Part shown: one piece after another, positions 1 to 64,000 of the stretch | How positions within the stretch are numbered: the stretch's first letter is position 1 | Layout of the letters: each line of letters starts with the position of its first letter | DNA from: Escherichia coli | Lineage (GTDB): Bacteria; Pseudomonadota; Gammaproteobacteria; Enterobacterales; Enterobacteriaceae | Assembly (NCBI RefSeq): GCF_003334405.1 | Contig: NZ_QOWM01000008.1 | Direction: 5' to 3' (one strand) | Length of the DNA stretch: 64,000 nucleotides | Notes under the pieces: model-generated | Told to the model about the DNA's origin: nothing | Databases searched by the model: none | Seen by the model: only the letters and a program-made list of their open reading frames with translations | Position numbers and translations under genes: made by a program

Positions 1-1553
1 ACTGGGATGAAAGTGATGTCGTGTTAATTACCTATGCCGATCAATTTCACAGCAATGATTTAAAACCATTACCCACATTTAATCAGTTTTACCATCAATG
101 GCTGCAAAGCATTTTTTCACATGTTCATTTGTTGCCGTTTTATCCATGGTCATCTGATGATGGCTTTTCGGTAATTGATTATCATCAGGTCGCCAGTGAA
201 GCGGGGGAGTGGCAGGATATTCAGCAACTCGGTGAATGCAGTCATTTAATGTTTGATTTTGTCTGCAACCATATGTCGGCAAAAAGTGAATGGTTTAAAA
301 ACTATTTACAACAGCATCCAGGTTTTGAAGATTTTTTTATTGCCGTTGACCCGCAAACCGATCTCAGCGCCGTCACTCGCCCGCGTGCGTTACCGTTATT
401 AACGCCATTCCAGATGCGCGATCATTCAACGCGCCATTTATGGACCACCTTTAGTGACGATCAAATTGACCTGAATTACCGTAGCCCTGAAGTGTTGCTG
501 GCGATGGTGGATGTTTTACTCTGTTACCTTGCGAAAGGTGCTGAGTATGTCCGCCTGGATGCCGTTGGCTTTATGTGGAAAGAGCCGGGAACAAGCTGCA
601 TCCATCTGGAAAAAACACATCTGATTATCAAACTGTTACGGTCGATTATTGATAACGTTGCGCCAGGTACAGTGATCATTACCGAGACCAATGTTCCGCA
701 TAAAGACAACATTGCTTACTTTGGCGCAGGCGATGACGAAGCACATATGGTGTACCAGTTCTCGCTGCCGCCACTGGTGCTGCATGCGGTGCAAAAACAG
801 AACGTTGAGGCGCTTTGTGCGTGGGCGCAAAACCTGACACTACCTTCCAGCAACACCACCTGGTTTAACTTCCTCGCCTCTCACGATGGCATCGGGCTAA
901 ACCCGCTACGGGGCTTGTTGCCTGAAAGCGAAATATTAGAGCTGGTCGAGGCGTTACAGCAGGAAGGTGCATTAGTAAACTGGAAAAATAATCCCGACGG
1001 TACACGCAGTCCGTATGAAATAAATGTGACCTATATGGATGCGTTAAGCCGCCGTGAGAGTAGCGATGAAGAACGTTGCGCCAGGTTTATCCTTGCCCAT
1101 GCGATTTTGTTAAGTTTCCCCGGTGTGCCAGCGATATATATTCAAAGTATTCTTGGCTCGCGTAATGATTACGCAGGTGTCGAAAAAATCGGATATAACC
1201 GTGCGATTAACCGTAAAAAATATCACAGTAAAGAGATAACCCGAGAACTGAACGATGAAGCTACATTAAGGCATGCGGTATATCATGAGTTGTCGCGTTT
1301 AATTACACTTCGTCGCAGCCATAACGAGTTTCATCCGGATAATAATTTTACCATTGATACGATTAATTCATCCGTAATGCGTATTCAAAGAAGTAACGCT
1401 GATGGTAATTGTCTGACTGGATTGTTTAATGTCAGTAAAAATATTCAGCATGTAAATATTACTAATCTGCATGGTCGGGATCTGATTAGTGAAGTTGATA
1501 TATTGGGTAATGAAATAACGCTGCGCCCCTGGCAGGTTATGTGGATTAAATAA
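1..1553 (+). CDS. ycjM: Sucrose-phosphorylase-family (GH13) enzyme, glucosylglycerate phosphorylase; 5' end lies outside the window
   Basis: Frame is open from position 1 to the stop at 1553; translation recognised as E. coli YcjM; first gene of the ycj cluster. Confidence 0.85.
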   Translation, partial: WDESDVVLITYADQFHSNDLKPLPTFNQFYHQWLQSIFSHVHLLPFYPWSSDDGFSVIDYHQVASEAGEWQDIQQLGECSHLMFDFVCNHMSAKSEWFKNYLQQHPGFEDFFIAVDPQTDLSAVTRPRALPLLTPFQMRDHSTRHLWTTFSDDQIDLNYRSPEVLLAMVDVLLCYLAKGAEYVRLDAVGFMWKEPGTSCIHLEKTHLIIKLLRSIIDNVAPGTVIITETNVPHKDNIAYFGAGDDEAHMVYQFSLPPLVLHAVQKQNVEALCAWAQNLTLPSSNTTWFNFLASHDGIGLNPLRGLLPESEILELVEALQQEGALVNWKNNPDGTRSPYEINVTYMDALSRRESSDEERCARFILAHAILLSFPGVPAIYIQSILGSRNDYAGVEKIGYNRAINRKKYHSKEITRELNDEATLRHAVYHELSRLITLRRSHNEFHPDNNFTIDTINSSVMRIQRSNADGNCLTGLFNVSKNIQHVNITNLHGRDLISEVDILGNEITLRPWQVMWIK

Positions 1554-1566
1554 AAAGGAACATCTC

Positions 1567-2859
1567 ATGATTAAATCAAAAATCGTGCTGTTATCAGCAC
1601 TGGTTTCATGCGCCCTGATTTCAGGCTGTAAAGAAGAAAATAAAACGAATGTATCCATCGAATTTATGCATTCTTCGGTGGAGCAGGAGCGCCAGGCCGT
1701 TATCAGTAAATTGATTGCCCGTTTTGAAAAAGAAAACCCTGGCATCACCGTTAAGCAAGTGCCCGTGGAAGAAGATGCCTATAACACTAAAGTCATTACT
1801 CTTTCACGTAGCGGTTCGCTGCCGGAAGTGATCGAAACCAGCCATGACTACGCCAAAGTGATGGACAAAGAGCAGCTTATCGATCGCAAAGCGGTTGCCA
1901 CAGTCATCAGCAACGTTGGTGAAGGCGCGTTTTACGATGGCGTACTGCGTATTGTGCGTACCGAAGATGGTAGCGCATGGACCGGTGTTCCTGTCAGCGC
2001 CTGGATTGGCGGTATCTGGTATCGCAAAGATGTGCTGGCAAAAGCGGGGCTTGAGGAGCCGAAAAACTGGCAACAGCTGCTGGACGTTGCACAGAAACTG
2101 AATGACCCGGCGAATAAAAAATACGGCATTGCGCTGCCTACAGCAGAAAGCGTGTTGACGGAACAATCCTTCTCCCAGTTTGCGTTATCCAACCAGGCTA
2201 ACGTCTTTAACGCCGAAGGCAAAATCACCCTTGATACACCAGAGATGATGCAGGCACTGACCTATTACCGCGACCTTGCTGCCAACACTATGCCGGGTTC
2301 TAACGACATCATGGAAGTGAAAGACGCCTTTATGAACGGCACCGCGCCGATGGCGATTTACTCCACCTATATCCTTCCGGCTGTGATTAAAGAAGGCGAC
2401 CCGAAAAACGTCGGTTTCGTGGTGCCAACCGAGAAAAACTCTGCGGTCTACGGCATGTTGACCTCGCTGACCATTACCGCCGGGCAAAAGACCGAAGAGA
2501 CGGAAGCAGCAGAAAAATTTGTCACCTTTATGGAGCAGGCAGACAACATTGCCGACTGGGTGATGATGTCGCCAGGTGCTGCGCTGCCGGTGAATAAAGC
2601 GGTGGTGACTACCGCCACCTGGAAAGACAACGACGTTATTAAGGCGCTGGGTGAACTACCGAATCAGCTAATCGGTGAACTGCCAAATATTCAGGTTTTT
2701 GGCGCAGTAGGGGATAAAAACTTTACCCGCATGGGTGATGTGACGGGTTCTGGCGTGGTGAGTTCAATGGTGCATAACGTCACCGTGGGTAAAGCCGATC
2801 TCTCTACTACGCTGCAAGCGAGCCAGAAAAAACTGGATGAACTGATCGAACAGCACTAA
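1567..2859 (+). CDS. ycjN: ABC transporter periplasmic sugar-binding protein
   Basis: 430-aa ORF with N-terminal signal peptide and lipobox-like LISGC; sits directly after ycjM. Confidence 0.85.
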   Translation: MIKSKIVLLSALVSCALISGCKEENKTNVSIEFMHSSVEQERQAVISKLIARFEKENPGITVKQVPVEEDAYNTKVITLSRSGSLPEVIETSHDYAKVMDKEQLIDRKAVATVISNVGEGAFYDGVLRIVRTEDGSAWTGVPVSAWIGGIWYRKDVLAKAGLEEPKNWQQLLDVAQKLNDPANKKYGIALPTAESVLTEQSFSQFALSNQANVFNAEGKITLDTPEMMQALTYYRDLAANTMPGSNDIMEVKDAFMNGTAPMAIYSTYILPAVIKEGDPKNVGFVVPTEKNSAVYGMLTSLTITAGQKTEETEAAEKFVTFMEQADNIADWVMMSPGAALPVNKAVVTTATWKDNDVIKALGELPNQLIGELPNIQVFGAVGDKNFTRMGDVTGSGVVSSMVHNVTVGKADLSTTLQASQKKLDELIEQH

Positions 2860-2879
2860 ACCCAGGACAGGAATCCGCA

Positions 2880-3761
2880 ATGAACAGGCTTTTTTCAGGT
2901 CGTTCCGATATGCCCTTTGCGCTGCTGCTTCTCGCGCCCAGCTTATTACTGCTGGGCGGTCTGGTGGCGTGGCCGATGGTGTCGAATATCGAAATCAGTT
3001 TTTTACGTCTGCCGCTCAATCCCAACATCGAGTCAACGTTTGTTGGGGTGAGCAACTATGTGCGTATCCTCTCCGATCCCGGCTTCTGGCATTCGCTGTG
3101 GATGACGGTCTGGTATACCGCGCTGGTGGTGGCGGGCAGCACCGTGCTCGGGCTGGCGGTGGCGATGTTTTTCAACCGCGAGTTCCGCCTGCGCAAAACC
3201 GCGCGTTCGCTGGTGATCCTCTCCTACGTAACGCCGTCCATTTCGCTGGTGTTCGCCTGGAAATACATGTTCAACAACGGCTACGGCATTGTTAACTACC
3301 TCGGCGTCGATCTTCTGCATCTCTATGAGCAGGCACCGCTGTGGTTCGATAATCCGGGCAGTAGCTTTGTGCTGGTGGTGCTGTTCGCCATCTGGCGCTA
3401 CTTCCCGTATGCCTTTATCTCGTTTCTGGCGATTTTGCAGACCATCGACAAATCGCTGTACGAAGCGGCAGAGATGGATGGCGCTAATGCCTGGCAACGG
3501 TTTCGTATCGTCACGCTGCCCGCAATTATGCCGGTCCTGGCGACGGTGGTGACACTGCGCACCATCTGGATGTTCTACATGTTCGCGGATGTTTATTTGC
3601 TGACGACCAAGGTCGATATTCTCGGTGTATATCTCTACAAAACCGCCTTTGCCTTTAATGATTTAGGAAAAGCGGCGGCGATCTCGGTGGTGCTCTTCAT
3701 CATTATTTTCGCTGTCATTCTGCTGACCAGGAAACGGGTGAACCTCAATGGCAACAAATAA
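2880..3761 (+). CDS. ycjO: ABC transporter permease
   Basis: 293-aa multi-helix hydrophobic protein of the MalF/UgpA type; overlaps the next permease gene. Confidence 0.85.
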   Translation: MNRLFSGRSDMPFALLLLAPSLLLLGGLVAWPMVSNIEISFLRLPLNPNIESTFVGVSNYVRILSDPGFWHSLWMTVWYTALVVAGSTVLGLAVAMFFNREFRLRKTARSLVILSYVTPSISLVFAWKYMFNNGYGIVNYLGVDLLHLYEQAPLWFDNPGSSFVLVVLFAIWRYFPYAFISFLAILQTIDKSLYEAAEMDGANAWQRFRIVTLPAIMPVLATVVTLRTIWMFYMFADVYLLTTKVDILGVYLYKTAFAFNDLGKAAAISVVLFIIIFAVILLTRKRVNLNGNK

Positions 3762-4590
3762 ACGCACACTCAGTCGCATCGGTTTTTACTGCGAGCTGGC
3801 GCTGTTTCTCATCATCACGCTGTTTCCATTTTTTGTGATGCTGATGACCTCGTTCAAGGGCGCGAAAGAGGCGATCTCACTGCATCCTACGCTGCTGCCG
3901 CAGCAGTGGACGCTGGAGCATTACGTCGACATTTTTAACCCGATGATTTTCCCGTTTGTCGACTACTTCCGTAACAGTCTGGTGGTGTCTGTGGTTTCAT
4001 CCGTGGTGGCGGTATTCCTCGGCATTCTTGGGGCTTACGCGCTTTCCCGCCTGCGCTTTAAAGGTCGGATGACCATCAACGCCAGCTTTTACACGGTGTA
4101 TATGTTCTCTGGCATTTTGCTGGTGGTGCCGCTTTTCAAAATCATCACCGCGCTTGGCATTTACGACACTGAGATGGCGCTGATCATCACCATGGTGACG
4201 CAAACTCTGCCCACCGCCGTGTTTATGCTGAAAAGCTACTTCGACACCATCCCCGATGAGATCGAAGAAGCGGCGATGATGGATGGCCTCAACCGTCTGC
4301 AAATTATCTTCCGCATCACCGTGCCGTTGGCGATGTCCGGGCTGATATCCGTGTTCGTCTACTGCTTTATGGTGGCGTGGAACGACTATCTGTTTGCGTC
4401 GATTTTCCTCTCCAGCGCCAGCAATTTCACCTTACCGGTGGGCCTGAACGCGCTGTTCAGTACGCCAGATTACATCTGGGGACGGATGATGGCGGCCTCA
4501 CTGGTGACCGCATTGCCGGTGGTGATTATGTATGCGCTTTCGGAACGTTTTATTAAGAGTGGTTTGACCGCCGGTGGCGTGAAGGGCTAA
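3748..4590 (+). CDS. ycjP: ABC transporter permease
   Basis: 280-aa hydrophobic protein of the MalG/UgpE type; start overlaps the ycjO stop. Confidence 0.85.
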   Translation: MATNKRTLSRIGFYCELALFLIITLFPFFVMLMTSFKGAKEAISLHPTLLPQQWTLEHYVDIFNPMIFPFVDYFRNSLVVSVVSSVVAVFLGILGAYALSRLRFKGRMTINASFYTVYMFSGILLVVPLFKIITALGIYDTEMALIITMVTQTLPTAVFMLKSYFDTIPDEIEEAAMMDGLNRLQIIFRITVPLAMSGLISVFVYCFMVAWNDYLFASIFLSSASNFTLPVGLNALFSTPDYIWGRMMAASLVTALPVVIMYALSERFIKSGLTAGGVKG

Positions 4591-4620
4591 AGCGGCCAGT
4601 TTCTTTACAAGGAGTTTTAA

Positions 4621-5673
4621 ATGAAAAAGTTAGTAGCCACAGCACCGCGTGTTGCTGCGCTGGTTGAGTATGAAGATCGGGCGATTTTAGCTAATGAAGT
4701 GAAGATCCGCGTGCGTTTCGGCGCACCGAAACACGGAACGGAAGTGGTCGACTTCCGCGCCGCCAGCCCGTTTATTGATGAAGACTTTAACGGCGAATGG
4801 CAGATGTTCACTCCGCGTCCGGCAGATGCGCCGCGCGGCATTGAGTTTGGCAAATTCCAGCTTGGCAACATGGTGGTTGGCGACATTATCGAGTGCGGCA
4901 GCGACGTTACCGACTACGCGGTGGGCGACAGCGTATGCGGCTACGGCCCGCTCTCCGAGACGGTCATCATTAACGCAGTGAATAACTACAAGCTGCGCAA
5001 AATGCCGCAAGGCAGCTCCTGGAAAAACGCCGTCTGCTACGACCCGGCGCAGTTTGCCATGAGCGGCGTGCGCGATGCCAACGTGCGCGTAGGGGATTTT
5101 GTGGTGGTGGTAGGGCTTGGCGCAATCGGTCAAATTGCCATCCAACTGGCTAAACGCGCTGGCGCTTCTGTGGTGATTGGCGTCGATCCTATCGCCCATC
5201 GCTGTGATATTGCCCGTCGCCACGGCGCGGATTTCTGCCTTAACCCCATCGGCACTGATGTAGGTAAAGAGATCAAAACGCTGACCGGCAAGCAGGGTGC
5301 CGATGTGATTATCGAAACCAGCGGCTACGCCGACGCGCTGCAATCGGCGCTCCGCGGTCTGGCTTATGGCGGCACCATCTCCTATGTCGCGTTTGCCAAG
5401 CCGTTTGCCGAAGGTTTTAACCTCGGACGCGAAGCGCATTTCAATAACGCCAAAATTGTCTTCTCTCGCGCGTGCAGCGAACCGAACCCGGATTATCCGC
5501 GCTGGAGCCGCAAGCGTATTGAAGAAACCTGTTGGGAACTGCTGATGAACGGTTATCTCAATTGCGAAGATTTAATCGACCCGGTGGTGACCTTTGCCAA
5601 TAGCCCGGAAAGCTATATGCAGTATGTCGACCAGCATCCGGAACAGAGCATCAAAATGGGCGTTACGTTTTAA
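4621..5673 (+). CDS. ycjQ: Zn-dependent sugar dehydrogenase (MDR family)
   Basis: 350-aa ORF with a Rossmann GLGAIG motif; SD sequence AAGGAG upstream. Confidence 0.8.
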   Translation: MKKLVATAPRVAALVEYEDRAILANEVKIRVRFGAPKHGTEVVDFRAASPFIDEDFNGEWQMFTPRPADAPRGIEFGKFQLGNMVVGDIIECGSDVTDYAVGDSVCGYGPLSETVIINAVNNYKLRKMPQGSSWKNAVCYDPAQFAMSGVRDANVRVGDFVVVVGLGAIGQIAIQLAKRAGASVVIGVDPIAHRCDIARRHGADFCLNPIGTDVGKEIKTLTGKQGADVIIETSGYADALQSALRGLAYGGTISYVAFAKPFAEGFNLGREAHFNNAKIVFSRACSEPNPDYPRWSRKRIEETCWELLMNGYLNCEDLIDPVVTFANSPESYMQYVDQHPEQSIKMGVTF

Positions 5674-5691
5674 TTCAAAGGAATGAAAAAA

Positions 5692-6480
5692 ATGAAAATC
5701 GGCACACAGAATCAGGCGTTCTTTCCGGAAAACATTCTGGAGAAATTTCGTTATATCAAAGAGATGGGCTTCGATGGTTTTGAGATTGACGGCAAACTGC
5801 TGGTTAACAACATCGAAGAAGTCAAAGCGGCGATCAAAGAAACCGGTTTACCGGTGACCACCGCCTGCGGTGGCTATGACGGATGGATTGGCGACTTTAT
5901 CGAAGAGCGTCGTCTTAATGGCTTAAAGCAGATCGAGCGCATTCTCGAAGCGCTGGCAGAAGTGGGCGGTAAAGGCATCGTCGTTCCGGCTGCGTGGGGC
6001 ATGTTTACCTTCCGCTTACCGCCGATGACCTCGCCGCGTAGCCTGGACGGCGACCGCAAAATGGTGAGTGATTCCCTGCGCGTACTGGAACAGGTCGCCG
6101 CGCGTACCGGAACCGTGGTGTATCTCGAACCGTTAAACCGCTATCAGGATCATATGATCAACACCCTCGCCGATGCCCGCCGTTACATCGTCGAAAACGA
6201 TCTTAAACATGTACAGATTATCGGCGATTTCTATCACATGAATATCGAAGAAGATAACCTGGCGCAGGCGCTGCATGACAACCGCGACCTGCTCGGTCAT
6301 GTGCATATTGCGGATAACCATCGCTACCAGCCGGGCAGCGGCACCCTGGATTTCCACGCGCTGTTTGAACAGCTGCGCGCGGATAACTATCAGGGCTATG
6401 TAGTGTACGAAGGGCGTATCCGGGCGGAAGATCCTGCCCAGGCGTACCGTGATTCGTTGGCCTGGTTGCGTACCTGCTAA
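5692..6480 (+). CDS. ycjR: Sugar epimerase/isomerase, xylose-isomerase-like TIM barrel
   Basis: ORF 5683-6480; start placed at MKIGTQNQ by recollection of YcjR. Confidence 0.8.
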   Translation: MKIGTQNQAFFPENILEKFRYIKEMGFDGFEIDGKLLVNNIEEVKAAIKETGLPVTTACGGYDGWIGDFIEERRLNGLKQIERILEALAEVGGKGIVVPAAWGMFTFRLPPMTSPRSLDGDRKMVSDSLRVLEQVAARTGTVVYLEPLNRYQDHMINTLADARRYIVENDLKHVQIIGDFYHMNIEEDNLAQALHDNRDLLGHVHIADNHRYQPGSGTLDFHALFEQLRADNYQGYVVYEGRIRAEDPAQAYRDSLAWLRTC

Positions 6481-6489
6481 GAGGTCTTT

Positions 6490-7545
6490 GTGAAAAGTGC
6501 AATGACAAGCTCTCCGCTGCGGGTCGCGATAATAGGCGCAGGCCAGGTGGCGGATAAGGTTCATGCTTCGTACTACTGCACCCGCAACGATCTGGAACTG
6601 GTGGCTGTCTGTGACAGCCGCCTTTCCCAGGCGCAGGCGCTGGCAGAAAAATACGGGAATGCATCCGTGTGGGACGATCCGCAGGCCATGCTGCTGGCGG
6701 TGAAACCTGATGTGGTTAGCGTCTGCTCACCTAACCGTTTTCATTACGAACATACCCTGATGGCACTGGAAGCGGGCTGCCATGTGATGTGCGAAAAACC
6801 GCCCGCCATGACGCCAGAACAGGCGCGGGAAATGTGCGATACCGCGCGCAAACTGGGCAAGGTGCTGGCCTACGACTTTCACCATCGTTTTGCGCTCGAT
6901 ACGCAACAGCTGCGTGAACAGGTGACCAACGGCGTTTTGGGAGAGATTTACGTTACCACCGCCCGCGCCCTGCGTCGCTGCGGCGTTCCCGGCTGGGGTG
7001 TCTTTACCAATAAAGAACTGCAGGGTGGTGGCCCGCTGATCGACATCGGCATTCATATGCTGGATGCTGCGATGTATGTGCTGGGCTTTCCGGCGGTGAA
7101 AAGCGTGAATGCGCATAGCTTTCAAAAGATCGGCACGCAAAAGAGCTGTGGTCAATTTGGTGAGTGGGATCCGGCAACTTACAGCGTCGAAGATTCGCTG
7201 TTTGGCACCATTGAATTTCATAACGGCGGCATTCTGTGGCTGGAAACGTCATTTGCACTCAACATCCGCGAACAGTCGATTATGAACGTCAGCTTTTGTG
7301 GTGATAAAGCTGGTGCGACGCTGTTTCCAGCACATATCTACACCGATAACAACGGTGAATTAATGACGCTGATGCAACGGGAAATGGCAGACGACAACCG
7401 CCATTTGCGCAGCATGGAAGCCTTTATCAATCACGTACAGGGCAAGCCCGTGATGATAGCCGACGCCGAGCAGGGGTACATCATCCAGCAACTGGTGGCG
7501 GCGTTGTATCAATCCGCAGAAACAGGGACGCGTGTGGAATTATGA
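6490..7545 (+). CDS. ycjS: Gfo/Idh/MocA-family NAD-dependent oxidoreductase
   Basis: 351-aa ORF with N-terminal Rossmann motif IIGAGQ; GTG start. Confidence 0.8.
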   Translation: MKSAMTSSPLRVAIIGAGQVADKVHASYYCTRNDLELVAVCDSRLSQAQALAEKYGNASVWDDPQAMLLAVKPDVVSVCSPNRFHYEHTLMALEAGCHVMCEKPPAMTPEQAREMCDTARKLGKVLAYDFHHRFALDTQQLREQVTNGVLGEIYVTTARALRRCGVPGWGVFTNKELQGGGPLIDIGIHMLDAAMYVLGFPAVKSVNAHSFQKIGTQKSCGQFGEWDPATYSVEDSLFGTIEFHNGGILWLETSFALNIREQSIMNVSFCGDKAGATLFPAHIYTDNNGELMTLMQREMADDNRHLRSMEAFINHVQGKPVMIADAEQGYIIQQLVAALYQSAETGTRVEL

Positions 7546-9809
7546 CCAGGCCAGTAACGTTATCAGAACCCCATTTCAGCCAGCATACCCTGAACAAGTA
7601 TGCATCGCTGATGGCGCAGGGGAACGGCTATCTTGGGCTTCGCGCCAGCCATGAAGAAGATTACACGCGCCAGACGCGAGGGATGTATCTGGCGGGGCTG
7701 TATCATCGGGCGGGAAAAGGTGAAATCAACGAACTGGTGAACCTGCCTGATGTCGTGGGGATGGAGATTGCCATAAATGGTGAGGTTTTCTCGTTATCCC
7801 ACGAAGCCTGGCAGCGTGAGCTTGACTTTGCCAGTGGCGAATTACGCCGCAATGTTGTCTGGCGTACCAGCAACGGCTCAGGTTACACCATCGCCAGCCG
7901 TCGCTTTGTTTCGGCAGACCAACTGCCGCTCATTGCGCTGGAAATCACTATTACGCCACTGGACGCCGACGCGTCAGTGCTGATTTCAACAGGCATTGAC
8001 GCCACGCAAACCAATCACGGTCGCCAACATCTCGACGAAACCCAGGTGCGGGTGTTTGGTCAGCATCTGATGCAGGGGAGCTACACCACCCAGGATGGAC
8101 GCAGTGATGTGGCCATCAGCTGTTGCTGTAAGGTGAGCGGTGATGTGCAGCAATGCTATACCGCCAAAGAGCGCCGTTTACTGCAACATACCAGTGCGCA
8201 GCTTCATGCAGGCGAGACAATGACGTTGCAAAAACTGGTGTGGATCGACTGGCGGGATGACAGGCAAGCTGCTTTAGACGAGTGGGGCAGCGCGTCGCTT
8301 CGCCAGCTTGAAATGTGCGCGCAGCAGAGTTACGACCAACTTCTTGCAGCATCAACAGAAAACTGGCGTCAATGGTGGCAGAAACGTCGTATCACGGTAA
8401 ATGGCGGCGAAGCGCACGATCAGCAAGCGTTAGATTATGCGCTTTATCATCTGCGCATCATGACGCCTGCCCACGACGAGCGCAGCAGCATTGCGGCAAA
8501 AGGCTTAACCGGCGAAGGCTACAAAGGCCACGTTTTCTGGGATACAGAAGTATTTTTGTTACCGTTTCATCTGTTTAGCGATCCGACGGTTGCCCGAAGT
8601 TTACTGCGTTATCGCTGGCACAACTTGCCAGGCGCGCAGGAGAAAGCGCGACGCAACGGCTGGCAGGGCGCGCTATTTCCGTGGGAAAGCGCGCGCAGCG
8701 GCGAAGAAGAGACGCCGGAATTTGCCGCCATTAACATTCGCACCGGGCTGCGGCAAAAAGTGGCCTCGGCGCAGGCGGAACATCATCTGGTGGCCGATAT
8801 CGCCTGGGCGGTTATTCAATACTGGCAGACCACGGGGGATGAAAGTTTCATTGCGCATGAAGGCATGGCGCTACTTCTGGAGACGGCAAAGTTCTGGATT
8901 AGCCGCGCGGTGAGAGTTAACGATCGTCTGGAAATTCATGATGTTATTGGGCCAGACGAATATACCGAACATGTCAATAATAATGCATACACCAGCTATA
9001 TGGCCCGCTACAACGTTCAACAGGCGCTGAATATTGCCCGCCAGTTCGGCTGTAGCGACGATGCGTTTATCCATCGCGCCGAAATGTTCCTCAAAGAGCT
9101 ATGGATGCCAGAAATTCAGCCCGACGGCGTTTTGCCGCAGGATGATTCGTTTATGGCTAAGCCGGCGATTAATCTGGCGAAATACAAAGCGGCGGCGGGG
9201 AAGCAAACCATACTGCGGGATTATTCACGCGCAGAAGTGAACGAGATGCAGATCCTCAAACAAGCTGATGTGGTGATGCTCAATTACATGCTGCCGGAGC
9301 AGTTCTCAGCGGCATCGTGTCTTGCCAATCTGCAATTTTATGAACCGCGCACTATTCACGACTCGTCATTAAGTAAAGCAATCCACGGCATTGTTGCCGC
9401 ACGCTGTGGCCTGCTGACCCAAAGTTATCAGTTCTGGCGCGAGGGGACTGAAATCGATCTTGGTGCTGATCCGCATAGTTGTGATGATGGTATCCATGCT
9501 GCCGCAACTGGCGCTATCTGGCTGGGGGCGATTCAGGGTTTTGCCGGGGTGAGCGTGCGTGACGGTGAATTGCATCTCAATCCGGCGTTACCTGAGCAGT
9601 GGCAACAGTTGTCTTTCCCTCTGTTCTGGCAGGGCTGCGAATTACAGGTCACTCTTGACGCGCAGCGTATTGCGATTCGAACTTCTGCGCCCGTTTCACT
9701 GCGTTTGAACGGTCAGCTTATAACCGTGGCTGAAGAATCTGTTTTCTGTTTGGGTGATTTTATTTTGCCCTTCAATGGGACCGCTACCAAACATCAGGAG
9801 GATGAATGA
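7542..9809 (+). CDS. ycjT: GH65 kojibiose phosphorylase
   Basis: 755-aa ORF; start overlaps ycjS stop and stop overlaps ycjU start. Confidence 0.85.
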
Positions 9810-10465
9810 AACTGCAAGGGGTAATTTTCGATCTGGATGGTGTAATCACCGATACCGCGCATCTGCATTTCCAGGCGTGGCAGCAGATTGCCGCTGAAAT
9901 TGGCATCAGCATTGATGCGCAGTTTAACGAATCCCTAAAAGGGATCAGCCGCGATGAGTCTCTGCGGCGCATTCTGCAACACGGGGGCAAAGAGGGCGAC
10001 TTTAACTCGCAGGAGAGGGCGCAACTGGCGTATCGCAAAAATCTGCTCTATGTCCACTCACTACGCGAGTTGACGGTCAACGCTGTTCTACCCGGCATTC
10101 GCTCTTTGCTGGCAGATCTCCGTGCACAGCAGATCTCGGTTGGGCTGGCTTCTGTCTCCCTGAATGCGCCGACGATTTTAGCGGCGCTGGAGCTGCGCGA
10201 GTTTTTCACCTTCTGCGCGGATGCTTCCCAACTTAAAAACTCGAAACCGGACCCGGAAATCTTTCTCGCCGCCTGTGCAGGGCTGGGCGTGCCGCCGCAG
10301 GCATGTATCGGCATTGAAGATGCGCAGGCGGGCATTGACGCCATTAACGCCAGCGGTATGCGCTCGGTGGGGATCGGCGCGGGCTTAACCGGGGCGCAAT
10401 TACTGTTGCCTTCAACGGAATCACTCACCTGGCCGCGGTTATCGGCCTTCTGGCAAAACGTATAG
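9806..10465 (+). CDS. ycjU: Beta-phosphoglucomutase (HAD superfamily)
   Basis: 219-aa ORF with N-terminal HAD motif DLDGVITDT. Confidence 0.85.
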
Positions 10466-10478
10466 CAAAGGAATCAAC

Positions 10479-11561
10479 ATGGCTCAGCTTTCGTTACAAC
10501 ATATTCAAAAAATCTACGATAACCAGGTGCATGTGGTGAAGGACTTCAACCTGGAAATTGCCGATAAAGAGTTCATCGTGTTTGTCGGCCCGTCGGGCTG
10601 CGGTAAGTCGACCACCCTGCGCATGATTGCCGGGCTTGAGGAGATCAGCGGCGGCGATCTGTTGATCGACGGCAAACGAATGAATGACGTTCCAGCCAAA
10701 GCACGCAATATAGCGATGGTGTTCCAGAACTACGCGTTGTATCCGCATATGACGGTTTACGACAATATGGCGTTTGGTCTGAAGATGCAAAAAATCGCCA
10801 AAGAGGTGATTGATGAGCGGGTGAACTGGGCGGCGCAAATTCTCGGCCTGCGTGAGTACCTGAAACGTAAGCCGGAGGCGCTTTCCGGCGGGCAACGTCA
10901 GCGAGTGGCGCTTGGGCGGGCGATTGTACGCGAAGCGGGCGTGTTTTTAATGGATGAACCGCTCTCTAACCTTGATGCCAAGCTGCGCGTGCAAATGCGC
11001 GCAGAGATCAGCAAGCTGCATCAGAAACTGAACACCACCATGATCTACGTGACCCACGATCAGACCGAAGCGATGACCATGGCGACGCGGATTGTGATTA
11101 TGAAAGACGGGATTGTTCAGCAAGTAGGTGCGCCGAAAACCGTTTATAACCAACCCGCGAATATGTTTGTTTCCGGATTTATTGGATCACCAGCGATGAA
11201 TTTTATTCGCGGCACGATCGATGGCGATAAATTCGTTACGGAAACGCTTAAATTAACCATTCCCGAAGAGAAATTAGCGGTTCTGAAAACACAGGAAAGT
11301 TTGCATAAGCCCATCGTGATGGGAATACGACCGGAAGATATTCATCCGGACGCGCAAGAGGAAAATAACATTTCCGCCAAAATTAGCGTGGCAGAATTAA
11401 CCGGTGCGGAATTTATGCTCTACACCACGGTTGGGGGGCACGAGTTAGTGGTCCGTGCTGGTGCGTTAAATGATTATCATGCAGGAGAAAATATCACTAT
11501 TCATTTTGATATGACGAAATGTCATTTCTTTGATGCAGAAACGGAAATAGCAATTCGCTAA
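10479..11561 (+). CDS. ycjV: ABC transporter ATP-binding protein (MalK-like), intact
   Basis: 360-aa ORF with Walker A GPSGCGKST, signature LSGGQRQR and Walker B FLMDEP. Confidence 0.85.
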   Translation: MAQLSLQHIQKIYDNQVHVVKDFNLEIADKEFIVFVGPSGCGKSTTLRMIAGLEEISGGDLLIDGKRMNDVPAKARNIAMVFQNYALYPHMTVYDNMAFGLKMQKIAKEVIDERVNWAAQILGLREYLKRKPEALSGGQRQRVALGRAIVREAGVFLMDEPLSNLDAKLRVQMRAEISKLHQKLNTTMIYVTHDQTEAMTMATRIVIMKDGIVQQVGAPKTVYNQPANMFVSGFIGSPAMNFIRGTIDGDKFVTETLKLTIPEEKLAVLKTQESLHKPIVMGIRPEDIHPDAQEENNISAKISVAELTGAEFMLYTTVGGHELVVRAGALNDYHAGENITIHFDMTKCHFFDAETEIAIR

Positions 11562-11605
11562 ATACAGGGGGAAGGCATTCCCCCAGGATAATACAAGGAA
11601 CAATA

Positions 11606-12511
11606 ATGAAAAAGTTATTACCCTGTACCGCACTGGTGATGTGTGCGGGAATGGCCTGCGCACAGGCCGAGGAAAGGAACGACTGGCACTTTAATATCGG
11701 CGCGATGTACGAAATAGAAAACGTCGAGGGTTATGGCGAAGATATGGATGGGCTGGCGGAGCCTTCAGTCTATTTTAATGCCGCCAACGGGCCGTGGAGA
11801 ATTGCTCTGGCCTATTATCAGGAAGGGCCGGTAGATTATAGCGCGGGTAAACGTGGAACGTGGTTTGATCGCCCGGAGCTGGAGGTGCATTATCAGTTCC
11901 TCGAAAACGATGATTTCAGTTTCGGCCTGACCGGCGGTTTCCGTAATTATGGTTATCACTACGTTGATGAACCGGGTAAAGACACGGCGAATATGCAGCG
12001 CTGGAAAATCGCGCCAGACTGGGATGTGAAACTGACTGACGATTTACGTTTCAACGGTTGGTTGTCGATGTATAAATTTGCCAACGATCTGAACACTACC
12101 GGTTACGCTGATACCCGTGTCGAAACGGAAACAGGTCTGCAATATACCTTCAACGAAACGGTTGCCTTGCGAGTGAACTATTATCTCGAGCGCGGCTTCA
12201 ATATGGACGACAGCCGCAATAACGGTGAGTTTTCCACGCAAGAAATTCGCGCCTATTTGCCGCTGACGCTCGGCAACCACTCGGTGACGCCGTATACGCG
12301 CATTGGGCTGGATCGCTGGAGTAACTGGGACTGGCAGGATGATATTGAACGTGAAGGCCATGATTTTAACCGTGTAGGTTTATTTTACGGTTATGATTTC
12401 CAGAACGGACTTTCCGTTTCGCTGGAATACGCGTTTGAGTGGCAGGATCACGACGAAGGCGACAGTGATAAATTCCATTATGCAGGTGTCGGCGTAAATT
12501 ACTCGTTCTGA
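11606..12511 (+). CDS. ompG: Outer-membrane porin OmpG
   Basis: 301-aa ORF with signal peptide, beta-barrel-like alternating sequence and C-terminal YSF. Confidence 0.9.
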   Translation: MKKLLPCTALVMCAGMACAQAEERNDWHFNIGAMYEIENVEGYGEDMDGLAEPSVYFNAANGPWRIALAYYQEGPVDYSAGKRGTWFDRPELEVHYQFLENDDFSFGLTGGFRNYGYHYVDEPGKDTANMQRWKIAPDWDVKLTDDLRFNGWLSMYKFANDLNTTGYADTRVETETGLQYTFNETVALRVNYYLERGFNMDDSRNNGEFSTQEIRAYLPLTLGNHSVTPYTRIGLDRWSNWDWQDDIEREGHDFNRVGLFYGYDFQNGLSVSLEYAFEWQDHDEGDSDKFHYAGVGVNYSF

Positions 12512-12519
12512 TAATGGGC

Positions 12520-12605
12520 TAAATTGCCGGATGCGGCGCGAGTACTTTATCCGATCTATAAATGTAGGCCGGATAAGATGCGCTAGCATCGCATCTGGCA
12601 TTCAG
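12520..12605. repeat. REP/BIME-type palindromic elements
   Basis: Imperfect palindromes of the GCCGGATGCGGCG...CTTATCCGGCCTAC type between convergent ompG and ycjW. Confidence 0.6.
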
Positions 12606-12621
12606 GCAAGGTAGCTGGTAT

Positions 12622-13620
12622 TTATTTCAGCGTCATATGCGTGGCAACGGTAATATTCTGTGGTGACGGTTTTCCAGAAATTAAGCGGAATAATAACTCG
12701 CAGCTTTGTTGACCTAACTCCTGCGTCGGAACATCGATGCCGCCCGGTGCAGGCGTTAAAATAAATGACAGCGTTTCATTGCTATAACCCACCACCGCTA
12801 ACTGCTGCGGAATAGCAATATTTTTCTCTGCTGCCGCACGATAAATGCTCATTAATTTCAGGCTGTCAGTGGCAAACACCGCCTCAGGCAACGGTGACTG
12901 GCTTAATAATTGCCGTGCTGCTTTTAATGCAGTTTCATGGGTATAACCGCCATCAACAATCCATTCATCACGCACTGCAATATTATGCGCAGCCAGGCTC
13001 TGCTTATAACCATTAACGCGATCAACCGAAACATGGACATCAAGCGGAGCATGCAGGCAGGCAATATTTTGATGCCCACTTTCAATTAATGCATCGGTCA
13101 ACGCAATGCTGTCGCCAAAATTATCGGTATCGACAGAATAAACATGGGCATATTGACCTTCAACTTTGCCAATCACCACCACCGGAATATCATATTTATC
13201 GAGTTGGGCAAAAAATGACTCATCCGCTGGCGAACTGAGCATAATAATGCCTTTAATCATTTTCTGCTTAATTTTGCTTTCGCATTTTTGCAGATCTTCT
13301 GCCGGATTGTGCGACGTTTGTAATATCACGTCGAAACCTTCTTCTTCAGCTTTGGCGGTGATGGCATGCAAAACTTCAGAGAAAAACGGATTACCCGCCG
13401 TAGTTTTGGTCGAACGGGTAGAAATCACCATAATGGCATCAAAACCCGAAGAGGTCAGCGCGCGGGCCAGCTTGTTTGGCTGATACTGTAATTCTTCAAT
13501 GGCCCGTAACACTTTTTCGCGCGCTTCCGGGGAGATATTAGTTTGCTTATTCAGCACGCGTGATACGGTGGATTTTGATACGCCTGCAACCCTGGCAATA
13601 TCATAAATAGTAGGGGACAT
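12622..13620 (-). CDS. ycjW: LacI-family transcriptional regulator
   Basis: 332-aa ORF with N-terminal HTH ([21 protein letters not shown]) and periplasmic-binding-like body. Confidence 0.85.
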
Positions 13621-13775
13621 AGGTCAGGAACTCCGTCCGAACGTGAATGCTGCACATCTTATGGAGTTCGCCGGTCGATGACAACACGGGCAGTTGATAA
13701 TCAATGGCCTGGCCCCCACATTCATATCCTTACGAATGATTTTTTTTCTGGTCTTCAGAGCAGCACAGGACAGCA

Positions 13776-15173
13776 ATGAAGCGACTTAAAAATGAACTCA
13801 ATGCGCTGGTGAATCGGGGTGTCGACAGACATCTGCGCCTCGCTGTAACCGGACTTAGCCGCAGCGGCAAAACAGCGTTTATCACCGCGATGGTTAATCA
13901 GTTGCTTAATATTCACGCCGGAGCACGTTTGCCGCTGTTAAGTGCGGTGCGTGAAGAGCGCCTGCTGGGCGTGAAACGCATTCCCCAGCGTGACTTTGGC
14001 ATTCCGCGCTTCACCTATGACGAAGGGCTGGCGCAGTTATATGGCGATCCACCCGCCTGGCCAACGCCAACGCGCGGCGTCAGTGAAATCCGCCTGGCGC
14101 TACGTTTTAAATCGAATGATTCGCTGCTACGCCACTTTAAGGATACCTCCACGCTGTATCTGGAAATTGTGGATTATCCCGGCGAATGGTTGCTCGACCT
14201 GCCGATGCTGGCGCAGGACTATTTAAGCTGGTCGCGCCAGATGACGGGCTTACTCAATGGTCAGCGCGGAGAATGGTCGGCGAAATGGCGAATGATGAGC
14301 GAAGGGCTGGACCCGCTAGCGCCTGCCGACGAAAACCGGCTGGCGGACATTGCCGCCGCGTGGACCGATTATCTCCACCACTGTAAAGAGCAGGGGCTGC
14401 ACTTTATTCAGCCTGGGCGCTTTGTCTTGCCGGGAGATATGGCAGGTGCGCCCGCGCTGCAATTCTTCCCGTGGCCGGATGTCGATACCTGGGGCGAGTC
14501 CAAACTGGCGCAGGCCGATAAGCATACCAATGCCGGAATGCTGCGCGAGCGCTTTAATTATTACTGCGAGAAGGTGGTGAAGGGGTTCTATAAGAATCAT
14601 TTTCTGCGCTTTGACCGCCAGATTGTGCTGGTGGATTGCCTGCAATCTCTCAACAGTGGGCCACAGGCATTTAATGATATGCGTCTGGCACTGACGCAGC
14701 TGATGCAAAGTTTTCACTACGGGCAGCGTACCCTGTTCCGGCGTTTGTTTTCGCCGGTTATCGATAAGCTATTGTTTGCTGCCACTAAAGCGGACCATGT
14801 GACCATCGATCAGCACGCTAATATGGTTTCATTACTGCAACAACTGATTCAGGATGCCTGGCAAAATGCGGCGTTCGAAGGGATCAGCATGGACTGCCTG
14901 GGGCTGGCGTCAGTTCAGGCGACCACCAGCGGCATTATTGATGTTAACGGTGAGAAAATCCCGGCGCTGCGTGGTAATCGACTTAGCGATGGCGCACCGC
15001 TCACTGTTTATCCTGGCGAAGTTCCCGCACGTTTGCCTGGTCAGGCGTTCTGGGATAAGCAAGGCTTCCAGTTTGAGGCATTTCGTCCGCAGGTGATGGA
15101 TGTCGACAAACCACTACCGCATATTCGTCTTGATGCTGCGCTGGAATTTTTAATAGGAGATAAATTGCGATGA
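13776..15173 (+). CDS. ycjX: P-loop NTPase of unknown function (YcjX family)
   Basis: 465-aa ORF with Walker A GLSRSGKT; stop overlaps ycjF start. Confidence 0.85.
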
Positions 15174-16231
15174 CCGAACCGTTAAAACCACGTATTGATT
15201 TCGACGGTCCTCTGGAGGTCGATCAGAATCCTAAATTCAGGGCGCAGCAGACCTTTGACGAAAATCAGGCGCAAAATTTTGCCCCGGCCACGCTCGACGA
15301 AGCGCAGGAAGAAGAGGGGCAAGTCGAAGCGGTAATGGACGCAGCGTTACGTCCGAAACGCAGCCTGTGGCGCAAAATGGTGATGGGAGGGCTGGCTCTG
15401 TTTGGCGCAAGCGTTGTCGGGCAGGGTGTACAGTGGACAATGAATGCCTGGCAAACCCAGGACTGGGTGGCGCTGGGTGGATGTGCCGCTGGGGCATTGA
15501 TTATCGGCGCTGGCGTAGGTTCTGTGGTAACAGAGTGGCGGCGCTTATGGCGCTTGCGACAGCGCGCCCATGAACGCGACGAAGCGCGTGATTTATTGCA
15601 TAGCCACGGCACGGGCAAAGGCCGCGCATTTTGCGAAAAACTGGCGCAGCAGGCGGGTATTGATCAGTCGCATCCGGCGCTGCAACGCTGGTATGCCTCA
15701 ATCCATGAAACGCAAAACGACCGTGAAGTGGTCAGCCTGTATGCGCATTTGGTCCAGCCAGTTTTAGATGCCCAGGCGCGGCGCGAAATCAGCCGTTCGG
15801 CGGCGGAATCAACGTTGATGATTGCGGTCAGCCCGCTGGCGTTGGTCGATATGGCGTTTATCGCCTGGCGCAATCTGCGTTTAATTAATCGCATCGCCAC
15901 GCTGTATGGCATTGAACTGGGGTATTACAGCCGTTTGCGTCTGTTTAAGCTGGTATTGCTGAATATCGCTTTTGCCGGAGCCAGCGAACTGGTGCGCGAA
16001 GTGGGGATGGACTGGATGTCGCAAGATCTCGCTGCTCGTTTGTCTACCCGCGCAGCTCAGGGGATTGGTGCAGGACTTCTGACGGCACGACTCGGGATTA
16101 AAGCTATGGAGCTTTGCCGCCCGCTGCCGTGGATTGACGATGACAAACCTCGCCTCGGGGATTTCCGTCGTCAGCTTATCGGTCAGGTGAAAGAAACGCT
16201 GCAAAAAGGCAAAACGCCCAGCGAAAAATAA
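15170..16231 (+). CDS. ycjF: Inner-membrane protein of unknown function (YcjF family)
   Basis: 353-aa ORF with central hydrophobic helices; translationally coupled to ycjX. Confidence 0.85.
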
Positions 16232-16378
16232 TGCAATATCGGGTGCTGACCGGATATCTTTACGCCGAAGTGCCCGTTTTTCCGTCTTTGTGTCAATGAT
16301 TGTTGACAGAAACCTTCCTGCTATCCAAATAGTGTCATATCATCATATTAATTGTTCTTTTTTCAGGTGAAGGTTCCC

Positions 16379-17920
16379 ATGCGTCTGGAAGTCTTTTGTG
16401 AAGACCGACTCGGTCTGACCCGCGAATTACTCGATCTACTCGTGCTAAGAGGCATTGATTTACGCGGTATTGAGATTGATCCCATTGGGCGAATCTACCT
16501 CAATTTTGCTGAACTGGAGTTTGAGAGTTTCAGCAGTCTGATGGCCGAAATACGCCGTATTGCGGGTGTTACCGATGTGCGTACTGTCCCGTGGATGCCT
16601 TCCGAACGTGAGCATCTGGCGTTGAGCGCGTTACTGGAGGCGTTGCCTGAACCTGTGCTCTCTGTCGATATGAAAAGCAAAGTGGATATGGCGAACCCGG
16701 CGAGCTGTCAGCTTTTTGGGCAAAAATTGGATCGCCTGCGCAACCATACCGCCGCACAATTGATTAACGGCTTTAATTTTTTACGTTGGCTGGAAAGCGA
16801 ACCGCAAGATTCGCATAACGAGCATGTCGTTATTAATGGGCAGAATTTCCTGATGGAGATTACGCCTGTTTATCTTCAGGATGAAAATGATCAACACGTC
16901 CTGACCGGTGCGGTGGTGATGTTGCGATCAACGATTCGTATGGGCCGCCAGTTGCAAAATGTCGCCGCCCAGGACGTCAGCGCCTTCAGTCAAATTGTCG
17001 CCGTCAGCCCGAAAATGAAGCATGTTGTCGAACAGGCGCAGAAACTGGCGATGCTAAGCGCGCCGCTGCTGATTACGGGTGACACAGGTACAGGTAAAGA
17101 TCTCTTTGCCTACGCCTGCCATCAGGCAAGCCCCAGAGCGGGCAAACCTTACCTGGCGCTGAACTGTGCGTCTATACCGGAAGATGCGGTCGAGAGTGAA
17201 CTGTTTGGTCATGCTCCGGAAGGGAAGAAAGGATTCTTTGAGCAGGCGAACGGTGGTTCGGTGCTGTTGGATGAAATAGGGGAAATGTCACCACGGATGC
17301 AGGCGAAATTACTGCGTTTCCTTAATGATGGCACTTTCCGTCGGGTTGGCGAAGACCATGAGGTGCATGTCGATGTGCGGGTGATTTGCGCTACGCAGAA
17401 GAATCTGGTCGAACTGGTGCAAAAAGGCATGTTCCGTGAAGATCTCTATTATCGTCTGAACGTGTTGACGCTCAATCTGCCGCCGCTACGTGACTGTCCG
17501 CAGGACATCATGCCGTTAACTGAGCTGTTCGTCGCCCGCTTTGCCGACGAGCAGGGCGTGCCGCGTCCGAAACTGGCCGCTGACCTGAATACTGTACTTA
17601 CGCGTTATGCGTGGCCGGGAAATGTGCGGCAGTTAAAGAACGCTATCTATCGCGCACTGACACAACTGGACGGTTATGAGCTGCGTCCACAGGATATTTT
17701 GTTGCCGGATTATGACGCCGCAACGGTAGCCGTGGGCGAAGATGCGATGGAAGGTTCGCTGGACGAAATCACCAGCCGTTTTGAACGCTCGGTATTAACC
17801 CAGCTTTATCGCAATTATCCCAGCACGCGCAAACTGGCAAAACGTCTCGGCGTTTCACATACCGCGATTGCCAATAAGTTGCGGGAATATGGTCTGAGTC
17901 AGAAGAAGAACGAAGAGTAA
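16379..17920 (+). CDS. tyrR: Aromatic amino-acid regulator TyrR (sigma-54-type AAA+ domain with C-terminal HTH)
   Basis: ORF 16352-17920; start placed at MRLEVFCEDRLGL; motifs GDTGTGKD and GAFTGA-like region. Confidence 0.9.
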   Translation: MRLEVFCEDRLGLTRELLDLLVLRGIDLRGIEIDPIGRIYLNFAELEFESFSSLMAEIRRIAGVTDVRTVPWMPSEREHLALSALLEALPEPVLSVDMKSKVDMANPASCQLFGQKLDRLRNHTAAQLINGFNFLRWLESEPQDSHNEHVVINGQNFLMEITPVYLQDENDQHVLTGAVVMLRSTIRMGRQLQNVAAQDVSAFSQIVAVSPKMKHVVEQAQKLAMLSAPLLITGDTGTGKDLFAYACHQASPRAGKPYLALNCASIPEDAVESELFGHAPEGKKGFFEQANGGSVLLDEIGEMSPRMQAKLLRFLNDGTFRRVGEDHEVHVDVRVICATQKNLVELVQKGMFREDLYYRLNVLTLNLPPLRDCPQDIMPLTELFVARFADEQGVPRPKLAADLNTVLTRYAWPGNVRQLKNAIYRALTQLDGYELRPQDILLPDYDAATVAVGEDAMEGSLDEITSRFERSVLTQLYRNYPSTRKLAKRLGVSHTAIANKLREYGLSQKKNEE

Positions 17921-17926
17921 GCGCGA

Positions 17927-17959
17927 ATATGCCTGATGGTGCAACACCATCAGGCATAT
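17927..17959. terminator. Bidirectional intrinsic terminator between tyrR and tpx
   Basis: Perfect inverted repeat ATATGCCTGATGGTG-caa-CACCATCAGGCATAT. Confidence 0.6.
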
Positions 17960-17963
17960 TAAA

Positions 17964-18470
17964 TTATGCTTTCAGTACAGCCAGAGCTGCTTCGTAATCC
18001 GGCTCGGTGGTGATTTCATCCACCAGCTGGCTGAAAATCACATTGTCATTTTCGTCAATAACCACAACGGCACGCGCTGCCAGACCTTTCAGTGGGCCAT
18101 CAGCAATTGCCACACCGTAAGCTTGCAGAAATTCAGCGTTACGGAAAGTGGAGAGGGTGATAACGTTGTTCAGACCTTCTGCGCCGCAGAAACGAGACTG
18201 GGCGAACGGCAGATCGGCAGAGATACACAGCACAACGGTGTTGTCGATCTCAGTTGCCAGTTGGTTAAACTTACGTACTGATGCGGCGCAAACACCGGTA
18301 TCAATACTCGGGAAAATGTTCAGCACTTTGCGTTTACCCGCAAACTGACCGAGGGTGACGTCAGACAGATCTTTTGCCACGAGAGTAAAAGTCTGCGCTT
18401 TGCTACCCGCCTGCGGGATGGAATTGGCGACTGTAACCGGGTTGCCCTGGAAATGAACGGTTTGTGACAT
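17964..18470 (-). CDS. tpx: Thiol peroxidase
   Basis: 168-aa ORF recognised as Tpx, a peroxiredoxin with conserved Cys residues. Confidence 0.9.
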
Positions 18471-18578
18471 GATTATCTTTCCTGTTTACATATAGTTAAC
18501 GTCACACCTAGTTTATGCTAACTGTCAATAACACAGCAAACGCTATTTGCGCTTAATCCGCAGACCACCGCGACAACA

Positions 18579-19528
<950 letters not shown>

Positions 19529-19554
<26 letters not shown>

Positions 19555-20317
19555 GATGCCAGCGCAGCAAGTTTGCCATCGCAAAGAGATATTTTTCGCT
19601 GGCTTCGTCGGAGGAGATGGGCGGAAACTCTGCGGTGATGCAATGCAAGTTCAGATCTGCACACCAACTGCCGAAAGAGCCAGGCGTTTCATAACCGACG
19701 CTGGTTACCAGAGGCAATTCAAACGCCTGAGCCAGCCATTCGCCTAATTCGCTGTGTCTGGGATCTTCAATACAGGCCAGTGGATCGTGGAATGAGACCA
19801 CCCAGGCAGGTTGAATGCGGTGTATAAGCTGGCACAGCGCCTGGGTTTCAGGTTCGGAGCCAGGTTTGTCACCTGTCAGTAATACGACATCGCGTTCTTC
19901 AGCGGCGCTGTTCCAGCGATAAACGGTTTCACCTTCCTTCCAGTTCGCCGCCGGAAAGTTTCTGTTTAAATCCACACCATTAGCATTGGCCCGTAACCCC
20001 AACTGGCAGCCGTCAGGATTCACACACAGCACCACATGATGACGGCGCAAAGAAGGTGTCAACGTCCGCAGAGCACAGGAGAGCGTGACGACCGAAGAGT
20101 TTTCATCACCGTGAGTGCCAGCCAGAATCAAACCACTTTCGCGGCTGGCTGCAGGGGCAGGAAACCAGATTAACGGCGCGCCCAATAATGAACGTCCGTA
20201 ATGTTCTGTTCCGGGCGGAAATGCGCCGCGTTCGGCGCGTGGGCGGGTTACGGTCATGATCGTCTCTGGTTCAGGAAGTATTACAGGCAGTGTTGTGCAA
20301 ATTTTGCGGATTATCAA
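19529..20317 (-). CDS. mpaA: Murein tripeptide amidase (zinc carboxypeptidase family)
   Basis: 262-aa ORF; true start may be an internal Met; 3' end overlaps the convergent ycjG. Confidence 0.8.
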
Positions 20318-20338
20318 ATCCTTTTCTTCAACGCTATG

Positions 20339-20521
20339 TCATCGATCTTGTATCACTTTTTTGCCGGAAGTTGTTTGCATTTTATTAGTTGGATAGGGTT
20401 TGTGGATTTTTGCTGGCTGACGGGCAAATAAAGTTTGTTTAATGGTTTGCTTATCTGCCAGTTGATTAATCACATGGCGGGCTATCTGACCGCCAGCACC
20501 AAGAATCAGTACATTTTTCAT
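20339..20521 (-). pseudogene. ymjC: Truncated NAD(P)-binding Rossmann fragment (ymjC-like remnant)
   Basis: 60-aa ORF starting MKNVLILGAGGQIARHV with nothing after the dinucleotide-binding fold. Confidence 0.35.
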
Positions 20522-20591
20522 GAAAATTATCCCAGATTATTGGCAGCAATATGCCAGTCCATATCACTATTGCGGATTTGAATATGTTTCA

Positions 20592-21524
20592 TTACAGAGT
20601 TTCCTCAAAGAACGGAGCTAATACTGAAATTGCTTCAGCCACATAGGCTTTGCCGTCATAAAGATCCATATGGTTTGCGCCTTCAACAATGTGATAGCGT
20701 TTATCCTGGCTTGATGCTCGATCGTACAGGTCGTCACTCATCCATTTGCTCCCTGCCTGGCTGCCCGCCACAATCTGCGTCGGCTGAGTCAGGTACACTT
20801 CCGCCATATGGTAAGCATCATAGGTAATAATCTGGTTAAGGCTGCGCAAAGTAGCGTAACCCGGTGCTGTTGGATACTGCGCGCGAGGGGTGTGGTAATA
20901 CTCCCAGGCCTGACGCAGTTCTTCGTTCGGCGCATCGGACTCCTTCATTGGTGCCAGTGGCATAATGGCGTATTCTCCGCTGCTAATATCGCTGGTTCTG
21001 GCGTTTGAACCCGCTTCAACGTATGGCAGGGCATCAATAGATTTCACATTGTTTTCCCAACCATTACGGAATATCGAACCAATATTGACCGCACTAACGG
21101 TACCGATGGCCTTGATGCGGCGATCCTGAATTGCAGCATTGGCTGTATATCCTGCACCGGCACAAATTCCCATCGCACCAATTCGGGTATTGTCGACATA
21201 AGAAAGCGTTGTCAGGTAATCAATCACGGCACTGATGTCTTCAGTACGAATGTATGGGTTTTCTAACTGACGCGGCTCGCCGCCACTTTCACCTTGATAA
21301 GATGCGTCATAAGCAATAGTGACAAATCCCTTTTCCGCCAGTTTTTTGGCATAGGTTCCGGCCGTTTGTTCTTTAACGCCCCCACCTGGGTGAGATAACA
21401 CAATTGCCTGATACTGACGGGTTTCATCAAATTTTGGAGGGAAATAGATCACTGCAGACAAAGAGATGGTTGGATTATTGCTGTTAGTGAAGCTGACTTT
21501 ATTATTCATCATTCCGTTCCTCAT
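20592..21524 (-). CDS. ycjY: Alpha/beta-hydrolase (dienelactone hydrolase / S9 peptidase-like)
   Basis: 310-aa ORF with nucleophile-elbow-like GICAGAG. Confidence 0.8.
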   Translation of the reverse strand: MRNGMMNNKVSFTNSNNPTISLSAVIYFPPKFDETRQYQAIVLSHPGGGVKEQTAGTYAKKLAEKGFVTIAYDASYQGESGGEPRQLENPYIRTEDISAVIDYLTTLSYVDNTRIGAMGICAGAGYTANAAIQDRRIKAIGTVSAVNIGSIFRNGWENNVKSIDALPYVEAGSNARTSDISSGEYAIMPLAPMKESDAPNEELRQAWEYYHTPRAQYPTAPGYATLRSLNQIITYDAYHMAEVYLTQPTQIVAGSQAGSKWMSDDLYDRASSQDKRYHIVEGANHMDLYDGKAYVAEAISVLAPFFEETL

Positions 21525-21649
21525 GGAGTTGTCGGTTCGTTTTAACGGTTGGTGATATCACTATAGATATTGATCATTAAGTTGATTAGACCCAAAATCA
21601 TGATTAGACCTATCATTTAAATGATTAATAGATTGCATGGAGATACTGA

Positions 21650-22549
21650 ATGAAGCGTGAAGAAATCGCTGATCTGATGGCGTTTGTCGTCGTTGCAGAG
21701 GAGCGTAGCTTCACTCGTGCAGCAGCCCGCCTGAGCATGGCGCAGTCAGCTTTAAGCCAGATAGTGCGTCGTATAGAAGAACGATTGGGATTGCGGCTTC
21801 TGACGCGAACCACGCGCAGCGTTGTTCCAACTGAAGCGGGCGAGCATCTTTTGTCTGTTCTTGGCCCTATGTTGCATGACATAGATTCAGCCATGGCATC
21901 CCTGAGCGATCTGCAGAACCGCCCATCCGGGACAATACGTATTACTACTGTAGAACATGCAGCAAAAACGATATTGTTACCAGCAATGCGCACATTCCTG
22001 AAATCGCATCCTGAAATTGATATTCAGCTCACCATTGATTATGGTTTGACCGATGTCGTTTCTGAACGTTTTGATGCAGGCGTCCGTCTGGGTGGGGAGA
22101 TGGATAAAGATATGATCGCCATTCGAATCGGGCCAGATATACCAATGGCTATTGTTGGCTCACCGGATTATTTTTCTCGCCGAAGTGTTCCAACGTCAGT
22201 GTCACAATTAATAGATCATCAGGCAATTAATTTGTATCTTCCCACATCGGGTACAGCAAATCGCTGGAGATTAATACGCGGTGGACGTGAAGTTCGTGTT
22301 CGCATGGAAGGTCAGCTTTTACTGAATACGATAGACCTGATCATTGATGCTGCAATTGATGGGCATGGATTGGCGTATCTACCTTATGATCAGGTTGAGC
22401 GGGCTATTAAAGAAAAAAAACTGATACGTGTTTTGGATAAATTCACACCAGATTTACCCGGTTATCACCTGTACTATCCACACCGTCGACATGCTGGCTC
22501 GGCATTCTCATTATTTATAGATAGGCTGAAGTATAAAGGTGCTGTTTAG
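21650..22549 (+). CDS. pgrR: LysR-family transcriptional regulator
   Basis: 299-aa ORF with N-terminal LysR HTH; divergent from ycjY. Confidence 0.8.
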   Translation: MKREEIADLMAFVVVAEERSFTRAAARLSMAQSALSQIVRRIEERLGLRLLTRTTRSVVPTEAGEHLLSVLGPMLHDIDSAMASLSDLQNRPSGTIRITTVEHAAKTILLPAMRTFLKSHPEIDIQLTIDYGLTDVVSERFDAGVRLGGEMDKDMIAIRIGPDIPMAIVGSPDYFSRRSVPTSVSQLIDHQAINLYLPTSGTANRWRLIRGGREVRVRMEGQLLLNTIDLIIDAAIDGHGLAYLPYDQVERAIKEKKLIRVLDKFTPDLPGYHLYYPHRRHAGSAFSLFIDRLKYKGAV

Positions 22550-22885
22550 CACTACTTGCTGATACATTAATTTAATTCTTCTCTTAACGTATTCTCAGTT
22601 CCTTTCAACGTTTTGGTCATTTTTTATTCTTCGTACAATGGCGACAGATGCTGATTATGATACCGAAAACGGGTTTGAACGTGCGAAGCCCGAACGTAGT
22701 GTTCGGAGTTCTATGTGCTTTACCGCATTTTGGAGACTATTATTTACACTAAATCTGATTTGATATATTGATACTTAAAACATTTGATGCTTCCTTTGTC
22801 ACTTTTTTGATGGAAGTTGTTTGCATTTCTTTAAGGCGAAACAAATAATTACGCATCAATTTTAATGTCGGTTAGAGGGAAACTT

Positions 22886-24499
22886 ATGAAGCACTCTGTT
22901 TCAGTCACGTGTTGTGCGCTGTTGGTCAGCAGCATTTCTCTTTCGTATGCTGCAGAAGTTCCGAGCGGCACAGTACTGGCAGAGAAGCAGGAGCTGGTGC
23001 GCCACATTAAAGATGAGCCTGCGTCGCTGGATCCCGCTAAAGCCGTGGGCCTGCCAGAGATTCAGGTCATTCGCGATCTGTTTGAAGGTCTGGTGAATCA
23101 GAACGAAAAAGGGGAGATTGTCCCCGGCGTTGCGACTCAGTGGAAAAGTAATGACAACCGTATCTGGACTTTTACCCTGCGCGATAACGCAAAATGGGCG
23201 GATGGCACACCGGTAACGGCGCAAGATTTTGTCTACAGCTGGCAACGTCTGGTGGACCCAAAAACATTGTCGCCATTTGCATGGTTTGCCGCGCTGGCGG
23301 GAATCAACAACGCACAGGCGATTATTGATGGTAAAGCTACGCCTGACCAGCTTGGCGTCACCGCAGTTGATGCCCATACTTTGAAAATTCAGCTTGATAA
23401 ACCGTTGCCGTGGTTTGTGAATTTAACCGCTAACTTTGCCTTCTTCCCGGTGCAAAAAGCCAACGTAGAAAGCGGTAAAGAGTGGACGAAACCCGGAAAT
23501 CTGATCGGCAATGGCGCTTATGTTCTTAAAGAGCGCGTAGTCAATGAAAAACTGGTCGTGGTACCGAATACCCATTATTGGGATAACGCCAAAACGGTAC
23601 TGCAAAAAGTGACCTTCCTGCCAATTAATCAGGAATCCGCAGCCACTAAGCGTTACCTCGCGGGGGATATTGATATCACCGAATCCTTCCCGAAAAATAT
23701 GTATCAGAAGCTGTTGAAGGATATTCCGGGGCAGGTTTATACGCCGCCGCAGCTCGGGACCTATTATTATGCGTTTAACACGCAAAAAGGGCCGACGGCA
23801 GATCAGCGCGTTCGTCTGGCATTAAGTATGACGATAGATCGCCGCCTGATGACCGAAAAAGTATTAGGGACGGGCGAAAAGCCAGCGTGGCATTTTACAC
23901 CAGATGTTACCGCGGGATTTACGCCGGAACCTTCGCCGTTTGAACAAATGAGTCAGGAAGAACTGAATGCGCAGGCAAAAACTTTGTTGAGCGCAGCTGG
24001 TTATGGTCCGCAAAAACCGCTGAAGCTGACGCTTTTGTATAACACTTCAGAAAACCATCAAAAAATTGCGATTGCTGTAGCATCGATGTGGAAAAAGAAC
24101 CTTGGCGTAGATGTTAAATTGCAAAATCAGGAATGGAAAACCTATATCGATAGCCGTAACACCGGCAATTTTGATGTTATCCGCGCCTCGTGGGTGGGGG
24201 ATTATAATGAACCCTCCACTTTCCTGACATTATTAACGTCAACGCATTCAGGAAATATTTCACGCTTTAACAATCCGGCATATGACAAAGTTCTGGCCCA
24301 GGCATCGACGGAAAATACCGTTAAAGCGCGTAATGCCGATTACAACGCGGCAGAAAAAATCCTCATGGAGCAAGCACCGATTGCACCAATTTATCAATAT
24401 ACCAATGGACGATTAATCAAGCCGTGGCTGAAAGGTTATCCCATTAATAATCCTGAAGATGTGGCGTACAGTCGGACTATGTATATTGTGAAGCATTGA
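22886..24499 (+). CDS. mppA: Periplasmic murein tripeptide-binding protein (OppA paralogue)
   Basis: ORF 22865-24499; start placed at MKHSVSVT; signal peptide present. Confidence 0.85.
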   Translation: MKHSVSVTCCALLVSSISLSYAAEVPSGTVLAEKQELVRHIKDEPASLDPAKAVGLPEIQVIRDLFEGLVNQNEKGEIVPGVATQWKSNDNRIWTFTLRDNAKWADGTPVTAQDFVYSWQRLVDPKTLSPFAWFAALAGINNAQAIIDGKATPDQLGVTAVDAHTLKIQLDKPLPWFVNLTANFAFFPVQKANVESGKEWTKPGNLIGNGAYVLKERVVNEKLVVVPNTHYWDNAKTVLQKVTFLPINQESAATKRYLAGDIDITESFPKNMYQKLLKDIPGQVYTPPQLGTYYYAFNTQKGPTADQRVRLALSMTIDRRLMTEKVLGTGEKPAWHFTPDVTAGFTPEPSPFEQMSQEELNAQAKTLLSAAGYGPQKPLKLTLLYNTSENHQKIAIAVASMWKKNLGVDVKLQNQEWKTYIDSRNTGNFDVIRASWVGDYNEPSTFLTLLTSTHSGNISRFNNPAYDKVLAQASTENTVKARNADYNAAEKILMEQAPIAPIYQYTNGRLIKPWLKGYPINNPEDVAYSRTMYIVKH

Positions 24500-24549
24500 T
24501 GTGATGGGAACTGGCGTTACCCTTGTGCATAACGCCAGTGATGTCTGAT

Positions 24550-25581
24550 TTAGCGACCCTGTTCCGGCGGTGTAATGTTATCCATATACAGCGTCTGGCT
24601 GGGGAAGGCAAAGTCCGCGCCGTGTGACTGTACAATATCGATAATCTTCAAATAAACGTCTTGCTGTGCAGCAAGCCATTCAGCCCATACCGTGGTTTTG
24701 GTAAAGCAATAAACCATAATATTCAATGAAGAGTCAGCAAACTGGTTGAAATAAACCAGTAAGGTTTGTCGCTGGTCGATGGCCGGGTGATTTTTCAGCA
24801 TCTCACGTACAGCTTCGACAATAACGCCCACTTTTGCCGCATCCTCATAACGTAAACCAATGGTCGTGGTAATGCGGCGGTTGGTCATTCGTCCTGGGTT
24901 TTCTACGCTGATCGACGAAAACAGCGAGTTCGGTACGTACAATGGACGATTATCAAAGGTCGTAATTTTGGTAATTCGCCAGCCAATTTCCGCTACTGTA
25001 CCTTCGATATTTCTGTCCGGTGAACGGATCCAGTCGCCAATACTGAAAGGACGGTCGAAATAGAGCATAATCCCGGAAAAGAAGTTACTCAGAATATCTT
25101 TACCGGCCATACCGACAGCCAGACCACCAATACCACCAAAGGTCAGCAAGCCAGAAAGGCTCATGCCGAAATGTTCGCCATAAAGCAGAACAAGCACCAC
25201 AATAATGGTGATTTTGATGATACGCGACATAATCCGCGCACTGGTGATATCGCGACCTTTTTTAATCTGCTGTTTTTCAAACTGATTAATCAGCAGAAAT
25301 AGCTTAATCGTCAGAATAACCGCAATCAGGGACGTACAGATAAAATCGATAACGCCTGGGGTGATAAATTTGAGTTTATAGTTTTCTATAACATAATTAA
25401 TAATGCTACCAACAGCACTGATAATTATGGTGTAGATTAAAAATTGCACCGCATGGAATAAAAATCCTTTTCTTTTACGATTTCCACGGCGAAACCAAAA
25501 GCTCATCAGAATCAATGCTGCGCAGCTACCGAAAATAATGACCAGATTAAGCGCATTATTTGTAAACAGTTCAGCGATCAT
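24550..25581 (-). CDS. ynaI: MscS-family mechanosensitive channel
   Basis: 343-aa ORF with N-terminal transmembrane helices and MscS-like beta domain. Confidence 0.85.
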
Positions 25582-25824
25582 TGTTTTATCAGGCTCCTCC
25601 AGATAATTGTCGTCATGCCGGAAACCCCTGGCGGGGCTATTTTACCGCGACAATTCATTCAGATCATCAATAGTCAGGGAAGGAAGTAGCAACATTAGCT
25701 AACTAATCAATGCGTTGATTGTAAATCCAGCTAAGAGGTGAGGTTTTCAGAGCAGACAACGGTGAAATGTCATGGTATTGTTACGTTTAGGTAACAAGAA
25801 ATTTGTCTGCACAAGGATTACATC

Positions 25825-26082
25825 ATGATTATGGCGAAACTGAAGTCAGCGAAAGGGAAGAAATTTCTCTTTGGTTTGTTGGCGGTTTTCATTATTGCGG
25901 CGTCGGTTGTGACTCGCGCGACCATCGGCGGCGTTATAGAACAGTACAATATTCCGCTGTCTGAGTGGACGACATCAATGTATGTGATTCAGTCATCGAT
26001 GATTTTTGTTTATAGCCTGGTCTTTACTGTGTTGCTGGCAATCCCGTTGGGAATTTATTTCCTTGGCGGCGAAGAGCAGTAA
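25825..26082 (+). CDS. ynaJ: Small inner-membrane protein
   Basis: 85-aa ORF with two hydrophobic helices; follows ynaI directly with no insertion sequence between them. Confidence 0.7.
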   Translation: MIMAKLKSAKGKKFLFGLLAVFIIAASVVTRATIGGVIEQYNIPLSEWTTSMYVIQSSMIFVYSLVFTVLLAIPLGIYFLGGEEQ

Positions 26083-26083
26083 G

Positions 26084-26112
26084 TAAAAAATAGGCCCGAT
26101 AACTCGGGCCTT
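26084..26112. terminator. Intrinsic terminator between ynaJ and uspE
   Basis: Hairpin GGCCCG-ataact-CGGGCC flanked by an A-run on the plus strand (T-run on the minus strand). Confidence 0.55.
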
Positions 26113-26131
26113 GTCAGTTATTGAAGAGTCG

Positions 26132-27082
26132 TTAATCGTCTTCTTCGTCATCCAGTTCAACGGGTGTCTGATACTGGTCAGGTTTAATGACCAGCAGGTC
26201 GCAGCGAAGATGATCAATCACCTGTTCCGCCGTGTTGCCGAGGAATGCTGCTGAAATACCGGTGCGTCCTACCGTGCCCAGAACCACAATCCCCGCCTGT
26301 AAGTGCTCCGCCAAATCAGGAATCACCTCTTCTGGCAGACCTTTTTCTACGTGCGTCATGTTTTCATTAATGCCGAATTTCTGCCGCAGGGCTTTCATTG
26401 CCAGCAAATGTTGCCCACGAATGGCATCGTTATAAACGCTCGGGTCAAATTCCGGCAGTTCAATCGCGATATTAATTGGCGTTACCGGATAAGCGCCAAC
26501 CAGATGAACTTCGGTATGGTTGACTTGTTCTGCCAGTTCGATCGTCTCTTTGACCAGTTTTTCATTGAGCGCATTATGATACGGCTCTTCACTGGCGAGA
26601 TTCACCGCCACCAGCGCCTTGCCTCCTTCCGGCCACGGCTGGTCTTTCACCATCCACACCGGGCTTGGGCATTTGCGTAACAGATGCCAGTCCGTTGGCG
26701 TAAAAATCACCGCTTCCAGACGGTCATGTTGGTGCGCCATTTTTAGCACCAAATCGTGTCCGCCGCTGATCACTTCCTGAATGATGGCTTCGAAAGGACG
26801 GTTATGCCAGACCACTTTAATTTCAATGGGAACGCCAGCATTGAGATAATATTTTGCCTGCTCGTGGATCCAGGCTGTACGCTGGCTGATGACGCCCTGA
26901 CGCATAGCGGTACGTTCGTCCGGGGAGAGCAGGGTGGTCATTTCGTATGAGAAGTCATAGATCGGCAAAAAGGCTTTAATTTTGCCACCAATCCGTTGAT
27001 GTAAATAAACAGCTCGCCGCAATGCTGGTTGGTCGTCCTGGTTAGGATCGATAACAACGAGCATGTTCTGATACATAGCCAT
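26132..27082 (-). CDS. uspE: Tandem-domain universal stress protein E
   Basis: ORF 26132-27109; start placed at [12 protein letters not shown]. Confidence 0.85.
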
Positions 27083-27233
27083 ACAGGGTCTCCTTACAAC
27101 AACTGTCAACGCAGTTTGTAATTAAAAGATTAACCCATATCTGGTGAATGAAACAGTGATGAACCTTCTGCCAGATCAATAAATCAGAAAAATTTAATGA
27201 TATGACAGAAGGATAGTGAGTTATGCGGAAAAA

Positions 27234-27986
27234 TCAGGCAACGTTACGCGTATGACCAGCAAGCTGGGCCAGCGCATCGTTATTTTCGATGGTGATGTAT
27301 TTACCTTTGACTGCCAGCATGCCGCTTTTCTGGAAGCGACCCAGCAGACGGCTGATGGTTTCTACCGTCAGGCCCAGATAGTTACCGATATCGCCACGAG
27401 TCATCGTCAGGCGGAATTCACGAGGGGAGAAGCCGCGTTGGGCAAAACGACGGGACAGGTTGTAGATGAATGCAGCCAGACGTTCCTCGGCATTTTTCTT
27501 CGACAACAGCAGGATCATGTCCTGATCGCCTTTGATTTCACCGCTCATCAGACGCATCATCTGCTGACGCAGATTCGGCATTTTACCGGACAAATCGTCC
27601 AGCGTTTCGAACGGGATTTCACATACCATCGAGGTTTCCAGCGCCTGCGCGAAGCTCGGGTGATGGCCGCTGCCGATGGCGTCAAATCCCACCAGGTCGC
27701 CTGCTAAATGGAAACCAGTGATTTGCTCGTCGCCTTGCTCAGTGATGGTATAACTTTTAATCGTACCGGAGCGGATGGCATAAAGCGATTTAAGTTCATC
27801 ACCAGCCTTAAACAGCGTCTGGCCTTTCTGAATAGGCTTCTTCCGCTCAATGATATTATCAAGCTGATCAAGCTCATGTTCGTTGAGTGTGAACGGGATG
27901 CAAAGCTGGCTGATGCTGCAATCCTGGCAATGGATAGCACAACCGCCAGACTGAATGCGCCGTATAATTCGCTTTTCCGGGATCAT
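27234..27986 (-). CDS. fnr: Anaerobic global regulator FNR (CRP family, Fe-S cluster)
   Basis: ORF 27234-28043; start placed at [23 protein letters not shown] with the N-terminal Cys cluster. Confidence 0.9.
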
Positions 27987-28180
27987 AGGTCTGCTCAAGC
28001 CGTAATTGATATTTGTCAATTTTAACATCTTTTTAGGGAGCAAGTAAGTCTAAGCAAACCTTAACAGCAGAGAATTCCGATATTAGATGTAAATATATGT
28101 CTATCTATTTGAAAACCCTTAAGTTGTTAAGGGTAACTTTACATAAAAGTGTGAACAAGCTGGCACAAATTGTTTAATGT

Positions 28181-28696
28181 TTACAGCAAAAGATAACCTT
28201 CATGGCGCAATAACCACTCTTTTCGCTGAACTCCGCCTGCATATCCGGTCATGGTGCCGTTTCGGCCAATAACCCGATGGCAAGGTACGACGATGCTGAT
28301 GGGATTCGATCCGTTTGCCGCACCAACGGCACGCGCCGCGCCAGGACGGCCCAATTGCTCAGCCAGTTGGCCGTAATGCATTACCTGCCCGCAGGGGATA
28401 GTGCGTAGTGTTTTCCAGACTTCGCGCTGAAATGGCGTCCCCCCCGTAGCAGTGGGAAGCGTATCAATAATGCTAAGATTACCGGCAAAATATTCACGAA
28501 GCTTGTCGCTTAAACCGCCTGGATTGGTGGCAGAAATGCGCTCATAGCCTTCTTTGCGATAATGGATGTCCAGCAGCTGCACCATGCGTTCGCTGTACTC
28601 TTCCCATTCAACCGCCCGCAGGCGAAATTGCTCATCGCAAATCACCCACAGTGGACCCAGTGGCGTGGCAATTTTTTCTTCAAGTAATCTCAGCAT
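28181..28696 (-). CDS. ogt: O6-alkylguanine-DNA alkyltransferase
   Basis: 171-aa ORF with active-site PCHRV motif. Confidence 0.9.
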
Positions 28697-28706
28697 CCGT
28701 TCTCTC

Positions 28707-30233
28707 TTAAGACAAACGTGGGTAAATACCCGGACCTATCGGCAGACCGACAAGATACCACGCCAGCAACATCAGCAGCCATACCACCAAAAAGATAAGT
28801 GGATAGGGCAAGACTAACGAATAGTAAGTACCCAGTTTCGCGTCTGGTTTGTAGCGTTGCAGGAATCCAAGAAACAGTGGAACAAAAGGAGATACCGGCG
28901 CTAAAGGCAATACGGATGAGTCGGCAATACGAAAGAGGATTTGCGCAAATGCCGGGTGAAAGCCAAGTAGCATAAACATTGGTACGAAAATGGGGGCAAG
29001 AATCGACCAGATTGCGGAACCGCTGGCAATAAACATGCATAAGAAAGAGGAAAGCAACGCCAGACCGACAAACGCCGGGATGCCGCTAAGCCCTGAACTT
29101 TCCAGTATATCGGTCAGCCCCACGGCGATGAATTTCCCCATGTTGCTCCAGTTAAACATGGCGACAAATTGGGCGAGGGGAAAAACCATCACGATAAATC
29201 CCGCCATCTCTTTCATCGGTTCAATCATTAAATGCGGTAAATCCGCCTGACGTCGAATTGTGCGGGTAGCGATGCCATAAGCCAGCGAGACAACAAAGAA
29301 AAAAAGAATGATCAGTGGCACGATACCTTTAATAAAGGGTGATGGCATCACGGTGTGATTAATCGGATCGCGCAATATCCCGTTTTGCGGGATCACCATC
29401 AGCGCAATCGCAGCAATAAAAAGTAGCGATACGACACCTGCTATGCGTAAACCAAAACGCTGACTTTCGGTCAATGTCTGCAGTTTCTCATCGCTGTTTC
29501 CCTGCCATTGACCTAACCGTGGCTCGATGATTTTGTCGGTTATCAGGCCGCCAACAATCGTCAGTACGACTACGGAGCTGGCCATAAAATACCAGTTATC
29601 AATTACACTGACGTGCATTTGCGGATTGAACGCAGCTGCCGCTTCCGTGCTGATCCCCGACAGCAACACGTCGGTTGTGACAATCAGTAAATTAGCCGTA
29701 AAGCCGCAACCTACGCCTGCAATGGCAGCCAGTAAACCTGCAACTGGATGCCTGCCCACCGCCAGAAAAATCAGCGCACCCATCGGTGGCATGATCACTA
29801 ACGCCGCATCGGAAGAAATGTGGCTGAAAAAAGCAATAAACAGCACCATATAACTTGCGTAGCGGGCATTAACATGCGATGCCATTTTAACCATTAGTGC
29901 TGGCAGTAAGCCGACGCGCTCCGCCAGACCGGCACCTAAAACCAGCGCCAGGATCGCACCAAGTGGAGCAAAACCGCTAAAGTTTTTAATAACATTGGGT
30001 AAAAACCAGTGTAATCCTTCCACACTGAGCAGGTTTTTCACCACGACCGGCGTACCATCGGTCGGGTTTTTCGCACTGACGCCAAAGGCCGACAAAATTG
30101 CCGTCGTCACCATGAGTACGATAATCAAATAGATAAAGAGCAGAAAAGGATGGGGAACCTTGTTACCAATTCTTTCGACCCAGCCATAGAGCTTCCCGGA
30201 TTGGGAGGACGACGGTATGGATGACATACTCAT
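28707..30233 (-). CDS. abgT: p-Aminobenzoyl-glutamate transporter
   Basis: ORF 28707-30239; polytopic membrane protein; start placed at MSMSSIPS. Confidence 0.85.
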
Positions 30234-30269
30234 GGGCATTCCTCGGTTGTTGTGTTTGCGTTGTTGTTG

Positions 30270-31715
30270 TTATTTTAAAGGTGACGGTGTCACGTTTTTC
30301 GGGATAGGGCAGTGATACGGTTGCGTGTCCGTTACTTGCTGATGCTCTTGTTGGCATTCTTGCAATAGCCCTGAATCAAGGAAGAGATTGACTGTGGTTG
30401 CTGCCATAGTTTTCGCCGCCAGCAGCATTCCTTTATGAGCAATAGATGTTCGCCCCTGGCTAACCAGTTGCCACGTATGTAGCGGTGTACCGACGGCAAA
30501 ACAGGGGCTGAAACACTGGGCAACAGGCAGTTTCCAACTGACGTCGCCGACATCAGTCGATGCCGCAAGCACGTTATCGGTGGCGGCATATGGAGCGACT
30601 TCATTCGCCAGTACCGTTTCACGATGACGTAGTGCAAAAACCTTGCCGTTTTCGCCACCGGTTGCGGCGATATTATTCAGACTGTTTTGCCGATCGTTGG
30701 AGGTGAGCGTAGCCTGAATTTGTTTCGCAAAAGCCAGTTCTTCGGAGTTCCATTCCGGGGTACCAAAATGGGATAGGGCCTGGTACATGGCATTTTCTAA
30801 GGTGCGATTCGGGAGATAACTGGAACAGGCTTTGTCGAAGCGGCATTCAACCGTGGTTTCGGTCATCAATGCCGCACCTTCGGCGATTTTGGCGACCCGA
30901 TCATAAATATGCTGCACGTCGGTCATTTCGGGGGCGCGGATAAGATAAAGCACTTCTGCCTGCGCCTGGACCACGTTGGGCGAGATCCCGCCGCTATTTG
31001 TGATGGCATAGTGTACGCGCGCTTTTTCAATAATATGTTCGTTGAGGAAGTTGGTGCCAGTGGTCATCAACGTTACGGCATCAAGGGCGCTGCGTCCCAA
31101 ATGAGGGGAATTCGCGGCATGTGCTGCGATCCCTTTAAAGCGCCATGATGCCTGAATGTTTGCCAGCGTGCGGGTATTGAACATACCGGCAAAGGCTTCC
31201 GGGTGCCAGGTGAGTGCCGCATCCACATCATCAAATACCCCCTCGCGAACCATGAACGTTTTACCCGAGCCGCCTTCTTCGCCAGGACAACCATAAAAGC
31301 GCACCGTGCCGCCTTGCCCATATTGTTCCAGCCATTTCTTGACGGCTATTGCAGCGGCAAAGGCGGCGGTTCCCAGCAAATTGTGTCCGCAACCGTGACC
31401 ATTTTCACCGGGCGTCACGGATGTAGGTTGCGCGCAACCTGCTTGCTGACTTAAACCTGCCAGGGCGTCATATTCTCCCAGCAGGGCGATAACCGGTTTG
31501 CCTTGACCAAACGAAGCAATAAAGGCATTTGGGATATTGCCTACGTTGCGGGTAACGGTGAAGCCTGCAGATTCCAGCGCCGAAGCCAGATGCTCCGCTG
31601 ACCAGAACTCTTCAAAACGTGTTTCTGGATGATCCCAGATTTGATCGGCAATATCGGTATAACGTTGGCGATCGGCTTCAATCGCATCGTCGATAAAACG
31701 ATAGATTTCCTGCAT
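30270..31715 (-). CDS. abgB: p-Aminobenzoyl-glutamate hydrolase subunit B (M20 peptidase)
   Basis: 481-aa ORF. Confidence 0.85.
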   Translation of the reverse strand: MQEIYRFIDDAIEADRQRYTDIADQIWDHPETRFEEFWSAEHLASALESAGFTVTRNVGNIPNAFIASFGQGKPVIALLGEYDALAGLSQQAGCAQPTSVTPGENGHGCGHNLLGTAAFAAAIAVKKWLEQYGQGGTVRFYGCPGEEGGSGKTFMVREGVFDDVDAALTWHPEAFAGMFNTRTLANIQASWRFKGIAAHAANSPHLGRSALDAVTLMTTGTNFLNEHIIEKARVHYAITNSGGISPNVVQAQAEVLYLIRAPEMTDVQHIYDRVAKIAEGAALMTETTVECRFDKACSSYLPNRTLENAMYQALSHFGTPEWNSEELAFAKQIQATLTSNDRQNSLNNIAATGGENGKVFALRHRETVLANEVAPYAATDNVLAASTDVGDVSWKLPVAQCFSPCFAVGTPLHTWQLVSQGRTSIAHKGMLLAAKTMAATTVNLFLDSGLLQECQQEHQQVTDTQPYHCPIPKNVTPSPLK

Positions 31716-33025
31716 CAGATACCTCGCGTCCAGGGAAAATTGAGCGCGGTGCGCGCCAGCGTTTCGACGGCAATAGCGAGAACCTGCTCGTCAAAATCGA
31801 ATTTTTCGTTGTGATGACCTGCCGCCAGCTGTGTGCCAAACACCACGTAGGAGGCTTGCCCTTGATGTTGCTGCACGCGGGCCATCATTAATGTGGCATC
31901 TTCGGAACCCGCAGGCGCTTCAACACGTTCAATGGCCTGATTGACCCCCGCGACCTGAGCCGCCTGACTTTGCAACCATGCGACCCATTGCGGCGAAGGA
32001 GAACTGGCGGTAGCTGCACCCATCAGACGAGTTTCAACGCCGACACCATACATGGTTGCTGCGCCCTGAATCGCTTGTTGTGCACGGTCAAAAACATATT
32101 GATTAATGACGTCGCTGGCCCCGCGTGTTTCCACTTTCAGCAACGCCGAGGCAGGAACAACGTTACGACCGCTTCCTGCCTGCATAACGCCCACGTTTAC
32201 TCTGGAAGCTCCTTCGCTGTGCGGGGCGATTGCATGCAGTGCAAGAGTGGCTTGTGCTGCCGCCAACAAGGCATTGTGACCGTCTTCTGGTTTTGCGCCT
32301 GCGTGAGCGGCGGTACCGGTGAAGTGCGCGTCAAATTTGGTGGTTGCCATAAAATTATCACTGCCGCACACCACGGTGCCCGCAGGTACGCCAGTGCCAA
32401 TGTGCACGGCAGTAAAATAATCAACATCATCTACGACACCTGCATCGACCATCGCCCGCGCGCCACGCGTACCTTCCTCTGCAGGCTGAAAAATCAGTTT
32501 GATGACGCCATGTAGTCCGGACTCGAACTGTTTAAGGGTATGCGCCAGCCCAAGCCCAATGGCGGTATGTCCATCATGACCACAGGCATGCATCATTCCG
32601 GCGTTACATGACGCAAAACCGTCGCGGTAGGGGCGATGGCTGACATCCTGCTCTTCACTGAGATCCAGCGCGTCCGTATCGACACGGAAAGCCATCACCG
32701 GACCGGGGCGACCGGTATCCAGGGTGGCGACGATACCAGTGAAACCACCTTCAAAAGCCGCAATCCATTGTGCTAGCGCACCCTGTTGACGAGCGCGCTC
32801 GAATTCGCGTTGTAGAGTGAATTCATCAGGTAATCCCATCCGGCTACTTTCATTAACTACTTCGCGACCCAGCGCCAGTGAATAGCCGAGCTGGTGCAAT
32901 TCTTCCGCAACAAGGGTGGCAGTGCGGAATTCCACCCAGCCAGACTCTGCATAGTGATGAAAATCACGTCGCCAGTGCGATAATTTTGGGGCAAGCGAAT
33001 TAACAAATTGATTCAAAGACTCCAT
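31715..33025 (-). CDS. abgA: p-Aminobenzoyl-glutamate hydrolase subunit A (M20 peptidase)
   Basis: ORF 31715-33040; start placed at MESLNQFVNS. Confidence 0.85.
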   Translation of the reverse strand: MESLNQFVNSLAPKLSHWRRDFHHYAESGWVEFRTATLVAEELHQLGYSLALGREVVNESSRMGLPDEFTLQREFERARQQGALAQWIAAFEGGFTGIVATLDTGRPGPVMAFRVDTDALDLSEEQDVSHRPYRDGFASCNAGMMHACGHDGHTAIGLGLAHTLKQFESGLHGVIKLIFQPAEEGTRGARAMVDAGVVDDVDYFTAVHIGTGVPAGTVVCGSDNFMATTKFDAHFTGTAAHAGAKPEDGHNALLAAAQATLALHAIAPHSEGASRVNVGVMQAGSGRNVVPASALLKVETRGASDVINQYVFDRAQQAIQGAATMYGVGVETRLMGAATASSPSPQWVAWLQSQAAQVAGVNQAIERVEAPAGSEDATLMMARVQQHQGQASYVVFGTQLAAGHHNEKFDFDEQVLAIAVETLARTALNFPWTRGI

Positions 33026-33200
33026 AACCTTTCCCGTCATCAGTAAAAAGTGTGACCCGGTTCACGTAGCGATAGTTTTTACTTATCACTAACTGATTTT
33101 TCACAGTTTTAACCGTTCATAAATTACCCTGACACAATCATCTGCATTAAAGTAGATGCCAGTTTCTTTGGTCTGATAAATAACGGTTATCGGTGGCGTC

Positions 33201-34109
33201 ATGGCTTTTCAGGTAAAAATTCATCAAATTCGGGCTTTTGTTGAAGTGGCTCGTCAGGGCAGCATTCGCGGAGCGAGCCGAATGTTGAATATGTCGCAAC
33301 CGGCACTGAGTAAATCTATTCAGGAGCTAGAAGAAGGGTTAGCGGCGCAACTCTTTTTTCGCCGTAGTAAAGGCGTGACGTTAACTGATGCCGGTGAAAG
33401 TTTTTATCAGCACGCCAGTCTAATTCTTGAAGAGCTGCGCGCAGCCCAAGAGGATATTCGCCAACGACAAGGGCAACTGGCAGGGCAGATTAATATCGGC
33501 ATGGGGGCCAGTATTTCCCGCAGTCTGATGCCAGCTGTCATATCTCGTTTTCATCAGCAGCATCCGCAGGTAAAAGTACGCATTATGGAAGGGCAACTGG
33601 TGTCGATGATTAATGAATTGCGTCAGGGAGAATTGGATTTCACCATCAATACCTATTATCAGGGACCGTACGACCACGAATTTACTTTTGAGAAATTACT
33701 GGAAAAGCAATTCGCGATCTTTTGCCGCCCGGGACACCCCGCCATTGGTGCCCGTTCGATCAAACAGTTACTGGATTACAGCTGGACAATGCCGACGCCA
33801 CACGGCAGCTACTACAAACAGTTGAGTGAATTGCTTGACGATCAGGCGCAAACGCCACAGGTCGGTGTAGTCTGCGAGACGTTCTCAGCCTGTATCAGTC
33901 TGGTGGCAAAAAGCGATTTTCTCAGCATACTGCCTGAAGAAATGGGCTGCGATCCCTTGCACGGACAGGGGCTGGTGATGTTGCCGGTTAGCGAAATTTT
34001 ACCGAAAGCGGCCTATTATTTGATTCAGCGGCGTGATAGTCGCCAGACACCACTGACCGCGTCATTAATCACGCAATTCCGGCGAGAATGCGGCTATCTG
34101 CAAAGTTAA
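33201..34109 (+). CDS. abgR: LysR-family regulator of the abg operon
   Basis: 302-aa ORF with LysR HTH, divergent from abgA. Confidence 0.85.
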   Translation: MAFQVKIHQIRAFVEVARQGSIRGASRMLNMSQPALSKSIQELEEGLAAQLFFRRSKGVTLTDAGESFYQHASLILEELRAAQEDIRQRQGQLAGQINIGMGASISRSLMPAVISRFHQQHPQVKVRIMEGQLVSMINELRQGELDFTINTYYQGPYDHEFTFEKLLEKQFAIFCRPGHPAIGARSIKQLLDYSWTMPTPHGSYYKQLSELLDDQAQTPQVGVVCETFSACISLVAKSDFLSILPEEMGCDPLHGQGLVMLPVSEILPKAAYYLIQRRDSRQTPLTASLITQFRRECGYLQS

Positions 34110-34111
34110 AA

Positions 34112-34211
34112 CTGCATAAAAAAATAGAGTCTGTCGACATCCGCCAGACTCTACAGTACACACAGCAGTGCATCCGCGTCTTAAATCCGGCATTGTCTCC
34201 TCTGCGCCGGT
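34112..34211 (-). ncRNA. mcaS: McaS (IsrA) small regulatory RNA
   Basis: Minus strand reads ACCGGCGCAGAGGAGACAAUGCCGGAUUUAAGACGCGGAUGCACUGCUGUGUGUACUGUAGAGUCUGGCGGAUGUCGACAGACUCUAUUUUUUUAUGCAG, matching my recollection of McaS, with a terminal hairpin and U-run. Confidence 0.7.
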
Positions 34212-34438
34212 GACTGTGTTATAACGGTTTTAACCTTTAGTTGCCAATTTTCTTCAGTGACAGATTTCACGAAAATATAAGTTACATTATTAATATCGTG
34301 AATGAATAATCATGCATAAGTATTTTGCTTAAAATATCGGCAATATTTGGAACTTATTACTGGAAATTTGGGTAATACGTTGTTGGACCGACCCGGTCTG
34401 GTTATCATATCGCGCTCTTAATTGCGGGAGGATGTAAC

Positions 34439-35002
34439 ATGAACCTTGACGACAAATCGCTGTTTCTTGACGCCATGGAAGATGTCCAGCCGCTGAAACG
34501 TGCTACCGATGTCCACTGGCATCCAACGCGTAACCAACGTGCGCCGCAGCGTATCGACACGCTGCAGCTTGATAATTTCCTCACCACCGGATTTCTCGAC
34601 ATCATCCCACTAAGTCAGCCGCTGGAGTTTCGGCGGGAAGGGTTGCAACATGGGGTGCTGGATAAGCTGCGCAGTGGTAAATATCCGCAACAGGCGAGCC
34701 TGAATCTTTTGCGCCAGCCGGTGGAAGAGTGCCGCAAAATGGTGTTCAGTTTTATTCAACAAGCCCTGGCGGATGGTTTGCGTAACGTGCTGATTATTCA
34801 TGGTAAAGGGCGGGATGATAAATCGCATGCCAATATTGTCCGCAGCTATGTGGCGCGCTGGCTGACCGAATTTGATGATGTTCAGGCATATTGCACCGCG
34901 CTACCGCATCATGGCGGCAGCGGGGCGTGTTACGTCGCACTACGTAAAACGGCGCAGGCGAAGCAAGAAAACTGGGAGCGCCACGCTAAGCGCAGTCGTT
35001 GA
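34439..35002 (+). CDS. smrA: Smr-domain DNA endonuclease
   Basis: 187-aa ORF with C-terminal Smr-like region (LIIHGKG). Confidence 0.8.
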   Translation: MNLDDKSLFLDAMEDVQPLKRATDVHWHPTRNQRAPQRIDTLQLDNFLTTGFLDIIPLSQPLEFRREGLQHGVLDKLRSGKYPQQASLNLLRQPVEECRKMVFSFIQQALADGLRNVLIIHGKGRDDKSHANIVRSYVARWLTEFDDVQAYCTALPHHGGSGACYVALRKTAQAKQENWERHAKRSR

Positions 35003-35022
35003 TCTCGAGACGCATCCGCGGC

Positions 35023-36255
35023 TTATGCCGCCAGCACGCGGTTGCGTCCATCATTTTTCGCCCGATACAAAGCATCATCAACGCGTTTAAACAGTTCATC
35101 GATGCTTTCATTTCCTTCGTGATGCGCCACACCAATGCTGACGGTAAAGCGTGGTAAGCCCGAAATACTCACTTTTGCCACGCTTACGCGGATAGTTTCA
35201 GCCAGCGAAAGCGCGGTATCCAGTGGGGTTCTTGGTAGCAATAAGACAAACTCTTCGCCTCCCCAACGAAACACCAAATCGCCTTTGCGAGCGCAACTTT
35301 CGAGGGTGCGGGCGAGGGCGCATAACACCTCATCACCTTTAGAATGCCCATAGAGATCGTTAATGTGTTTAAAACGATCGGTGTCGATGAGCAACAAGCT
35401 GTAATCCTGAGCGATGGCGAGATGCTGCATTTGGCCTGGTTCCGTAATGTGATAAAACTGTCGCCGATTCAGTAATCCGGTCATCGCGTCATGGTGAGCA
35501 GCATGTTCCAGCTGCTCCTCCAGCCGTTTTTGCTCAGTAATATCATGCACAATACATAACATGAGCTTGTCGCCATAAATTTCAATCGGTCCGGCATAGG
35601 TCTGCACATGACGAGTCGAACCATCCGCCAGTTTATGAACAAAATTCAAAGGTTTATGACCACCGGGTAAATGCGAGATTTCATGCATGATAGGCATGAC
35701 GCGACGCCCGAGCATATTTATTTCCCAGGTATGTTTCTGGCACATCGTTTCATGGTTATAACCATAGAAATTGAGCGCGGCGAGGTTAGCATCGACGATT
35801 TGTCCATCTCGTGACGGGTCAATCAACAACATTGGTGCAGAGTTAGTCAGAAAAAAGCGCGCATAAAAACCTTGTTTTTTGCGCTGATAATTTGCCGAGC
35901 GACTGGCTTTTAAACCCAGCGTTGCCGGCGCTTCGATACCTTCGAAAATAATCACCGGTTCTGTTTCTGTCAGCTTTCGCAAAACAAGCCGACAGCTCAA
36001 TGCTGTTTCCTCTTCTTTACGCTGAACAGTGAGGATTTCGATAATATCGTGTTGGTTTTGCAGATCGGAGAGGTATTTCGGCAGTTCTTTTTGTGAGGAG
36101 ACGGAATAGGGTCCGGTTCGTAGCTGACTAAACGTGAGGTCTTGCATCAACAGTTTCGCCGCGCTATTGGCATAAATTAACTGTTCCTCAAAGGGCGAAA
36201 CGATCCAGACAGGACTGGTGAGTAAGTCCAGGGTATTGAAGTTGTGCGTAATCAT
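35023..36255 (-). CDS. dgcM: PAS-PAS-GGDEF diguanylate cyclase
   Basis: ORF 35023-36315; GGEEF motif present; start placed at MITHNFNTLDLL. Confidence 0.85.
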   Translation of the reverse strand: MITHNFNTLDLLTSPVWIVSPFEEQLIYANSAAKLLMQDLTFSQLRTGPYSVSSQKELPKYLSDLQNQHDIIEILTVQRKEEETALSCRLVLRKLTETEPVIIFEGIEAPATLGLKASRSANYQRKKQGFYARFFLTNSAPMLLIDPSRDGQIVDANLAALNFYGYNHETMCQKHTWEINMLGRRVMPIMHEISHLPGGHKPLNFVHKLADGSTRHVQTYAGPIEIYGDKLMLCIVHDITEQKRLEEQLEHAAHHDAMTGLLNRRQFYHITEPGQMQHLAIAQDYSLLLIDTDRFKHINDLYGHSKGDEVLCALARTLESCARKGDLVFRWGGEEFVLLLPRTPLDTALSLAETIRVSVAKVSISGLPRFTVSIGVAHHEGNESIDELFKRVDDALYRAKNDGRNRVLAA

Positions 36256-36488
36256 TGAGATCCCGTTATTTTTATCAATTTTTGTTGCTATCCGATCGCA
36301 AAAAAGCCACGTCATATGATCAGATAATTCTGATAATGATAGACGCTATTTAACACTTCACACGGTTTGTATACGGAAAAGCATTTTGCTTTTTGTATTC
36401 AATTTAGACAGAATTTTATTAATCATTTCAGGGTAATGGGGTGATGAGATGTTGCGTAACAGGGCCAGAAGGCTAGACTACAAAATAA

Positions 36489-37493
<1,005 letters not shown>

Positions 37494-37538
37494 CAAAAGC
37501 AATTTTTCCGGCTGTCTGTATACAAAAACGCCGCAAAG

Positions 37539-37552
37539 TTTGAGCGAAGTCA
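37539..37552 (+). promoter_or_regulatory. FNR box upstream of fnrS
   Basis: TTGAGcgaaGTCAA, close to the TTGAT-N4-ATCAA consensus, about 40 nt upstream of the proposed FnrS 5' end. Confidence 0.5.
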
Positions 37553-37588
37553 ATAAACTCTCTACCCATTCAGGGCAATATCTCTCTT

Positions 37589-37710
37589 GCAGGTGAATGC
37601 AACGTCAAGCGATGGGCGTTGCGCTCCATATTGTCTTACTTCCTTTTTTGAATTACTGCATAGCACAATTGATTCGTACGACGCCGACTTTGATGAGTCG
37701 GCTTTTTTTT
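37589..37710 (+). ncRNA. fnrS: FnrS small RNA
   Basis: Sequence from GCAGGUGAAUGCAACGUCAAGCGAUGGGCG to the terminator hairpin GCCGACUUUGAUGAGUCGGC plus U8, matching recalled FnrS. Confidence 0.75.
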
Positions 37711-37767
37711 GCCTGTTATTTATCAGCGTCTACCCTTTAAGAGTCCACCCAATGACCAGAGGGAAAT

Positions 37768-48656: not shown

Positions 48657-49127
48657 CTTATCTATCCCCTTAACGCCGGGTGTACAAATTTTGCGTTCAG
48701 CGGAAAACCTGGTACCGGGAAGAACCACTTAGCGGCAGCTATCGGGAATCGCCTGCTGAAAGACGGTCAGACAGTGATTGTGGTTACCGTGGCTGATGTT
48801 ATGAGTGCCCTGCACGCCAGCTATGACGACGGGCAGTCAGGCGAAAAATTTTTGCGGGAACTGTGCGAAGTGGATCTGCTGGTTCTTGATGAAATTGGCA
48901 TTCAGCGCGAGACGAAAAACGAGCAGGTGGTACTGCACCAGATTGTTGATCGCCGGACAGCGTCGATGCGCAGCGTGGGGATGCTGACAAACCTGAACTA
49001 TGAGGCCATGAAAACATTGCTTGGCGAGCGGATTATGGATCGCATGACCATGAACGGCGGGCGATGGGTGAATTTCAACTGGGAGAGCTGGCGTCCGAAT
49101 GTCGTCCAGCCAGGAATTGCGAAGTAA
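48648..49127 (+). pseudogene. ydaV: N-terminally truncated DnaC-like replication/helicase-loader gene (ydaV homologue); only the AAA+ half is present
   Basis: Homology begins at Walker A FSGKPGTGKNHLAAAI and runs through VDLLVLDEIG and the DnaC-like C-terminus; the N-terminal domain is absent and the 5' end overlaps the ydaG start. Confidence 0.6.
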
Positions 49128-49149
49128 TTTTTACCGGGAGAAAAATTTA

Positions 49150-49911
49150 ATGGAGACTGTTTTTGACGTACTGAAAGCAATGGGAAAAGCCACATCCATA
49201 GAACTTGCTGCGCGACTTGATATCAGTCGTGAAGAAGTGCTGAACGAACTATGGGAACTGAAAAAGGCTGGTTTCGTTGATAAAAGCGCGTACACCTGGC
49301 GTGTGGCTGATAACAACGTTCAGCAGGAACAGCCAGCGCCGGCAGAACTGCCGGAAGAAACTACCACGGCAACAGTCGCGAAAATTTCAGAGAGCGATTT
49401 AACTGCGACGATTGAACAACGTGGACCACAAACGGCGGATGAGCTGGCTACATTGTTTGGTACCACATCACGCAAAGTGGCTTCAACGCTGGCAATGGCA
49501 ATCAGCAAAGGTCGTCTGCTTCGCGTAAATCAGGGCGGTAAATTTCGTTACTGCATACCGGGCGATAATTTACCAGCAGAGCCGAAAGCAGCATCGGTAG
49601 CGGAAACTGCTGGTAAGGCCTTTCCTCAGCCCGCAGGTGTTGCGTTACCAGTACAGGAGGCTGCAACACAGGAAGATATTAAAACAGAAACTGTGGCGGA
49701 CATTGTGCAGTCGCTGCCATCGTTTACTGAAACGCGAGCGGATGACCTGGTTTTACCATCACTGCATATGGCAAACCGCGAACTGCGTCGGGCGAAAAAT
49801 CATGTCCAGAAGTGGGAGCGTGTCTGCGCCGCGCTGCGGGAGCTGAACAAGCACAGGGATATTGTACGACAGATTACTGATTCTTCCCGCCATGTTGCAT
49901 CGGAAAAGTGA
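49150..49911 (+). CDS. Prophage protein with two tandem winged-helix-like segments
   Basis: ORF 49099-49911; start placed at METVFDVLK after GGAG; two similar segments ([28 protein letters not shown] and [28 protein letters not shown]). Confidence 0.5.
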
Positions 49912-49926
49912 TTGCCGGAGGCACCT

Positions 49927-50349
49927 ATGGCAAAAGTATTTACACCAGAAGAGCGGGAAAAAATTAAAGGGCAGGTTGTTGAACTTGTACGTCTGAGCGG
50001 TCGCGAGACGTTACGGGCTCTGGAGGCTAAAACCGGTGCATCAAGGTATTACATAAGCACTCTCGCCAGAGAACTGGTCGCCAGTGGTGATGTTTACAAT
50101 TCAGGCTACGGATTATTCCCGTCTGAGCAGGCGCGTAAAGACTGGCAAAACGCCCGCAAAAAACTATCAAGGGCAAAGGTGAAGAAACCGGTTGTGGTTG
50201 ATCCTGACCTTATCTGGTCATTACCAGACGGAGAAATACGCCGTTACGACAGGCGTCTGAACATAATCTGTCGCGAGTGCCTGAAGAGAGAAGTTATGCA
50301 GCGTGTACTTGCGTTCTACCATGGAAATATTCAGGAGGTTGTGTGGTGA
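49927..50349 (+). CDS. Hypothetical prophage protein
   Basis: ORF 49912-50349; start placed at MAKVFTPEER after GGAGG; a 36-codon GTG-initiated ORF (50346-50456) with AGGAGG follows. Confidence 0.45.
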   Translation: MAKVFTPEEREKIKGQVVELVRLSGRETLRALEAKTGASRYYISTLARELVASGDVYNSGYGLFPSEQARKDWQNARKKLSRAKVKKPVVVDPDLIWSLPDGEIRRYDRRLNIICRECLKREVMQRVLAFYHGNIQEVVW

Positions 50350-50523
50350 ACAAGATTAACTATCCGTGGGTAGTCGCTGTCAATGCTTTACTTGCTGAAG
50401 TTCGGGCGGGCGCATTTAACGATCTTTGCGCGGAACAACTTCGTACGCATGAATAATTAAGTTAGCACTGTAAATAAAATTTAATCCTTAGCCGGAGGTA
50501 TTTCTGCACCCTCATAAAATCAG

Positions 50524-50547
50524 GAAACCGCCCGAAAGGGCGGTGGT
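50524..50547. terminator. Bidirectional intrinsic terminator between convergent prophage units
   Basis: Hairpin ACCGCCC-gaaa-GGGCGGT with T-rich flanks on both strands. Confidence 0.55.
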
Positions 50548-50555
50548 TTCATTGT

Positions 50556-51110
50556 TTAACTATCTAATATTGTGCTAAATCTTTTTATAACCATCAAGAA
50601 TGTTACTACGGTAAAAAAGAAGGATGAGTATGCTAAATAACTGATTATGTAAGCAGGGGTTGCGAAATACCATTTTTTTAATTCACTTGGGGTTTCTGGG
50701 AGAAAATATATTGCAACCGAAAAAATAACTAACGCTACAGATGTTAATATAGCATAAGAAACATTGTGACATAATTGCTCATATACGGTTTTATTATTAT
50801 TTAAAATTATTAGATTTGAACGTGGTTTGTTGTTTTCCTCAATGTCTGAAATTTTAAATACAGTTTTTTGTTTTTGATCGTAGATCATAATAACCGCGCT
50901 CATTAACAGTGCGGTAGTAATTGCTCCAAAGTTAACAAAAACAGATGCGATAGAGGTTTTCATTATCCCATAGGTAAAACATATGATTAATGATAATGTA
51001 AGAGGAATAATGAAGTGTATTGCGATGTCTTCGAGTAAAATATTTCCGCGTTGATCCGACATTGTTGTGTAATGTTTTTTTATTACACTCATTACGTTAA
51101 TCTTGTTCAT
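50556..51110 (-). CDS. Four-helix integral membrane protein (184 aa), downstream gene of an uncharacterised two-gene cassette
   Basis: Four hydrophobic segments of about 20 residues; start ATG overlaps the upstream gene stop (ATGA); AT-rich. Confidence 0.55.
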   Translation of the reverse strand: MNKINVMSVIKKHYTTMSDQRGNILLEDIAIHFIIPLTLSLIICFTYGIMKTSIASVFVNFGAITTALLMSAVIMIYDQKQKTVFKISDIEENNKPRSNLIILNNNKTVYEQLCHNVSYAILTSVALVIFSVAIYFLPETPSELKKWYFATPAYIISYLAYSSFFFTVVTFLMVIKRFSTILDS

Positions 51111-52039
51111 ATTTTTAATCCCCCATTACCACTATGTAACTCACTTAGTATATCATTCGCAATGATTTTAACAGTGTCATGAAGTGCTTTAAGATCGGGG
51201 ATTCCTGTAGATGCGTTTATGTTTAAGTCGTTATCATCTAATTCGGCAGAAATTCCTTTTCTTAAGATGGTGTCGTAATTAAAAATGACTGTTCTATTGC
51301 CTAATTGTAAACTAACTTTTATTGCGTCACACTTATCTTCAATTATTTCTATTATATTTCCTAGTTTTTTGTCTTTTAAGTCTTTAAAACTACCAAATAC
51401 GCCTTGATTTGCTTTTATTACCAAATCGGTTTTGATGTTTGTTTTGTTATTTCCGAATGAATCCGTGATGTCCTTTGGTGCTTTGTAACCTTGGGCTTTT
51501 ATTTGTTTTAATTCTGAATCAAGGATGTGTTGGGGGATTTTTTTGTGGCAAAGAGGATTGATTCTCGCTTCAAGTTTATATTTTGTTTTCAAGTGGTCTA
51601 GTAATGCATCAGAGAGTGTGCTGCGAGCAGAAATATTGTCATTAGCGTGAAATGCTATAATCCCTTCTTCTAAATTGTCTGGCAAAAATATTAAAATGTA
51701 ACGCTGTTTGAGAGTTACATCGTTGATAGTTGTTGTATAACGTATTTTAGTAAGTTTATCGTCTTTTATTTCACTGCTCTCACCATATTTCCCAACCTTT
51801 ACATATCCATATATTACTTGGTTTTGAGCATCAAAGGTGAGTGATGTGTGTTGTTCAAGAGAAACCTTTGTTTTCGAGAGACCAAATTCAATAGGTGTGT
51901 TTTTATAGCTATTAAAATACTCAACAAATAATTCATATGCTGTTTTTTTATCGCTTAAACCTAGGTTGTTTAGTCTTTTGCTGGTTCGGCTGCCCTTGTG
52001 GGTTAACACACGGAATGAATAGAAGTTAACGCTGTGCAT
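51107..52039 (-). CDS. Uncharacterised soluble Lys/Asn-rich protein (310 aa), upstream gene of the two-gene cassette
   Basis: No transmembrane segment or nucleotide-binding motif seen; AT-rich codon usage unlike flanking genes; coupled to the membrane gene. Confidence 0.55.
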   Translation of the reverse strand: MHSVNFYSFRVLTHKGSRTSKRLNNLGLSDKKTAYELFVEYFNSYKNTPIEFGLSKTKVSLEQHTSLTFDAQNQVIYGYVKVGKYGESSEIKDDKLTKIRYTTTINDVTLKQRYILIFLPDNLEEGIIAFHANDNISARSTLSDALLDHLKTKYKLEARINPLCHKKIPQHILDSELKQIKAQGYKAPKDITDSFGNNKTNIKTDLVIKANQGVFGSFKDLKDKKLGNIIEIIEDKCDAIKVSLQLGNRTVIFNYDTILRKGISAELDDNDLNINASTGIPDLKALHDTVKIIANDILSELHSGNGGLKI

Positions 52040-52406
52040 GAAAAGTCCTTTTGAACATATAGGAATATATTAGAGCATGAATGTGTGCAATGCATAAAAG
52101 AAAAAGCTACCGCAAGGCGACTCCACCCACAGATAGCTCTTAATTGATTGTTTGTAAAAAATAATACATTAATTATCTTCTGTGTAAAGAGGGAAACAGC
52201 CTTAGGGTAAGGGACACGAGTTGGGGGGATTGGTGAAATTTGCGTTGAGGATAAAACGATTTGCGGGAAAAGGATAGTTAAGTAGAATTGCTGCGGGTGC
52301 TTGAGGCTGTCTGCCTCGGGCATGAACACCAAAGGCAGATAGAGAAAAGCCCCAGTTAACATTACGCGTCCGGCAAGACGCTTAACATTAATCTGAGGCC
52401 ACATCT

Positions 52407-52655
52407 ATGCTTTGCATACGTAGATTAGCCTCTTACCGACCAAAAGGTCAAGGAGAAGCAGGCTATGAAGCAGCAAAAGGCGATGTTAATCACCCTGATC
52501 GTCATCTGTTTAACCGTTATAGTGACGGTACTGGTAACGAGGAAAGACCTCTGCGAGGTACGAATCCGAACCGACCAGACGGAGGTCGCTGTCTTCACAG
52601 CTTACGAACTTGGGGAGTAAGAGGACCAGCGGGGAGAAATCCCCGCAACCTCTGA
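52407..52655 (+). CDS. mok: mok-like overlapping reading frame (start uncertain)
   Basis: 82-codon ORF in another frame that fully overlaps hok, as in hok/mok/sok loci. Confidence 0.4.
   Translation: MLCIRRLASYRPKGQGEAGYEAAKGDVNHPDRHLFNRYSDGTGNEERPLRGTNPNRPDGGRCLHSLRTWGVRGPAGRNPRNL
52465..52620 (+). CDS. hok: Hok-family type I toxin (51 aa)
   Basis: Hand-translated MKQQKAMLITLIVICLTVIVTVLVTRKDLCEVRIRTDQTEVAVFTAYELGE, near-identical to recalled HokD/RelF; AAGGAG 9 nt upstream. Confidence 0.8.
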   Translation: MKQQKAMLITLIVICLTVIVTVLVTRKDLCEVRIRTDQTEVAVFTAYELGE

Positions 52656-53083
52656 TGTATTATGCATCCTCAACGCAGCCACAGTTAACCTGATTGGCGG
52701 GTTTATTTCATCTGTAAATATTTTTATAAAAATAATGCCCACGCACAGCATAAAACAAAAAGTATTACAGATAAAAAAGGAACGTAATGTGCAGATTTGT
52801 TGTTTTCCATATTTACTCACCTTAATATGATTAATCCTGATAGGGTTGTTATTTCAGCGGTTTTCAAATGAGATATTATGGTGATCTGACAAATTTGCAT
52901 AACATTAAAATTTAATTTGTTTAACCGCTTTTAATAATAAGCGTTGTTTGTATCCCAGCAATCTGTTGTTTGGTTTTTATTCCATTAAGGTGGGGGCTTT
53001 ACACTGGAACCAGTTTATTTATACTTTATACGTCAGCCTGAACAACTGGCATCTGCTGCACTGCGCCATCGAGAGATTGAGAA

Positions 53084-53683
53084 ATGGCGCATATACAACT
53101 GGTCAAACAAACTTCTTCTGGTTTACTTCTCCCGGCGACGCCGGAGAGTTGCGATTTTCTGCATCAAATCAAAATAGGTGAGTGGATACACGCAGACTTT
53201 AAGCGTGTGCGTAACTACGCATTCCACAAGCGTTTTTTCAAACTCCTGCAACTGGGATTCGATTACTGGACTCCGGTCGGTGGGGCGATCACGCCTCGCG
53301 AACGAGAACTGCTGTCTGGTTTCGTTGATTACCTGTGCGAATCAGTTGGTCGGGAACACACGCCAGCCCTGAGTGATGCCGCAGAGCAATACCTTAACAC
53401 CGTTGCGACTCGTAGAACCCGGGATACGGCGTTGCTAAAGTCGTTTGAGGCTTTCCGCGAGTGGGTAACCATTCAGGCCGGATTTTACACCGAGCATATT
53501 TATCCGGACGGTAGCCGTGGGCGTCGGGCAAAATCCATCGCTTTTGCGAATATGGACGAAGTCGAGTTTCAGCAGGTTTATAAATCTGTACTGAATGTGC
53601 TGTGGAACTGGATTCTGTTCCGTAAATTCTCCTCTCAGGAGGAAGTTGAAAATGTGGCCGCACAACTACTGGAGTTTGCGTAA
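53084..53683 (+). CDS. Lambdoid nin-region protein, possibly DUF1367-like
   Basis: 199-aa ORF directly upstream of and coupled to the next two late-regulatory genes; family assigned from memory only. Confidence 0.45.
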   Translation: MAHIQLVKQTSSGLLLPATPESCDFLHQIKIGEWIHADFKRVRNYAFHKRFFKLLQLGFDYWTPVGGAITPRERELLSGFVDYLCESVGREHTPALSDAAEQYLNTVATRRTRDTALLKSFEAFREWVTIQAGFYTEHIYPDGSRGRRAKSIAFANMDEVEFQQVYKSVLNVLWNWILFRKFSSQEEVENVAAQLLEFA

Positions 53684-53973
53684 TGGTGAATTTACGTAAA
53701 GCGGCTAAAGGCCAGATGTGCCAGATCAGAATCCCTGGCTACTACAATCACAATCCCGAAACCTCTGTGCTGGCGCATTACAGGCTGGCGGGGACGTGCG
53801 GAACAGCGACAAAACCACATGATATGCAGGCGGCGATAGCCTGTAGCTCATGCCACGATCTAATCGACGGGCGGGTAAAAACCAGCGATTACACCAAAGA
53901 AGAATTGCGCCTGATGCATGCTGAAGGGGTTTTTCGCACACAAGAAATCTGGAGAAAGAAAGGTCATTTATGA
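53683..53973 (+). CDS. Small Cys/His-rich nin-region protein (YbcO-like)
   Basis: 96-aa ORF with C...C...H...C..C.H spacing; ATGA overlap with the upstream gene. Confidence 0.45.
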   Translation: MVNLRKAAKGQMCQIRIPGYYNHNPETSVLAHYRLAGTCGTATKPHDMQAAIACSSCHDLIDGRVKTSDYTKEELRLMHAEGVFRTQEIWRKKGHL

Positions 53974-54512
53974 TTTACCCAACGAATACAGGAAAAAGCG
54001 GAGAACACCTTCGCCTCACCACGCTGGAAAGTGTCTGGATTCAGGGAAAACTACGTATGTGGGGGCGCTGGTCGTATATTGGCGGTGGCAGGTCAGGGAA
54101 TATGTTCAATCAGTTGTTGGCATCCAAAAAACTGACGAAAACAGCCATTAATGAAGCCCTGCGCAGAATGAAAAAAGCGGGAATAGAGAAAGCTGAGCTG
54201 GAAGCGTTTTTGCGAGAGATGATCAACGGCAAGCAAAAGAGCTGGCTGGCGCATTGTACTGATGCAGAGGCGTTATGTATTGATCGAGTCATAAGTGAGG
54301 TGCTGGCAGAGCATCCAGGATTGATTTGCATTCTCCGGCAACGCTATGAAGGGCGGGGGATGACTAAGCGCAAAATGGCTGAATTGCTAAATGATGCACA
54401 CCCAGAGTGGTGTTTTAGCACATGCGAAAAACGGATTGCTAATTGGTTAGCTGTTGCTGAGTATGCCCTACATATTCCCATGCGTGAATCATTTGCTGAG
54501 AAAATGGCTTGA
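53970..54512 (+). CDS. Late-gene antiterminator Q-like protein
   Basis: 180-aa ORF in the Q position (after nin genes, before terminators and the lysis cassette); assigned mainly by position. Confidence 0.55.
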   Translation: MIYPTNTGKSGEHLRLTTLESVWIQGKLRMWGRWSYIGGGRSGNMFNQLLASKKLTKTAINEALRRMKKAGIEKAELEAFLREMINGKQKSWLAHCTDAEALCIDRVISEVLAEHPGLICILRQRYEGRGMTKRKMAELLNDAHPEWCFSTCEKRIANWLAVAEYALHIPMRESFAEKMA

Positions 54513-54592
54513 TTTCTTACGTATAAACTGCTTCAATTTTGCTATGCTTCGCAAAGCTGTATCGCGAGGCGGATTGCAGACATGGACATCGT

Positions 54593-54619
54593 AAAAAAAC
54601 CGCTTAATGCGGTTTTTTT
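54593..54619. terminator. Intrinsic terminator downstream of Q (candidate tR')
   Basis: 11-bp perfect stem AAAAAAACCGC-ttaat-GCGGTTTTTTT. Confidence 0.55.
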
Positions 54620-54938
54620 ACGTCAGGAAAGCAGGGGAGAATGCTGCTAGTTGGGCAACTGGTCTTTCTGCTCCAAATTATAACAGAGACCAGTTATAGT
54701 TTCGGTGCTGTGTTTTTTTACAATATTGTGATAACACATTGCTGGCGGGAGTTTTGATATTTCTTGGCAGGGGCTGATGATGCGTTATCCTGATGTCGTC
54801 AACTCATATAAAATGAGATGAGAGATCATTGCAGGGTGGTTTGTAATTCGCTGTTTAGCGGGACAATATGTTGTCTGATACAAGACACCCGACGCCTCAG
54901 ATTACTATAATAAAGACGAAGCATCCTTTGTATTGACC

Positions 54939-54966
54939 AACCGCCTGTTTAGGCGGTTCTTTTTGG
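54939..54966 (+). terminator. Second intrinsic terminator in the Q-to-lysis spacer
   Basis: Hairpin CCGCCT-gttt-AGGCGG followed by TTCTTTTT. Confidence 0.5.
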
Positions 54967-55555
54967 GCTGGTTTATTGTATGCCAAATGATTATTAAAAA
55001 GGTTGTGTTAATAACAAAATCCGAAATAATATGCCTGCATATTTTTATCTTGCTTATATTCTGCATATTGTGCATAGCAGGCTCATCCCTGCAATCAAAA
55101 CTGTATGATGAGTATTTTTTGTTTTCCTTTTTTCCAGTCATCTGATGATGACCTGCTTCTTTTTAATCCGGATCGACATCAGTTTTTTAAGATAATTCCT
55201 GCGAGTTATATGCATAAATGCCACAAACTCCGCATTTTATGTGGTTGGGAGTTGCCGGGCGCGCAGTGAGTTTGCTAAGAAAACTCCTGCATGGTGAATC
55301 CCCCTGTGCGGTGGGGTGATACCATTAACCTTTTCTGTCGCCGACAGGTATCACGAACATTTTGTTCACCGGGAGGCACCCGGCACCATGTACTTCAATA
55401 GATTCTCTCCACATTATGGATATTCTTTCAGAATATCCCACGCAGACTTTGTGTAAATGTTAACAAATGTGCGTTTTATTTGATCTGATTCGCTGTTTGA
55501 GCGTCCAAAACAACGGTATATATAATCCTTTACTATATGACATATGTGAGGAAAA

Positions 55556-55984
55556 ATGGGTTTTCGTAGCGCATCAATTCTTACGTTGATTATTAGTGGG
55601 ATTATTATCGGGTGCACTGATGCTGTATCGACAAATTATCATGACCGTACATCATATTACTCCGATAAAGCAATAGAGACACAGTATGTGAGTTCATCTG
55701 AACGTACTTCTGATGTTAGTGAGGATATCCGTCTGTATGCCCATCAAATCAAGAGCGCCATCGAAAAACAGTTCGGGGATGCGAGTAAGTATTCAGGAAA
55801 AGAGTGTACACTGAGAATGCATATGGCCCCGAATGGCCTTCTACTGGAGGTTAAAAGAGAAAGTGGAGACCTCGATTTATGTCGTGAAGCGATGAATGCG
55901 ATAAAGAATGCTGATATACCTGCCCCCCCTTCGCCGGAAGTATATAAAGTATTTCAAAATGGGGTGCTGGATTTTAAACCCTGA
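55556..55984 (+). CDS. Lipoprotein with TolA C-terminal (domain III)-like fold, copy 1
   Basis: Signal peptide with lipobox IIGC; C-terminal QIKSAIEKQF...GKECTLRMHMAPNGLLLEV...LCREAMNAI...IPAPPSPEVYKVFQNGVLDFKP resembles recalled TolA domain III. Confidence 0.6.
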   Translation: MGFRSASILTLIISGIIIGCTDAVSTNYHDRTSYYSDKAIETQYVSSSERTSDVSEDIRLYAHQIKSAIEKQFGDASKYSGKECTLRMHMAPNGLLLEVKRESGDLDLCREAMNAIKNADIPAPPSPEVYKVFQNGVLDFKP

Positions 55985-56134
55985 TATTTATTGTTTTGTA
56001 ATAAACGGTTTCGGCTTAGGTTTGTTCTGACACAGCTACGGCACTGAGCTAAATTTAGCGGATAGTCAGCTCTGAGCCAGTGGCGGACGTAACAACTACT
56101 ATTGCTGAGATTTTAATGGATTGAGGAGCAAGAA

Positions 56135-56530
56135 GTGGGATTAAAGAAAATCGTTATGTTGACTTTTTGGGTCGGTTTTGTTGCGGGATGCACACCTTTA
56201 CACCCTTCAGATTGCCACAAAACTACTGCTACAGGTAGTTGCAGTTCAGGACGCTGGGATGATCAGGATGAATGGGGGGCGCAAGCGCGGGGAATCAGAG
56301 CTGCAATTAATGCCAAACTTGATGAGCCGCATAACTGGAAAGGGAAAAAATGCAGGTTGCATATGGAATTCTCTCAGGATGGCACGGCGTTAAAAATATC
56401 TACCAGTAACGGTGATAAAGCCTATTGCGAAGCGATAAAGTCCGCAGCTCATAAAGCCAAATTTCCGGCCTTCAACAATCCGGAAGTCTACAGAGATTTT
56501 CAGAAATCTGGCTTTGACATGCGAGGTTAG
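56135..56530 (+). CDS. Lipoprotein with TolA C-terminal-like domain, copy 2 (divergent paralogue)
   Basis: GTG start after GAGGAG; lipobox VAGC; KKCRLHMEFSQDGTALKI...YCEAIKSAAHKAKFPAFNNPEVYRDFQKSGFD parallels copy 1. Confidence 0.55.
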   Translation: MGLKKIVMLTFWVGFVAGCTPLHPSDCHKTTATGSCSSGRWDDQDEWGAQARGIRAAINAKLDEPHNWKGKKCRLHMEFSQDGTALKISTSNGDKAYCEAIKSAAHKAKFPAFNNPEVYRDFQKSGFDMRG

Positions 56531-56655
56531 CTCTTCAATTACTATATCTCATTCATAGCAAACTGACAGATTTGATGATGTTCTATATACGAAACCTGTG
56601 ATGTCAAGTCTGAGCTAATACAAATAAACATAATATCAGAGAAATACATTTTATT

Positions 56656-56679
56656 AGCTCGCTACGGCGAGCTTTTTAT
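56656..56679 (+). terminator. Intrinsic terminator after the lipoprotein pair
   Basis: Hairpin AGCTCGC-tacg-GCGAGCT followed by TTTTTAT. Confidence 0.5.
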
Positions 56680-56781
56680 ATTGCATCGTCTCCAGCATAT
56701 ATATCAATTAAGGCTCTGATTGATGTGTCTGAAAGCCTACACATAATAACTATGCCATCCGTTCCGTGCGGAGGTGAGGCT

Positions 56782-56997
56782 ATGAAATCCATGGACAAAA
56801 TTTCAACAGGCATTGCCTACGGCACCTCCGCAGGCAGTGCTGGCTACTGGTTTTTACAGTTGCTCGATAGAGTAACTCCGTCACAGTGGGCTGCAATCGG
56901 TGTGCTGGGTAGTCTGGTATTTGGCCTGCTGACGTACCTGACAAACCTTTATTTCAAGATTAAAGAAGATAAGCGCAAGGCTGCGAGAGGTGAATAA
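56782..56997 (+). CDS. Phage-21-type class II holin (pinholin)
   Basis: [31 protein letters not shown]...KAARGE closely matches recalled S21; dual-start MKSM; two transmembrane segments. Confidence 0.85.
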
Positions 56998-57494
56998 TGC
57001 CTCCATCATTACGAAAAGTCGTTGCTGCTGCTATTGGTGGCGGAGCAATTGCTATAGCATCAGTGTTAATCACTGGCCCAAGTGGTAACGATGGTCTGGA
57101 AGGTGTCAGCTACATACCATACAAAGATATTGTTGGTGTATGGACTGTATGTCACGGGCATACAGGAAAAGACATCATGCTCGGTAAAACGTATACCAAA
57201 GCAGAATGCAAAACACTCTTGAATAAAGACCTTGCCACGGTCGCCAGACAAATTAACCCGTACATCAAAGTCGATATACCGGAAACAACGCGCGGCGCTC
57301 TTTACTCATTCGTTTACAACGTGGGTGCTGGCAATTTCAGAACATCGACGCTTCTTCGCAAAATAAACCAGGGCGATATCAAAGGCGCATGTGATCAGCT
57401 ACGTCGCTGGACATATGCTGGCGGTAAGCAATGGAAAGGTCTCATGACTCGTCGTGAGATTGAGCGTGAAATCTGTTTGTGGGGTCAGCAATGA
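56997..57494 (+). CDS. SAR endolysin (lysozyme, phage-21 R type)
   Basis: N-terminal Gly/Ala-rich signal-anchor-release segment ([18 protein letters not shown]) plus lysozyme core; start overlaps holin stop (TAATG). Confidence 0.85.

Positions 57495-64000: not shown

Follow-up and report, generated by a model that had tools for sequence, protein, structure and literature searches.

An intact ycjV gene in a close relative of Escherichia coli K-12: probably the ancestral-type ATPase gene of a CUT1-type importer, frameshifted in K-12

The window analyzed in this study, a stretch of 64,000 nucleotides of Escherichia coli DNA, contains an intact ycjV gene on the + strand (10479..11561). In all likelihood, this is the ordinary, ancestral-type ycjV of the species, and it is K-12 that carries the mutant form. 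Its product would be the ATP-binding subunit of a binding-protein-dependent sugar importer of the CUT1 type (MalK/MsmX-like). The gene is a known one in its ordinary state, and neither a novel type of gene nor a novel mechanism is revealed; the pseudogene status of ycjV in K-12 is already on record as an annotation.

The ORF listing gave a single reading frame with an ATG start, 360 amino acids and no internal stop, confirming the uninterrupted gene that the original prediction had claimed. A Shine-Dalgarno-like sequence (AAAGGAA; 10467-10473) was found by inspection and ends 5 nt before the ATG. The three motifs claimed to be complete were all present: Walker A (GPSGCGKS; residues 37-44; 10587..10610, + strand), the ABC signature (LSGGQ; residues 135-139; 10881..10895, + strand) and Walker B including the catalytic Glu (VFLMDE; residues 155-160; 10941..10958, + strand). 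Together with Q83 of the Q-loop, the D-loop (SNLD; residues 163-166) and H193 of the H-switch, all six motifs of the nucleotide-binding domain (NBD; PF00005) were found in order. In the Pfam search, ABC_tran (residues 21-162, E = 2.3e-31) was followed by OB_MalK (residues 236-288, E = 6e-14, model positions 1-53 of 53) and TOBE_2 (residues 282-351, E = 1e-9, model positions 2-76 of 76), that is, the CUT1-type arrangement of MalK/MsmX/UgpC-like proteins, complete to the C-terminus. The protein scored 483.9 bits against the UgpC-type subfamily of NCBIfam (NF008653; cut-off 432), and 430.1 bits against the MalK equivalog (NF008233), below the cut-off of 568. The closest solved structure was MsmX from Bacillus subtilis (PDB 6YIR), which aligned over the full length of YcjV with an E value of 5.5e-149, and therefore the ORF is not a chance one; E. 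coli MalK (PDB 1Q12) matched behind MsmX (E = 6.6e-100). The same protein is deposited as WP_000057955.1 (360/360 residues; complete genomes from Mozambique and Japan), and was found on at least 1000 contigs of a large public protein collection, with the same Glu133. Within the ycjM-ompG cluster, the gene is flanked by ycjU/pgmB and ompG; this location and its near-identity to annotated YcjV identified it as the orthologue of the b1318 locus, and the gene order agreed with that of an annotated genome differing at 3 of 25000 bases.

In RefSeq NC_000913.3 (K-12 MG1655), ycjV b1318 (1380821-1381789) is annotated as a pseudogene, as the original prediction had stated, and likewise ymjB b4524 (1381789-1381902). 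The alignment with K-12 that had been proposed as a check located the lesion. The stretch is 1082 nt in K-12 (1083 nt in the window) with 99.7% identity at the DNA level, and there were three differences in total: T (C in K-12) at 10766, which is synonymous; A (G in K-12) at 10876, which gives Glu133 instead of Gly133; and one G in a run at codons 319-320 (11433..11438, + strand), which is GGGGGG in the window and GGGGG in K-12 by both the pairwise and the eight-allele alignments. The K-12 gene is thus neither intact nor of equal length: the 1-bp deletion at gene position 955 is a pseudogenizing -1 frameshift, by which the frame is lost after codon 319 and the product ends with Thr-Ser at 322 amino acids. 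The C-terminal segment of codons 320-360 (11436..11558, + strand) has no in-frame translation in K-12, and the ymjB annotation is an out-of-frame remnant of these last 41 codons. By the truncation, the TOBE_2 match loses about half of its length, from the C-terminal side, and the lost segment aligned throughout to the C-terminus of MsmX; the 322-residue product may reasonably be taken as inactive. The T at 10766 was found in no complete genome compared (best identity, 99.9%). In metabolic engineering of K-12, ycjV has been used as an integration locus, among insertion loci described as pseudogenes or non-essential genes (PMC11731478). The word "pseudogene" was absent from the ycj literature texts searched, and a literature search for ymjB gave nothing relevant.

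The distribution of the two G-run alleles was estimated with allele-specific short exact probes against 5426 complete E. coli genomes, 4996 of which carry the ycjV locus. The six-G allele of the window (G6; 66-mer probe) was present in 4390 of these 4996, including BL21(DE3) and O157:H7, and the five-G allele of K-12 (G5; 65-mer probe) in 369. The sampled G5 carriers were MG1655, TG1, ER1709, NEB10-beta, laboratory-evolution clones and O16:H48 isolates, with chromosomes of 4.5-4.7 Mb; all eight named carriers were either K-12 laboratory derivatives or had K-12-sized chromosomes. These counts indicated that intact ycjV is the norm of the species and that the K-12 mutation is lineage-specific; for the same reason, the intact gene tells little about a strain beyond its not being a K-12 laboratory derivative. 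Comparison of the window gene with six divergent natural alleles (dN/dS, 0.018-0.071; dS up to 0.19) showed strong purifying selection on ycjV in natural E. coli. No ycjV match at all was obtained in about 430 of the 5426 genomes, and in two genomes only a "TOBE domain-containing protein" was annotated at this position. Strain 300709 has the same YcjV protein as the window, from an intact ycjV, together with a frameshifted ycjN (locus coordinates 3090-4381), suggesting that parts of the YcjNOP-V transporter are lost sporadically.

The only amino acid difference from K-12 upstream of the lesion lies two residues before LSGGQ. In the pairwise and eight-allele alignments, codon 133 was GAG (Glu; 10875..10877, + strand) in the window, and Gly in both K-12 (GGG) and six divergent lineages (GGC). 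By exact 61-mers, E133 was found in 108 genomes and K-12-type G133 in 1483. Glu133 is therefore a derived, minority allele of the sub-lineage of the window. Gly133 was also considered as a second defect of K-12, and was rejected because Gly is the majority and ancestral residue. Since Lys occupies the equivalent position in MsmX and one other close homologue, the site tolerates charge, and the G133E change is, judging from these alignments, probably neutral.

YcjV of BL21(DE3) (WP_000057985.1) is identical to that of the window at 359 of 360 residues, with G133E as the only difference, and its accession is the one listed for the YcjV assayed by Leisico et al. 2020 (PMC7658222); the published ATPase activity is accordingly that of the G133 form. 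When expressed in B. subtilis, this protein reportedly accumulated and retained ATPase activity, but did not replace MsmX: the msmX null mutant was not complemented (PMC7658222). The K-12 ycjV'/ymjB' pair is the same gene, differing by the G5 run and Gly133. MsmX, a multitask ATPase of several sugar importers in B. subtilis, has 64% identity with YcjV (PMC7658222) and shares its domain layout, whereas YcjV is encoded within its own transporter operon. Furthermore, in the alignment to the solved structure, YcjV has N77, Q104, V110 and G154 at the positions of D77, R104, E110 and K154 (MsmX numbering), which are conserved in MsmX-type multitask ATPases; these four differences are consistent with the failure to replace MsmX (PMC7658222), and set YcjV apart from the multitask type. 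MalK of MalFGK2 (PDB 1Q12 and 2R6G) has the family and the architecture of an NBD plus OB/TOBE in common with YcjV, but differs in locus and partner proteins, and YcjV remained below the MalK equivalog cut-off.

[quoted passage not shown] The proposed partners of YcjV are all intact: the substrate-binding lipoprotein YcjN (1567..2859, + strand; 430 amino acids, T238A relative to K-12), and the permeases YcjO (2880..3761, + strand; 293 amino acids, identical to K-12) and YcjP (3748..4590, + strand; 280 amino acids, G16E relative to K-12). The outer-membrane porin gene ompG, the last of the operon (11606..12511, + strand), and ycjW (12622..13620, - strand), which encodes the LacI-type repressor of the operon (function from PMC6599011), are identical to those of K-12. 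No internal stop was found in ycjN, ycjO, ycjP, the catabolic genes, ompG or ycjW, and a functional importer is therefore reasonable. Regarding the original prediction that the importer should be functional, the part concerning the genes stands, every partner being full length, while transport itself is a prediction. We infer transport by YcjNOP-V, its substrate and the assembly of YcjV with YcjOP.

YcjW represses ycjMNOPQRSTUV-ompG (Luhachack et al. 2019, PMC6599011). ChIP peaks of YcjW, with a 14-nt motif, were found in two places, one upstream of ycjM and the other in the ycjT-ycjU interval, and the repressor is freed by kojibiose in vitro (PMC6599011). Under laboratory conditions, repression of the operon is tight, and its genes stay silent as long as ycjW is present (PMC6599011), so that the importer need not be active even where the ORF is intact. 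[quoted passage not shown] At the 3' end of ycjT (9776..9789, + strand), the window contains the 14-mer TGGGACCGCTACCA, an imperfect palindrome centred on CG, which is an exact match (14/14) to the K-12 14-mer that precedes the ycjM start codon by 13-26 nt; from this match, it is probably the second YcjW operator, ahead of ycjU-ycjV-ompG. A promoter and terminator scan around ycjV gave sites no more numerous than in shuffled sequence, and the + strand of the ycjV-ompG interval yielded no terminator. The 44-nt gap between these two genes contains a 7-bp GC-rich hairpin, GGGGGAAGGCATTCCCCC (11567-11584), which, having no + strand T-tract, is not a typical terminator; the interval showed no difference from K-12.

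The window was collinear with K-12 1370343-1411000, with 13 substitutions and one G over 39.4 kb (99.96% identity across 1370343-1396043). The nearest complete genome was that of WP5-S17-ESBL-10, with 3 differences over the first 25000 bases. In the ynaI-ynaJ gap, a single CTAA (25699-25702) marks an empty IS5 site, where K-12 has CTAA-IS5F-CTAA. No insertion sequence was found in the 64-kb window, and IS5 gave no match by blastn. The absence of insertion sequences claimed in the original prediction thus held, with the IS5F site empty and IS5Y missing, and so did the non-K-12 background, on the grounds of the empty IS5F site and a different variant of the Rac prophage (see below). The strain is not K-12, yet a very close relative of it (13 SNPs in 39.4 kb). 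The bases at 9217, 10766 and 14646 differed from both K-12 and WP5-S17-ESBL-10; 9217 leads to L559R in the kojibiose phosphorylase YcjT, and 14646 to P291S in YcjX. Within the ycj cluster region (window positions 1-15659), eight of the nine substitutions relative to K-12 were nonsynonymous: two in ycjM, and YcjN T238A, YcjP G16E, YcjS I299M, YcjT L559R, YcjV G133E and YcjX P291S. Such an excess is expected from very recent divergence.

A Rac-type prophage lies at ttcA (approximately 40359-64000 of the window), in a variant unlike the K-12 Rac and without IS5Y. In place of the recT/5' recE region it has a segment without a K-12 match (42441-44817), and there is no equivalent of K-12 1419483-1422277 (racR, ydaS, ydaT, ydaU and 5' ydaV), the flanking matches overlapping by 7 bp at 48676-48682. 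Additional lambdoid DNA of about 7.9 kb (49599-57511) is collinear with a stretch of strain 64EVA in which a Hok/Gef toxin, essD and rrrD are annotated. Positions 37000-62006 were collinear with 64EVA apart from its own IS421 and a 2.6-kb stretch missing from the window, and 62007-64000 contains phage J-like and tail-fibre sequence. An ORF of 373 amino acids (61595-62716) is an apparent fusion between the N-terminus of a terminase small subunit and a lambda J-like tail-tip C-terminus, suggesting deletion of the head and tail genes of the prophage. Rfam detected McaS (34116-34211, - strand) and FnrS (37589-37706, + strand), and, in the prophage, RalA (42016-42194, + strand), sok antitoxin RNA (52295-52470, + strand) and STnc100 (55259-55445, + strand).

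A mechanism of the MalK type is proposed for YcjV from its family membership. The binding protein YcjN would deliver a sugar to the permeases YcjO and YcjP, beneath which two copies of YcjV would sit by analogy with MalFGK2. This pair would close on two ATP, each held between the Walker A motif of one YcjV and the LSGGQ of its partner, and hydrolysis at Glu160/His193 would drive the permeases to release the sugar that YcjN had brought. Cohesion of the dimer would come from the C-terminal OB/TOBE domain, through which regulatory signals could also act. The gene itself is part of the YcjW-repressed ycjMNOPQRSTUV-ompG operon, downstream of the probable second copy of the YcjW operator. In K-12, slippage of one G in the G6 run would have caused the frameshift after codon 319 and the loss of the last 41 residues, while the strain of the window, as a close non-K-12 relative, would never have acquired this lesion.

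Two other explanations of the G-run difference concern the run itself. Single-base differences in homopolymer length are a common sequencing artefact, and G6 or G5 could in principle be an error in the window or in the K-12 reference, respectively. However, exact G5 occurs in 369 records, including the independently named MG1655, TG1 and ER1709, the matching 322-residue product has been deposited from K-12-type records (e.g., BAA14893.1), and G6 was obtained in 4390 genomes from many platforms; this explanation is effectively refuted. It is also very improbable that the run is a slippage-prone contingency switch, of which K-12 represents the reversible OFF phase. A mononucleotide run is certainly a typical substrate of slipped-strand mispairing, but phase variation at high frequency would call for a run longer than six G, and the confinement of G5 to K-12-like carriers among those named, with natural strains overwhelmingly G6, suggests one historical event rather than switching.

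The remaining alternative accepts the intact ORF, and holds that the importer is non-functional or irrelevant in this strain owing to G133E, to permanent repression by YcjW, or to MalK or UgpC serving YcjOP instead. We regard this as unlikely, while somewhat less so than the switch. On G133E, E133 is a derived, minority allele, but Lys is found at this position in two active or solved homologues, and the E133 protein recurs on the public contigs described above (at least 1000). Also in favour of the alternative are the silence of the operon in the presence of ycjW (PMC6599011) and the frameshift in ycjN of strain 300709, whose YcjV protein is the same as here. On the other hand, whole-gene dN/dS values of 0.02-0.07 show that selection maintains ycjV in natural E. 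coli. That several CUT1 importers can share one ATPase is known for the MsmX-type proteins of Firmicutes, whereas the one published test did not show YcjV and MalK to be interchangeable as multitask ATPases (PMC7658222). An intact, ancestral-type ycjV, mutated in K-12, is thus the reading that we prefer.

Under this preferred reading, intact ycjV marks the strain of the window as a natural-type relative of K-12, and not a K-12 laboratory derivative. A caution follows for work on this cluster: the gene for the motor subunit of YcjNOP is broken in widely used K-12 strains and intact in approximately nine of ten complete genomes bearing the locus. Since K-12 thereby departs from the norm of the species, physiology of the ycj cluster (kojibiose, glucosylglycerate, gulosides and OmpG) studied in K-12 only may miss transport-dependent phenotypes. 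A more speculative extension, to which we assign a low probability, is that the ycjV frameshift partly explains why K-12 is a poor model for ycj, and that an intact or repaired strain might import, and grow on, the true substrate. If true, intact ycjV, or ycjV restored by one G, would make it possible to identify what YcjNOP-V transports.

Follow-up and report, generated by a model that had tools for sequence, protein, structure and literature searches.

The insertion scars of genomic islets present two states, an empty site with one copy of the target and a filled site in which two direct copies abut the foreign DNA; these states are polymorphic within a species, and precise loss occurs between the repeats. 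The target duplications made by known bacterial transposases are 2-14 bp. Direct repeats of tens of base pairs, between which excision restores the target, are also found in islands bounded by attL and attR and in integrase-less cis-mobilizable elements, the target of attL/attR islands being a tRNA or the end of a gene. Two kinds of regulatory region are also relevant here: back-to-back divergent sigma-70 promoters, and the operators of LysR-type regulators, which are T-N11-A dyads in the divergent spacer beside the regulator gene.

In Escherichia coli K-12, two near-identical 30 bp sequences between mpaA and mppA have the features of an insertion scar in copy number, direct orientation, polymorphism and precise loss. 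They differ in their length, as compared with the 2-14 bp typical of transposases, and in that the insert has no transposase, terminal inverted repeats or integrase; the insert looks like part of a donor replicon that was captured along with a stray piece of queH. In contrast to attL/attR islands, no recombinase was found within the islet or next to it, the core was found neither as an exact match in viral contigs nor in plasmid homologues of the cassette, and the target is an intergenic promoter region. As in back-to-back sigma-70 promoters, the ancestral mpaA and mppA starts are about 70 bp apart, and the motif fills the interval from the mpaA -10 to the mppA -35. Likeness to LysR-type operators is confined to the LysR gene nearby; the motif has no dyad and is older than pgrR at the locus.

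The window, the whole 64 kb stretch of DNA that was analysed, is E. coli K-12 sequence, and the gene annotation is that of RefSeq for the identical W3110 sequence. The features of the locus are as follows.

19529-20257, minus strand: mpaA, murein tripeptide amidase (RefSeq annotation, identical W3110 sequence)
20347-20355, minus strand: extended -10 element of mpaA, TGaTACAAG (position relative to the transcription start at 20340)
20353-20382, plus strand: repeat copy 1 (left, mpaA side), TCACTTTTTTGCCGGAAGTTGTTTGCATTT
20383-22798, no strand: inserted DNA as surviving in K-12, 2416 bp (absent from empty sites)
20592-21512, minus strand: ycjY, alpha/beta hydrolase, cassette member (RefSeq annotation)
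21650-22549, plus strand: pgrR, LysR-type regulator, cassette member (annotation and cassette comparison)
22649-22723, plus strand: degraded queH fragment, disrupted in K-12 (RefSeq QueH pseudogene elsewhere and weak Pfam match)
22799-22828, plus strand: repeat copy 2 (right, mppA side), TCACTTTTTTGATGGAAGTTGTTTGCATTT
22844-22849, plus strand: predicted mppA -10, AATAAT, in the unique right flank (promoter scan and conservation)
22886-24499, plus strand: mppA, murein tripeptide binding protein (annotation)

The two copies are on the same strand and identical at 28 of 30 positions, with a start-to-start spacing of 2446. No further match to the motif, allowing up to 3 mismatches, is present in the window, and none of 100 dinucleotide-preserving shuffles of the window yields one; the near-identical pair reported in the original prediction is therefore real. 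Some of its details require adjustment. Copy 2 is one base earlier than the 22800-22829 first given, and is 58-87 nt, not 35-60 nt, upstream of the mppA ATG (22886). Copy 1 is upstream of mpaA, although at 96-125 nt from the ATG (20257) rather than immediately next to it, and the overlap described with the ymjC remnant applies only to the out-of-frame tail of a mechanical ORF; the RefSeq pseudogene begins at 20384. The orientation was described correctly, as these are direct repeats beside divergent genes, and opposite orientations relative to mpaA and mppA are expected of a piece duplicated from a divergent intergenic region.

The repeats abut the inserted DNA, and beyond them there is no similarity when flank alignments are compared with shuffles. 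A repeat search lengthens the pair to 42 nt at 83 % identity. A longer ancient duplication, considered for this extension, was rejected as chance because the flank alignments are no better than those of shuffles, and the duplication is thus sharply 30 bp.

The empty state is widespread. In 75 of 80 loci, from at least 15 genera, mpaA and mppA are divergent with a spacer of 138-316 bp, and 69 of those loci, with one motif each, were used for the motif alignment. In five other Escherichia species and about 65 other Enterobacteriaceae the two genes are adjacent, divergent and approximately 182 bp apart, with a single copy of the motif. The empty site of the five other Escherichia, 188 bp from CAT to ATG, consists of the K-12 left flank, one motif and the K-12 right flank, base for base in layout. 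The repeat can therefore be read as a 30 bp target duplication around an inserted cassette, as anticipated by the suggestion of a duplicated fragment in the original prediction: a single copy at empty sites and two flanking the cassette.

Both states occur within E. coli, where the empty site is found in 166-173 of 5419 complete genomes (about 3 %). In one of these, CP131_Sichuan, the locus is identical at 1383 of 1383 bases to a model of precise excision from K-12, with the copy 2 variant retained, so the repeats also permit precise loss. Empty-site strains also include ST648. The single copies at E. coli empty sites are of both the GCCGG type, seen in phylogroup F among others, and the GATGG type. 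Nine of the filled E. coli loci were examined, and in every one copy 2 carries the CC to AT dinucleotide change. In addition, copy 1 has drifted in some lineages (GCATTT to GTATTT, and a 1 nt insertion), and copy 2 has a 1 nt deletion in O157:H7.

The DNA between the repeats is a foreign, horizontally acquired cassette. In K-12 it contains the ymjC remnant (an SDR gene), ycjY, pgrR and the queH fragment, and fuller alleles in other E. coli, of up to 3961 bp, have the SDR gene, a second hydrolase, ycjY and pgrR. The cassette has 79 % DNA identity to a four-gene module of Klebsiella conjugative plasmids, YcjY shares 80-84 % amino acid identity with Rhizobium, Sphingobium and Burkholderia proteins, and the GC content is 44.9 %, as compared with 54.9 % in mpaA. 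It is a plasmid-like module that is decaying in E. coli. The ends of the cassette are a terminator-like hairpin and the queH remnant. The latter is annotated by RefSeq, in O157:H7 and in strain E47, as a partial QueH pseudogene, and its O157 version has a weak Pfam QueH match (PF02677, i-Evalue 0.0046); in K-12 the reading frame is interrupted by stops. There was no match to the remnant in NCBIfam. No gene or fragment of a transposase, integrase or recombinase is annotated in any cassette allele, and no terminal inverted repeats were found at the cassette ends. The sole integrase seen is encoded by an unrelated prophage that lies within mppA in a single strain. In a search for the donor, the closest non-Escherichia YcjY homologues were in differing contexts, none with queH beside a LysR gene. 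The ycjY-ymjDC-mpaA operon of K-12 appears to have arisen later, when 665 bp that included the hairpin separating the cassette from mpaA were deleted.

Comparison with mapped transcription starts supports a promoter function for copy 1. A start for mpaA at 20340 on the minus strand is supported by 20 reads (Kim et al., 2012; PMC3415461, supplementary file 2; NC_000913.2 position 1388705, minus strand), and was placed in the window through an exact match of the published -50 to +1 string, which includes the reverse complement of copy 1. On the minus strand, copy 1 occupies positions -13 to -42 of this promoter. The -10 hexamer (20347-20352) is in the unique left flank, and the TG of the extended -10 (20354-20355) is inside copy 1. 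All 69 aligned genomes have the TCA at 20353-20355, the consensus of other genera being TGATATAAG; in the alignment of these genomes, TTGC and ACAAATAAT are likewise invariant. Copy 1 is part of a sigma-70 promoter for mpaA, with the mapped start at the right distance.

For mppA, a promoter was predicted by scan as TTTGCA-18-AATAAT, which is equivalent to TTGCAT-17-AATAAT. Its -35, TTGCAT (22821-22826), is in copy 2 together with an upstream T-tract. Across 69 Enterobacteriaceae, 10 of the 12 hexamer positions are invariant, the last two of the -35 are conserved at 94 % and 81 %, and the spacing is constant. From this conservation we infer that copy 2 is part of the mppA promoter, with a predicted start near 22856. 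The dataset of Kim et al. (2012) has no start at the predicted mppA promoter, and an mppA promoter is not among the targets listed from SELEX with RpoD holoenzyme. The alternative suggested at the outset, a promoter element, is also borne out, with the motif as the shared core of the ancestral divergent mpaA and mppA promoters. In E. coli the common stretch has been duplicated and the promoters are now 2.4-4 kb apart, therefore any coupling between them is broken.

It is very probable that the 30 bp copies are a target duplication of the mpaA/mppA promoter core, made when the pgrR cassette was inserted. In the ancestor, mpaA and mppA would have been back to back, about 182 bp apart, with one motif between their promoters, as in almost all Enterobacteriaceae today. 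A cassette of approximately 4 kb, with the SDR gene, the second hydrolase, ycjY, pgrR and the queH fragment, would then have inserted in the E. coli lineage, leaving the 30 bp on both sides. One edge of the duplicated piece would fall immediately upstream of the mpaA -10 hexamer and the other a little beyond the mppA -35, so that each gene would have kept a complete promoter: copy 1 would provide mpaA promoter positions -13 to -42, with the TG of the extended -10 among them, and copy 2 the putative mppA -35 with its T-tract. Recombination or slippage between the direct repeats would delete the cassette precisely.

Candidate routes to the duplication are repair of a staggered break, template switching, and integration of a circular fragment by a single crossover within the 30 bp. 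Two observations speak against a target duplication: the 30 bp is much longer than the duplications of known bacterial transposases, and the cassette carries neither transposase nor integrase nor terminal inverted repeats. The CC to AT change could mean that copy 2 derives in part from the incoming DNA, rather than from simple fill-in. There is a slim chance that the 30 bp footprint reflects an integration route new to enterobacteria, or that the motif is the operator of a regulator of murein-peptide recycling acting on both copies. One candidate for such a route would be that nicks with a 30 nt stagger, in the open divergent-promoter region, captured foreign DNA; another would be an integrase acting in trans on this 30 bp core.

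The original prediction raised a link to PgrR, with the motif as a possible shared operator; on such a reading, PgrR would bind both copies and co-regulate mpaA and mppA. The position of pgrR between the copies is in keeping with this, as is the K-12 literature, in which mpaA belongs to the PgrR regulon by way of the ycjY-ymjDC-mpaA transcript. However, a single copy of the motif is conserved in about 70 species without pgrR at the locus, thus the motif is older than the arrival of pgrR. In genomic SELEX, the only PgrR target at this locus is the ycjY/ycjZ spacer, and neither the mpaA nor the mppA upstream region is on the target list (PMC5934670). No dyad symmetry or inverted repeat was found within the motif, and the longest k-mer common to the motif and the PgrR-bound ycjY/pgrR spacer is 7 nt, which 412 of 1000 shuffles equal or beat. 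A PgrR operator is therefore highly improbable. It is unlikely, though conceivable, that the motif also holds the site of another regulator, for example IHF, which would have co-regulated mpaA and mppA ancestrally and would now be present on both copies. Consistent with such a site, motif positions outside the -10 and -35 hexamers are conserved in the 69 genomes (AAG at 22814-22816, 88-99 %; the T-tract, 83-99 %), both copies are retained in nearly all E. coli, and TATCAC-TTTT-TTG in the motif is one mismatch from the IHF core WATCAR-N4-TTR. Against it, binding data for any factor at the motif were not found, and the drift of copy 1 and the deletion in copy 2 of O157:H7 speak against the full 30 bp being strongly constrained in each of the two copies. 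A CRP site listed for ycjZ/mppA (table in PMC4287617) was rejected as a candidate, its sequence being at 33051-33066, in the spacer between abgA and abgR; the extracted table row is therefore shifted.

The sharp-edged direct repeats around foreign DNA, the single site restored by natural precise excision in CP131_Sichuan, and the fixed CC to AT in copy 2, as might be expected of a hybrid between an incoming and a resident core, would also suit a site-specific integrative element now devoid of its integrase, with the two copies as its attL and attR and the 30 bp as the shared recombination core. This is quite improbable, as no recombinase gene or fragment is present in any cassette allele, the hairpin and queH remnant are not element ends, and the plasmid homologues of the cassette lack both the end segments and the motif. 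A phage attachment site was likewise rejected, with no exact match to the motif in 2.9 million IMG/VR viral contigs. An identity of 30 bp suffices for RecA-dependent recombination or slippage-mediated loss, so that the cassette can be lost without an integrase, and homologous recombination or slippage would produce precise excision just as well. Finally, the existence of two copies, and nothing further, could suggest a dispersed repeat family (REP/BIME, ERIC or MITE) or a chance likeness. This is refuted: in the 5419 complete E. coli genomes the motif is at a median of two places per genome, all at the mpaA/mppA locus and none at unrelated sites, with one place per genome in empty-site strains. 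The shuffles gave no matches, and in an Rfam scan of 19400-23400, run with a permissive E-value, no family came near its threshold.

The same spacer has been entered in Salmonella. In S. enterica subsp. arizonae and diarizonae, a cdtABC-like islet has taken the place of about 50-60 bp that include the mppA promoter. The same mechanism was considered and rejected for this islet, because it replaces sequence and there is no duplication. A 12 nt match, CTTTTTTGATGG, near the mppA-side end of the Salmonella islet is probably due to chance.

The repeat at mpaA and mppA is most probably an ordinary insertion scar rather than a PgrR binding site, and it is not a new kind of biology. This reading accounts for a repeat that had been puzzling in the most closely studied of bacterial genomes, provides testable core promoters for mpaA and mppA, and shows, in a natural case, an islet lost precisely through 30 bp repeats. 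It also shows that pgrR, which was named as a regulator of peptidoglycan recycling, is in an accessory, plasmid-like and decaying cassette that split a promoter region otherwise conserved across the Enterobacteriaceae. About 3 % of E. coli are without this cassette, which rules PgrR out as a core regulator of either mpaA or mppA.

The pair of near-identical motifs reported near mpaA and mppA in the original prediction is real, with 28 of 30 positions agreeing and no motif match in shuffled windows. The predicted start of copy 1 was correct; that of copy 2 lies one base earlier. No third copy with three or fewer mismatches is present elsewhere in the 64 kb window, and the repeat pair is highly non-random. 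A 42-nt extension suggested by a repeat search was rejected, as flank alignments beyond the 30 bp score the same as shuffles. Over the 4 kb compared, the window has 100 % identity to W3110 and is thus E. coli K-12; its gene order is ycjG (+), mpaA (-), ymjC (-, what remains of an SDR gene), ycjY (-), pgrR (+), and mppA (+).

19529-20257, minus strand: mpaA
20353-20382, plus strand: motif copy 1, by sequence match
20383-20384: junction of a 665-bp deletion (undeleted sequence at 2384-3048 of L002, E. coli clone D i14)
20595-21512: ycjY
22649-22723: degraded fragment of queH (epoxyqueuosine reductase), between pgrR and copy 2
22799-22828, plus strand: motif copy 2, by sequence match
22821-22826: predicted mppA -35, TTGCAT, 17 nt from the -10
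22844-22849: predicted mppA -10, AATAAT
22886-24499, plus strand: mppA

Neighbouring genes were located at 80 MpaA-encoding loci, one genome per species. In 75 of these, mppA is immediately upstream of mpaA and divergent from it, across a gap of 138-316 bp (182 bp in Escherichia without the insert). These loci include Escherichia albertii, E. whittamii, and three other Escherichia species, and span at least a dozen other genera, such as Citrobacter, Enterobacter, Lelliottia, Leclercia, Kluyvera, and Kosakonia. Five Escherichia empty sites, with 188 bp from start codon to start codon, consist of the K-12 left flank, a single motif copy, and the K-12 right flank; the K-12 repeat is therefore a 30-bp target duplication bracketing an insert. 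The repeat has an ordinary explanation as an insertion scar, the core that two divergent promoters shared having been duplicated.

Several lines of evidence, namely plasmid homologues, the relatives of YcjY, and GC content (44.9 % in the cassette versus 54.9 % in mpaA), indicate that the cassette is foreign. Besides ycjY, pgrR, and a short fragment of queH, the longest allele (3961 bp, in O157:H7) contains the SDR gene and a second alpha/beta hydrolase, which is frameshifted. A four-gene module with 79 % DNA identity is found on conjugative plasmids from Klebsiella species (K. aerogenes, K. variicola, and K. pneumoniae), with more distant relatives on Rhizobium and Agrobacterium plasmids. YcjY has 80-84 % protein identity to hydrolases of Rhizobium, Agrobacterium, Sphingobium, and Burkholderia, which is far above the expectation for vertical descent, and so the LysR-hydrolase module appears to move widely on plasmids between phyla-level groups. 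The annotations of O157:H7 and strain E47 list the queH fragment as a partial pseudogene, and it weakly matches PF02677 (i-Evalue 0.0046). Its presence suggests that the donor was a replicon with queH next after the LysR gene, and that the insert is a piece captured from it. No transposase or integrase was found in any cassette allele examined, nor inverted repeats at the cassette ends.

The cassette is decaying, with copy-to-copy spacings among the alleles of 3991, 3589, 3111, 2446 (K-12 type), 1327, and 0 bp. The 665-bp deletion, common to K-12 and many other strains and also carried by Escherichia sp. E1V33, begins one base past copy 1, removing two-thirds of the SDR gene, from its 3′ end, together with a hairpin just past its stop (12 bp, perfect, followed by UUUAUU; folding z = -4.1). 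Loss of this hairpin probably accounts for the ycjY-ymjDC-mpaA read-through operon in K-12. The deletion junction also creates a promoter-like TCCACA-16-TAAAAT directed towards mpaA (20379-20406, minus strand); this was ruled out as the source of the mapped mpaA start, since 20340 is too far downstream.

Contiguous empty sites are present in 166-173 of the 5419 complete E. coli genomes carrying the locus. Among 166 of these, 143 are ≥99 % identical to the GCCGG-type query, and GATGG-type single copies are among the remaining 23. Strain CP131_Sichuan matches K-12 minus the cassette and one repeat at 1383 of 1383 bases, retaining the copy 2 variant. This strain recently lost the cassette by a precise repeat-to-repeat deletion whose crossover falls within the first 11 bp; the repeats thus serve as substrates for exact cassette loss. 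The GCCGG-type empty sites may be either ancestral or likewise secondary. In the empty-site strain MFDS1019527 (L100, 4941-6386), a tyrosine-integrase prophage interrupts mppA after approximately 22 codons, so that a short 5′ fragment of the gene remains; in uropathogenic clone D i14, mpaA is an annotated pseudogene with an internal stop (L002, 1530-2258). In Salmonella enterica subsp. arizonae and diarizonae (L022, 3848-7000; L025, 3562-7000), a cdtABC-like islet of 3.1-3.4 kb, encoding a DNase I-like CdtB and two lectin-like lipoproteins, occupies the same spacer, which is empty (189 bp) in subsp. enterica. Its left breakpoint falls within the motif, and it takes the place of the conserved mppA promoter without duplication. 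The spacer has therefore been struck independently in two genera.

Alignment of 69 single-copy mpaA-mppA spacers revealed invariant blocks either side of a variable middle. TCA at the motif 5′ edge (69/69), TTGC, part of TTTGCATTT, at the 3′ edge, and ACAAATAAT, at a fixed distance to the right, are invariant; within the motif, a T-tract (83-99 %) and AAG (88-99 %) are conserved. The mapped mpaA start (NC_000913.2 1388705, minus strand, 20 reads; Kim et al., 2012; PMC3415461, supplementary file 2) corresponds to 20340, and its -50 to +1 string includes the reverse complement of copy 1, which therefore occupies positions -13 to -42. This shows copy 1 to be part of the mpaA promoter, as the original prediction had allowed. 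The extended -10, TGaTACAAG (TGATATAAG in other genera), spans the left edge of the repeat. For copy 2, TTGCAT-17-AATAAT is a predicted sigma-70-type mppA promoter, with 10 of 12 hexamer positions invariant in the 69 genomes; the remaining two, at the end of the -35, are 94 % and 81 % conserved. No start was recovered there from the Kim et al. (2012) map. What was duplicated is thus the segment lying between the mpaA -10 hexamer and the mppA spacer, and each gene was left a whole promoter after insertion. Orphan halves lack matching partners: TGA and CAAAGG remain at copy 2, and at copy 1 TTGCAT runs into cassette DNA. Between strains, copy 1 has GCATTT or GTATTT, with a 1-nt insertion in one, and copy 2 varies in its 5′ part; its 3′ 19 nt, holding the -35, are identical in every filled E. 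coli-labelled locus examined and differ at one position in E1V33. Two further sequences, GCAGTGTTGTGCAAA (20287-20301) and ATCAAAT (20313-20321), are near-invariant in 69 Enterobacteriaceae. Both fall within the 83-nt mpaA leader, downstream of its mapped start, and are candidates for a second promoter, operator, or RNA element.

A shared PgrR operator, also proposed originally, is not supported. The motif was at the locus before pgrR arrived and has no dyad symmetry, and PgrR SELEX targets (PMC5934670) include the ycjY/ycjZ spacer and neither the mppA nor the mpaA upstream region. At most a 7-mer is common to the motif and the bound spacer, equalled or bettered in 412 of 1000 shuffles. A dispersed element was likewise rejected, the motif having a median of two places per genome in the 5419 genomes and a single one where the site is empty. 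A CRP site for ycjZ/mppA in a text-extracted table (PMC4287617) was rejected because the extracted row is shifted; its sequence, CGTGAACCGGGTCACA, is at 33051-33066, between abgA and abgR.

At 30 bp, the duplication exceeds those made by known bacterial transposases, and no recombinase was found. The duplication might have arisen by repair of a 30-nt staggered break through fill-in, by template switching in replication, or by single-crossover integration of a circular fragment bearing the 30 bp. The CC to AT change in copy 2, seen in every filled E. coli locus examined, mildly favours the circular fragment; the motif is absent from the viral contigs searched and from the plasmid homologues of the cassette, which lend that route no support.

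This type of scar is already known, and the repeat adds one more example. The finding is mainly of value for showing that pgrR and ycjY, set between two conserved murein-peptide genes, came in by horizontal transfer and are accessory passengers there.

Follow-up and report, generated by a model that had tools for sequence, protein, structure and literature searches.

Catalogued winged-helix families YdaW and LygF in a conserved slot after phage replication genes, at an Escherichia coli prophage locus with an upstream deletion

The characterised relative of lygF, one of the genes described here, is ren of phage lambda, whose product lets the phage escape RexA/RexB exclusion (bioRxiv 10.1101/2021.04.19.439022). 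Rex excludes ren-minus phages, and the suppressors of this phenotype lie in O and P; Ren contacts RexB in the yeast two-hybrid assay and both RexA and RexB in the bacterial two-hybrid assay (bioRxiv 10.1101/2021.04.19.439022, supplement). The authors consider Ren likely to be involved in DNA replication and cite an earlier statement (Weigel and Seitz 2006) according to which ren is present in every initiator-plus-loader module (bioRxiv 10.1101/2021.04.19.439022). The gene is listed as non-essential in the literature and was scored non-essential once polarity on Q was relieved. It overlaps the end of P, giving the order O-P-ren, and Rac-type phages have the order ydaU-ydaV-ydaW-lygF, with the ydaW-lygF pair after the replication genes.

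The two proteins of that pair are known mainly as families. YdaW of the E. coli K-12 Rac prophage belongs to DUF1627 and is encoded after ydaV, but the K-12 gene is a pseudogene of which only the first 453 nt remain, without the C-terminal helix, and K-12 has no lygF. In an overexpression screen (a preprint), K-12 ydaW came up among the blockers of RcaT, the toxin of retron-Sen2; the screen used the pseudogene fragment, and the mechanism follow-up in the preprint dealt with racC, not ydaW. LygF is found in the Sdf region of Salmonella Enteritidis and in Rac-type coliphages, and its name carries no functional information.

A prophage locus with a probably recent upstream deletion

The locus lies in a 64,000-nucleotide stretch of E. 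coli DNA (the window), whose numbering is used throughout. Its plus strand carries a truncated ydaV, ORF1, ORF2, and the 36-codon ORF3, in that order, followed by a GC-rich hairpin. The features are:

48648..49127, plus strand: truncated ydaV, DnaC-like helicase loader (NCBIfam PRK12377 and phrog_50)
48676..48682, no strand: deletion junction with a 7-bp overlap of the flanks (BLASTN against the E. coli L73 locus)
49150..49911, plus strand: ORF1, YdaW, 253 aa (Pfam PF07789, phrog_630, AlphaFold2)
49927..50349, plus strand: ORF2, LygF, 140 aa, readable as a long-form Ren relative (PF06163, phrog_142, hhalign, AlphaFold2)
50333..50349, plus strand: translational-coupling junction AGGAGG-N7-GTGA inside the end of lygF (sequence; 80 IMG/VR loci)
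50346..50456, plus strand: ORF3, 36 codons (partial phrog_27745 match; DNA alignment with a 66-aa gene)
50527..50544, extendable to 50524-50549, no strand: GC-rich hairpin ACCGCCC-GAAA-GGGCGGT (terminator scan, RNA fold)

The earlier note had read from the letters a truncated ydaV followed by a 253-aa ORF with two tandem winged-helix-like segments, a 140-aa ORF, and a 36-codon GTG ORF with a strong AGGAGG whose start lies over the previous stop, and each of these stands. ORF1 and ORF2 are already catalogued, widespread early-operon families (Pfam E 3e-98 and 2e-25, respectively, far beyond chance). A point that the note missed is that ORF3 does not make up a unit with them, being the decayed remnant of a small gene where a mosaic junction lies. 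Matches to the region occur in 3,959 of 5,426 complete E. coli genomes, and annotated loci in 13 complete genomes are 99.9% identical to the window locus. Across prophages both genes are under purifying selection (median dN/dS 0.28 for ydaW and 0.12 for lygF). What this analysis demonstrates is which families the proteins belong to, their fold, the order of the genes, the purifying selection on them across prophages, and the deletion described below.

The truncated ydaV, which also matches the DnaC-like helicase loaders of phrog_50, covers only positions 97-248 of the 248 of PRK12377 (E 1.7e-91), and its score of 306 bits falls below the curated cut-off of 389. It retains the C-terminal ATPase part and lacks the N-terminal ~96 residues, and the first ~10 codons of the open frame at 48648 are not ydaV sequence. 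BLASTN against the 99.9% identical locus of E. coli L73 aligned window positions 43708-48682 with 1-4975 of that locus and 48676-52643 with 7577-11544, so that the window lacks 2,601 bp relative to L73. According to the L73 annotation, the missing segment holds the genes for the repressor and a cro/ydaS-like protein, ydaT and a ydaU-like gene, together with 295 nt from the 5' end of ydaV; the divergent intergenic region, where the early rightward promoter would be expected, is gone as well. The earlier note missed that the deletion truncating ydaV also took the repressor and the early promoter region. The window copy of ydaW thus differs from that of K-12 in being intact and in having lost its native promoter region.

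The junction-spanning sequence was found in none of the 5,426 complete E. coli genomes and none of 80 related IMG/VR loci, so that among these the deletion is private to this genome, which suggests that it is recent. Because the repressor and the early promoter region are lost, normal expression of the ORFs here is doubtful; with the replication initiator deleted too, the genes are probably silent passengers of a defective prophage. There is about an even chance that all three ORFs are inert remnants in this genome, unexpressed, without present function, and intact because the deletion is recent. Apart from the deletion and its privacy, this reading draws on ORF3 being already internally deleted and on promoter-like matches in the region being no commoner than in shuffled sequence. 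It has to be set against the full length of ORF1 and ORF2, their 99.9% DNA identity to copies in intact operons, and possible read-through from the upstream plus-strand sieB unit. It concerns expression here rather than the role of the proteins and is compatible with any functional explanation.

Domain composition of YdaW and LygF

ORF1 starts with ATG at 49150, with GGGAGA 8 nt upstream, and stops at 49909-49911; RefSeq annotates the same extent in strain L73 (WP_000450716.1), and hundreds of E. coli proteins match it at 85-97% identity. Residues 88-242 match the complete PF07789 model (1-155 of 155, E 3.4e-98), and residues 1-249 match phrog_630 (E 2.9e-129). YdaW is composed of a first winged helix (1-52), a second winged helix (81-135), two disordered linkers, and a C-terminal helix (205-252), with a conserved short motif within a disordered linker at about residues 184-205; this architecture is shared in an alignment of 45 full-length members that are 20-68% identical. 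AlphaFold2 predicted both winged helices with high confidence (pLDDT 94-98; mean over the protein 80.7) but not their mutual orientation (pTM 0.35). The first winged helix, with its recognition helix, is acidic, and the second winged helix and the C-terminal helix are basic.

ORF2 runs from ATG at 49927, with GGAGG 5 nt upstream, to a stop at 50347-50349. Its identity to the LygF proteins annotated in 24 sequenced E. coli/Shigella phages is 67-95%, and it is a typical member with no notable difference from LygF of the Sdf region and the Rac-type coliphages. Residues 1-136 match PF06163 (DUF977) at positions 1-134 of 134 (E 2.2e-25). It also matches phrog_142, "Ren-like exclusion protein" (E 1.5e-41, profile positions 1-115 of 116), as does lambda Ren (E 1.6e-41, positions 11-110 of 116). 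Alignment against alignment, LygF and Ren matched in hhalign at 93% (E 3.3e-7), with LygF 110-132 corresponding to Ren 71-93. A single-protein scan for distant DUF977 relatives gave one locus. AlphaFold2 modelled LygF as a winged helix (7-64), a basic helix (67-83), a low-confidence insert (85-112), and a C-terminal helix. That last helix reads N-I-I-C-R-E-C-x-K-x-E-V-M-Q-R-V-L-A-F-Y, and hhalign and a joint alignment place it on the Ren-family motif N-x-I-x-x-E-C-R-x-S-x-x-M-x-R-V-L-A-x-Y.

From these profile comparisons, LygF/DUF977 may be regarded as a longer version of lambda Ren (96 aa). The two share an N-terminal winged-helix region, the C-terminal E-C-R-x-S-x-x-M-x-R-V-L-A-x-Y helix, a basic pI, and a gene position at the end of the replication block in the rightward early operon. 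LygF exceeds Ren by 44 residues; it has 11 extra residues at the N-terminus and an insert of some 45 residues (the basic helix plus an SLPDGEIRRY segment) that is absent from Ren, and direct BLASTP similarity covers only 20 residues (9/20 identical). The second winged helix predicted in YdaW is of this Ren/LygF type as well, since it matches the LygF/Ren winged helix at 93.7% in hhalign (E 1.9e-7). A BLASTP hint (SLPSF vs SLPDG, and EIRR motifs) raised the C-terminal half of YdaW as a LygF paralogue; profile comparison backs the winged-helix part only. The earlier note had held that no function could be read from the sequence, which was too pessimistic for ORF2, a member of the family of lambda Ren.

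Structure was less informative. Sequence searches of the PDB with YdaW and LygF gave nothing significant, and fold searches (both models against the PDB, LygF also against viral predicted structures) returned generic winged-helix proteins only, among them MarR, GntR, MntR, and ScpB, at E about 5e-4 or weaker. Since the matches are generic, the predicted structures do not discriminate between functions. PADLOC gave sub-threshold winged-helix matches for YdaW (Csa3 and CasR C-terminal domains) and no defence-model match for LygF or ORF3. The best structural matches that span both winged helices of YdaW are the condensin subunit ScpB and ESCRT-II subunits, in which tandem winged helices serve protein binding and not operator recognition. 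These are weak matches (E 5e-4 to 1e-2, TM-score about 0.2, 8-17% identity), and ScpB has neither long disordered linkers nor a basic C-terminal helix, so the likeness is architectural only.

These domains invite the reading, the default one for winged-helix proteins, that YdaW and LygF bind specific DNA sequences and regulate transcription in the delayed-early region or of genes of the host. The winged-helix folds come with high prediction confidence, the structural neighbours are mostly repressors, profile searches gave weak matches to the MarR, ArsR, MntR, and Lrs14 families, and K-12 YdaW has been treated as a candidate transcription factor (PMC9308461). All of the regulator-family matches, however, are far below cut-offs, the recognition helix of the first YdaW winged helix is acidic like the rest of that domain, and the best tandem-domain matches are to protein-binding modules. 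A search for operators and iterons in and around the genes found only short repeats at chance level and no repeated or palindromic candidate, and the literature on Ren cited here reports no regulator activity for this characterised relative. We consider such a regulatory role distinctly unlikely.

ORF3 and the convergent end of the locus

ORF3 starts with GTG at 50346, overlapping the TGA of ORF2 (GTGA), and is preceded by AGGAGG at 50333-50338, 7 nt upstream. Instead of matching phrog_27745 (accessory proteins of 66-76 aa) over its full length, it matches positions 2-33 of 76 only (E 6.4e-9), whereas the intact 66-aa form in E. coli M19 matches positions 2-66 (E 2.1e-42). DNA alignment with M19 has a 90-bp gap between TTGCGCGG and TTGTGCGG, equal to 30 missing internal codons. 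ORF3, as judged from this alignment, is an in-frame 90-bp deletion derivative of the 66-aa accessory gene, not an intact gene, and is probably non-functional. Among the 80 related IMG/VR loci, four have the 36-aa form and one the 66-aa form.

GTGA stands at the lygF stop in 54 of these 80 loci, mostly with AGGAGG-like sequence before it, and the ORFs that follow are of at least six unrelated types. By this comparison, AGGAGG-N7-GTGA is a mosaic recombination point common to many different downstream genes. We also asked whether the gene after lygF in Rac-SA53 ("rac19") begins with ORF3; that gene encodes a DUF4406 protein, which rules this out.

The hairpin at 50527-50544 begins 70 nt past the ORF3 stop and 12 nt past the stop of the converging minus-strand gene. 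It has a 7-pair stem and a GAAA loop, with tails that are only moderately T-rich on either strand. At least 22 related loci keep it; M19 shows a compensatory change (CCACCC/GGGTGG), and there are several wobble-compatible changes. Most of the related loci lack a T-rich tail behind it. Terminator-like sites on both strands are not in excess here (6 vs 5.3 in shuffled sequence). The earlier note had the ORFs end at a bidirectional terminator; the hairpin is there and conserved, but the terminator call itself is weak given these counts and tails. From its placement between converging units, a role as a two-way terminator is plausible. There was no Rfam match in 49150-50560.

The slot after the replication genes and its possible roles

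YdaW and LygF mark a conserved slot after replication genes. Like ren in lambda, ydaW and lygF usually lie just after them: in HannyBb and L028 an O-like or other initiator gene stands immediately before lygF, and in L089 and L090 ydaW homologues come after lambda-P-type loaders. In Rac-type phages the arrangement differs from that of ren in that ydaW stands between the loader gene and lygF, which does not overlap its upstream gene. Exceptions are loci where lygF or ydaW sits beside RecE/RecT or an exonuclease VIII gene, away from the loader, with an exonuclease-gene neighbour in PhiR46_1. The modules with which the two genes co-occur are DnaC-type, lambda-P-type, initiator-only, and primase-based. 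Each gene is also found without the other, and there are loci in which LygF is 90% identical and YdaW 65%, indicating independent recombination; the two therefore do not form an obligate pair.

Our best explanation, held tentatively and at somewhat less than an even chance, is that these are ren-slot genes encoding Ren-type, replication-linked proteins that counter exclusion as Ren does, with the three ORFs closing the early rightward (replication) operon in a lambdoid prophage of the Rac type, in the slot of lambda ren. During lytic growth, YdaW and LygF would be made together with the replication proteins; they would act mainly through protein contacts, perhaps with DNA contacts through their basic winged-helix and helical parts, and would stop exclusion or abortive-infection systems from aborting phage replication, as Ren does against RexA/RexB. 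Counting against an anti-exclusion role are the 20-residue limit of LygF-Ren pairwise similarity, the generic fold matches, the non-obligate pairing, the use of the K-12 fragment in the retron screen, and the description of Ren itself as probably replication-related. So does the search for a target nearby, as neither PADLOC nor BLASTP found a RexA/RexB homologue beside ydaW/lygF. The PADLOC models do recognise the lambda proteins (RexA 1e-108, RexB 9e-61). The minus-strand cassette at 50556-52039, a soluble ~300-aa protein followed by a 4-TM protein, is like rexAB in architecture only and was rejected as RexA/RexB, having no similarity by the PADLOC models or BLASTP.

Alternatively, YdaW and LygF may be replication accessory proteins that modulate the initiator, helicase loader, or host replication proteins (for example in the choice of origin or in the change from theta to rolling-circle replication), so that exclusion would be affected secondarily, if at all. 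The usual position of the genes right after replication genes of whatever module type fits this, as do the ren-minus suppressors in O and P and the link that the authors draw between Ren and DNA replication (bioRxiv 10.1101/2021.04.19.439022); the basic second winged helix, basic C-terminal helix, and linker motif of YdaW are typical of replication-complex adaptors. But lambda does not need ren to grow on hosts without Rex, both genes also sit beside recombination genes and away from any loader, and the variety of partner modules speaks against one specific replication partner. We regard this reading as somewhat unlikely. Homology to replication accessory proteins, which the earlier note had named as counting against its own candidates, was found in half measure, Ren being tied to the replication module genetically and by position.

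Beyond Ren-like exclusion escape, a broader proposal would make YdaW and LygF a related winged-helix anti-defence pair, with LygF acting against Rex-like membrane systems and YdaW against retron-type toxins by direct binding through the shared Ren-type winged helix; this we think unlikely. The anti-defence factors that the earlier note had listed as candidates gain support from the homology of LygF to Ren and from the appearance of K-12 ydaW in the retron toxin screen.

The discovery value of the locus is small: both families have been catalogued, a large share of E. coli genomes carries them, and the copy here is probably silent. The gains are modest: LygF as a long Ren, the second domain of YdaW as one of the same type, and a conserved slot after the replication genes, where ren has been studied for 45 years. 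If YdaW and LygF did form an anti-defence pair, the "ren slot" after the replication genes would be a general counter-defence locus of lambdoid phages.

The early region of a Rac-type prophage

At 43.5-52.6 kb, the window holds the early region of a lambdoid E. coli prophage of the Rac type. The gene order past recE is a racC-like gene, ydaE, kilR, sieB, ydaF, and ydaG, followed by the ydaV remnant and three small ORFs (ORF1-ORF3), and beyond these lie a two-gene cassette and hok/sok:

43515-46586, minus strand: recE, with a reading frame of 1023 aa that agrees with the 3072-nt recE annotated in strain L73
49150-49911, plus strand: ORF1, YdaW, 253 aa, with a suitably spaced Shine-Dalgarno sequence and the same extent as in RefSeq
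49927-50349, plus strand: ORF2, LygF, 140 aa, likewise with a suitably spaced Shine-Dalgarno sequence and the RefSeq extent
50333-50349: AGGAGG-N7-GTGA, a coupling/recombination junction at the lygF end, common to many prophages
50346-50456, plus strand: ORF3, 36 codons, with a GTG start
50527-50544: GC-rich hairpin between the converging genes
50556-52039, minus strand: two-gene cassette of low GC (31-35%), converging on ORF1-ORF3
52295-52470 and 52465-52620: hok/sok type I toxin-antitoxin, as a sok Rfam match (105 bits, which exceeds the gathering threshold) and an ORF of 51 aa resembling Hok, respectively

Thirteen complete E. coli chromosomes carry the 1461 bases around ORF1-ORF3 at 99.9% identity; these bases are matched at least partly in 3959 of 5426 complete E. 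coli genomes and covered to at least 80% in 895. The L73 locus is likewise 99.9% identical to the window, apart from a deletion in the latter and an IS421 (IS4-like) insertion in L73, which lies just past hok (11545-12881 of that locus) and is absent from the window at 52632-52643. The minus strand of the kilR-sieB interval has sub-threshold Rfam matches to DicF (47610-47665, 39 bits against a threshold of 48) and STnc100 (47422-47608, 35.5 bits against 47), which may reflect a DicF-like small RNA that has diverged in this Rac variant.

The earlier note had called ydaV truncated, and indeed its product matches the DnaC-like model PRK12377 at profile positions 97-248 only. Alignment with L73 showed that 2601 bp are absent from the window, with a 7-bp overlap at the junction (48676-48682). 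By the L73 annotation, the deletion took the repressor and, jointly with it, the neighbouring ydaS/ydaT-type genes (one cro/ydaS-like gene and ydaT); it also took the divergent intergenic region, a ydaU-like gene, and 295 nt of ydaV. The deletion is private to this genome, as its junction is absent from all 5426 complete E. coli genomes and from all 80 related viral contigs (IMG/VR). ORF1-ORF3 here are without the repressor and without the region where the early promoter would be. There is an even chance that they are silent in this genome, which would be compatible with any functional reading.

LygF, YdaW, and the link to Ren

LygF is a full-length member of Pfam DUF977, a family previously seen only as a winged-helix fold (PMC2686095), and is annotated under this name in sequenced Rac-type phages. 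Among PHROG families, LygF matches phrog_142 ("Ren-like exclusion protein") best, at E 1.5e-41 over positions 1-115 of the 116 in the profile; lambda Ren, the protein that counters RexA/RexB exclusion, matches the same profile at E 1.6e-41. Direct BLASTP of LygF against Ren aligned the C-terminal 20 residues only, and profile-profile comparison of separate LygF and Ren alignments gave 93% probability and E 3.3e-7, with the motif N-I-I-C-R-E-C-R-K-S-E-V-M-Q-R-V-L-A-F-Y. In a joint alignment, the N-terminal region of Ren falls on the LygF winged helix, and LygF is longer by an N-terminal extension and by an insert of ~45 residues. In the AlphaFold2 model of LygF, residues 7-64 form a winged helix at high confidence and residues 67-83 a basic helix, followed by an insert of low confidence and a C-terminal helix; fold searches returned generic winged-helix regulators only.

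Pfam places YdaW in DUF1627 as a full-length member (E 3.4e-98); in PHROGs it falls into phrog_630, a family without assigned function. Exhaustively searching 1.84 billion cluster representatives yielded no more than 179 YdaW clusters. Two blocks are conserved in the family alignment (45 full-length members, 20-68% identity) and fold as winged helices; the alignment also has two linkers that vary, a conserved helix (E-I-R-R-T-K...L-E), and a conserved short motif with the consensus hydrophobic-x-x-I/L-P-x-F, then R-x-D-D-L-x-I-P-T. The motif (in fuller form V-x-S-I/L-P-x-F-T...R-x-D-D-L-x-I-P-T for the family; residues ~184-205 of YdaW, 49699-49760) lies within a disordered linker and looks like a docking peptide for some partner; it had no match to known motifs. 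The tandem winged-helix-like segments that the earlier note had read in the 253-aa protein were recovered in the blocks of the alignment and in the AlphaFold2 model built on it (pLDDT 94-98 at residues 1-52 and 81-135, and above 90 in the C-terminal helix). The linkers are of low confidence, and because pTM is 0.35 the domain arrangement is undefined. Profile comparison matches winged helix 2 of the YdaW family with the winged helix of LygF/Ren (93.7% probability, E 1.9e-7), and the neighbours ydaW and lygF thus have a common domain type.

The predicted YdaW fold by itself assigns no function. Foldseek against the PDB matched ScpB, ESCRT-II, and one structural-genomics protein across both domains, and MarR/ArsR-type repressors with single domains, all at E ~5e-4 or weaker. 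We consider it improbable that YdaW and LygF are conventional transcription regulators, because a search for a candidate operator found none, one YdaW domain is acidic (winged helix 1, pI 4.9; winged helix 2 and the C-terminal helix are basic, pI 9.6 and 10.8), and the structural matches to the tandem domains are protein-binding modules. The sole functional hint that we found for YdaW is an overexpression screen in which K-12 ydaW was among the prophage genes blocking the retron-Sen2 toxin RcaT (bioRxiv 10.1101/2020.06.22.160242). K-12 ydaW is a pseudogene that retains the first 453 nt only, and lygF is absent from K-12.

The lygF-end junction, ORF3, and the hairpin

The GTG start of ORF3 (50346) overlaps the ORF2 stop as GTGA, as originally described, and lies 7 nt past the AGGAGG. 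Of 80 loci, 54 retain the GTGA at the lygF end, in most cases behind an AGGAGG-like sequence, and the sequence downstream is highly variable. At least six unrelated reading frames begin at this same GTG in different prophages (comparison loci L009-L088), including a DUF4406 protein, a methyltransferase-like protein, an 84-91-aa protein, a 27-aa ORF, and the phrog_27745 gene; therefore, the strong Shine-Dalgarno sequence is part of a conserved coupling/recombination junction and not specific to ORF3.

ORF3 itself is best read as a decayed accessory gene. It matches phrog_27745 over the first 33 of 76 profile positions only, and the gene at the same place in E. coli M19 encodes 66 aa with a full match. 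DNA alignment revealed an in-frame gap of 90 bp (30 codons) between TTGCGCGG and TTGTGCGG in the window, in L73, and in one Rac isolate. Among the 80 related viral contigs, four have the 36-aa form and one has the 66-aa form. Between the two available 66-aa forms, 7 codons differ synonymously and 10 non-synonymously, which hints at weak constraint on this gene.

The hairpin (CCGCCC-GAAA-GGGCGG) is real and marks a mosaic boundary: it occurs in at least 22 related loci, with one compensatory double change in M19 and several further wobble-compatible variants. The earlier note had called it a bidirectional terminator. It lies between converging genes, and two-way termination is plausible; the tails in the window are only moderately T-rich, those in most of the related loci are A-rich, and a consensus terminator scan of the region gave no excess of such sites over shuffled sequence. 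With this qualification, the observation as a whole was confirmed in all its described elements, including the 140-aa ORF.

Beyond the hairpin, the cassette encodes a 310-aa soluble protein and, with a 4-nt overlap, a 184-aa protein with about four membrane spans. It has the size and order of RexA-RexB and sits next to a Ren homologue (LygF); its proteins have no sequence similarity to RexA/RexB and no Pfam, PADLOC, or PDB match, and both are listed as unknown in PHROGs (phrog_15676 and phrog_15250). Only 15 of the 5426 complete E. coli genomes carry the cassette, which we regard as a candidate for a novel exclusion "moron".

Replication context and proposed role

The YdaW gene ends 18 nt upstream of the lygF start in 77 of the 80 IMG/VR loci with a close LygF relative. 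Recombination exchanges the two genes independently of each other (in some loci LygF is 90% identical and YdaW 65%), and either can occur without the other. LygF lies directly behind an O-like initiator in phage HannyBb, behind another initiator in a related locus (L028), and behind an exonuclease gene in PhiR46_1. Distant YdaW homologues come after lambda-P-type loaders, and others adjoin RecE/RecT, together with a DUF977 gene and NinX, or, in a P2-like element, an exonuclease VIII gene. Purifying selection acts on both genes across variants (median dN/dS 0.12 for LygF and 0.28 for YdaW).

The lambda ren gene is listed as non-essential for plaque formation. The genes O, P, and ren have overlapping ends, and their co-translation has been described. 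Growth of ren-minus phages on Rex+ lysogens is poor, and suppressors map in O and P; in two-hybrid assays, Ren interacts with RexB in yeast and with both RexA and RexB in bacteria (supplement of bioRxiv 10.1101/2021.04.19.439022). The same authors call ren "likely involved in DNA replication". A direct replication-accessory role of YdaW and LygF is the main rival to an anti-exclusion role, and we regard it as rather doubtful.

By analogy with Ren and from the one screen result, we tentatively propose that YdaW and LygF may have anti-exclusion activity. We read ydaW, lygF, and ORF3 as the tail of the early replication operon, with LygF as a Ren-family protein and YdaW bearing a related domain. 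During lytic growth, both would accompany the replication proteins and keep exclusion or abortive-infection systems from aborting replication, acting mainly via protein contacts. The earlier note's interpretation, regulators or anti-defence factors, is thus partly supported, its anti-defence half tentatively and its regulator half less so.

Family, fold, synteny, selection, and deletion are established in this analysis. The sequences of ORF1 and ORF2 belong to already known, annotated families, and the additions made here are solely the explicit LygF-Ren link (already implicit in PHROGs), the winged-helix type shared by YdaW, the reading of ORF3 as a remnant, and the deletion private to this genome.

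Follow-up and report, generated by a model that had tools for sequence, protein, structure and literature searches.

What a pair of AT-rich genes contributes to an Escherichia coli prophage is the question raised by this locus. The two genes occupy positions 50556 to 52039 of the window, by which we mean the whole 64,000-nucleotide stretch of E. coli DNA that was analyzed (NZ_QOWM01000008.1). A sequence-only reading had proposed that they are horizontally acquired cargo with the architecture of lambda RexA and RexB, and the architecture, base composition, and insertion hotspot described below support that proposal. We think that the pair is probably a Rex-like two-component phage-exclusion module of the abortive-infection type, carried as cargo by a lambdoid prophage.

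Results

Both genes lie on the minus strand. Gene A (51107 to 52039) is a 310-amino-acid open reading frame (ORF) for a soluble, basic protein (pI 9.0), the presumed sensor, that resembles RexA and CarolAnn gp44. Gene B (50556 to 51110) is a 184-amino-acid ORF for an inner-membrane protein with four transmembrane segments, the presumed effector. ORF calls and the sequence itself confirm the ATGA overlap that had been reported for the two (51107 to 51110, minus strand). The junction reads ...AAA ATA TGA / ATG AAC AAG, and the 4-bp overlap suggests that translation of A and B is coupled. Moreover, the cassette is visibly AT rich, as had also been claimed, with a GC content of 0.32 to 0.34 across its length versus about 0.50 in the flanks (0.324 versus 0.488 in the remainder of the window). 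AT-rich cargo such as this could be silenced by H-NS. We conclude that A and B are not chance ORFs, as the pairing persists among relatives whose identity drops to about 20%.

Several candidate signals surround the genes. Downstream, a G+C-rich hairpin 9 bp 3' of gene B (50520 to 50547) is terminator-like on both strands by consensus scan, in agreement with the bidirectional terminator of the sequence-only reading. Upstream, the cassette's own regulatory signals presumably lie in the intergenic stretch that separates gene A from the divergent hok/sok locus (52040 to 52294, bounded by the position of sok). The best sigma-70-like promoter candidate there (TTTACA-16-TATTAT, 10 of 12 matches; 52161 to 52188, minus strand) lies about 120 bp ahead of the start of gene A, and it is a candidate only, the number of promoter-like sites in the cassette region being not above shuffle expectation. 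A Shine-Dalgarno-like AAGGA precedes the gene A ATG by 6 bases. Between the promoter candidate and the gene A start, a weak terminator-like hairpin with a 5-bp stem and a T-run (52109 to 52121, minus strand) could be due to chance or could be a leader attenuator. The hok ORF (52465 to 52620, plus strand) is divergent from the cassette and brackets it together with sok (52295 to 52470; Rfam match, 105 bits), as had been described. Together, hok/sok (52295 to 52620) constitute a type I toxin-antitoxin locus, and hokD borders a variable slot in many E. coli prophages.

The element that carries the cassette is a lambdoid prophage, probably at the Rac locus, and the cassette is cargo in its variable slot. 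Rfam small RNAs were found in the window at 34116 to 34211 (McaS), 37589 to 37706 (FnrS), 42016 to 42194 (RalA), and 55259 to 55445 (STnc100). By their placement on the K-12 map, McaS, FnrS, and RalA suggest the Rac locus. The window prophage also holds a RalR/RalA type I toxin-antitoxin system. Strain EC11 contains a 99.9% identical copy of the cassette with both genes annotated as hypothetical, and there the order is cI, cro, YdaT, ydaV, DUF1627, and DUF977, then B and A on the opposite strand, and then hokD, DUF968, RusA, and Q. Thus, the replication- and Q-side flanks of the EC11 copy run opposite to the pair, the orientation that had been inferred for the window. The EC11 copy is accompanied by a frameshifted exonuclease gene and an IS3 element. 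The cassette is found in 36 of 5,426 complete E. coli genomes (about 0.7%), and both ORFs are intact and 99.9% identical between unrelated strains. In other E. coli prophages, the DUF977-hokD slot is filled by QueH, S-adenosylmethionine (SAM) methyltransferases, an alpha/beta hydrolase, DUF7167 with hypotheticals, DUF5677, DUF551, ORF6N, or the Paa adhesin, and in E. coli B it is empty. Because related prophages carry such varied occupants, or none, we conclude that the slot is a real cargo hotspot, as had been proposed for the interval between the replication genes and nin/Q.

Standard annotation is silent on both proteins. Profile searches with Pfam and PADLOC had been recommended; when run on A and B, they returned nothing meaningful. 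Gene A had no match in PADLOC v2, NCBIfam, or Pfam (for Pfam, none even at an E value of 10), and gene B gave only noise in PADLOC, NCBIfam, and Pfam, with no match to Pfam RexB. The 93 members of the gene A superfamily that were scanned likewise received no meaningful PADLOC, NCBIfam, or Pfam annotation, and the Pfam DUF4747 model matched neither gene A nor any of these 93. Pfam RexA (PF15969) matched neither gene A nor 43 distant members, and three of three RexA controls did match, at up to 1e-97. Two PHROGs families matched, both of "unknown function," and sequence searches of the PDB with the A and B profiles found no match. When the wide alignment was used in a word-indexed protein search, only the close family was recovered, and no paper was found that mentions the cassette accessions or PHROG identifiers. 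The earlier statement that the proteins are not recognizably Rex or Kiwa therefore holds for standard sequence models.

Structure prediction with fold comparison, also recommended, pointed to RexA. In the AF2 model of gene A, which replaced a shallow-alignment version with a poorly modeled middle domain, a split globular domain (about residues 1 to 162 plus a C-terminal helix, 283 to 301) carries an inserted domain of four strands and four helices (about 170 to 266). This is the RexA fold, a split globular domain with an inserted dimerization domain. Basic residues that are conserved in the insert of gene A include K241 and R249. Lambda RexA ranked first in the gene A comparison list (score of 9.5 over 159 residues), followed by IML3 (8.4), RdgC (7.7 over 195 residues), CENP-N (7.5 to 7.6), CHL4 (6.8), and a Corynebacterium glutamicum sugar epimerase, 3oh8 (5.9). 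A Foldseek search of AFDB50 returned gene A's own family first and then many full-length proteins named "DUF4747 family protein" (E values of 1e-22 to 1e-17), with TM scores of about 0.75 to 0.8.

Profile comparison links gene A to the same proteins. A superfamily profile of 138 sequences with gene A as the master aligned with CarolAnn gp44 (from KX557275) at an hhalign probability of 96.5% and an E value of 8.2e-10 over 279 columns and gene A residues 4 to 300, and the controls reached 10.7 (reversed) and 20.2 (shuffle maximum). Judged by these alignments, gene A is homologous to CarolAnn gp44. The superfamily profile also matched a nine-sequence RexA profile with a score of 30.9 over 132 colinear columns (query residues 104 to 249, RexA residues 81 to 236), a weak match that is above its nulls of 12.1 (reversed) and 24.8 (maximum of 120 shuffles). 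No significant match was obtained between the A profile and a single RexA sequence or between the nine-sequence RexA profile and gp44. Thus, the gene A family sits between RexA and gp44, as it matches both while those two do not match each other, and the link from RexA to DUF4747 rests on the literature and the fold.

The RINPLCH stretch of gene A, an Rx5H sequence, had been judged too weak to call HEPN, and the alignments agree. Only in the close family is R159 found without exception and H165 almost without exception, and the superfamily keeps just "NPL." The NPL stretch aligns with the EPL strand of RexA ahead of the G140 hinge, and therefore we do not regard the Rx5H stretch as a HEPN motif. 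HEPN was rejected both because R159 and H165 are lost across the superfamily and because they are located in the beta-strand/hinge of an alpha+beta fold.

Gene B bears out the earlier description of a small four-helix membrane protein, as it contains four uncharged stretches (residues 29 to 50, 52 to 77, 112 to 138, and 147 to 175). Lysine and arginine number 12 on the N terminus, central loop, and C terminus versus 3 on the other two loops, and this positive-inside bias predicts an N-in/C-in topology with the charged 34-residue central loop in the cytoplasm. All partners in the wide alignment, those of distant A proteins included, have an N-terminal MxxKINV...H..T, a second transmembrane segment (TM2) with VNFGAIxTALLxS...YDQ conserved at 80% or more, and a C-terminal KR. 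Within the closer family, residues 59 to 80 (about 50871 to 50936) read VNFGAITTALLMSA..M..Q, a stretch with little or no variation among 31 sequences whose identity falls as low as 39%. The form VNFG[AS]I.TALL.S....Y[DE]Q is still recognizable in partners of A proteins that are about 20% identical. Such conservation is unusually strong for a transmembrane helix and suggests that TM2 is a pore-lining or partner-contact surface. Gene B profiles were not significantly similar to RexB profiles by hhalign, and against CarolAnn gp43 no sequence similarity was detectable (14.1 versus a shuffle maximum of 15.6). Gene B and gp43 may have diverged too far for such a comparison, or they may be unrelated.

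Close homologs of both genes, all unnamed and all in Enterobacterales, form 37 clusters for gene A and 44 for gene B. A profile search over 1.84 billion representatives widened the gene A family to 597 clusters at an E value of ≤1e-3 (136 at ≤1e-10), nearly all of 300 to 315 amino acids. A gene of 161 to 184 amino acids lies directly downstream of A in 13 of 13 loci read, which represent 12 distinct contexts, and the two distant partners that were tested are both homologous to gene B (hhalign, 99.2 to 99.7%). Of the 10 loci that were measured, 8 have the 4-bp overlap, and in all 10 the cassette is 11 to 20 GC points below its flanks. From the pairing, the homology of the partners, the overlap, and the drop in GC, we conclude that A and B are a coinherited, mobile two-gene unit.

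The unit is found on very different elements. Besides the E. coli Rac-locus prophage of the window, it occupies a Serratia lambdoid prophage in the same replication-to-Q slot, a Yersinia plasmid-like contig with ParA/ParG and ArdC, metagenome contigs (L015, which adjoins an integrase, L016, and L017), and two prophage ends that adjoin an integrase (L028 and L029). In a Halomonas P2-like prophage (L027), a 25% identical relative directly follows an S24 repressor in the lambda-like order repressor-A-B. The pair also lies beside the repressor of Pseudomonas phage PfAC16, a Pf inovirus (L030, 412 to 1883), and more generally a 23% identical pair is present at the left end of Pseudomonas aeruginosa Pf filamentous prophages. 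A Rex-like module on an inovirus may be previously undescribed. Members of the gene A family occur on Acinetobacter and Clostridium plasmids as well. Col-type plasmids of 5.4 to 5.7 kb, mobilizable or not, carry the pair in Serratia, Klebsiella variicola, and Kluyvera (hits H57 to H59). In the sole one read, a 5.7-kb mobilizable Serratia plasmid (L031, 604 to 2057), the A-B pair is essentially the only cargo other than a RelE/ParE toxin-antitoxin system.

Some copies have defense-like neighbors. One adjoins two GmrSD_N genes that are type IV restriction-like (L032, 4001 to 5790), one adjoins an HSDR_N-like gene (L035), and one adjoins putAbiC (L033, 1086 to 5418). The gene run of L033 comprises an Ion_trans-domain protein, a weak BRCT-domain protein, putAbiC, A, and a 161-amino-acid partner, with Bro-N on the same contig, and it may be a small defense island on a phage-like contig. 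Some A members have an N-terminal extension of about 110 to 135 residues with no Pfam match (P0120, 417 amino acids; P0230, 405 amino acids), and one such extended member is the one beside the two GmrSD_N genes.

Discussion

How the cassette might exclude phages can be modeled on the Rex systems. A would be a cytosolic protein of the RexA/RdgC-type fold that dimerizes, by analogy as a clamp, binds DNA, and senses a product of phage infection. DNA or replication/recombination intermediates have been proposed as the trigger for lambda RexA, whereas CarolAnn and Sbash respond to a particular phage protein, and the trigger of A may be of either kind. Activated A would then trigger B, the four-helix inner-membrane protein, which may be made in a fixed ratio to A through ATGA-coupled translation. 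B, to which position, topology, and analogy assign the putative role of membrane effector, would compromise the membrane by depolarization or permeabilization, ATP would fall, macromolecular synthesis would stop, and infection would abort with arrest of cell growth. Such a system would be expressed in the lysogen and would confer an antiviral phenotype. We only infer lysogenic expression, because the cassette is antisense in the nin region, lies outside the repressor operon, and has a promoter of consensus level. We know of no account of how RexA activates RexB.

The closest relatives of the cassette are the systems of CarolAnn (gp44/gp43) and Sbash (gp30/gp31). DUF4747 is the motif that first linked Sbash gp30 and CarolAnn gp44 to RexA (PMC6426596, PMC6426606), and the link of gp44/gp30 to DUF4747 is itself a weak HHpred match in the literature. 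"DUF4747/CarolAnn" is now listed among immune operons (PMC13373217). In both systems, as here, a soluble protein is followed by a small membrane protein; gp43 has 178 amino acids, gp31 has 165, and gene B has 184, and all have four transmembrane segments. Gene B is thus the small four-segment protein immediately downstream that characterizes the CarolAnn/Sbash arrangement. Both systems are prophage borne like the cassette, and that of Sbash has its own promoter outside the repressor operon. The differences are that gene A is only about 11% identical to gp44 and 60 residues shorter and that the cassette host belongs to the Proteobacteria rather than the Actinobacteria. The resemblance to lambda is one of fold and architecture. 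RexB, at 144 amino acids, is unrelated in sequence to gene B, and whereas lambda rex is downstream of and cotranscribed with cI, the window cassette is antisense between the replication genes and hok/Q. The lambda-style layout occurs in the Halomonas prophage and not in the window. In Pseudomonas putida, RexBpp has no detectable similarity to RexB or gp43 yet was shown to be a membrane-damaging effector (PMC12894663). The sizes of the RexABpp proteins (PP_5643/PP_5644) and the N terminus of RexApp fit the A/B family, the primer-derived termini of RexBpp (MLIGQLANP..., ...LYYLGYKLQE) are unlike the B family, and representative genomes contained no exact match to the 5' end of rexApp.

Other families with a similar fold or layout fit less well. 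RdgC and the kinetochore proteins IML3/CHL4 (CENP-L/N) are housekeeping proteins without a membrane partner or mobile-element context, unlike A. Moreover, no sequence relationship of gene A to the RdgC family was detected (no Pfam match at an E value of 10), and gene A lies outside that family both by sequence and by the stand-alone housekeeping context that marks it. Kiwa is alike in that it combines a protein of four transmembrane segments with a soluble DNA-binding protein of about 310 amino acids in an E. coli defense system. It was rejected because its published folds and gene order, with the membrane gene kwaA first, are not those of the cassette and because A and B gave no PADLOC or Pfam matches, including to DUF4868 of KwaB. 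A holin/lysis cassette seems less likely, as the lysis genes are distant from the pair, which is antisense and also present on plasmids and inoviruses.

Perhaps the logic of the pair is reversed, such that A is the antiviral effector, for instance by clamping phage DNA and blocking its replication, and B anchors, sequesters, or senses. Rex-like systems vary in mechanism, and there is precedent in mycobacteriophage Butters, where gp30, the RexA-like protein, acts as the effector under restraint by the membrane protein gp31 (PMC12894663), and in Kiwa, where the four-segment protein senses and a DNA-binding dimer acts. A also shares the clamp fold of RdgC and RexA, and proteins of the RdgC type disturb DNA transactions. 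We nonetheless consider reversal unlikely, as the membrane protein is the effector in four of the five Rex-like systems described (PMC12894663), the TM2 motif of B ranks with the best-conserved features of the entire system and is easier to reconcile with an active role in the membrane than with passive anchoring, and the Kiwa proteins differ from A and B in fold and gene order. Rather less likely still is that the pair mainly serves its carrier, either as an addiction/stabilization module or as a regulator of the lysis-lysogeny switch. Lambda RexA does have a nondefense role, as it tilts the bistable switch with no need for RexB (PMC11077077). On tiny Col plasmids that have RelE/ParE as well, the pair makes up the main cargo, and the window cassette adjoins hok/sok. 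The carriers, however, have unrelated switches, as they range over lambdoid and P2-like prophages, inoviruses, plasmids, and sites with restriction-type neighbors, and a pair found on such different elements fits portable defense better than an element-tuned regulator. Moreover, heterotypic defense has been proven for the homologous system of CarolAnn (PMC6426606).

Finally, the ORFs might be decaying or hitchhiking passengers with no current function in a cryptic prophage. Rac-type prophages are often defective, the EC11 copy has its frameshifted exonuclease and IS3, and the cassette is rare among E. coli genomes. Strong conservation contradicts decay, however, as both ORFs are intact and nearly identical in unrelated strains and as pairing, overlap, and motifs are retained down to about 20% identity and across phyla. 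We give the passenger explanation very little credence and retain a Rex-like exclusion module as the probable function.

The cassette is not a new kind of system. Rather, it is a sequence-divergent member of the Rex-like/DUF4747-CarolAnn class and belongs to what is apparently a very large clade. Only five Rex-like systems had been described by 2026 (PMC12894663), and Gentile et al. (2019) predicted "a much larger family" of such systems, of which the cassette is one. The class now seems to be much larger than published work would suggest, and more mobile as well, as it extends to lambdoid and P2-like prophages, Pf inoviruses, and Col, Acinetobacter, and Clostridium plasmids, and the sequence models tested (PADLOC v2, Pfam, and NCBIfam) are blind to this part of it. 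We speculate, tentatively and with more doubt than conviction, that the pair is the E. coli representative of a multiphylum clade of about 600 clusters (at 50% identity) that supplies the sequence link so far missing between lambda RexA and the actinophage DUF4747 proteins, with B as a separate effector family, marked by VNFGAIxTALLxS...YDQ and unrelated to RexB. If so, the pore or signaling mechanism of B and the trigger of A could be unlike any described for Rex.

The analysis connects an unannotated pair of enterobacterial genes to the Rex-like class, and its E. coli member is an easy genetic test case. Because the family joins RexA with the DUF4747 proteins, it provides a deep alignment in which to look for conserved sensor and effector surfaces. 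The phage susceptibility of about 0.7% of complete E. coli genomes could be affected, which is relevant to phage therapy and typing. We note that the other occupants of the DUF977-hokD slot (about 49900 to 52650 in the window) may be further uncharacterized defense or antidefense cargo.

Follow-up and report, generated by a model that had tools for sequence, protein, structure and literature searches.

The locus at positions 52180-52700 of the window (the whole stretch of E. coli DNA analysed here, 64,000 nucleotides long) is, we are confident, an intact type I toxin-antitoxin module, hok/mok/sok, which belongs to the HokD/HokW lineage and is carried as cargo by a Rac-like prophage. Modules of the hok/sok kind consist of a small membrane-killing peptide restrained by an antisense RNA. 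The lineage to which this locus belongs has been characterised and catalogued previously, and the toxin peptide is present in public catalogues and is thus already known. What the locus offers is an intact representative of the HokD lineage, mapped in full, K-12 hokD itself being a stump; its coordinates can be used for correct annotation, and its importance beyond annotation is small. A sequence-only reading had already proposed a hok/mok/sok locus at this place within the prophage, and our analysis bears this out: all of the defining elements are present and in register with those of characterised relatives, and the module is complete and apparently functional.

The locus lies between a group of replication genes (ydaU/ydaV, DUF1627 and DUF977) and the DUF1367/DUF1364/DUF1133(Q) genes of the prophage. 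An identical 651-bp copy is found in E. coli strain 64.1, where the gene order runs recET, racR, ydaS/T/U/V, DUF1627 and DUF977, then the hok locus, then DUF1367, DUF1364, DUF1133(Q) and the lysis genes. Ten complete E. coli genomes carry the identical 651-bp locus, and related loci are widespread, occurring in 4,729 of the 5,426 complete E. coli genomes as well as in 604 plasmids and 110 phage records. At the identical locus PGAP annotates only the toxin, leaving mok and sok unmarked.

The toxin is encoded by a 51-codon frame preceded by a good Shine-Dalgarno sequence, as had been noticed from the sequence:

52465..52620, plus strand: hok toxin gene, 51 aa (MKQQKAMLITLIVICLTVIVTVLVTRKDLCEVRIRTDQTEVAVFTAYELGE), with a single hydrophobic helix, Cys30 and Tyr47

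52450-52455, plus strand: Shine-Dalgarno of hok, AAGGAG, 9 nt upstream of its ATG; overlaps the sok -35 of the opposite strand

52603..52606, plus strand: UACG motif at Tyr47-Glu48 (UAC-GAA), a candidate TadA A-to-I site (Tyr to Cys), read from sequence only

The peptide spans the entire Pfam model PF01848 (HOK_GEF; model positions 1-42 of 42, E 5.9e-21) and matches PHROG 251, 'MokW-like host killing' (3.9e-30), while a 19-residue hydropathy peak of 3.07 marks an N-terminal transmembrane helix. It scores below the cut-offs of the two NCBIfam Hok models NF007279 (43.7 bits vs 73) and NF007290 (HokA; 40 vs 89), which were built on other Hok subfamilies. The identical protein is RefSeq WP_021554378.1, named 'Hok/Gef family protein' by PGAP, and the exact peptide appears as entry 775 in the supplementary alignment of a 2025-26 Hok diversity survey. 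The residues M1, C, T, L, C, E and E are reported to be conserved in >80% of Hok peptides, and all are kept here (M1, C15, T17, L29, C30, E31 and E40). The HokD/HokW subclade signature MKQQKAMLI...TRKDLCEVRIRT is likewise present in the protein alignment. At the amino acid level the toxin shares 90% identity with K-12 HokD, 88% with the Hok encoded by phage Rac 442/2 and 84% with HokW, but just 43% with R1 Hok. The earlier description of the toxin as 'near-canonical' is therefore loose, the toxin being of the HokD/HokW type. Disabling hok mutations, named beforehand as evidence that would count against the locus, are absent: the reading frame is full-length and retains the conserved residues. 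The UACG motif is the context described for TadA-dependent Tyr-to-Cys recoding in Hok family mRNAs, for which conservation of the motif has been reported. Simple folding gave no tRNA-like loop around the UACG at Tyr47, and the site is partly paired in all of the predicted structures.

Overlapping hok completely, as also first suggested from the sequence, is a mok frame with its own Shine-Dalgarno sequence:

52407..52655, plus strand: mok reading frame, 82 codons, in the +1 frame relative to hok, which it contains completely

52395..52398, plus strand: Shine-Dalgarno of mok, GAGG, 8 nt upstream of its ATG; sequestered by ucb in the full-length fold

This frame opens 58 nt upstream of the hok start, matches PHROG 37205 (E 1.8e-21) and has a start codon that aligns with the mok starts of family loci. 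Its length is atypical. In the family loci mok has 67-71 codons and ends level with the hok stop or 4-7 nt short of it, whereas here it is 14 codons longer and continues for 35 nt beyond that stop, TGG standing in place of the usual TGA; the new stop is the TGA at 52653-52655. The usual TGA overlaps the Pro-Glu codons of hok, and the C-terminus of Hok reads ELGE here as opposed to EPEE in HokD. None of the other 36 loci in our alignment has the mok extension.

The elements that are expected to govern translation of the hok mRNA could all be placed by comparison with known hok/sok loci, a mapping which the sequence-only reading had suggested as a check:

52261..52288, plus strand: putative hok/mok promoter, read from the sequence, with -35 TTGCGG (52261-66), a 16-nt spacer and -10 TAGAAT (52283-88)

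52295..52306, plus strand: tac (GGGUGCUUGAGG), at the 5' end of the hok mRNA; pairs with fbi (full-length) or ucb (shortened)

52307..52342, plus strand: 5' hairpin beside tac, from the MFE fold; 96.5% paired in 37 loci, with 4 pairs changed on both sides

52345..52353, plus strand: ucb, the mok anti-SD (AAAAGCCCC); pairs with the mok SD (full-length) or tac (shortened)

52428..52432, plus strand: dcb, GCCUC, inside the conserved UAGCCUCUUACC; partner of the mok SD once the mRNA has been shortened

52620..52653, plus strand: 3' stem-loop, outer AGAGG/CCUCU and inner GCGGGGA/UCCCCGC

52668..52680, plus strand: fbi, fold-back inhibition element (CCUCAACGCAGCC); pairs with tac

52687..52712, plus strand: terminator-like hairpin (to 52703) and T-rich tail; Rac 442/2 and K-12 Qin have a stronger terminator at the aligned position

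The putative hok promoter is weak (8/12 consensus matches). The mRNA probably starts at ~52295, 6 nt downstream of the -10 hexamer, TAGAAT, and conservation with phage 933W begins ~57 nt upstream of this +1. At the other end, the primary transcript probably stops at the terminator-like hairpin, and the 3' stem-loop at 52620-52653 is expected, by analogy with R1, to be the protective end of the 3'-processed mRNA; the protective role of this structure comes from R1 mutants of the last stem-loop (PMC9841398). The predicted 396-nt mRNA (52295-52690) folds with an energy of -147.9 kcal/mol (z = -7.2 vs shuffles) and in this fold tac pairs with fbi and ucb with the mok SD. RNAs ending at 52650-52658, from which fbi has been removed, instead fold with tac paired to ucb and the mok SD to dcb, the latter pairing forming the Sok-target hairpin at 52395-52432. 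These are the two states of the R1 switch, in which tac/fbi and ucb/SD pair in the full-length hok mRNA and tac/ucb and SD/dcb in the truncated one (PMC9841398). The definitions of ucb and dcb follow the same source, which places them at 52345-52353 and 52428-52432; assignment of ucb/dcb to a long-range GCCUCU / GGAGGU helix called by RNAalifold was accordingly rejected. The tac-fbi helix is predicted to contain ten pairs, one G·G mismatch and one bulge.

The leader is also recognised by Rfam. The model RF01794 ('sok') matches 52295-52470 with 105.2 bits (gathering score 59, E 7.7e-23). We rejected a reading of this match as the antisense RNA itself: its strand is the one that encodes hok, and the last positions of the model fall on the hok AUG. 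The match therefore delimits the mRNA leader, with the sok gene inside it on the other strand.

A Sok RNA had been anticipated on the minus strand near the mok start, at about 52380-52450, and its promoter had been left unplaced. Alignment to known loci, which had likewise been proposed, now places both:

52345..52415, minus strand: predicted Sok RNA of ~71 nt, in which an unpaired 5' tail of 15 nt (GCAAAGCAUAGAUGU) leads into a long hairpin, followed by a UUUU(CUCU) tract; ends inferred

52451->52422, minus strand: predicted sok promoter, -35 TTGACC (52451->52446), 18-nt spacer, -10 TAATCT (52427->52422)

In a three-way alignment, the sokW gene of phage 933W, annotated as a 71-nt minus-strand misc_RNA, transfers to 52345-52415 of the window. 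The predicted RNA folds at -28.6 kcal/mol (z -4.6) and is complementary to the SD and start codon of mok. Its promoter is conserved in all 37 family loci, where the -35 always retains TTG and the -10 always TA...T, at fixed spacing; the -10 hexamer is TAATCT here and TAACCT in Sp5/933W. The homologous hexamer is the one altered by the 'pro-less' sokW primers of Takada et al., 2021, with loss of antitoxin activity (PMC8621323). The expectation of an antisense RNA thus stands in silico, and the proposed interval takes in the promoter together with the RNA's 5' half, but the predicted molecule extends beyond it, from 52415 to ~52345. A consensus promoter scan missed both the hok and the sok promoter, each of which matches at 8/12 positions and falls below the threshold. 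The promoters that the scan did call, at 52382-52411 on the plus strand and 52688-52659 on the minus strand, lack support from homologues and we take them to be chance matches.

For comparison across the family, 44 loci were recovered by a pattern scan in which each species was represented by a single genome; they come from Escherichia, Citrobacter, Klebsiella, Kluyvera, Pseudocitrobacter, Franconibacter, Atlantibacter, Pantoea, Serratia and others. Of these, 37 complete mRNAs, spread over many Enterobacterales, were aligned. The loci L021, L041 and L048, which lie too near a contig end or have a disrupted hok, were omitted from the alignment, and a match in Macrococcus (L026) was a chance hit to the pattern, with no hok. 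In the 37 loci, 92% of the cells of the named full-length structure are paired, compared with 39-50% when the partners are slid against each other, and none of 500 shuffles reached the observed percentage paired or the covariation score. RNAalifold independently recovered the helix between the 5' and 3' ends and the 5' hairpin. Within tac-fbi, the column pair 3/431 covaries, being UA in 20 loci and CG in 17, and both the 5' hairpin and the ucb-SD stem contain additional pairs in which the two partners have changed. The helices of the open form (tac-ucb 99% paired, SD-dcb 96%) are almost invariant. The switch helices are 94-99% paired yet mostly invariant, and the alignment therefore speaks for their conservation more than for covariation. 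Members of the HokD/HokW clade, including this locus, have in addition a 16-19-nt GC hairpin (CGCGUCCGGCAAGACGC) inserted in the ucb-SD stem (alignment A2, columns 87-105), which also lengthens the Sok terminator.

Several characterised systems can be set beside the locus. The paradigm, hok/sok (parB) of plasmid R1, shares all of the named elements, the switch between full-length and truncated mRNA (~400 and ~360 nt) and a Sok antisense to the translation initiation region of mok. It differs in its distant toxin, its longer 5' hairpin and the absence of the GC hairpin from the ucb-SD stem, and it is plasmid-borne, with a demonstrated role in post-segregational killing. Much closer is hokW/mokW/sokW of Stx2 phage 933W and the Sakai prophage Sp5 (AF125520), which is 89% identical in DNA over the mRNA and has in common with our locus the layout of tac, ucb, SD, dcb and fbi, the position of the sok promoter, a prophage location and the clade-specific GC hairpin that doubles as the Sok terminator. 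Here, however, mok is an 82-codon frame in the +1 register, whereas in 933W a 1-nt deletion puts the upstream ATG in frame with hok, so that 'mokW' is Hok extended at its N-terminus. The two also differ at the C-terminus of the toxin (ELGE here, ESEK in HokW) and in genomic position, hokW lying near the right end of its phage genome and the present locus between the replication and Q-type antiterminator genes.

Closer still in DNA (92.8% identity) is the locus of 'Escherichia phage Rac' from E. coli 442/2 (MN652886), in which both mok and hok are annotated, with mok in the +1 frame, and which occupies the same position, after ydaV, ydaW and lygF and before DUF1367, ybcO and Q. There mok has 68 codons and ends 7 nt before the hok stop, the tac-fbi helix is perfect, a rem gene lies downstream, and other small ORFs take the place of the two-gene cassette upstream. 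The closest named toxin is that of hokD (relF) in the Qin cryptic prophage of K-12, with five substitutions. Its coding region, 3' stem-loop and fbi are homologous to ours and its prophage neighbourhood is similar, but homology starts only at the hok SD, and relBE replaces tac, ucb, the mok start and sok. Relative to K-12 hokD, the window locus is the complete, ancestral-type version.

The anatomy of the locus and its potential for pairing are laid out above; the dynamics of the switch we infer from R1 and Sp5. The weak promoter would give rise to a stable mRNA of ~400 nt starting at ~52295. In the full-length form, tac would be paired with fbi and ucb would hide the mok SD, such that mok and hok remain untranslated and binding of Sok is prevented. 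Slow 3' trimming as far as the stem-loop at 52620-52653 would strip off fbi, upon which tac would move to ucb and the mok SD to dcb, and the resulting hairpin at 52395-52432 would expose the mok start region. In a quiescent prophage, constitutive but unstable Sok (52415->~52345) would pair with this region, stopping translation of mok and of hok coupled to it and marking the duplex for RNase III. Should Sok drop, upon loss of the element, a block of transcription or prophage induction, mok and hok would be translated and the 51-aa Hok peptide would enter the inner membrane, leaving the cell depolarised or lysed; full toxicity may also require TadA editing of Tyr47 (UACG) to Cys. We would further speculate that, since hok is co-oriented with the early rightward operon, read-through after induction hits the sok promoter and leads to loss of Sok.

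In Sp5, HokW is toxic and arrests growth (Takada et al., 2021; PMC8621323). SokW counters HokW, partly via RNase III and Hfq, and vanishes after mitomycin C in a RecA-dependent manner; HokW is found at the inner membrane before endolysin appears, and deletion of hokW-sokW halves phage release (PMC8621323). By analogy, the most likely role of the present locus is to aid in killing the host and releasing phage once the prophage is induced, and/or to stabilise the prophage. It is accordingly a candidate for asking whether prophage hok modules aid lysis after induction, as hokW does.

A different role is suggested by the neighbouring genes, which together with hok had been described as a compact island of toxic or defence-type cargo:

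50556-52039, minus strand: two-gene cassette encoding proteins of 310 aa and 184 aa

The cassette is indeed divergent from hok, as had been claimed. Neither protein has a match in Pfam, PADLOC, NCBIfam or PDB sequences, and profile and BLAST comparisons found no sequence similarity to lambda RexA and RexB. The sole lead comes from fold comparison, which gives the 310-aa protein a RexA-like fold. Its 184-aa partner has four hydrophobic segments, as RexB does, and the gene order is that of rexA-rexB. The pair is thus a candidate Rex-like exclusion system, and it is a more interesting item than the hok locus itself. The cassette is present in 15 of the 5,426 E. coli genomes, always with the hok locus adjacent, and it stands beside hok, again divergent, in a Citrobacter prophage. 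In two Serratia contexts it occurs without hok, and it is therefore an independent cargo unit. As a candidate Rex-like system the cassette lends partial support to the island description.

Conceivably, hok/sok and the Rex-like cassette may act as a single membrane-depolarising defence island, and the main role of the module would then be abortive-infection defence alongside its neighbour rather than prophage maintenance or assistance with lysis. Protection of cells against T4 by hok/sok on a high-copy plasmid has been reported, and the RexA-like fold of the 310-aa neighbour, its four-helix membrane partner and the recurrence of the divergent arrangement in E. coli and the Citrobacter prophage fit with such a role. 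Against this, hok genes show no enrichment in the vicinity of defence systems (12% observed, compared with a random expectation of 9.4%), the Serratia cassettes do without hok and PADLOC gives no match for the cassette. Moreover, the sole direct data for a prophage hok, those on hokW, indicate assistance with lysis and release. On balance we regard a primarily defensive role as unlikely, and prefer aid to host killing and phage release, and/or prophage stabilisation.

The allele in the window has two features that might be taken as signs of decay. One is the loss of the usual mok stop; the other is in fbi, where G52678 stands opposite G52297 of tac as a mismatch, the other 36 loci having C at that site. 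The mismatch lowers the predicted stability of the tac-fbi duplex from -21.1 kcal/mol with C to -17.0 kcal/mol, a cost of ~4 kcal/mol. We thus considered whether this could be a silent or decaying chromosomal copy, with the elements present and killing or regulation gone, as has been suggested for several chromosomal hok loci. There are precedents: K-12 hokD is a truncated remnant without leader or sok, and chromosomal hokA, hokB and hokC have been reported to lack post-segregational killing and to be unresponsive to rifampicin. In the present locus, however, no element is missing or interrupted, and the full-length ORF has all of its conserved residues. The switch is intact in silico, tac-fbi remaining stronger than tac-ucb (-10.7 kcal/mol) with pair probabilities of at least 0.97. 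Furthermore, the 101-bp segment containing both the mok extension and the G·G mismatch is at least 99% identical in ~127 complete E. coli genomes, so that we are dealing with an established allele and not a lesion. Finally, 42 of the 45 peptides tested in the published Hok survey were toxic, HokD among them. Decay is, on this evidence, very improbable, and we continue to regard the module as intact.

An established allele might nevertheless behave differently. The stop codon of the extended mok falls on the final base of the 3' stem-loop, the site where 3' processing is expected to halt. It could be imagined that ribosomes translating mok on the processed mRNA unwind the protective hairpin, or run off an end that lacks a stop codon, and that this, together with the weakened tac-fbi pairing, makes for a differently tuned switch. 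We consider this a long shot; if true, it would couple the output of Hok to mRNA decay or tmRNA rescue in a manner not described for R1.

That the ORF and the overlapping frame are chance features of prophage DNA, a reading with nothing in its favour apart from the small size of the ORF, can be dismissed in view of the Pfam E-value of 6e-21, the Rfam score of 105 bits, the thousands of homologous loci and an RNA structure backed by covariation. The window also carries RalA, FnrS and McaS.

The match to RF01794, the Rfam family named 'sok antitoxin', covers 52295-52470 on the hok-coding strand, and the final positions of the model fall on the hok AUG. As built, RF01794 is therefore a model of the sense leader of the hok mRNA. 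A sok gene called automatically from this family would be placed on the wrong strand.

Two features of the mRNA itself set the window locus apart from its relatives. The first lies in mok, the reading frame that overlaps hok: the usual stop, TGA, is TGG here, and mok is consequently 14 codons longer (52612-52655), with its end at the final base of the 3′ stem-loop. Among 37 family loci this extension is unique to the window locus, and the segment encoding it is at least 99% identical in approximately 127 E. coli genomes. The second is a single G·G mismatch (52297 vs 52678) in the helix formed by tac and fbi, the pairing 5′ and 3′ elements of the hok mRNA, at a position which is G-C in all 36 of the other loci compared; the associated penalty is about 4 kcal/mol. 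Within the hok coding sequence, the Tyr47 codon UAC and the G that follows it (52603-52606) form a TadA recognition motif, which in Hok family mRNAs reportedly permits Tyr-to-Cys recoding, and this is thus a candidate editing site as judged from the sequence. Simple folds gave no obvious tRNA-like loop around the motif.

In K-12 MG1655, homology between hokD (L053, 1645119-1645274 plus flanks) and the window locus begins only at the hok SD, and relBE stands in place of the leader, the mok start and sok, which leaves K-12 with the toxin ORF and fbi but with the rest of the switch gone. In phage 933W (L002, 1672-1884), a deletion of 1 nt relative to the window brings the upstream ATG into the hok frame, such that 'MokW' is Hok with an N-terminal extension rather than a separate overlapping frame. 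Both in-frame and +1-frame versions of the upstream frame are found across the hok family.

The top two promoter-like sites of the region are:

52161-52188, minus strand, 10/12, facing the Rex-like two-gene cassette
52998-53025, plus strand, 10/12, upstream of the DUF1367 gene

The interval between hok and DUF1367 (52700-53083) is AT-rich and contains no convincing ORF; in Rac 442/2 and in K-12 Qin, the equivalent place is occupied by rem.

Four further RNAs in the window exceed their Rfam gathering scores:

34116-34211, McaS/IsrA
37589-37706, FnrS
42016-42194, RalA, antitoxin of RalR (Rac prophage)
55259-55445, STnc100, approximately 2.6 kb downstream of hok, past the Q-like gene

Elsewhere in the Enterobacterales, several genomes carry tandem hok pairs on the same strand, roughly 460-770 bp apart; these genomes belong to Pseudocitrobacter, Pantoea, Atlantibacter and Franconibacter, with one Enterobacteriaceae MAG among them (L012, L014, L016, L022, L023, L029). 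Short contigs labelled as non-enterobacterial (L008, L013, L015, L034) also carry hok loci, either encoding the R1 Hok peptide or showing the same pattern, and most likely entered those assemblies as contaminating plasmid or enterobacterial DNA. They include:

L008, Streptomyces morookaense contig164, 4.9 kb, hok locus
L013, Oscillibacter MAG, 5 kb, hok locus

Follow-up and report, generated by a model that had tools for sequence, protein, structure and literature searches.

An STnc100-family RNA joined to a lipoprotein cassette in the probable late-operon leader of a lambdoid prophage at the Rac locus of Escherichia coli

What does a lambdoid prophage carry between its late-gene antiterminator gene Q and the lipoprotein genes in front of its lysis functions? 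The question arises from a 64,000-nt stretch of Escherichia coli DNA (hereafter the window), in which an initial annotation had left about 0.9 kb (54630-55555) without a convincing open reading frame (ORF). Upstream of this interval, the plus strand encodes a 180-aa Q protein of the DUF1133 type (53970-54512; PHROG 753 'anti-termination protein Q-like', E 3.3e-78; 'DUF1133 family protein' in RefSeq). Downstream, two tandem plus-strand genes (55556-55984 and 56135-56530; PHROG 5772) encode lipoproteins with a TolA C-terminal domain, which match the C-terminal part of TolA models (TIGR02794, E 4.2e-21 and 1.8e-12, respectively). From about 56725, the ORF list continues on the same strand with holin and endolysin ORFs, which are named essD and rrrD in an identical E. 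coli locus. In the RefSeq record of this locus, trkG adjoins the lysis genes downstream, while an Rfam scan of the window located McaS, FnrS, RalA and a sok/hok pair upstream of the Q-lysis region. The host element is therefore a lambdoid prophage that occupies the Rac locus and is reasonably complete.

Several of the features that had initially been read from the letters of the interval are indeed present. An AT-rich block (GC 0.34-0.39 over 54875-55250 in a composition scan) is followed by a GC-richer one (0.47-0.53 over 55175-55400), and the two good intrinsic terminators after Q were recovered at 54590-54628 and 54939-54965, the first, 'Q-proximal' one ending just 5′ of the interval. The raw number of terminators in the scan, 4 versus 2.8 +/- 1.6 expected, is not above chance. 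As had been reported, tRNAs are absent: ARAGORN detected none in the whole window and Rfam none at E up to 1 between 52000 and 58000. The interval is an ordinary untranslated late-operon leader that contains a backup terminator, an AT-rich orphan spacer and one copy of an STnc100-family RNA. We consider it probable that this leader belongs to a Q-dependent late operon of the Rac-locus prophage and that it is a mosaic of three pieces, which are discussed in the following from 5′ to 3′.

The late promoter and the qut site had been anticipated within the interval. This placement has to be shifted upstream, to a block at 54509-54628 that travels together with Q. Its first element is a candidate late promoter pR′ (54509-54548, plus strand), composed of TTGATT (54509-54514), which overlaps the Q stop codon, a 17-nt spacer and TTCAAT (54532-54537). 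Six bases past the latter, a −10-like TATGCT (54543-54548) coincides with the predicted transcript start. The promoter function is suggested by the conservation of these elements and by their co-travel with DUF1133 Q. The second element is a putative short, IsrK-like leader RNA on the same strand (54546-54628; fold z -3.81), in which a 5′ hairpin GCUUCGC/GCGAGGC (54546-54570) precedes the terminator tR′, whose arms (54590-54603 and 54609-54622) form a perfect 14-nt stem that is followed by a T-run. Alignments revealed that the position of tR′ is kept in relatives and that its stem sequences differ yet remain complementary. In a blastn search of complete E. coli genomes, 54500-54672 matched only beside DUF1133 Q genes, with 74-93% identity, and the alignments show the block conserved beside DUF1133 Q genes of E. 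coli and Providencia, and in part also of Klebsiella. It is followed by a post-terminator block (54629-54672, plus strand) that is common to other DUF1133-Q prophages, with 74-77% identity up to query position 173. From these sequence comparisons, we infer that the late promoter and qut unit sits at 54509-54628 and thus outside the interval.

By analogy, this unit may work like pR′-qut-tR′ of phage lambda or like IsrK. Lambda pR′ is known for a promoter-proximal −10-like pause element and for the 6S RNA. In the window, as in lambda, the promoter candidate abuts the end of Q, a −10-like hexamer stands at the transcript start, i.e. in the position of the pause element, a terminator about 80 nt further on would yield a short RNA in the absence of Q, and the unit is co-inherited with the Q allele. 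In contrast to lambda, the Q protein belongs to the DUF1133 family and the unit exhibits no sequence similarity to lambda pR′, the likeness being one of arrangement. A second parallel is offered by Gifsy-1, in which isrK is located just downstream of antQ and terminator read-through enters the downstream genes (PMC4825925). Both loci share the order of a Q-like gene, a promoter (a candidate in the window) and a short RNA with 5′ hairpin and Rho-independent terminator, but the window lacks the orf45-anrP module of Gifsy-1. In addition, the Rfam isrK model (RF01394) aligns end to end over 54546-54619, but reaches only 21.6 bits (E 0.025 in a 771-nt search) compared to a gathering score of 50, so that its score does not place 54546-54628 in the isrK family. 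Without Q, the late promoter, transcript start and tR′ of this unit would give rise to an IsrK-like RNA of about 75-80 nt, while Q, when present, would presumably load onto RNA polymerase at this site.

Homology with other DUF1133-Q prophages stops near 54672. Past this point, the relatives carry a 65-aa ORF plus either a helix-turn-helix protein or a DNA methyltransferase, and tRNAs frequently follow; the 65-aa ORF and the helix-turn-helix protein presumably correspond to orf45 and anrP. Relics of the genes for the 65-aa ORF, the helix-turn-helix protein, the DNA methyltransferase, TerB or DUF3927 were sought in 54600-55300 by tblastn and rejected, as the matches amounted to noise (best E 0.032 over 17 residues). 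At the border, a perfect 9-bp inverted repeat AACTGGTCT/AGACCAGTT (54657-54695, plus strand; fold of 54629-54722 with z -0.55) was likewise dismissed as a terminator, given that the nearest T-run (54712-54719) is about 17 nt away.

The middle of the interval (54672-55240) is known only from copies of at least 99% identity; these number about 448 among complete E. coli genomes and 34 among viral contigs. Strains HKUOPY1, EC7 and KV7 are among those that match 54500-55600 at 100%. A blastn search for diverged relatives among phages returned nothing there, and the corresponding search of complete E. coli genomes matched only near-identical copies. The viral contigs were retrieved from IMG/VR with the second terminator as an exact search pattern, and all 34 are 99-100% identical over 54400-55700. 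Within this lineage, SNPs are too few to mark constrained segments. About 570 nt of the leader hence represent an orphan spacer. Its AT-rich portion (54966-55240, GC 0.34-0.36) exhibits fold z values of +0.28 and +0.14 and no Rfam match with E below 1. Likewise, a hidden structured RNA elsewhere in the interval was not found among the five segments that were folded (54629-54722, 54735-54880, 54967-55110, 55111-55258 and 55400-55540; z between -0.9 and +0.3), and an Rfam scan of 54500-55270 gave nothing with E below 1 inside the interval.

The prominent element of this orphan sequence is the second intrinsic terminator, AACCGCCT-GTTT-AGGCGGTT followed by CTTTTT (54939-54965, plus strand), which has an 8-bp stem with five G-C pairs. 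It is present only in copies that are 99-100% identical. Its most likely role is that of a backstop in the late leader, by which the late genes would stay silent in the lysogen, and Q-modified polymerase would read through it. Alternatively, 54882-54965 could constitute an independent, lineage-specific gene whose product is a small RNA of about 50 nt, a reading that we regard as possible, albeit rather doubtful. Such a gene is suggested by a sigma-70-like match to 10 of 12 consensus positions (AAGACA-N18-TATAAT, 54882-54911, plus strand) about 25-30 nt 5′ of the strong terminator, and by the predicted RNA, in which a 5′ hairpin, a single-stranded stretch and the terminator with its U-tail would follow each other (z -2.99 for 54915-54966, i.e. 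the terminator and its 5′ stretch). However, promoter-like matches occur at chance frequency in the interval: the consensus scan returned 11 sites versus 7.5 +/- 2.8 in shuffled sequence, and neither this match nor promoter prediction in the interval as a whole is enriched over shuffles. The spacer of the match measures 18 nt as compared to the usual 17, the unit has no Rfam match with E below 1, and no diverged relatives were found that could reveal conservation of the 50-nt unit. The hairpin itself is equally well explained by a bare backstop terminator. Of the promoter or small RNA content that the initial annotation had deemed plausible, the promoter part thus comes down to consensus matches, while the small RNA part was confirmed further downstream.

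There, the covariance-model scan that had been proposed at the outset, which gave no tRNA, did return a small RNA. The GC-richer block is an STnc100-family RNA (RF02076; 55259-55445, plus strand), matched over model positions 1-206 of 206 with 83.4 bits (gathering score 47, E 2.4e-17) and also contained in a gathering-threshold Rfam scan of the whole window. It hence adds a member to a prophage small-RNA family that was already known, and is located on the plus strand between Q (53970-54512) and the holin and endolysin ORFs. Its structured core (55289-55391, plus strand) is of the short, 99-nt type and folds into a five-helix junction. The minimum-energy fold is identical to the centroid (-43.6 kcal/mol, z -3.55), and no shuffled sequence folded as well. 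A closing helix encloses four arms, namely P2 (CCCC/GGGG), P3 (GUGAUACC/GGUAUCAC), P4 (GAACA/UGUUC) and P5 (CCGGG-AGGCA-CCCGG). The multi-arm shape is not that of a tRNA or a tRNA relic; besides the negative ARAGORN and Rfam results, the P5 loop of 5 nt is unlike a T-loop. In P3, a change on both sides keeps the pair: the window has GTGATACC/GGTATCAC, compared to GTGATATC/GATATCAC in L046:7777-7879, i.e. C-G in the former is replaced by T-A in the latter. The conserved ends, GCAUGGUGAAUCCCCCUGUGCGG.GGGG ... CACCGGGAGGCACCCGGCACCAUG, are identical to those of 30 distinct cores among the matches listed; the helices formed by them are invariant because the search pattern fixed them, and they are hence uninformative on covariation.

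STnc100 ranks among the most abundant Rfam small-RNA families of bacterial genomes (PMC9029176). E. coli O157:H7 EDL933 harbors eleven copies, most of which are covered by RNA-seq reads, with one confirmed by Northern analysis (PMC5331693). The Hfq-bound EcOnc27/sRNA103 overlaps an STnc100 copy downstream of stx2B (PMC12711010), and PasD1 and PasD2 of enteropathogenic E. coli are Hfq-dependent (PMC8550237) and reportedly share structural kinship with STnc100 (bioRxiv 10.64898/2026.05.13.724894). According to the literature, members of the family are transcribed in lysogens, with PasD and EcOnc27 associated with Hfq (PMC5331693, PMC8550237, PMC12711010), and Hfq-dependent trans interactions of STnc100 relatives were observed by RIL-seq and CLIP (PMC8550237, PMC12711010). 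The function of these RNAs is described only tentatively in the cited papers. The window copy resembles STnc100, PasD1, PasD2 and EcOnc27 in its full-length Rfam match, its conserved ends and its multi-helix core, as well as in its location on the sense strand of the Q-to-lysis interval of a lambdoid prophage, beside accessory genes. It deviates from the family norm in that it lacks a G+C-rich terminator with U-tail, has a short 99-nt centre and a diverged upstream motif, and is directly joined to the lipoprotein cassette.

These deviations were placed in context by scanning viral contigs for an exact pattern built from both conserved ends, which retrieved at least 120 stretches. Among the matches listed are at least 128 copies, whose cores (99-125 nt) fall into 30 distinct sequences with a variable centre; the core of the window is of a rare, short type. 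Within the same set of listed matches, 102 of 111 non-redundant contexts have STnc100 on the strand of the adjacent ORFs. It is located between Q and the lysis genes, adjoining accessory genes, and a late region may contain up to five copies (one contig has five, four of them head-to-tail). A terminator-like site within 130 nt past the core was detected in 115 of the 122 copies listed, at a distance of 20-29 nt in 103 copies and of 60-69 nt in 12. Seven listed copies were flagged as lacking a terminator. Six of them, the window copy included, form a TolA-linked class, while in the seventh (L050) the screen overlooked a terminator with a long loop, so that the count becomes 115-116 of 122. The TolA-linked class is consequently the only STnc100 class without a terminator among the matches listed.

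Upstream of the core, family members share the motif TTGACW ... GAGTTTGTTAAAA, a presumed promoter, which is found in the window in the same register, yet diverged (55245-55288, plus strand), with TTGGGA in place of TTGACW and GAGTTTGCTAAGAAAA in place of GAGTTTGTTAAAAGAAA according to the flank comparison. The sigma-70 consensus scan did not recognise this motif of the window as a promoter. Nor did the conserved family motif yield a good sigma-70 promoter: no register has an acceptable −10 hexamer, and the scan detected none even in a canonical copy. In the canonical copy that was checked (L006), terminators bracket STnc100, which would imply that this copy has its own promoter. In Salmonella LT2, RpoD binds STnc100 promoters (PMC10794520).

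Where other copies have their G+C-rich terminator, the window carries an AT-rich hairpin GGAUAUUCU/AGAAUAUCC without a U-run (55418-55438, plus strand), as seen in the inverted-repeat scan, the Rfam alignment and the terminator survey. The latter, which covered 130 nt past the core, found no Rho-independent terminator with U-tail of its own for the window copy, and the sequence continues up to the lipoprotein start codon at 55556. The origin of this arrangement can be traced by comparison with strains F9792 and STE15 and phage mEp460, in which 55392-55575 of the window is 100% identical. In these three, the core has a 104-nt centre and another upstream flank, and is preceded by another Q with subsequent tRNA genes or a DUF3927 ORF. 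Identity on one side and a different core centre and upstream flank on the other therefore indicate a mosaic joint inside the conserved 3′ end of the STnc100 core. The same stretch includes a second sigma-70-like match, TTGAGC-N18-TATAAT (55497-55526, plus strand), located 5′ of TGAGG (55547-55551), the Shine-Dalgarno sequence that serves the first lipoprotein gene. This match stems from the consensus scan and is not enriched over shuffles, and with all three relatives 100% identical here, identity is uninformative on its function.

The core is intact, and its own terminator would have been swapped at the recombination joint for the cassette of two genes encoding lipoproteins with TolA C-terminal domain. 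Because the terminator has been replaced in this way, the STnc100 RNA of the window is most likely produced within a longer RNA, either at the 5′ end of the lipoprotein mRNA or inside the late transcript, and not as a free, terminated small RNA. It may also be inactive, considering its low score, the degraded upstream motif and the loss of the terminator and U-tail, the part usually bound by Hfq. Taken further, the copy could be a dead remnant that gives no functional RNA and whose conserved ends persist as homology for recombination. This idea, which we judge unlikely, is in line with the missing terminator, the change from TTGACW to TTGGGA, the Rfam score of 83 bits compared to 120-172 bits for complete copies, and a mosaic joint that falls exactly in the conserved 3′ end. 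A preprint from the Storz lab regards a PasA variant devoid of a terminator as a possible pseudogene or ancestral sequence (10.64898/2026.05.13.724894). Conversely, all five core helices are intact and their fold is a clear minimum (z -3.55), and the terminator-less junction is kept with 99-nt and with 104-nt cores in front of the identical cassette, including that of mEp460.

Structural comparison of the family provides a lead on other subtypes. In the two common core types, the strand directly 3′ of P2 is perfectly complementary to the P4 loop (AUCAGCA/UGCUGAU in one type, CUGGUG with CACCAG or CACCGG in the other), and matching changes occur at an adjoining position. Pairings of this strand with the own P4 loop average 6.9 bp; exchanging partners between the two types lowers the mean to 4.4 bp, and shuffling the loops to 4.1 bp. 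RNAalifold instead placed the strand following P2 in a poorer pairing with the stretch immediately 5′ of P4. A P4-loop pseudoknot is likely in these subtypes, though as a lead backed by effectively only two or three independent changes. The type represented in the window has only the nested P3 form, a perfect 8-bp helix, and is not able to pair with the P4 loop.

A compact multi-helix fold with invariant loops and, in other subtypes, a likely pseudoknot is judged unusual for a plain base-pairing small RNA. Conceivably, STnc100 could hence act in cis, as a processing or stability element, as a cassette insulator or as a leader that controls translation of the lipoprotein genes. We assign this proposal a low probability, somewhat below that of a dead remnant. 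It would fit the sense orientation to the operon in nearly all contexts listed, the position beside accessory genes in the Q-to-lysis interval, where a single late region can contain as many as five copies, and the fusion of the window copy upstream of a gene. Against it, nearly all other copies among the matches listed have their own terminator, at least one (L006) is also preceded by a terminator, and the copies look like self-contained small genes; moreover, relatives engage in the above-mentioned Hfq-dependent trans interactions, and no cis activity has been reported for STnc100. Similarly improbable is the broader notion that STnc100 is, beyond a base-pairing small RNA, a compact structured cis module and at the same time a DNA-level joint for cassette exchange. 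Such a module would comprise the five-helix junction and, in most subtypes, the alternative pseudoknot of the strand following P2 with the P4 loop. If true, the window would be a case in which the module lost its terminator and became the leader of the lipoprotein cassette. A relationship with the put antiterminator RNAs of phage HK022, which are also structured RNAs in sense to the transcript of a lambdoid phage operon, was considered and discarded. Unlike STnc100, these consist of two stem-loops in early operons; by eye, putL and putR do not resemble the STnc100 core, and an Rfam scan of HK022 27000-38000 gave no STnc100 match at E up to 5.

On its own, the presence of STnc100 in a late-operon leader matters little; the kind of element was already known. 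Still, a blank stretch of RefSeq gains a name and boundaries, and the late promoter unit of a DUF1133 Q is placed, as a candidate, outside of it. A terminator-less STnc100 fused to lipoprotein genes also raises the question whether such RNAs serve as mRNA leaders. Furthermore, the coincidence of the conserved STnc100 ends with mosaic joints may help to explain the movement of accessory cassettes between lambdoid prophages, among them the cassettes beside stx in other phages.

As for coding capacity, the initial impression of about 0.9 kb without a convincing ORF was borne out. The longest ORFs in 54630-55555 are 78 aa on the minus strand (54905-55141) and 70 aa on the plus strand (54933-55145), the latter with a TTG start inside the hairpin of the second terminator. 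None of the interval ORFs tested has a match in PHROGs or NCBIfam, and their codon scores are indistinct, lying inside the spread of random small ORFs from the window. A RefSeq record that is 100% identical over the query (L001) contains no CDS in the gap that separates the DUF1133 Q gene from the first tolA-like gene, and in the best 25 rows of the E. coli search, only the two lipoprotein genes are annotated under the match. A 38-aa ORF (54641-54757) with a GGGGAG Shine-Dalgarno-like site is equivalent in position to orf45 of Gifsy-1. That this ORF, or a hydrophobic one of 52 to 70 aa in the AT-block, is a hidden small protein gene is very improbable: for the 38-aa ORF, a codon score of +0.265 per codon, the purine-rich site 5′ of its ATG and, by eye, a shared frame with an ATG-started ORF of three relatives across the conserved GTCTTTCTGCT speak in its favour, as does annotation by some submitters for the 70-aa ORF, but neither the 38-aa nor the AT-block ORFs match a PHROG, nor the larger ones an NCBIfam model, the codon scores stay within about 1.7 sd of random small ORFs, L001 shows no CDS at the candidates, the 38-aa frame is not kept in strain NWU_4, and the 70-aa ORF starts within a terminator hairpin and overlaps an equally 'annotated' antisense ORF. 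In a search of 5.8 billion proteins, the relatives of the 70-aa product were all at least 96% identical. Two overlapping ORFs on opposite strands of the AT-block are entered as 'hypothetical protein' by some GenBank submitters; since both strands of the AT-rich stretch are called and diverged relatives are lacking, these calls look spurious.

The conserved 3′ end of the core of the prophage small RNA STnc100 (55366-55391; core, 55289-55391) coincides with a mosaic joint. On the 3′ side of this joint, the window is 100% identical to three loci that have a core centre, an upstream flank and a Q antiterminator gene other than those of the window (whose Q, 53970-54512, is of the DUF1133 type). This pattern of identity suggests that the conserved ends of STnc100 serve as recombination points between prophages. 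Five copies of STnc100 were found on a single viral contig, L046 (4984-5196 and 6956-7937; 120-172 bits), four of which are repeated head to tail, one every 260 nt or so, upstream of a gene encoding a 654-aa protein and of a holin gene.

Within the two common core types (L003-L120, viral stretches with conserved STnc100 ends), the strand following hairpin P2 is perfectly complementary to the loop of hairpin P4 over 6-9 bp. In the alignment of cores (A2), the sequences of both elements vary between the two types, while their complementarity is kept. Judged from these sequences, the pairing would create a pseudoknot, which the Rfam and RNAalifold structures are unable to display. Inspection by eye of downstream flanks (e.g. 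L006, 2427-2448) also revealed that the canonical STnc100 terminator stem CCCCUCUCCGGAGGGG is almost identical to hairpin P2 CCCCCUGUGCGGAGGGG of the core. Conceivably, the terminator stem and P2 could swap pairing partners.

Directly 3′ of the intrinsic terminator tR′ (54590-54628) lies a hydrophobic 38-aa ORF (54641-54757) with a GGGGAG site preceding its ATG, in the same position as orf45 of the Salmonella phage Gifsy-1. As read by eye, its frame over the conserved GTCTTTCTGCT block is common to an ATG-started ORF in three relatives and is not kept in strain NWU_4. A comparable motif, GCAGGGG-N-ATG, recurs at 54767-54783 and precedes a 14-codon ORF, which was likewise read by eye.

Further downstream, two lipoprotein genes are arranged in tandem (55556-55984 and 56135-56530), the products of which match the TolA model TIGR02794 in their C-terminal parts (E 4.2e-21 and 1.8e-12, respectively) as well as PHROG 5772, annotated as of unknown function. 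Since the pair is flanked by a promoter-like site of its own at 55497-55526 and by its own terminator at 56656-56673, followed by a T-run, it looks like an accessory cassette preceding the holin. One guess, and no more than that, is that these lipoproteins act as decoys for filamentous phages or for colicins that depend on TolA.

The prophage can be assigned to the Rac locus from McaS (34116-34211), FnrS (37589-37706), RalA (42016-42194) and sok (52295-52470), each scoring above its Rfam gathering score, and from trkG, which lies downstream in a locus of identical sequence. A relative of the DUF1133 Q with 88% amino-acid identity is encoded in phage record PP818812.1, accompanied by the promoter block at approximately 90% DNA identity (query positions 24-72 of the phage blastn). 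The host given in this record is Actinobacillus pleuropneumoniae, where a Q and promoter module of the E. coli type would not be expected.

Follow-up and report, generated by a model that had tools for sequence, protein, structure and literature searches.

Two neighbouring genes in the late region of an Escherichia coli prophage encode small lipoproteins that carry TolA domain III (TolAIII) separated from the rest of TolA. We tentatively propose, at slightly short of an even chance, that they act as periplasmic decoys or competitors for invaders that depend on the Tol system, and the proposal is stronger for the first protein, which mimics TolA closely, than for the second, which has diverged. 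Both genes lie on the + strand of the window, a 64,000-nucleotide stretch of contig NZ_QOWM01000008.1. ORF1 (55556..55984) encodes a lipoprotein of 142 aa whose TolA domain III closely mimics that of E. coli TolA, and ORF2 (56135..56530) one of 131 aa, in which TolA domain III has diverged and a Cys-containing linker is conserved. The element that hosts them is a Rac-type lambdoid prophage of E. coli.

The two proteins are built alike: a signal peptide with a lipobox is followed by a disordered linker and then by TolA domain III. The signal peptide of ORF1 is MGFRSASILTLIISGIIIGC, with the lipobox IIGC and Cys20, and that of ORF2 is (GTG)MGLKKIVMLTFWVGFVAGC, with VAGC and Cys19; both satisfy the pattern [LVI][ASTVI][GAS]C, and the cysteine is kept across both families. 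The GTG start of ORF2 has a GAGGAG Shine-Dalgarno sequence upstream, and plasmid homologues have ATG at that codon. The residue following the lipobox cysteine (+2) governs the sorting of lipoproteins, threonine directing them to the outer membrane. This residue is Thr in ORF1 and in ORF2, and by the +2 rule only, both are probably outer-membrane lipoproteins. The linker of ORF2, CxPLHPSxCHKTTATGSCSSGRWDDQDEWG, contains two extra cysteines and is as well conserved as the domain itself.

Both ORFs match the Pfam profile of the TolA C-terminal domain, PF06519 (E 3.2e-23 for ORF1 and 1.5e-14 for ORF2), and phmmer comparison with the TolAIII chains of PDB entries 1S62, 3QDP, 2X9A and 1TOL gave 5e-28 and 5e-9, respectively; at these E-values, their sequence homology to TolAIII is beyond chance. 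Against residues 334-421 of E. coli TolA, 52/88 positions are identical in ORF1 (59%) and 27/88 in ORF2 (31%), and the identity between the two ORFs is 29%. Cysteines aligning with the TolA disulphide pair C363/C388 are present in both, and the C-terminal end of ORF1 reads ...EVYKVFQNGVLDFKP where that of TolA reads ...AVYEVFKNAPLDFKP. The full-length PHROG profile phrog_5772, annotated as 'unknown function', is matched by both proteins (E 1.6e-62 for ORF1 and 6.7e-65 for ORF2). AlphaFold2 predicts both TolA-III domains with pLDDT >90. The model of ORF1 superposes on TolAIII chain 2X9A_B with an rmsd of 0.6 Å (TM 0.96) and that of ORF2 on 3QDP with an rmsd of 1.1 Å (TM 0.92), and the top structural matches are TolAIII chains from co-crystals with IF1 g3p, M13 g3p and colicin A. 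At the level of predicted models, the TolA domain III fold is established in both proteins. An earlier note on this DNA had described two reading frames spanning 55556 to 56530 with lipobox-cysteine signal peptides and TolA domain III-like C-termini bearing paired cysteines, the first copy being nearer to TolA than the second. This description holds throughout, and the structure prediction and superposition that the note suggested rule out an unrelated fold.

Neither protein is a TolA in the usual sense. Their scores against NF007065 (TolA) are 107.8 for ORF1 and 53.7 for ORF2, both below the cut-off of 213. ORF1 aligns only to positions 293-386 of this profile; for the two proteins, only the last ~80-100 profile positions were matched, and the transmembrane domain I and the helical domain II of TolA are absent, the N-termini being lipoprotein signal peptides. 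The tolQRA-tolB-pal operon context is also absent, the genes sitting between Q and the holin in a prophage. The dN/dS values, 0.09-0.34 for the ORF1 domain and 0.07 and 0.13 for the ORF2 domain and linker, respectively, indicate that both genes are under purifying selection.

ORF1 and ORF2 are, by their blastn boundaries, two separately circulating cassettes with distinct distributions and sharp edges of homology. The ORF1 unit (54883-55985) is common to other E. coli prophages that do not have ORF2, and the mobile cassette of ORF2 (56098/56105-56533) is common to plasmids and to Enterobacter and Serratia chromosomes. A recent tandem duplication was rejected on the grounds of the 29% identity and these boundaries. 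The word 'paralogous' in the earlier note is not to be taken in the sense of a local duplication. Genes of the ORF1 type are restricted to lambdoid prophages of E. coli, where they occupy the slot between Q and the holin; the Rac prophage of E. coli K-12 is not known to carry either gene. Those of the ORF2 type range across Enterobacterales: chromosomes and phage cargo regions carry them, as do pO157 and I-complex conjugative plasmids. In the four I-complex (MPF_I) plasmids examined, the gene invariably lies 68 bp after the relaxase gene nikB. On the Serratia chromosome it adjoins nrdDG and GmrSD/HEPN genes, and in Enterobacter it is kept beside ordinary chromosomal genes. Other phages carry it in cargo regions distant from the lysis genes, next to what we take, from reading the ORF sequences alone, to be a toxin-antitoxin pair and an acyltransferase.

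A survey of 5426 complete E. coli genomes gave 888 with an ORF1-like gene and 1269 (~23%) with an ORF2-like gene; the exact pair occurs in ~14%. The pair was found in a single INPHARED phage, mEp460_ev081, and IMG/VR yielded 65 loci. The same architecture recurs in 54 or more other families, likewise short lipoproteins with TolA-III. On Klebsiella bacteriocin plasmids, such a lipoprotein and a TonB C-terminal domain with a signal peptide are encoded beside the bacteriocin operon, and Klebsiella IncF plasmids have a thioredoxin-fold gene ahead of the one for the TolA-III lipoprotein. TolA-III lipoprotein genes of this kind are common on plasmids and prophages.

The position of the pair between Q with its terminators and the lysis cassette, recognised in the earlier note as a cargo slot, is borne out by profile matches on either side, all on the + strand. 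A Q-like late antiterminator (DUF1133) is encoded at 53970..54512 (phrog_753, 'anti-termination protein Q-like', E 3e-78; DUF1133 family protein in PGAP), and just 3' of it a strong, tR'-like intrinsic terminator at 54590..54623 has a 14-bp stem and a U run (dG -19.7 kcal/mol, z -6.8). Weak isrK-like Rfam matches overlap this terminator. A second terminator-like hairpin at 54939..54958 comes from a consensus scan, and its fold is modest (z -2.0). An STnc100-like RNA element 5' of ORF1 (55259..55445; Rfam RF02076, 83.4 bits with a gathering score of 47) falls within the ORF1 cassette common to other prophages. Downstream, the lysis cassette at 56782..57955 comprises an essD-like holin, an rrrD-like endolysin and Rz, as assigned by PHROG matches to holin, endolysin and Rz-like spanin and by PGAP on an identical locus; embedded in Rz is Rz1 (57711-57896), an ORF with the lipobox VVGC.

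Within this slot, the ORF1-ORF2 unit looks like moron-type cargo, with a candidate promoter before ORF1, no terminator found between the two ORFs and one after ORF2. The candidate sigma-70 promoter at 55497..55526 (TTGAGC-18-TATAAT) matches the consensus at 10/12 positions, and its -10 hexamer is only partly kept in one related prophage. The closing intrinsic terminator, 5' of the holin at 56656..56680, is formed by AGCUCGC-UACG-GCGAGCU followed by UUUUUAU (dG -13 kcal/mol, z -4.1). Of the features expected of a moron, the terminator, the cassette boundaries and the variable neighbours were seen, and the promoter is a consensus match only. A promoter carried along with ORF2 was considered and rejected, the homology to other contexts starting only 30-37 nt before the start codon; a CTGACA motif shared further upstream in an IncK plasmid is too weak to count as one.

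To compare the known ligand sites, we used the contacts on TolAIII defined in PMC3365938 and PMC4339652; TolB, g3p and ColN occupy one common site there (PMC4339652; PMC7391070). At the TolA helix 334-349, ORF1 is identical at 11/16 positions (YAxQIKSAIE), and at the strand 412-421 it is identical at 7/10, with LDFKP exact and no proline at 418 or 420. The corresponding numbers for ORF2 at these g3p/ColN/TolB sites are 4/16 and 2/10, and of the three cation-pi lysines for colicin A, two are kept in ORF1 and none in ORF2. Judged by sequence, ORF2 is no obvious mimic of E. coli TolA. Since it has lost most of the known contact-site side chains, the decoy argument rests mainly on ORF1. Beta-strand addition, according to PMC4339652, depends mostly on the backbone. 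A special conservation of the binding surfaces of ORF1 was rejected, the identity at the interface (69-70%) being barely above the 59% overall.

In the mechanism that we propose, each protein would be a TolA domain III devoid of the membrane anchor (domain I) and the periplasm-spanning helix (domain II), displayed on a disordered tether of ~30 residues whose lipid anchor would be inserted in the outer membrane's inner leaflet. From there it could intercept invaders by their TolA-binding parts once these appear below the outer membrane. Group A colicins and related bacteriocins could be bound by their translocation domains, filamentous phages by the N1 domain of g3p/pIII and, possibly, TolB by its colicin-activated N-terminus. 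Because TolQR cannot energise an orphan head, a bound partner would be held in a dead end, and the carrier cell would become tolerant. Since TolA binds ColN at ~1 µM and TolB at ~40 µM (PMC4339652), even a low-copy decoy could trap invaders at little cost to Tol-Pal.

The decoy is made more plausible by the whereabouts of the family, which is found on plasmids encoding I pili, on bacteriocin plasmids beside a secreted TonB domain and in phage cargo regions; the genomic context in general (nikB-adjacent genes, bacteriocin plasmids, cargo regions, GmrSD/HEPN) agrees with a role in protecting the carrier. Phage IF1 uses I pili as its receptor. Exported TolAIII was reportedly found by Levengood-Freyermuth et al. 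in 1993 to make cells tolerant to colicins and Ff phage. [quoted passage not shown] Cells with g3p-N1 in the periplasm resist colicin A and phage, an effect ascribed to sequestration of TolA (PMC10424213), and E. coli exporting TolAIII becomes leaky (Wan & Baneyx 1998, as used in PMC6195910). Against the decoy we count that genes of a late operon could be made mainly in lytic growth, when there is nothing to gain from protecting the host, that the promoter call for the ORF1-ORF2 unit is weak, and that the PADLOC-DB v2 defence models match neither ORF1 nor ORF2. The literature searched held no functional work on TolA-III proteins borne by phages or plasmids; its only trace of them was a 'TolA protein' mentioned in passing on one cloacin-type plasmid (PMC10269471).

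Several other functions have to be weighed against the decoy. That both genes are non-functional debris, i.e. tolA fragments captured by a phage, is effectively refuted. PGAP flags ORF1 as a pseudogene at an identical locus ('incomplete; missing N-terminus'), and ORF1 scores above the cut-off of TIGR02794 for full-length TolA (75.6 vs 59.45 bits), although only the C-terminal part of that model is matched. However, neither reading frame is interrupted, and each has its own Shine-Dalgarno sequence and a lipobox signal peptide, which TolA does not have; the domains show dN/dS of 0.07-0.34, and conservation is wide, with ORF1-like and ORF2-like genes in 888/5426 and 1269/5426 complete E. coli genomes and dozens of other families of identical architecture. 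A tolA fragment or pseudogene is out on these grounds, and because both genes are under purifying selection, the 'tolA pseudogene' label that PGAP gives to ORF1 is an artefact. The orphan heads might instead be dominant-negative modulators of Tol-Pal, which would bind the N-terminus of TolB at the beta3 site that TolA also uses, compete with TolA and loosen the outer membrane. Such an effect could aid the release of progeny at lysis, under a Q-dependent late promoter, or raise vesicle production by the lysogen. The location directly 5' of the holin in the late transcription unit, the single TolAIII site used by TolB, g3p and ColN, the leakiness caused by exported TolAIII and the beta3 strand LDFKP kept in ORF1 are all in its favor. 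We nevertheless consider it unlikely. The unit is cut off from the holin by a terminator, the phage has a full holin, endolysin and spanin set of its own, and in other phages the genes lie in cargo regions away from lysis genes. Moreover, ORF2-type genes are stable on Enterobacter and Serratia chromosomes and on conjugative plasmids, where permanent damage to the envelope would be costly, and the affinity of TolA for TolB is so weak (~40 µM or more; PMC7391070; PMC4339652) that large amounts of protein would be needed.

An equally improbable alternative is that the TolA-III fold was recruited to bind some other partner, ORF2 in particular serving a conjugation-linked or other envelope role in which its conserved Cys-containing linker could be part of the working surface. 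The divergence of ORF2 at all known TolA ligand sites would fit such a role, as would its linker, whose two extra cysteines and dN/dS of 0.13 go with conservation equal to that of the domain, the constant position 68 bp after nikB in 4/4 I-complex plasmids, and the thioredoxin-fold gene before the TolA-III lipoprotein on Klebsiella IncF plasmids. On the other hand, prophages and the chromosomes of Enterobacter and Serratia carry ORF2-type genes in the absence of any conjugation system, the gene is absent from the available text passages of a transposon-screen study of an I-complex plasmid (PMC10286972), and none of the present data suggests an alternative partner.

Returning to the periplasmic decoy, the same principle may extend beyond this prophage. 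Mobile elements of Enterobacterales may commonly carry orphan heads of the two envelope force transducers, lipid-anchored for TolA-III and secreted for the TonB C-terminal domain, as decoys, which would amount to one unrecognised defence strategy; this generalisation is more doubtful than the decoy itself. Carriers would be broadly tolerant of Tol- and Ton-dependent bacteriocins and of pilus-specific filamentous phages, whatever the receptor, and the ORF1/ORF2 pair, the nikB-adjacent gene of I-complex plasmids, the pO157 gene and the Klebsiella TolA and TonB pair would be examples. If the decoy is real, it would be a natural immunity to colicins and filamentous phages that is independent of the receptor and of any cognate immunity protein, and acts through a replica of the periplasmic hub with which invaders have to make contact. 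It would then help to explain the widespread insensitivity of natural E. coli to colicins and the presence of the gene next to the relaxase on plasmids making I-type pili, and would be relevant to bacteriocin- and phage-based therapies. It would also put right a systematic annotation error, these genes having been labelled as 'tolA' pseudogenes or 'cell envelope integrity protein TolA'.

Compared with known systems, ORF1 and ORF2 share with E. coli TolAIII the alpha-beta-beta-alpha-alpha-beta order and the disulphide cysteines, and ORF1 keeps LDFKP. Whereas TolA is linked to TolQR via domains I and II, the two proteins instead have a short disordered tether behind a lipobox signal peptide. Small cargo lipoproteins or outer-membrane proteins that alter susceptibility are familiar from Cor of phi80, N15 and the mEp phages, Llp of T5, and the morons bor and lom of lambda. 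Morons as a class are the subject of a review (PMC3594210). The Cor, Llp, bor and lom proteins show no sequence relation to ORF1 or ORF2, and Cor and Llp block the outer-membrane receptor FhuA rather than a periplasmic import hub. The TolA-III lipoprotein of Klebsiella ColRNAI plasmids has the same architecture, with the lipobox LTAC and the C-terminus NAPLDFRP, but represents another subfamily, has an orphan TonB head as its partner and adjoins a bacteriocin/immunity/lysis operon; the literature notes only its presence (PMC10269471). Engineered periplasmic TolAIII (Levengood-Freyermuth 1993; Wan & Baneyx 1998) likewise places domain III alone in the periplasm. It is, however, artificial, soluble, overproduced and identical to the TolA of the host, whereas ORF1 and ORF2 are natural, diverged, borne by a mobile element and, as predicted, lipid-anchored. 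Superinfection immunity by pIII/g3p of filamentous phages also relies on competition for the contact between TolA domain III and its ligand in the periplasm, and is the mirror image of the present proposal: there the ligand is overproduced and occupies TolA, whereas here a copy of the TolA head would occupy the ligand.

The earlier note had proposed that both C-termini resemble TolA domain III (TolAIII), including its paired cysteines, and our analysis bears this out. The Pfam profile PF06519 (TolA C-terminal) matches ORF1 (55556-55984, + strand, 142 aa) with an E-value of 3.2e-23 and ORF2 (56135-56530, + strand, 131 aa, GTG start) with 1.5e-14, and phmmer against PDB sequences retrieves the TolAIII chains 1S62, 3QDP, 2X9A and 1TOL at 5e-28 and 5e-9, respectively. 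Both disulphide cysteines of TolA are retained in the two proteins. As also suggested there, copy 1 is nearer to TolA than copy 2: identity to E. coli TolA residues 334-421 is 52/88 for ORF1 and 27/88 for ORF2. In the AlphaFold2 models of both proteins the N-terminal 40-50 residues are disordered, and the domain (pLDDT >90) has the helix and strand order of TolAIII. Foldseek aligns the ORF1 model with 2X9A_B, the TolA-C of the IF1 g3p complex (rmsd 0.6 Å, TM 0.96), and the ORF2 model with 3QDP (rmsd 1.1 Å, TM 0.92); TonB C-terminal domains come next, far behind. The predicted folds are those of TolAIII, not unrelated ones.

The lipobox-cysteine signal peptides noticed previously are likewise present. 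A short basic segment and a hydrophobic core lead to the lipobox, IIGC with Cys20 in ORF1 and VAGC with Cys19 in ORF2. The +2 residue is Thr in both, and lipoproteins with Thr at this position are sorted to the outer membrane, which predicts outer-membrane transfer of the two proteins. The RefSeq annotation of the pair (L001, 9425-10231) has two problems, the ORF1 label discussed below and the start of ORF2, which PGAP places at the internal ATG 56156, so that the signal peptide loses its basic beginning. This shorter start is probably wrong, because a GAGGAG Shine-Dalgarno sequence precedes the GTG and plasmid homologues have ATG at that codon.

TolA domains I and II are absent from both ORFs. 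The curated full-length TolA model NF007065 (cut-off 213) scores 107.8 for ORF1 and 53.7 for ORF2, with only its last 80-95 positions matched. ORF1 does score above the TIGR02794 cut-off, which accounts for the PGAP label "tolA, incomplete, missing N-terminus" at this locus in strain HKUOPY1, where the sequence is identical. We rule out a tolA pseudogene and regard the label as an artefact, because the frames are intact, the signal peptides are their own and dN/dS (Nei-Gojobori) is low: 0.09-0.34 for the domain among ORF1 variants, 0.07 for the domain of ORF2 against plasmid homologues, and 0.13 for the ORF2 linker.

Homology boundaries in blastn are sharp for both units. The ORF1 unit (54883-55985) stops one base past the stop codon and is found in other E. 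coli prophages without ORF2; the ORF2 unit (56098/56105-56533) extends from just 30-37 nt 5' of the start codon to the stop and is found on plasmids as well as in the chromosomes of Enterobacter and Serratia. A duplication within the locus is ruled out by these two separate cassettes and by the mutual identity of 29%. At 90% identity the ORF1-type genes fall into 46 clusters, of which those with a named source are all from E. coli or Shigella; they stand in the Q-to-holin interval at every locus inspected, with two unrelated kinds of Q in front and varying cargo beside them (e.g. an AraC-type regulator or a DUF1737/SASA-domain protein). ORF2-type genes form 370 clusters, with 78-89% identity through Citrobacter, Enterobacter, Klebsiella, Raoultella and Serratia. 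Among 5426 complete E. coli genomes, 888 carry ORF1-like sequence, nearly always chromosomal, 1269 carry ORF2-like sequence (825 chromosomal and 525 plasmid places), and 771 have the entire locus. One sequenced phage, mEp460_ev081, has this pair too, preceded by a different Q.

The position between Q with its terminators and the lysis cassette, described in the earlier note, was confirmed. On the 5' side are DUF1367, DUF1364 and a Q-like antiterminator (phrog_753, 3e-78); on the 3' side follow holin, endolysin, Rz with embedded Rz1, and then trkG. A strong terminator (54590-54623, dG -19.7, z -6.8) stands behind Q, followed by a weaker hairpin (54939-54958), and a clean terminator (56656-56680, dG -13, z -4.1) closes the pair before the holin; none was found in the interval between ORF1 and ORF2. 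A candidate promoter matching the consensus (55497-55526, TTGAGC-18-TATAAT), conserved in part only, precedes ORF1 by 30 nt. Because of the flanking terminators, the uninterrupted interval and this promoter match, the unit looks like a moron. It would be transcribed late in infection by Q-modified polymerase reading through, and might be expressed separately in lysogens.

Several RNA families also match this region. A full-length match to the sRNA family STnc100 (55259-55445, 83 bits against a gathering score of 47) lies about 110 nt 5' of ORF1 within its mobile cassette; in a related prophage (L012, ~6740-7000) a similar sequence seems to be present again 3' of the ORF1 homologue, judging from ORF translations of the type 'REAPG(T/A)...'. 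The element may be a conserved linker or a regulatory RNA between cargo genes. Right behind Q (54546-54623) are isrK-like matches of 21.6 and 20.1 bits, both below gathering; the one on the + strand (54546-54619) overlaps the very strong terminator, and the region could be a short pR'-type leader RNA at the site of Q action. Elsewhere in the window (34116-42194, 52295-52470) Rfam finds McaS, FnrS, RalA (the RalR antitoxin) and a sok antitoxin RNA. From these RNAs and trkG behind the lysis genes we read the prophage as a fuller Rac, that of K-12 being presumably less complete; the ORFs at 39473-41695 we take, from their lengths only, to be ttcA and an integrase.

Outside this locus, a homologue of ORF2, WP_001335086, is located 68 bp 3' of the nikB relaxase, facing trbC, in 4/4 I-complex plasmids examined (IncI1/B/O, IncK2/Z, IncI-gamma, MPF_I; L004 5995-6426, L015, L016, L017), and between hok and toxB on pO157. 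I pili are the receptor of phage IF1. In viral contigs, ORF2-type genes occupy differing cargo positions; from our reading of the ORF sequences, they would stand 3' of umuDC at a prophage end, next to an MqsRA toxin-antitoxin pair with an acyltransferase, or close to a tail-fibre gene. In Serratia (L022, 6001-8736) the gene stands between nrdDG and GmrSD (DUF262-type) with a HEPN-domain gene, which looks like a small defence island, and in Enterobacter it is alone amid ordinary chromosomal genes. Klebsiella ColRNAI plasmids of ~10 kb encode a TolA-III lipoprotein (123 aa, LTAC lipobox, C-terminus NAPLDFRP, 6e-24 to 1S62) and a TonB C-terminal domain behind a Sec signal peptide (121 aa, 1e-15 to 1XX3), adjoining a colicin-like tRNase bacteriocin and the immunity and lysis genes that go with it. 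On one such 10-kb plasmid (L005, NZ_CP044260.1, 9206-9939) the TonB domain directly follows the lipoprotein, and the tolA-plus-TonB annotation is shared by many of the 10,060- and 11,970-bp Klebsiella plasmids sampled. Klebsiella IncF plasmids have a further TolA-III lipoprotein 3' of a thioredoxin-fold gene; on one of them (L006, NZ_CP079684.1, 696-7258) the two genes are directly adjacent, and within a few kb there is a pair made up of an ATP-binding protein and a UvrD helicase, possibly of the Gabija defence type. When 1.84 billion cluster representatives were searched with a profile, 632 matched; among the best 150, 92 are ≤170 aa and at least 54 of these have a clear lipobox, those with names being all from Enterobacterales and named only by homology. 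Since the combination recurs on plasmids, chromosomes and phages and in these short matches, predicted lipoproteins with TolAIII constitute a large family, undescribed as such.

Exported TolAIII reportedly conferred tolerance to colicins and Ff phage in work by Levengood-Freyermuth et al. in 1993. Periplasmic g3p-N1 gives colicin A resistance and a drop of four logs in the uptake of phage, an effect ascribed to sequestered TolA (PMC10424213), and TolAIII export makes cells leaky (Wan & Baneyx 1998, as cited in PMC6195910). As the g3p-N1 and exported-TolAIII precedents show, competition at the TolAIII contact can be protective. We tentatively propose, at slightly less than an even chance, that ORF1/ORF2-type lipoproteins are periplasmic decoys protecting the carrier cell. 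Lacking domains I and II, such a head would be beyond the pull of TolQR, and therefore a bound ligand would be stuck; tethered beneath the outer membrane, it would be the first contact for incoming translocation domains. According to PMC4339652, the affinity of colicin N for TolA is ~40 times that of TolB, so a modest decoy dose could suffice to trap invaders with Tol-Pal barely disturbed.

The contact residues are one reason why our confidence is not higher. According to PMC4339652, PMC3365938 and PMC7391070, TolAIII is the shared dock for the TolB N-terminus, g3p N1 (Ff, IF1) and colicin N at helix 334-349 and strand beta3 412-420, and colicin A uses the opposite face (375-380, lysines 368, 379 and 396). 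In favour of the proposal, ORF1 retains 11/16 helix positions, 7/10 in beta3 (LDFKP exact, no proline) and 2/3 colicin A lysines; on the other side, its identity at the interface hardly exceeds its average, and ORF2 retains 4/16, 2/10 and 0/3, most side chains being lost. Furthermore, the ORF2 linker (residues 20-49, 56192-56280; CxPLHPSxCHKTTATGSCSSGRWDDQDEWG), disordered in AlphaFold and with two extra cysteines, is near-invariant from E. coli to Serratia and conserved as much as the domain, which points to a ligand or a working surface more than a spacer. Loosening of the outer membrane at the lysis stage, through competition for TolB, would also suit genes in a late operon, but ORF2-type genes are stably maintained on plasmids and chromosomes and are distant from lysis genes in other phages, and in the window a terminator separates the pair from the holin. 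Protection of the carrier by a decoy fits the settings of the family: plasmids whose I pili serve a TolA-dependent phage as receptor, bacteriocin plasmids that have a lone TonB head as well, and the cargo regions of phages.

The existence of these genes is not new, because databases already name them by domain. We found no functional study of TolA-III lipoprotein genes in a full-text literature set with few subscription journals, and their sole trace there is one plasmid copy mentioned in passing. If the proposal is true, a naturally occurring decoy for a periplasmic import hub would add a new form to the cargo-encoded functions of exclusion and tolerance.
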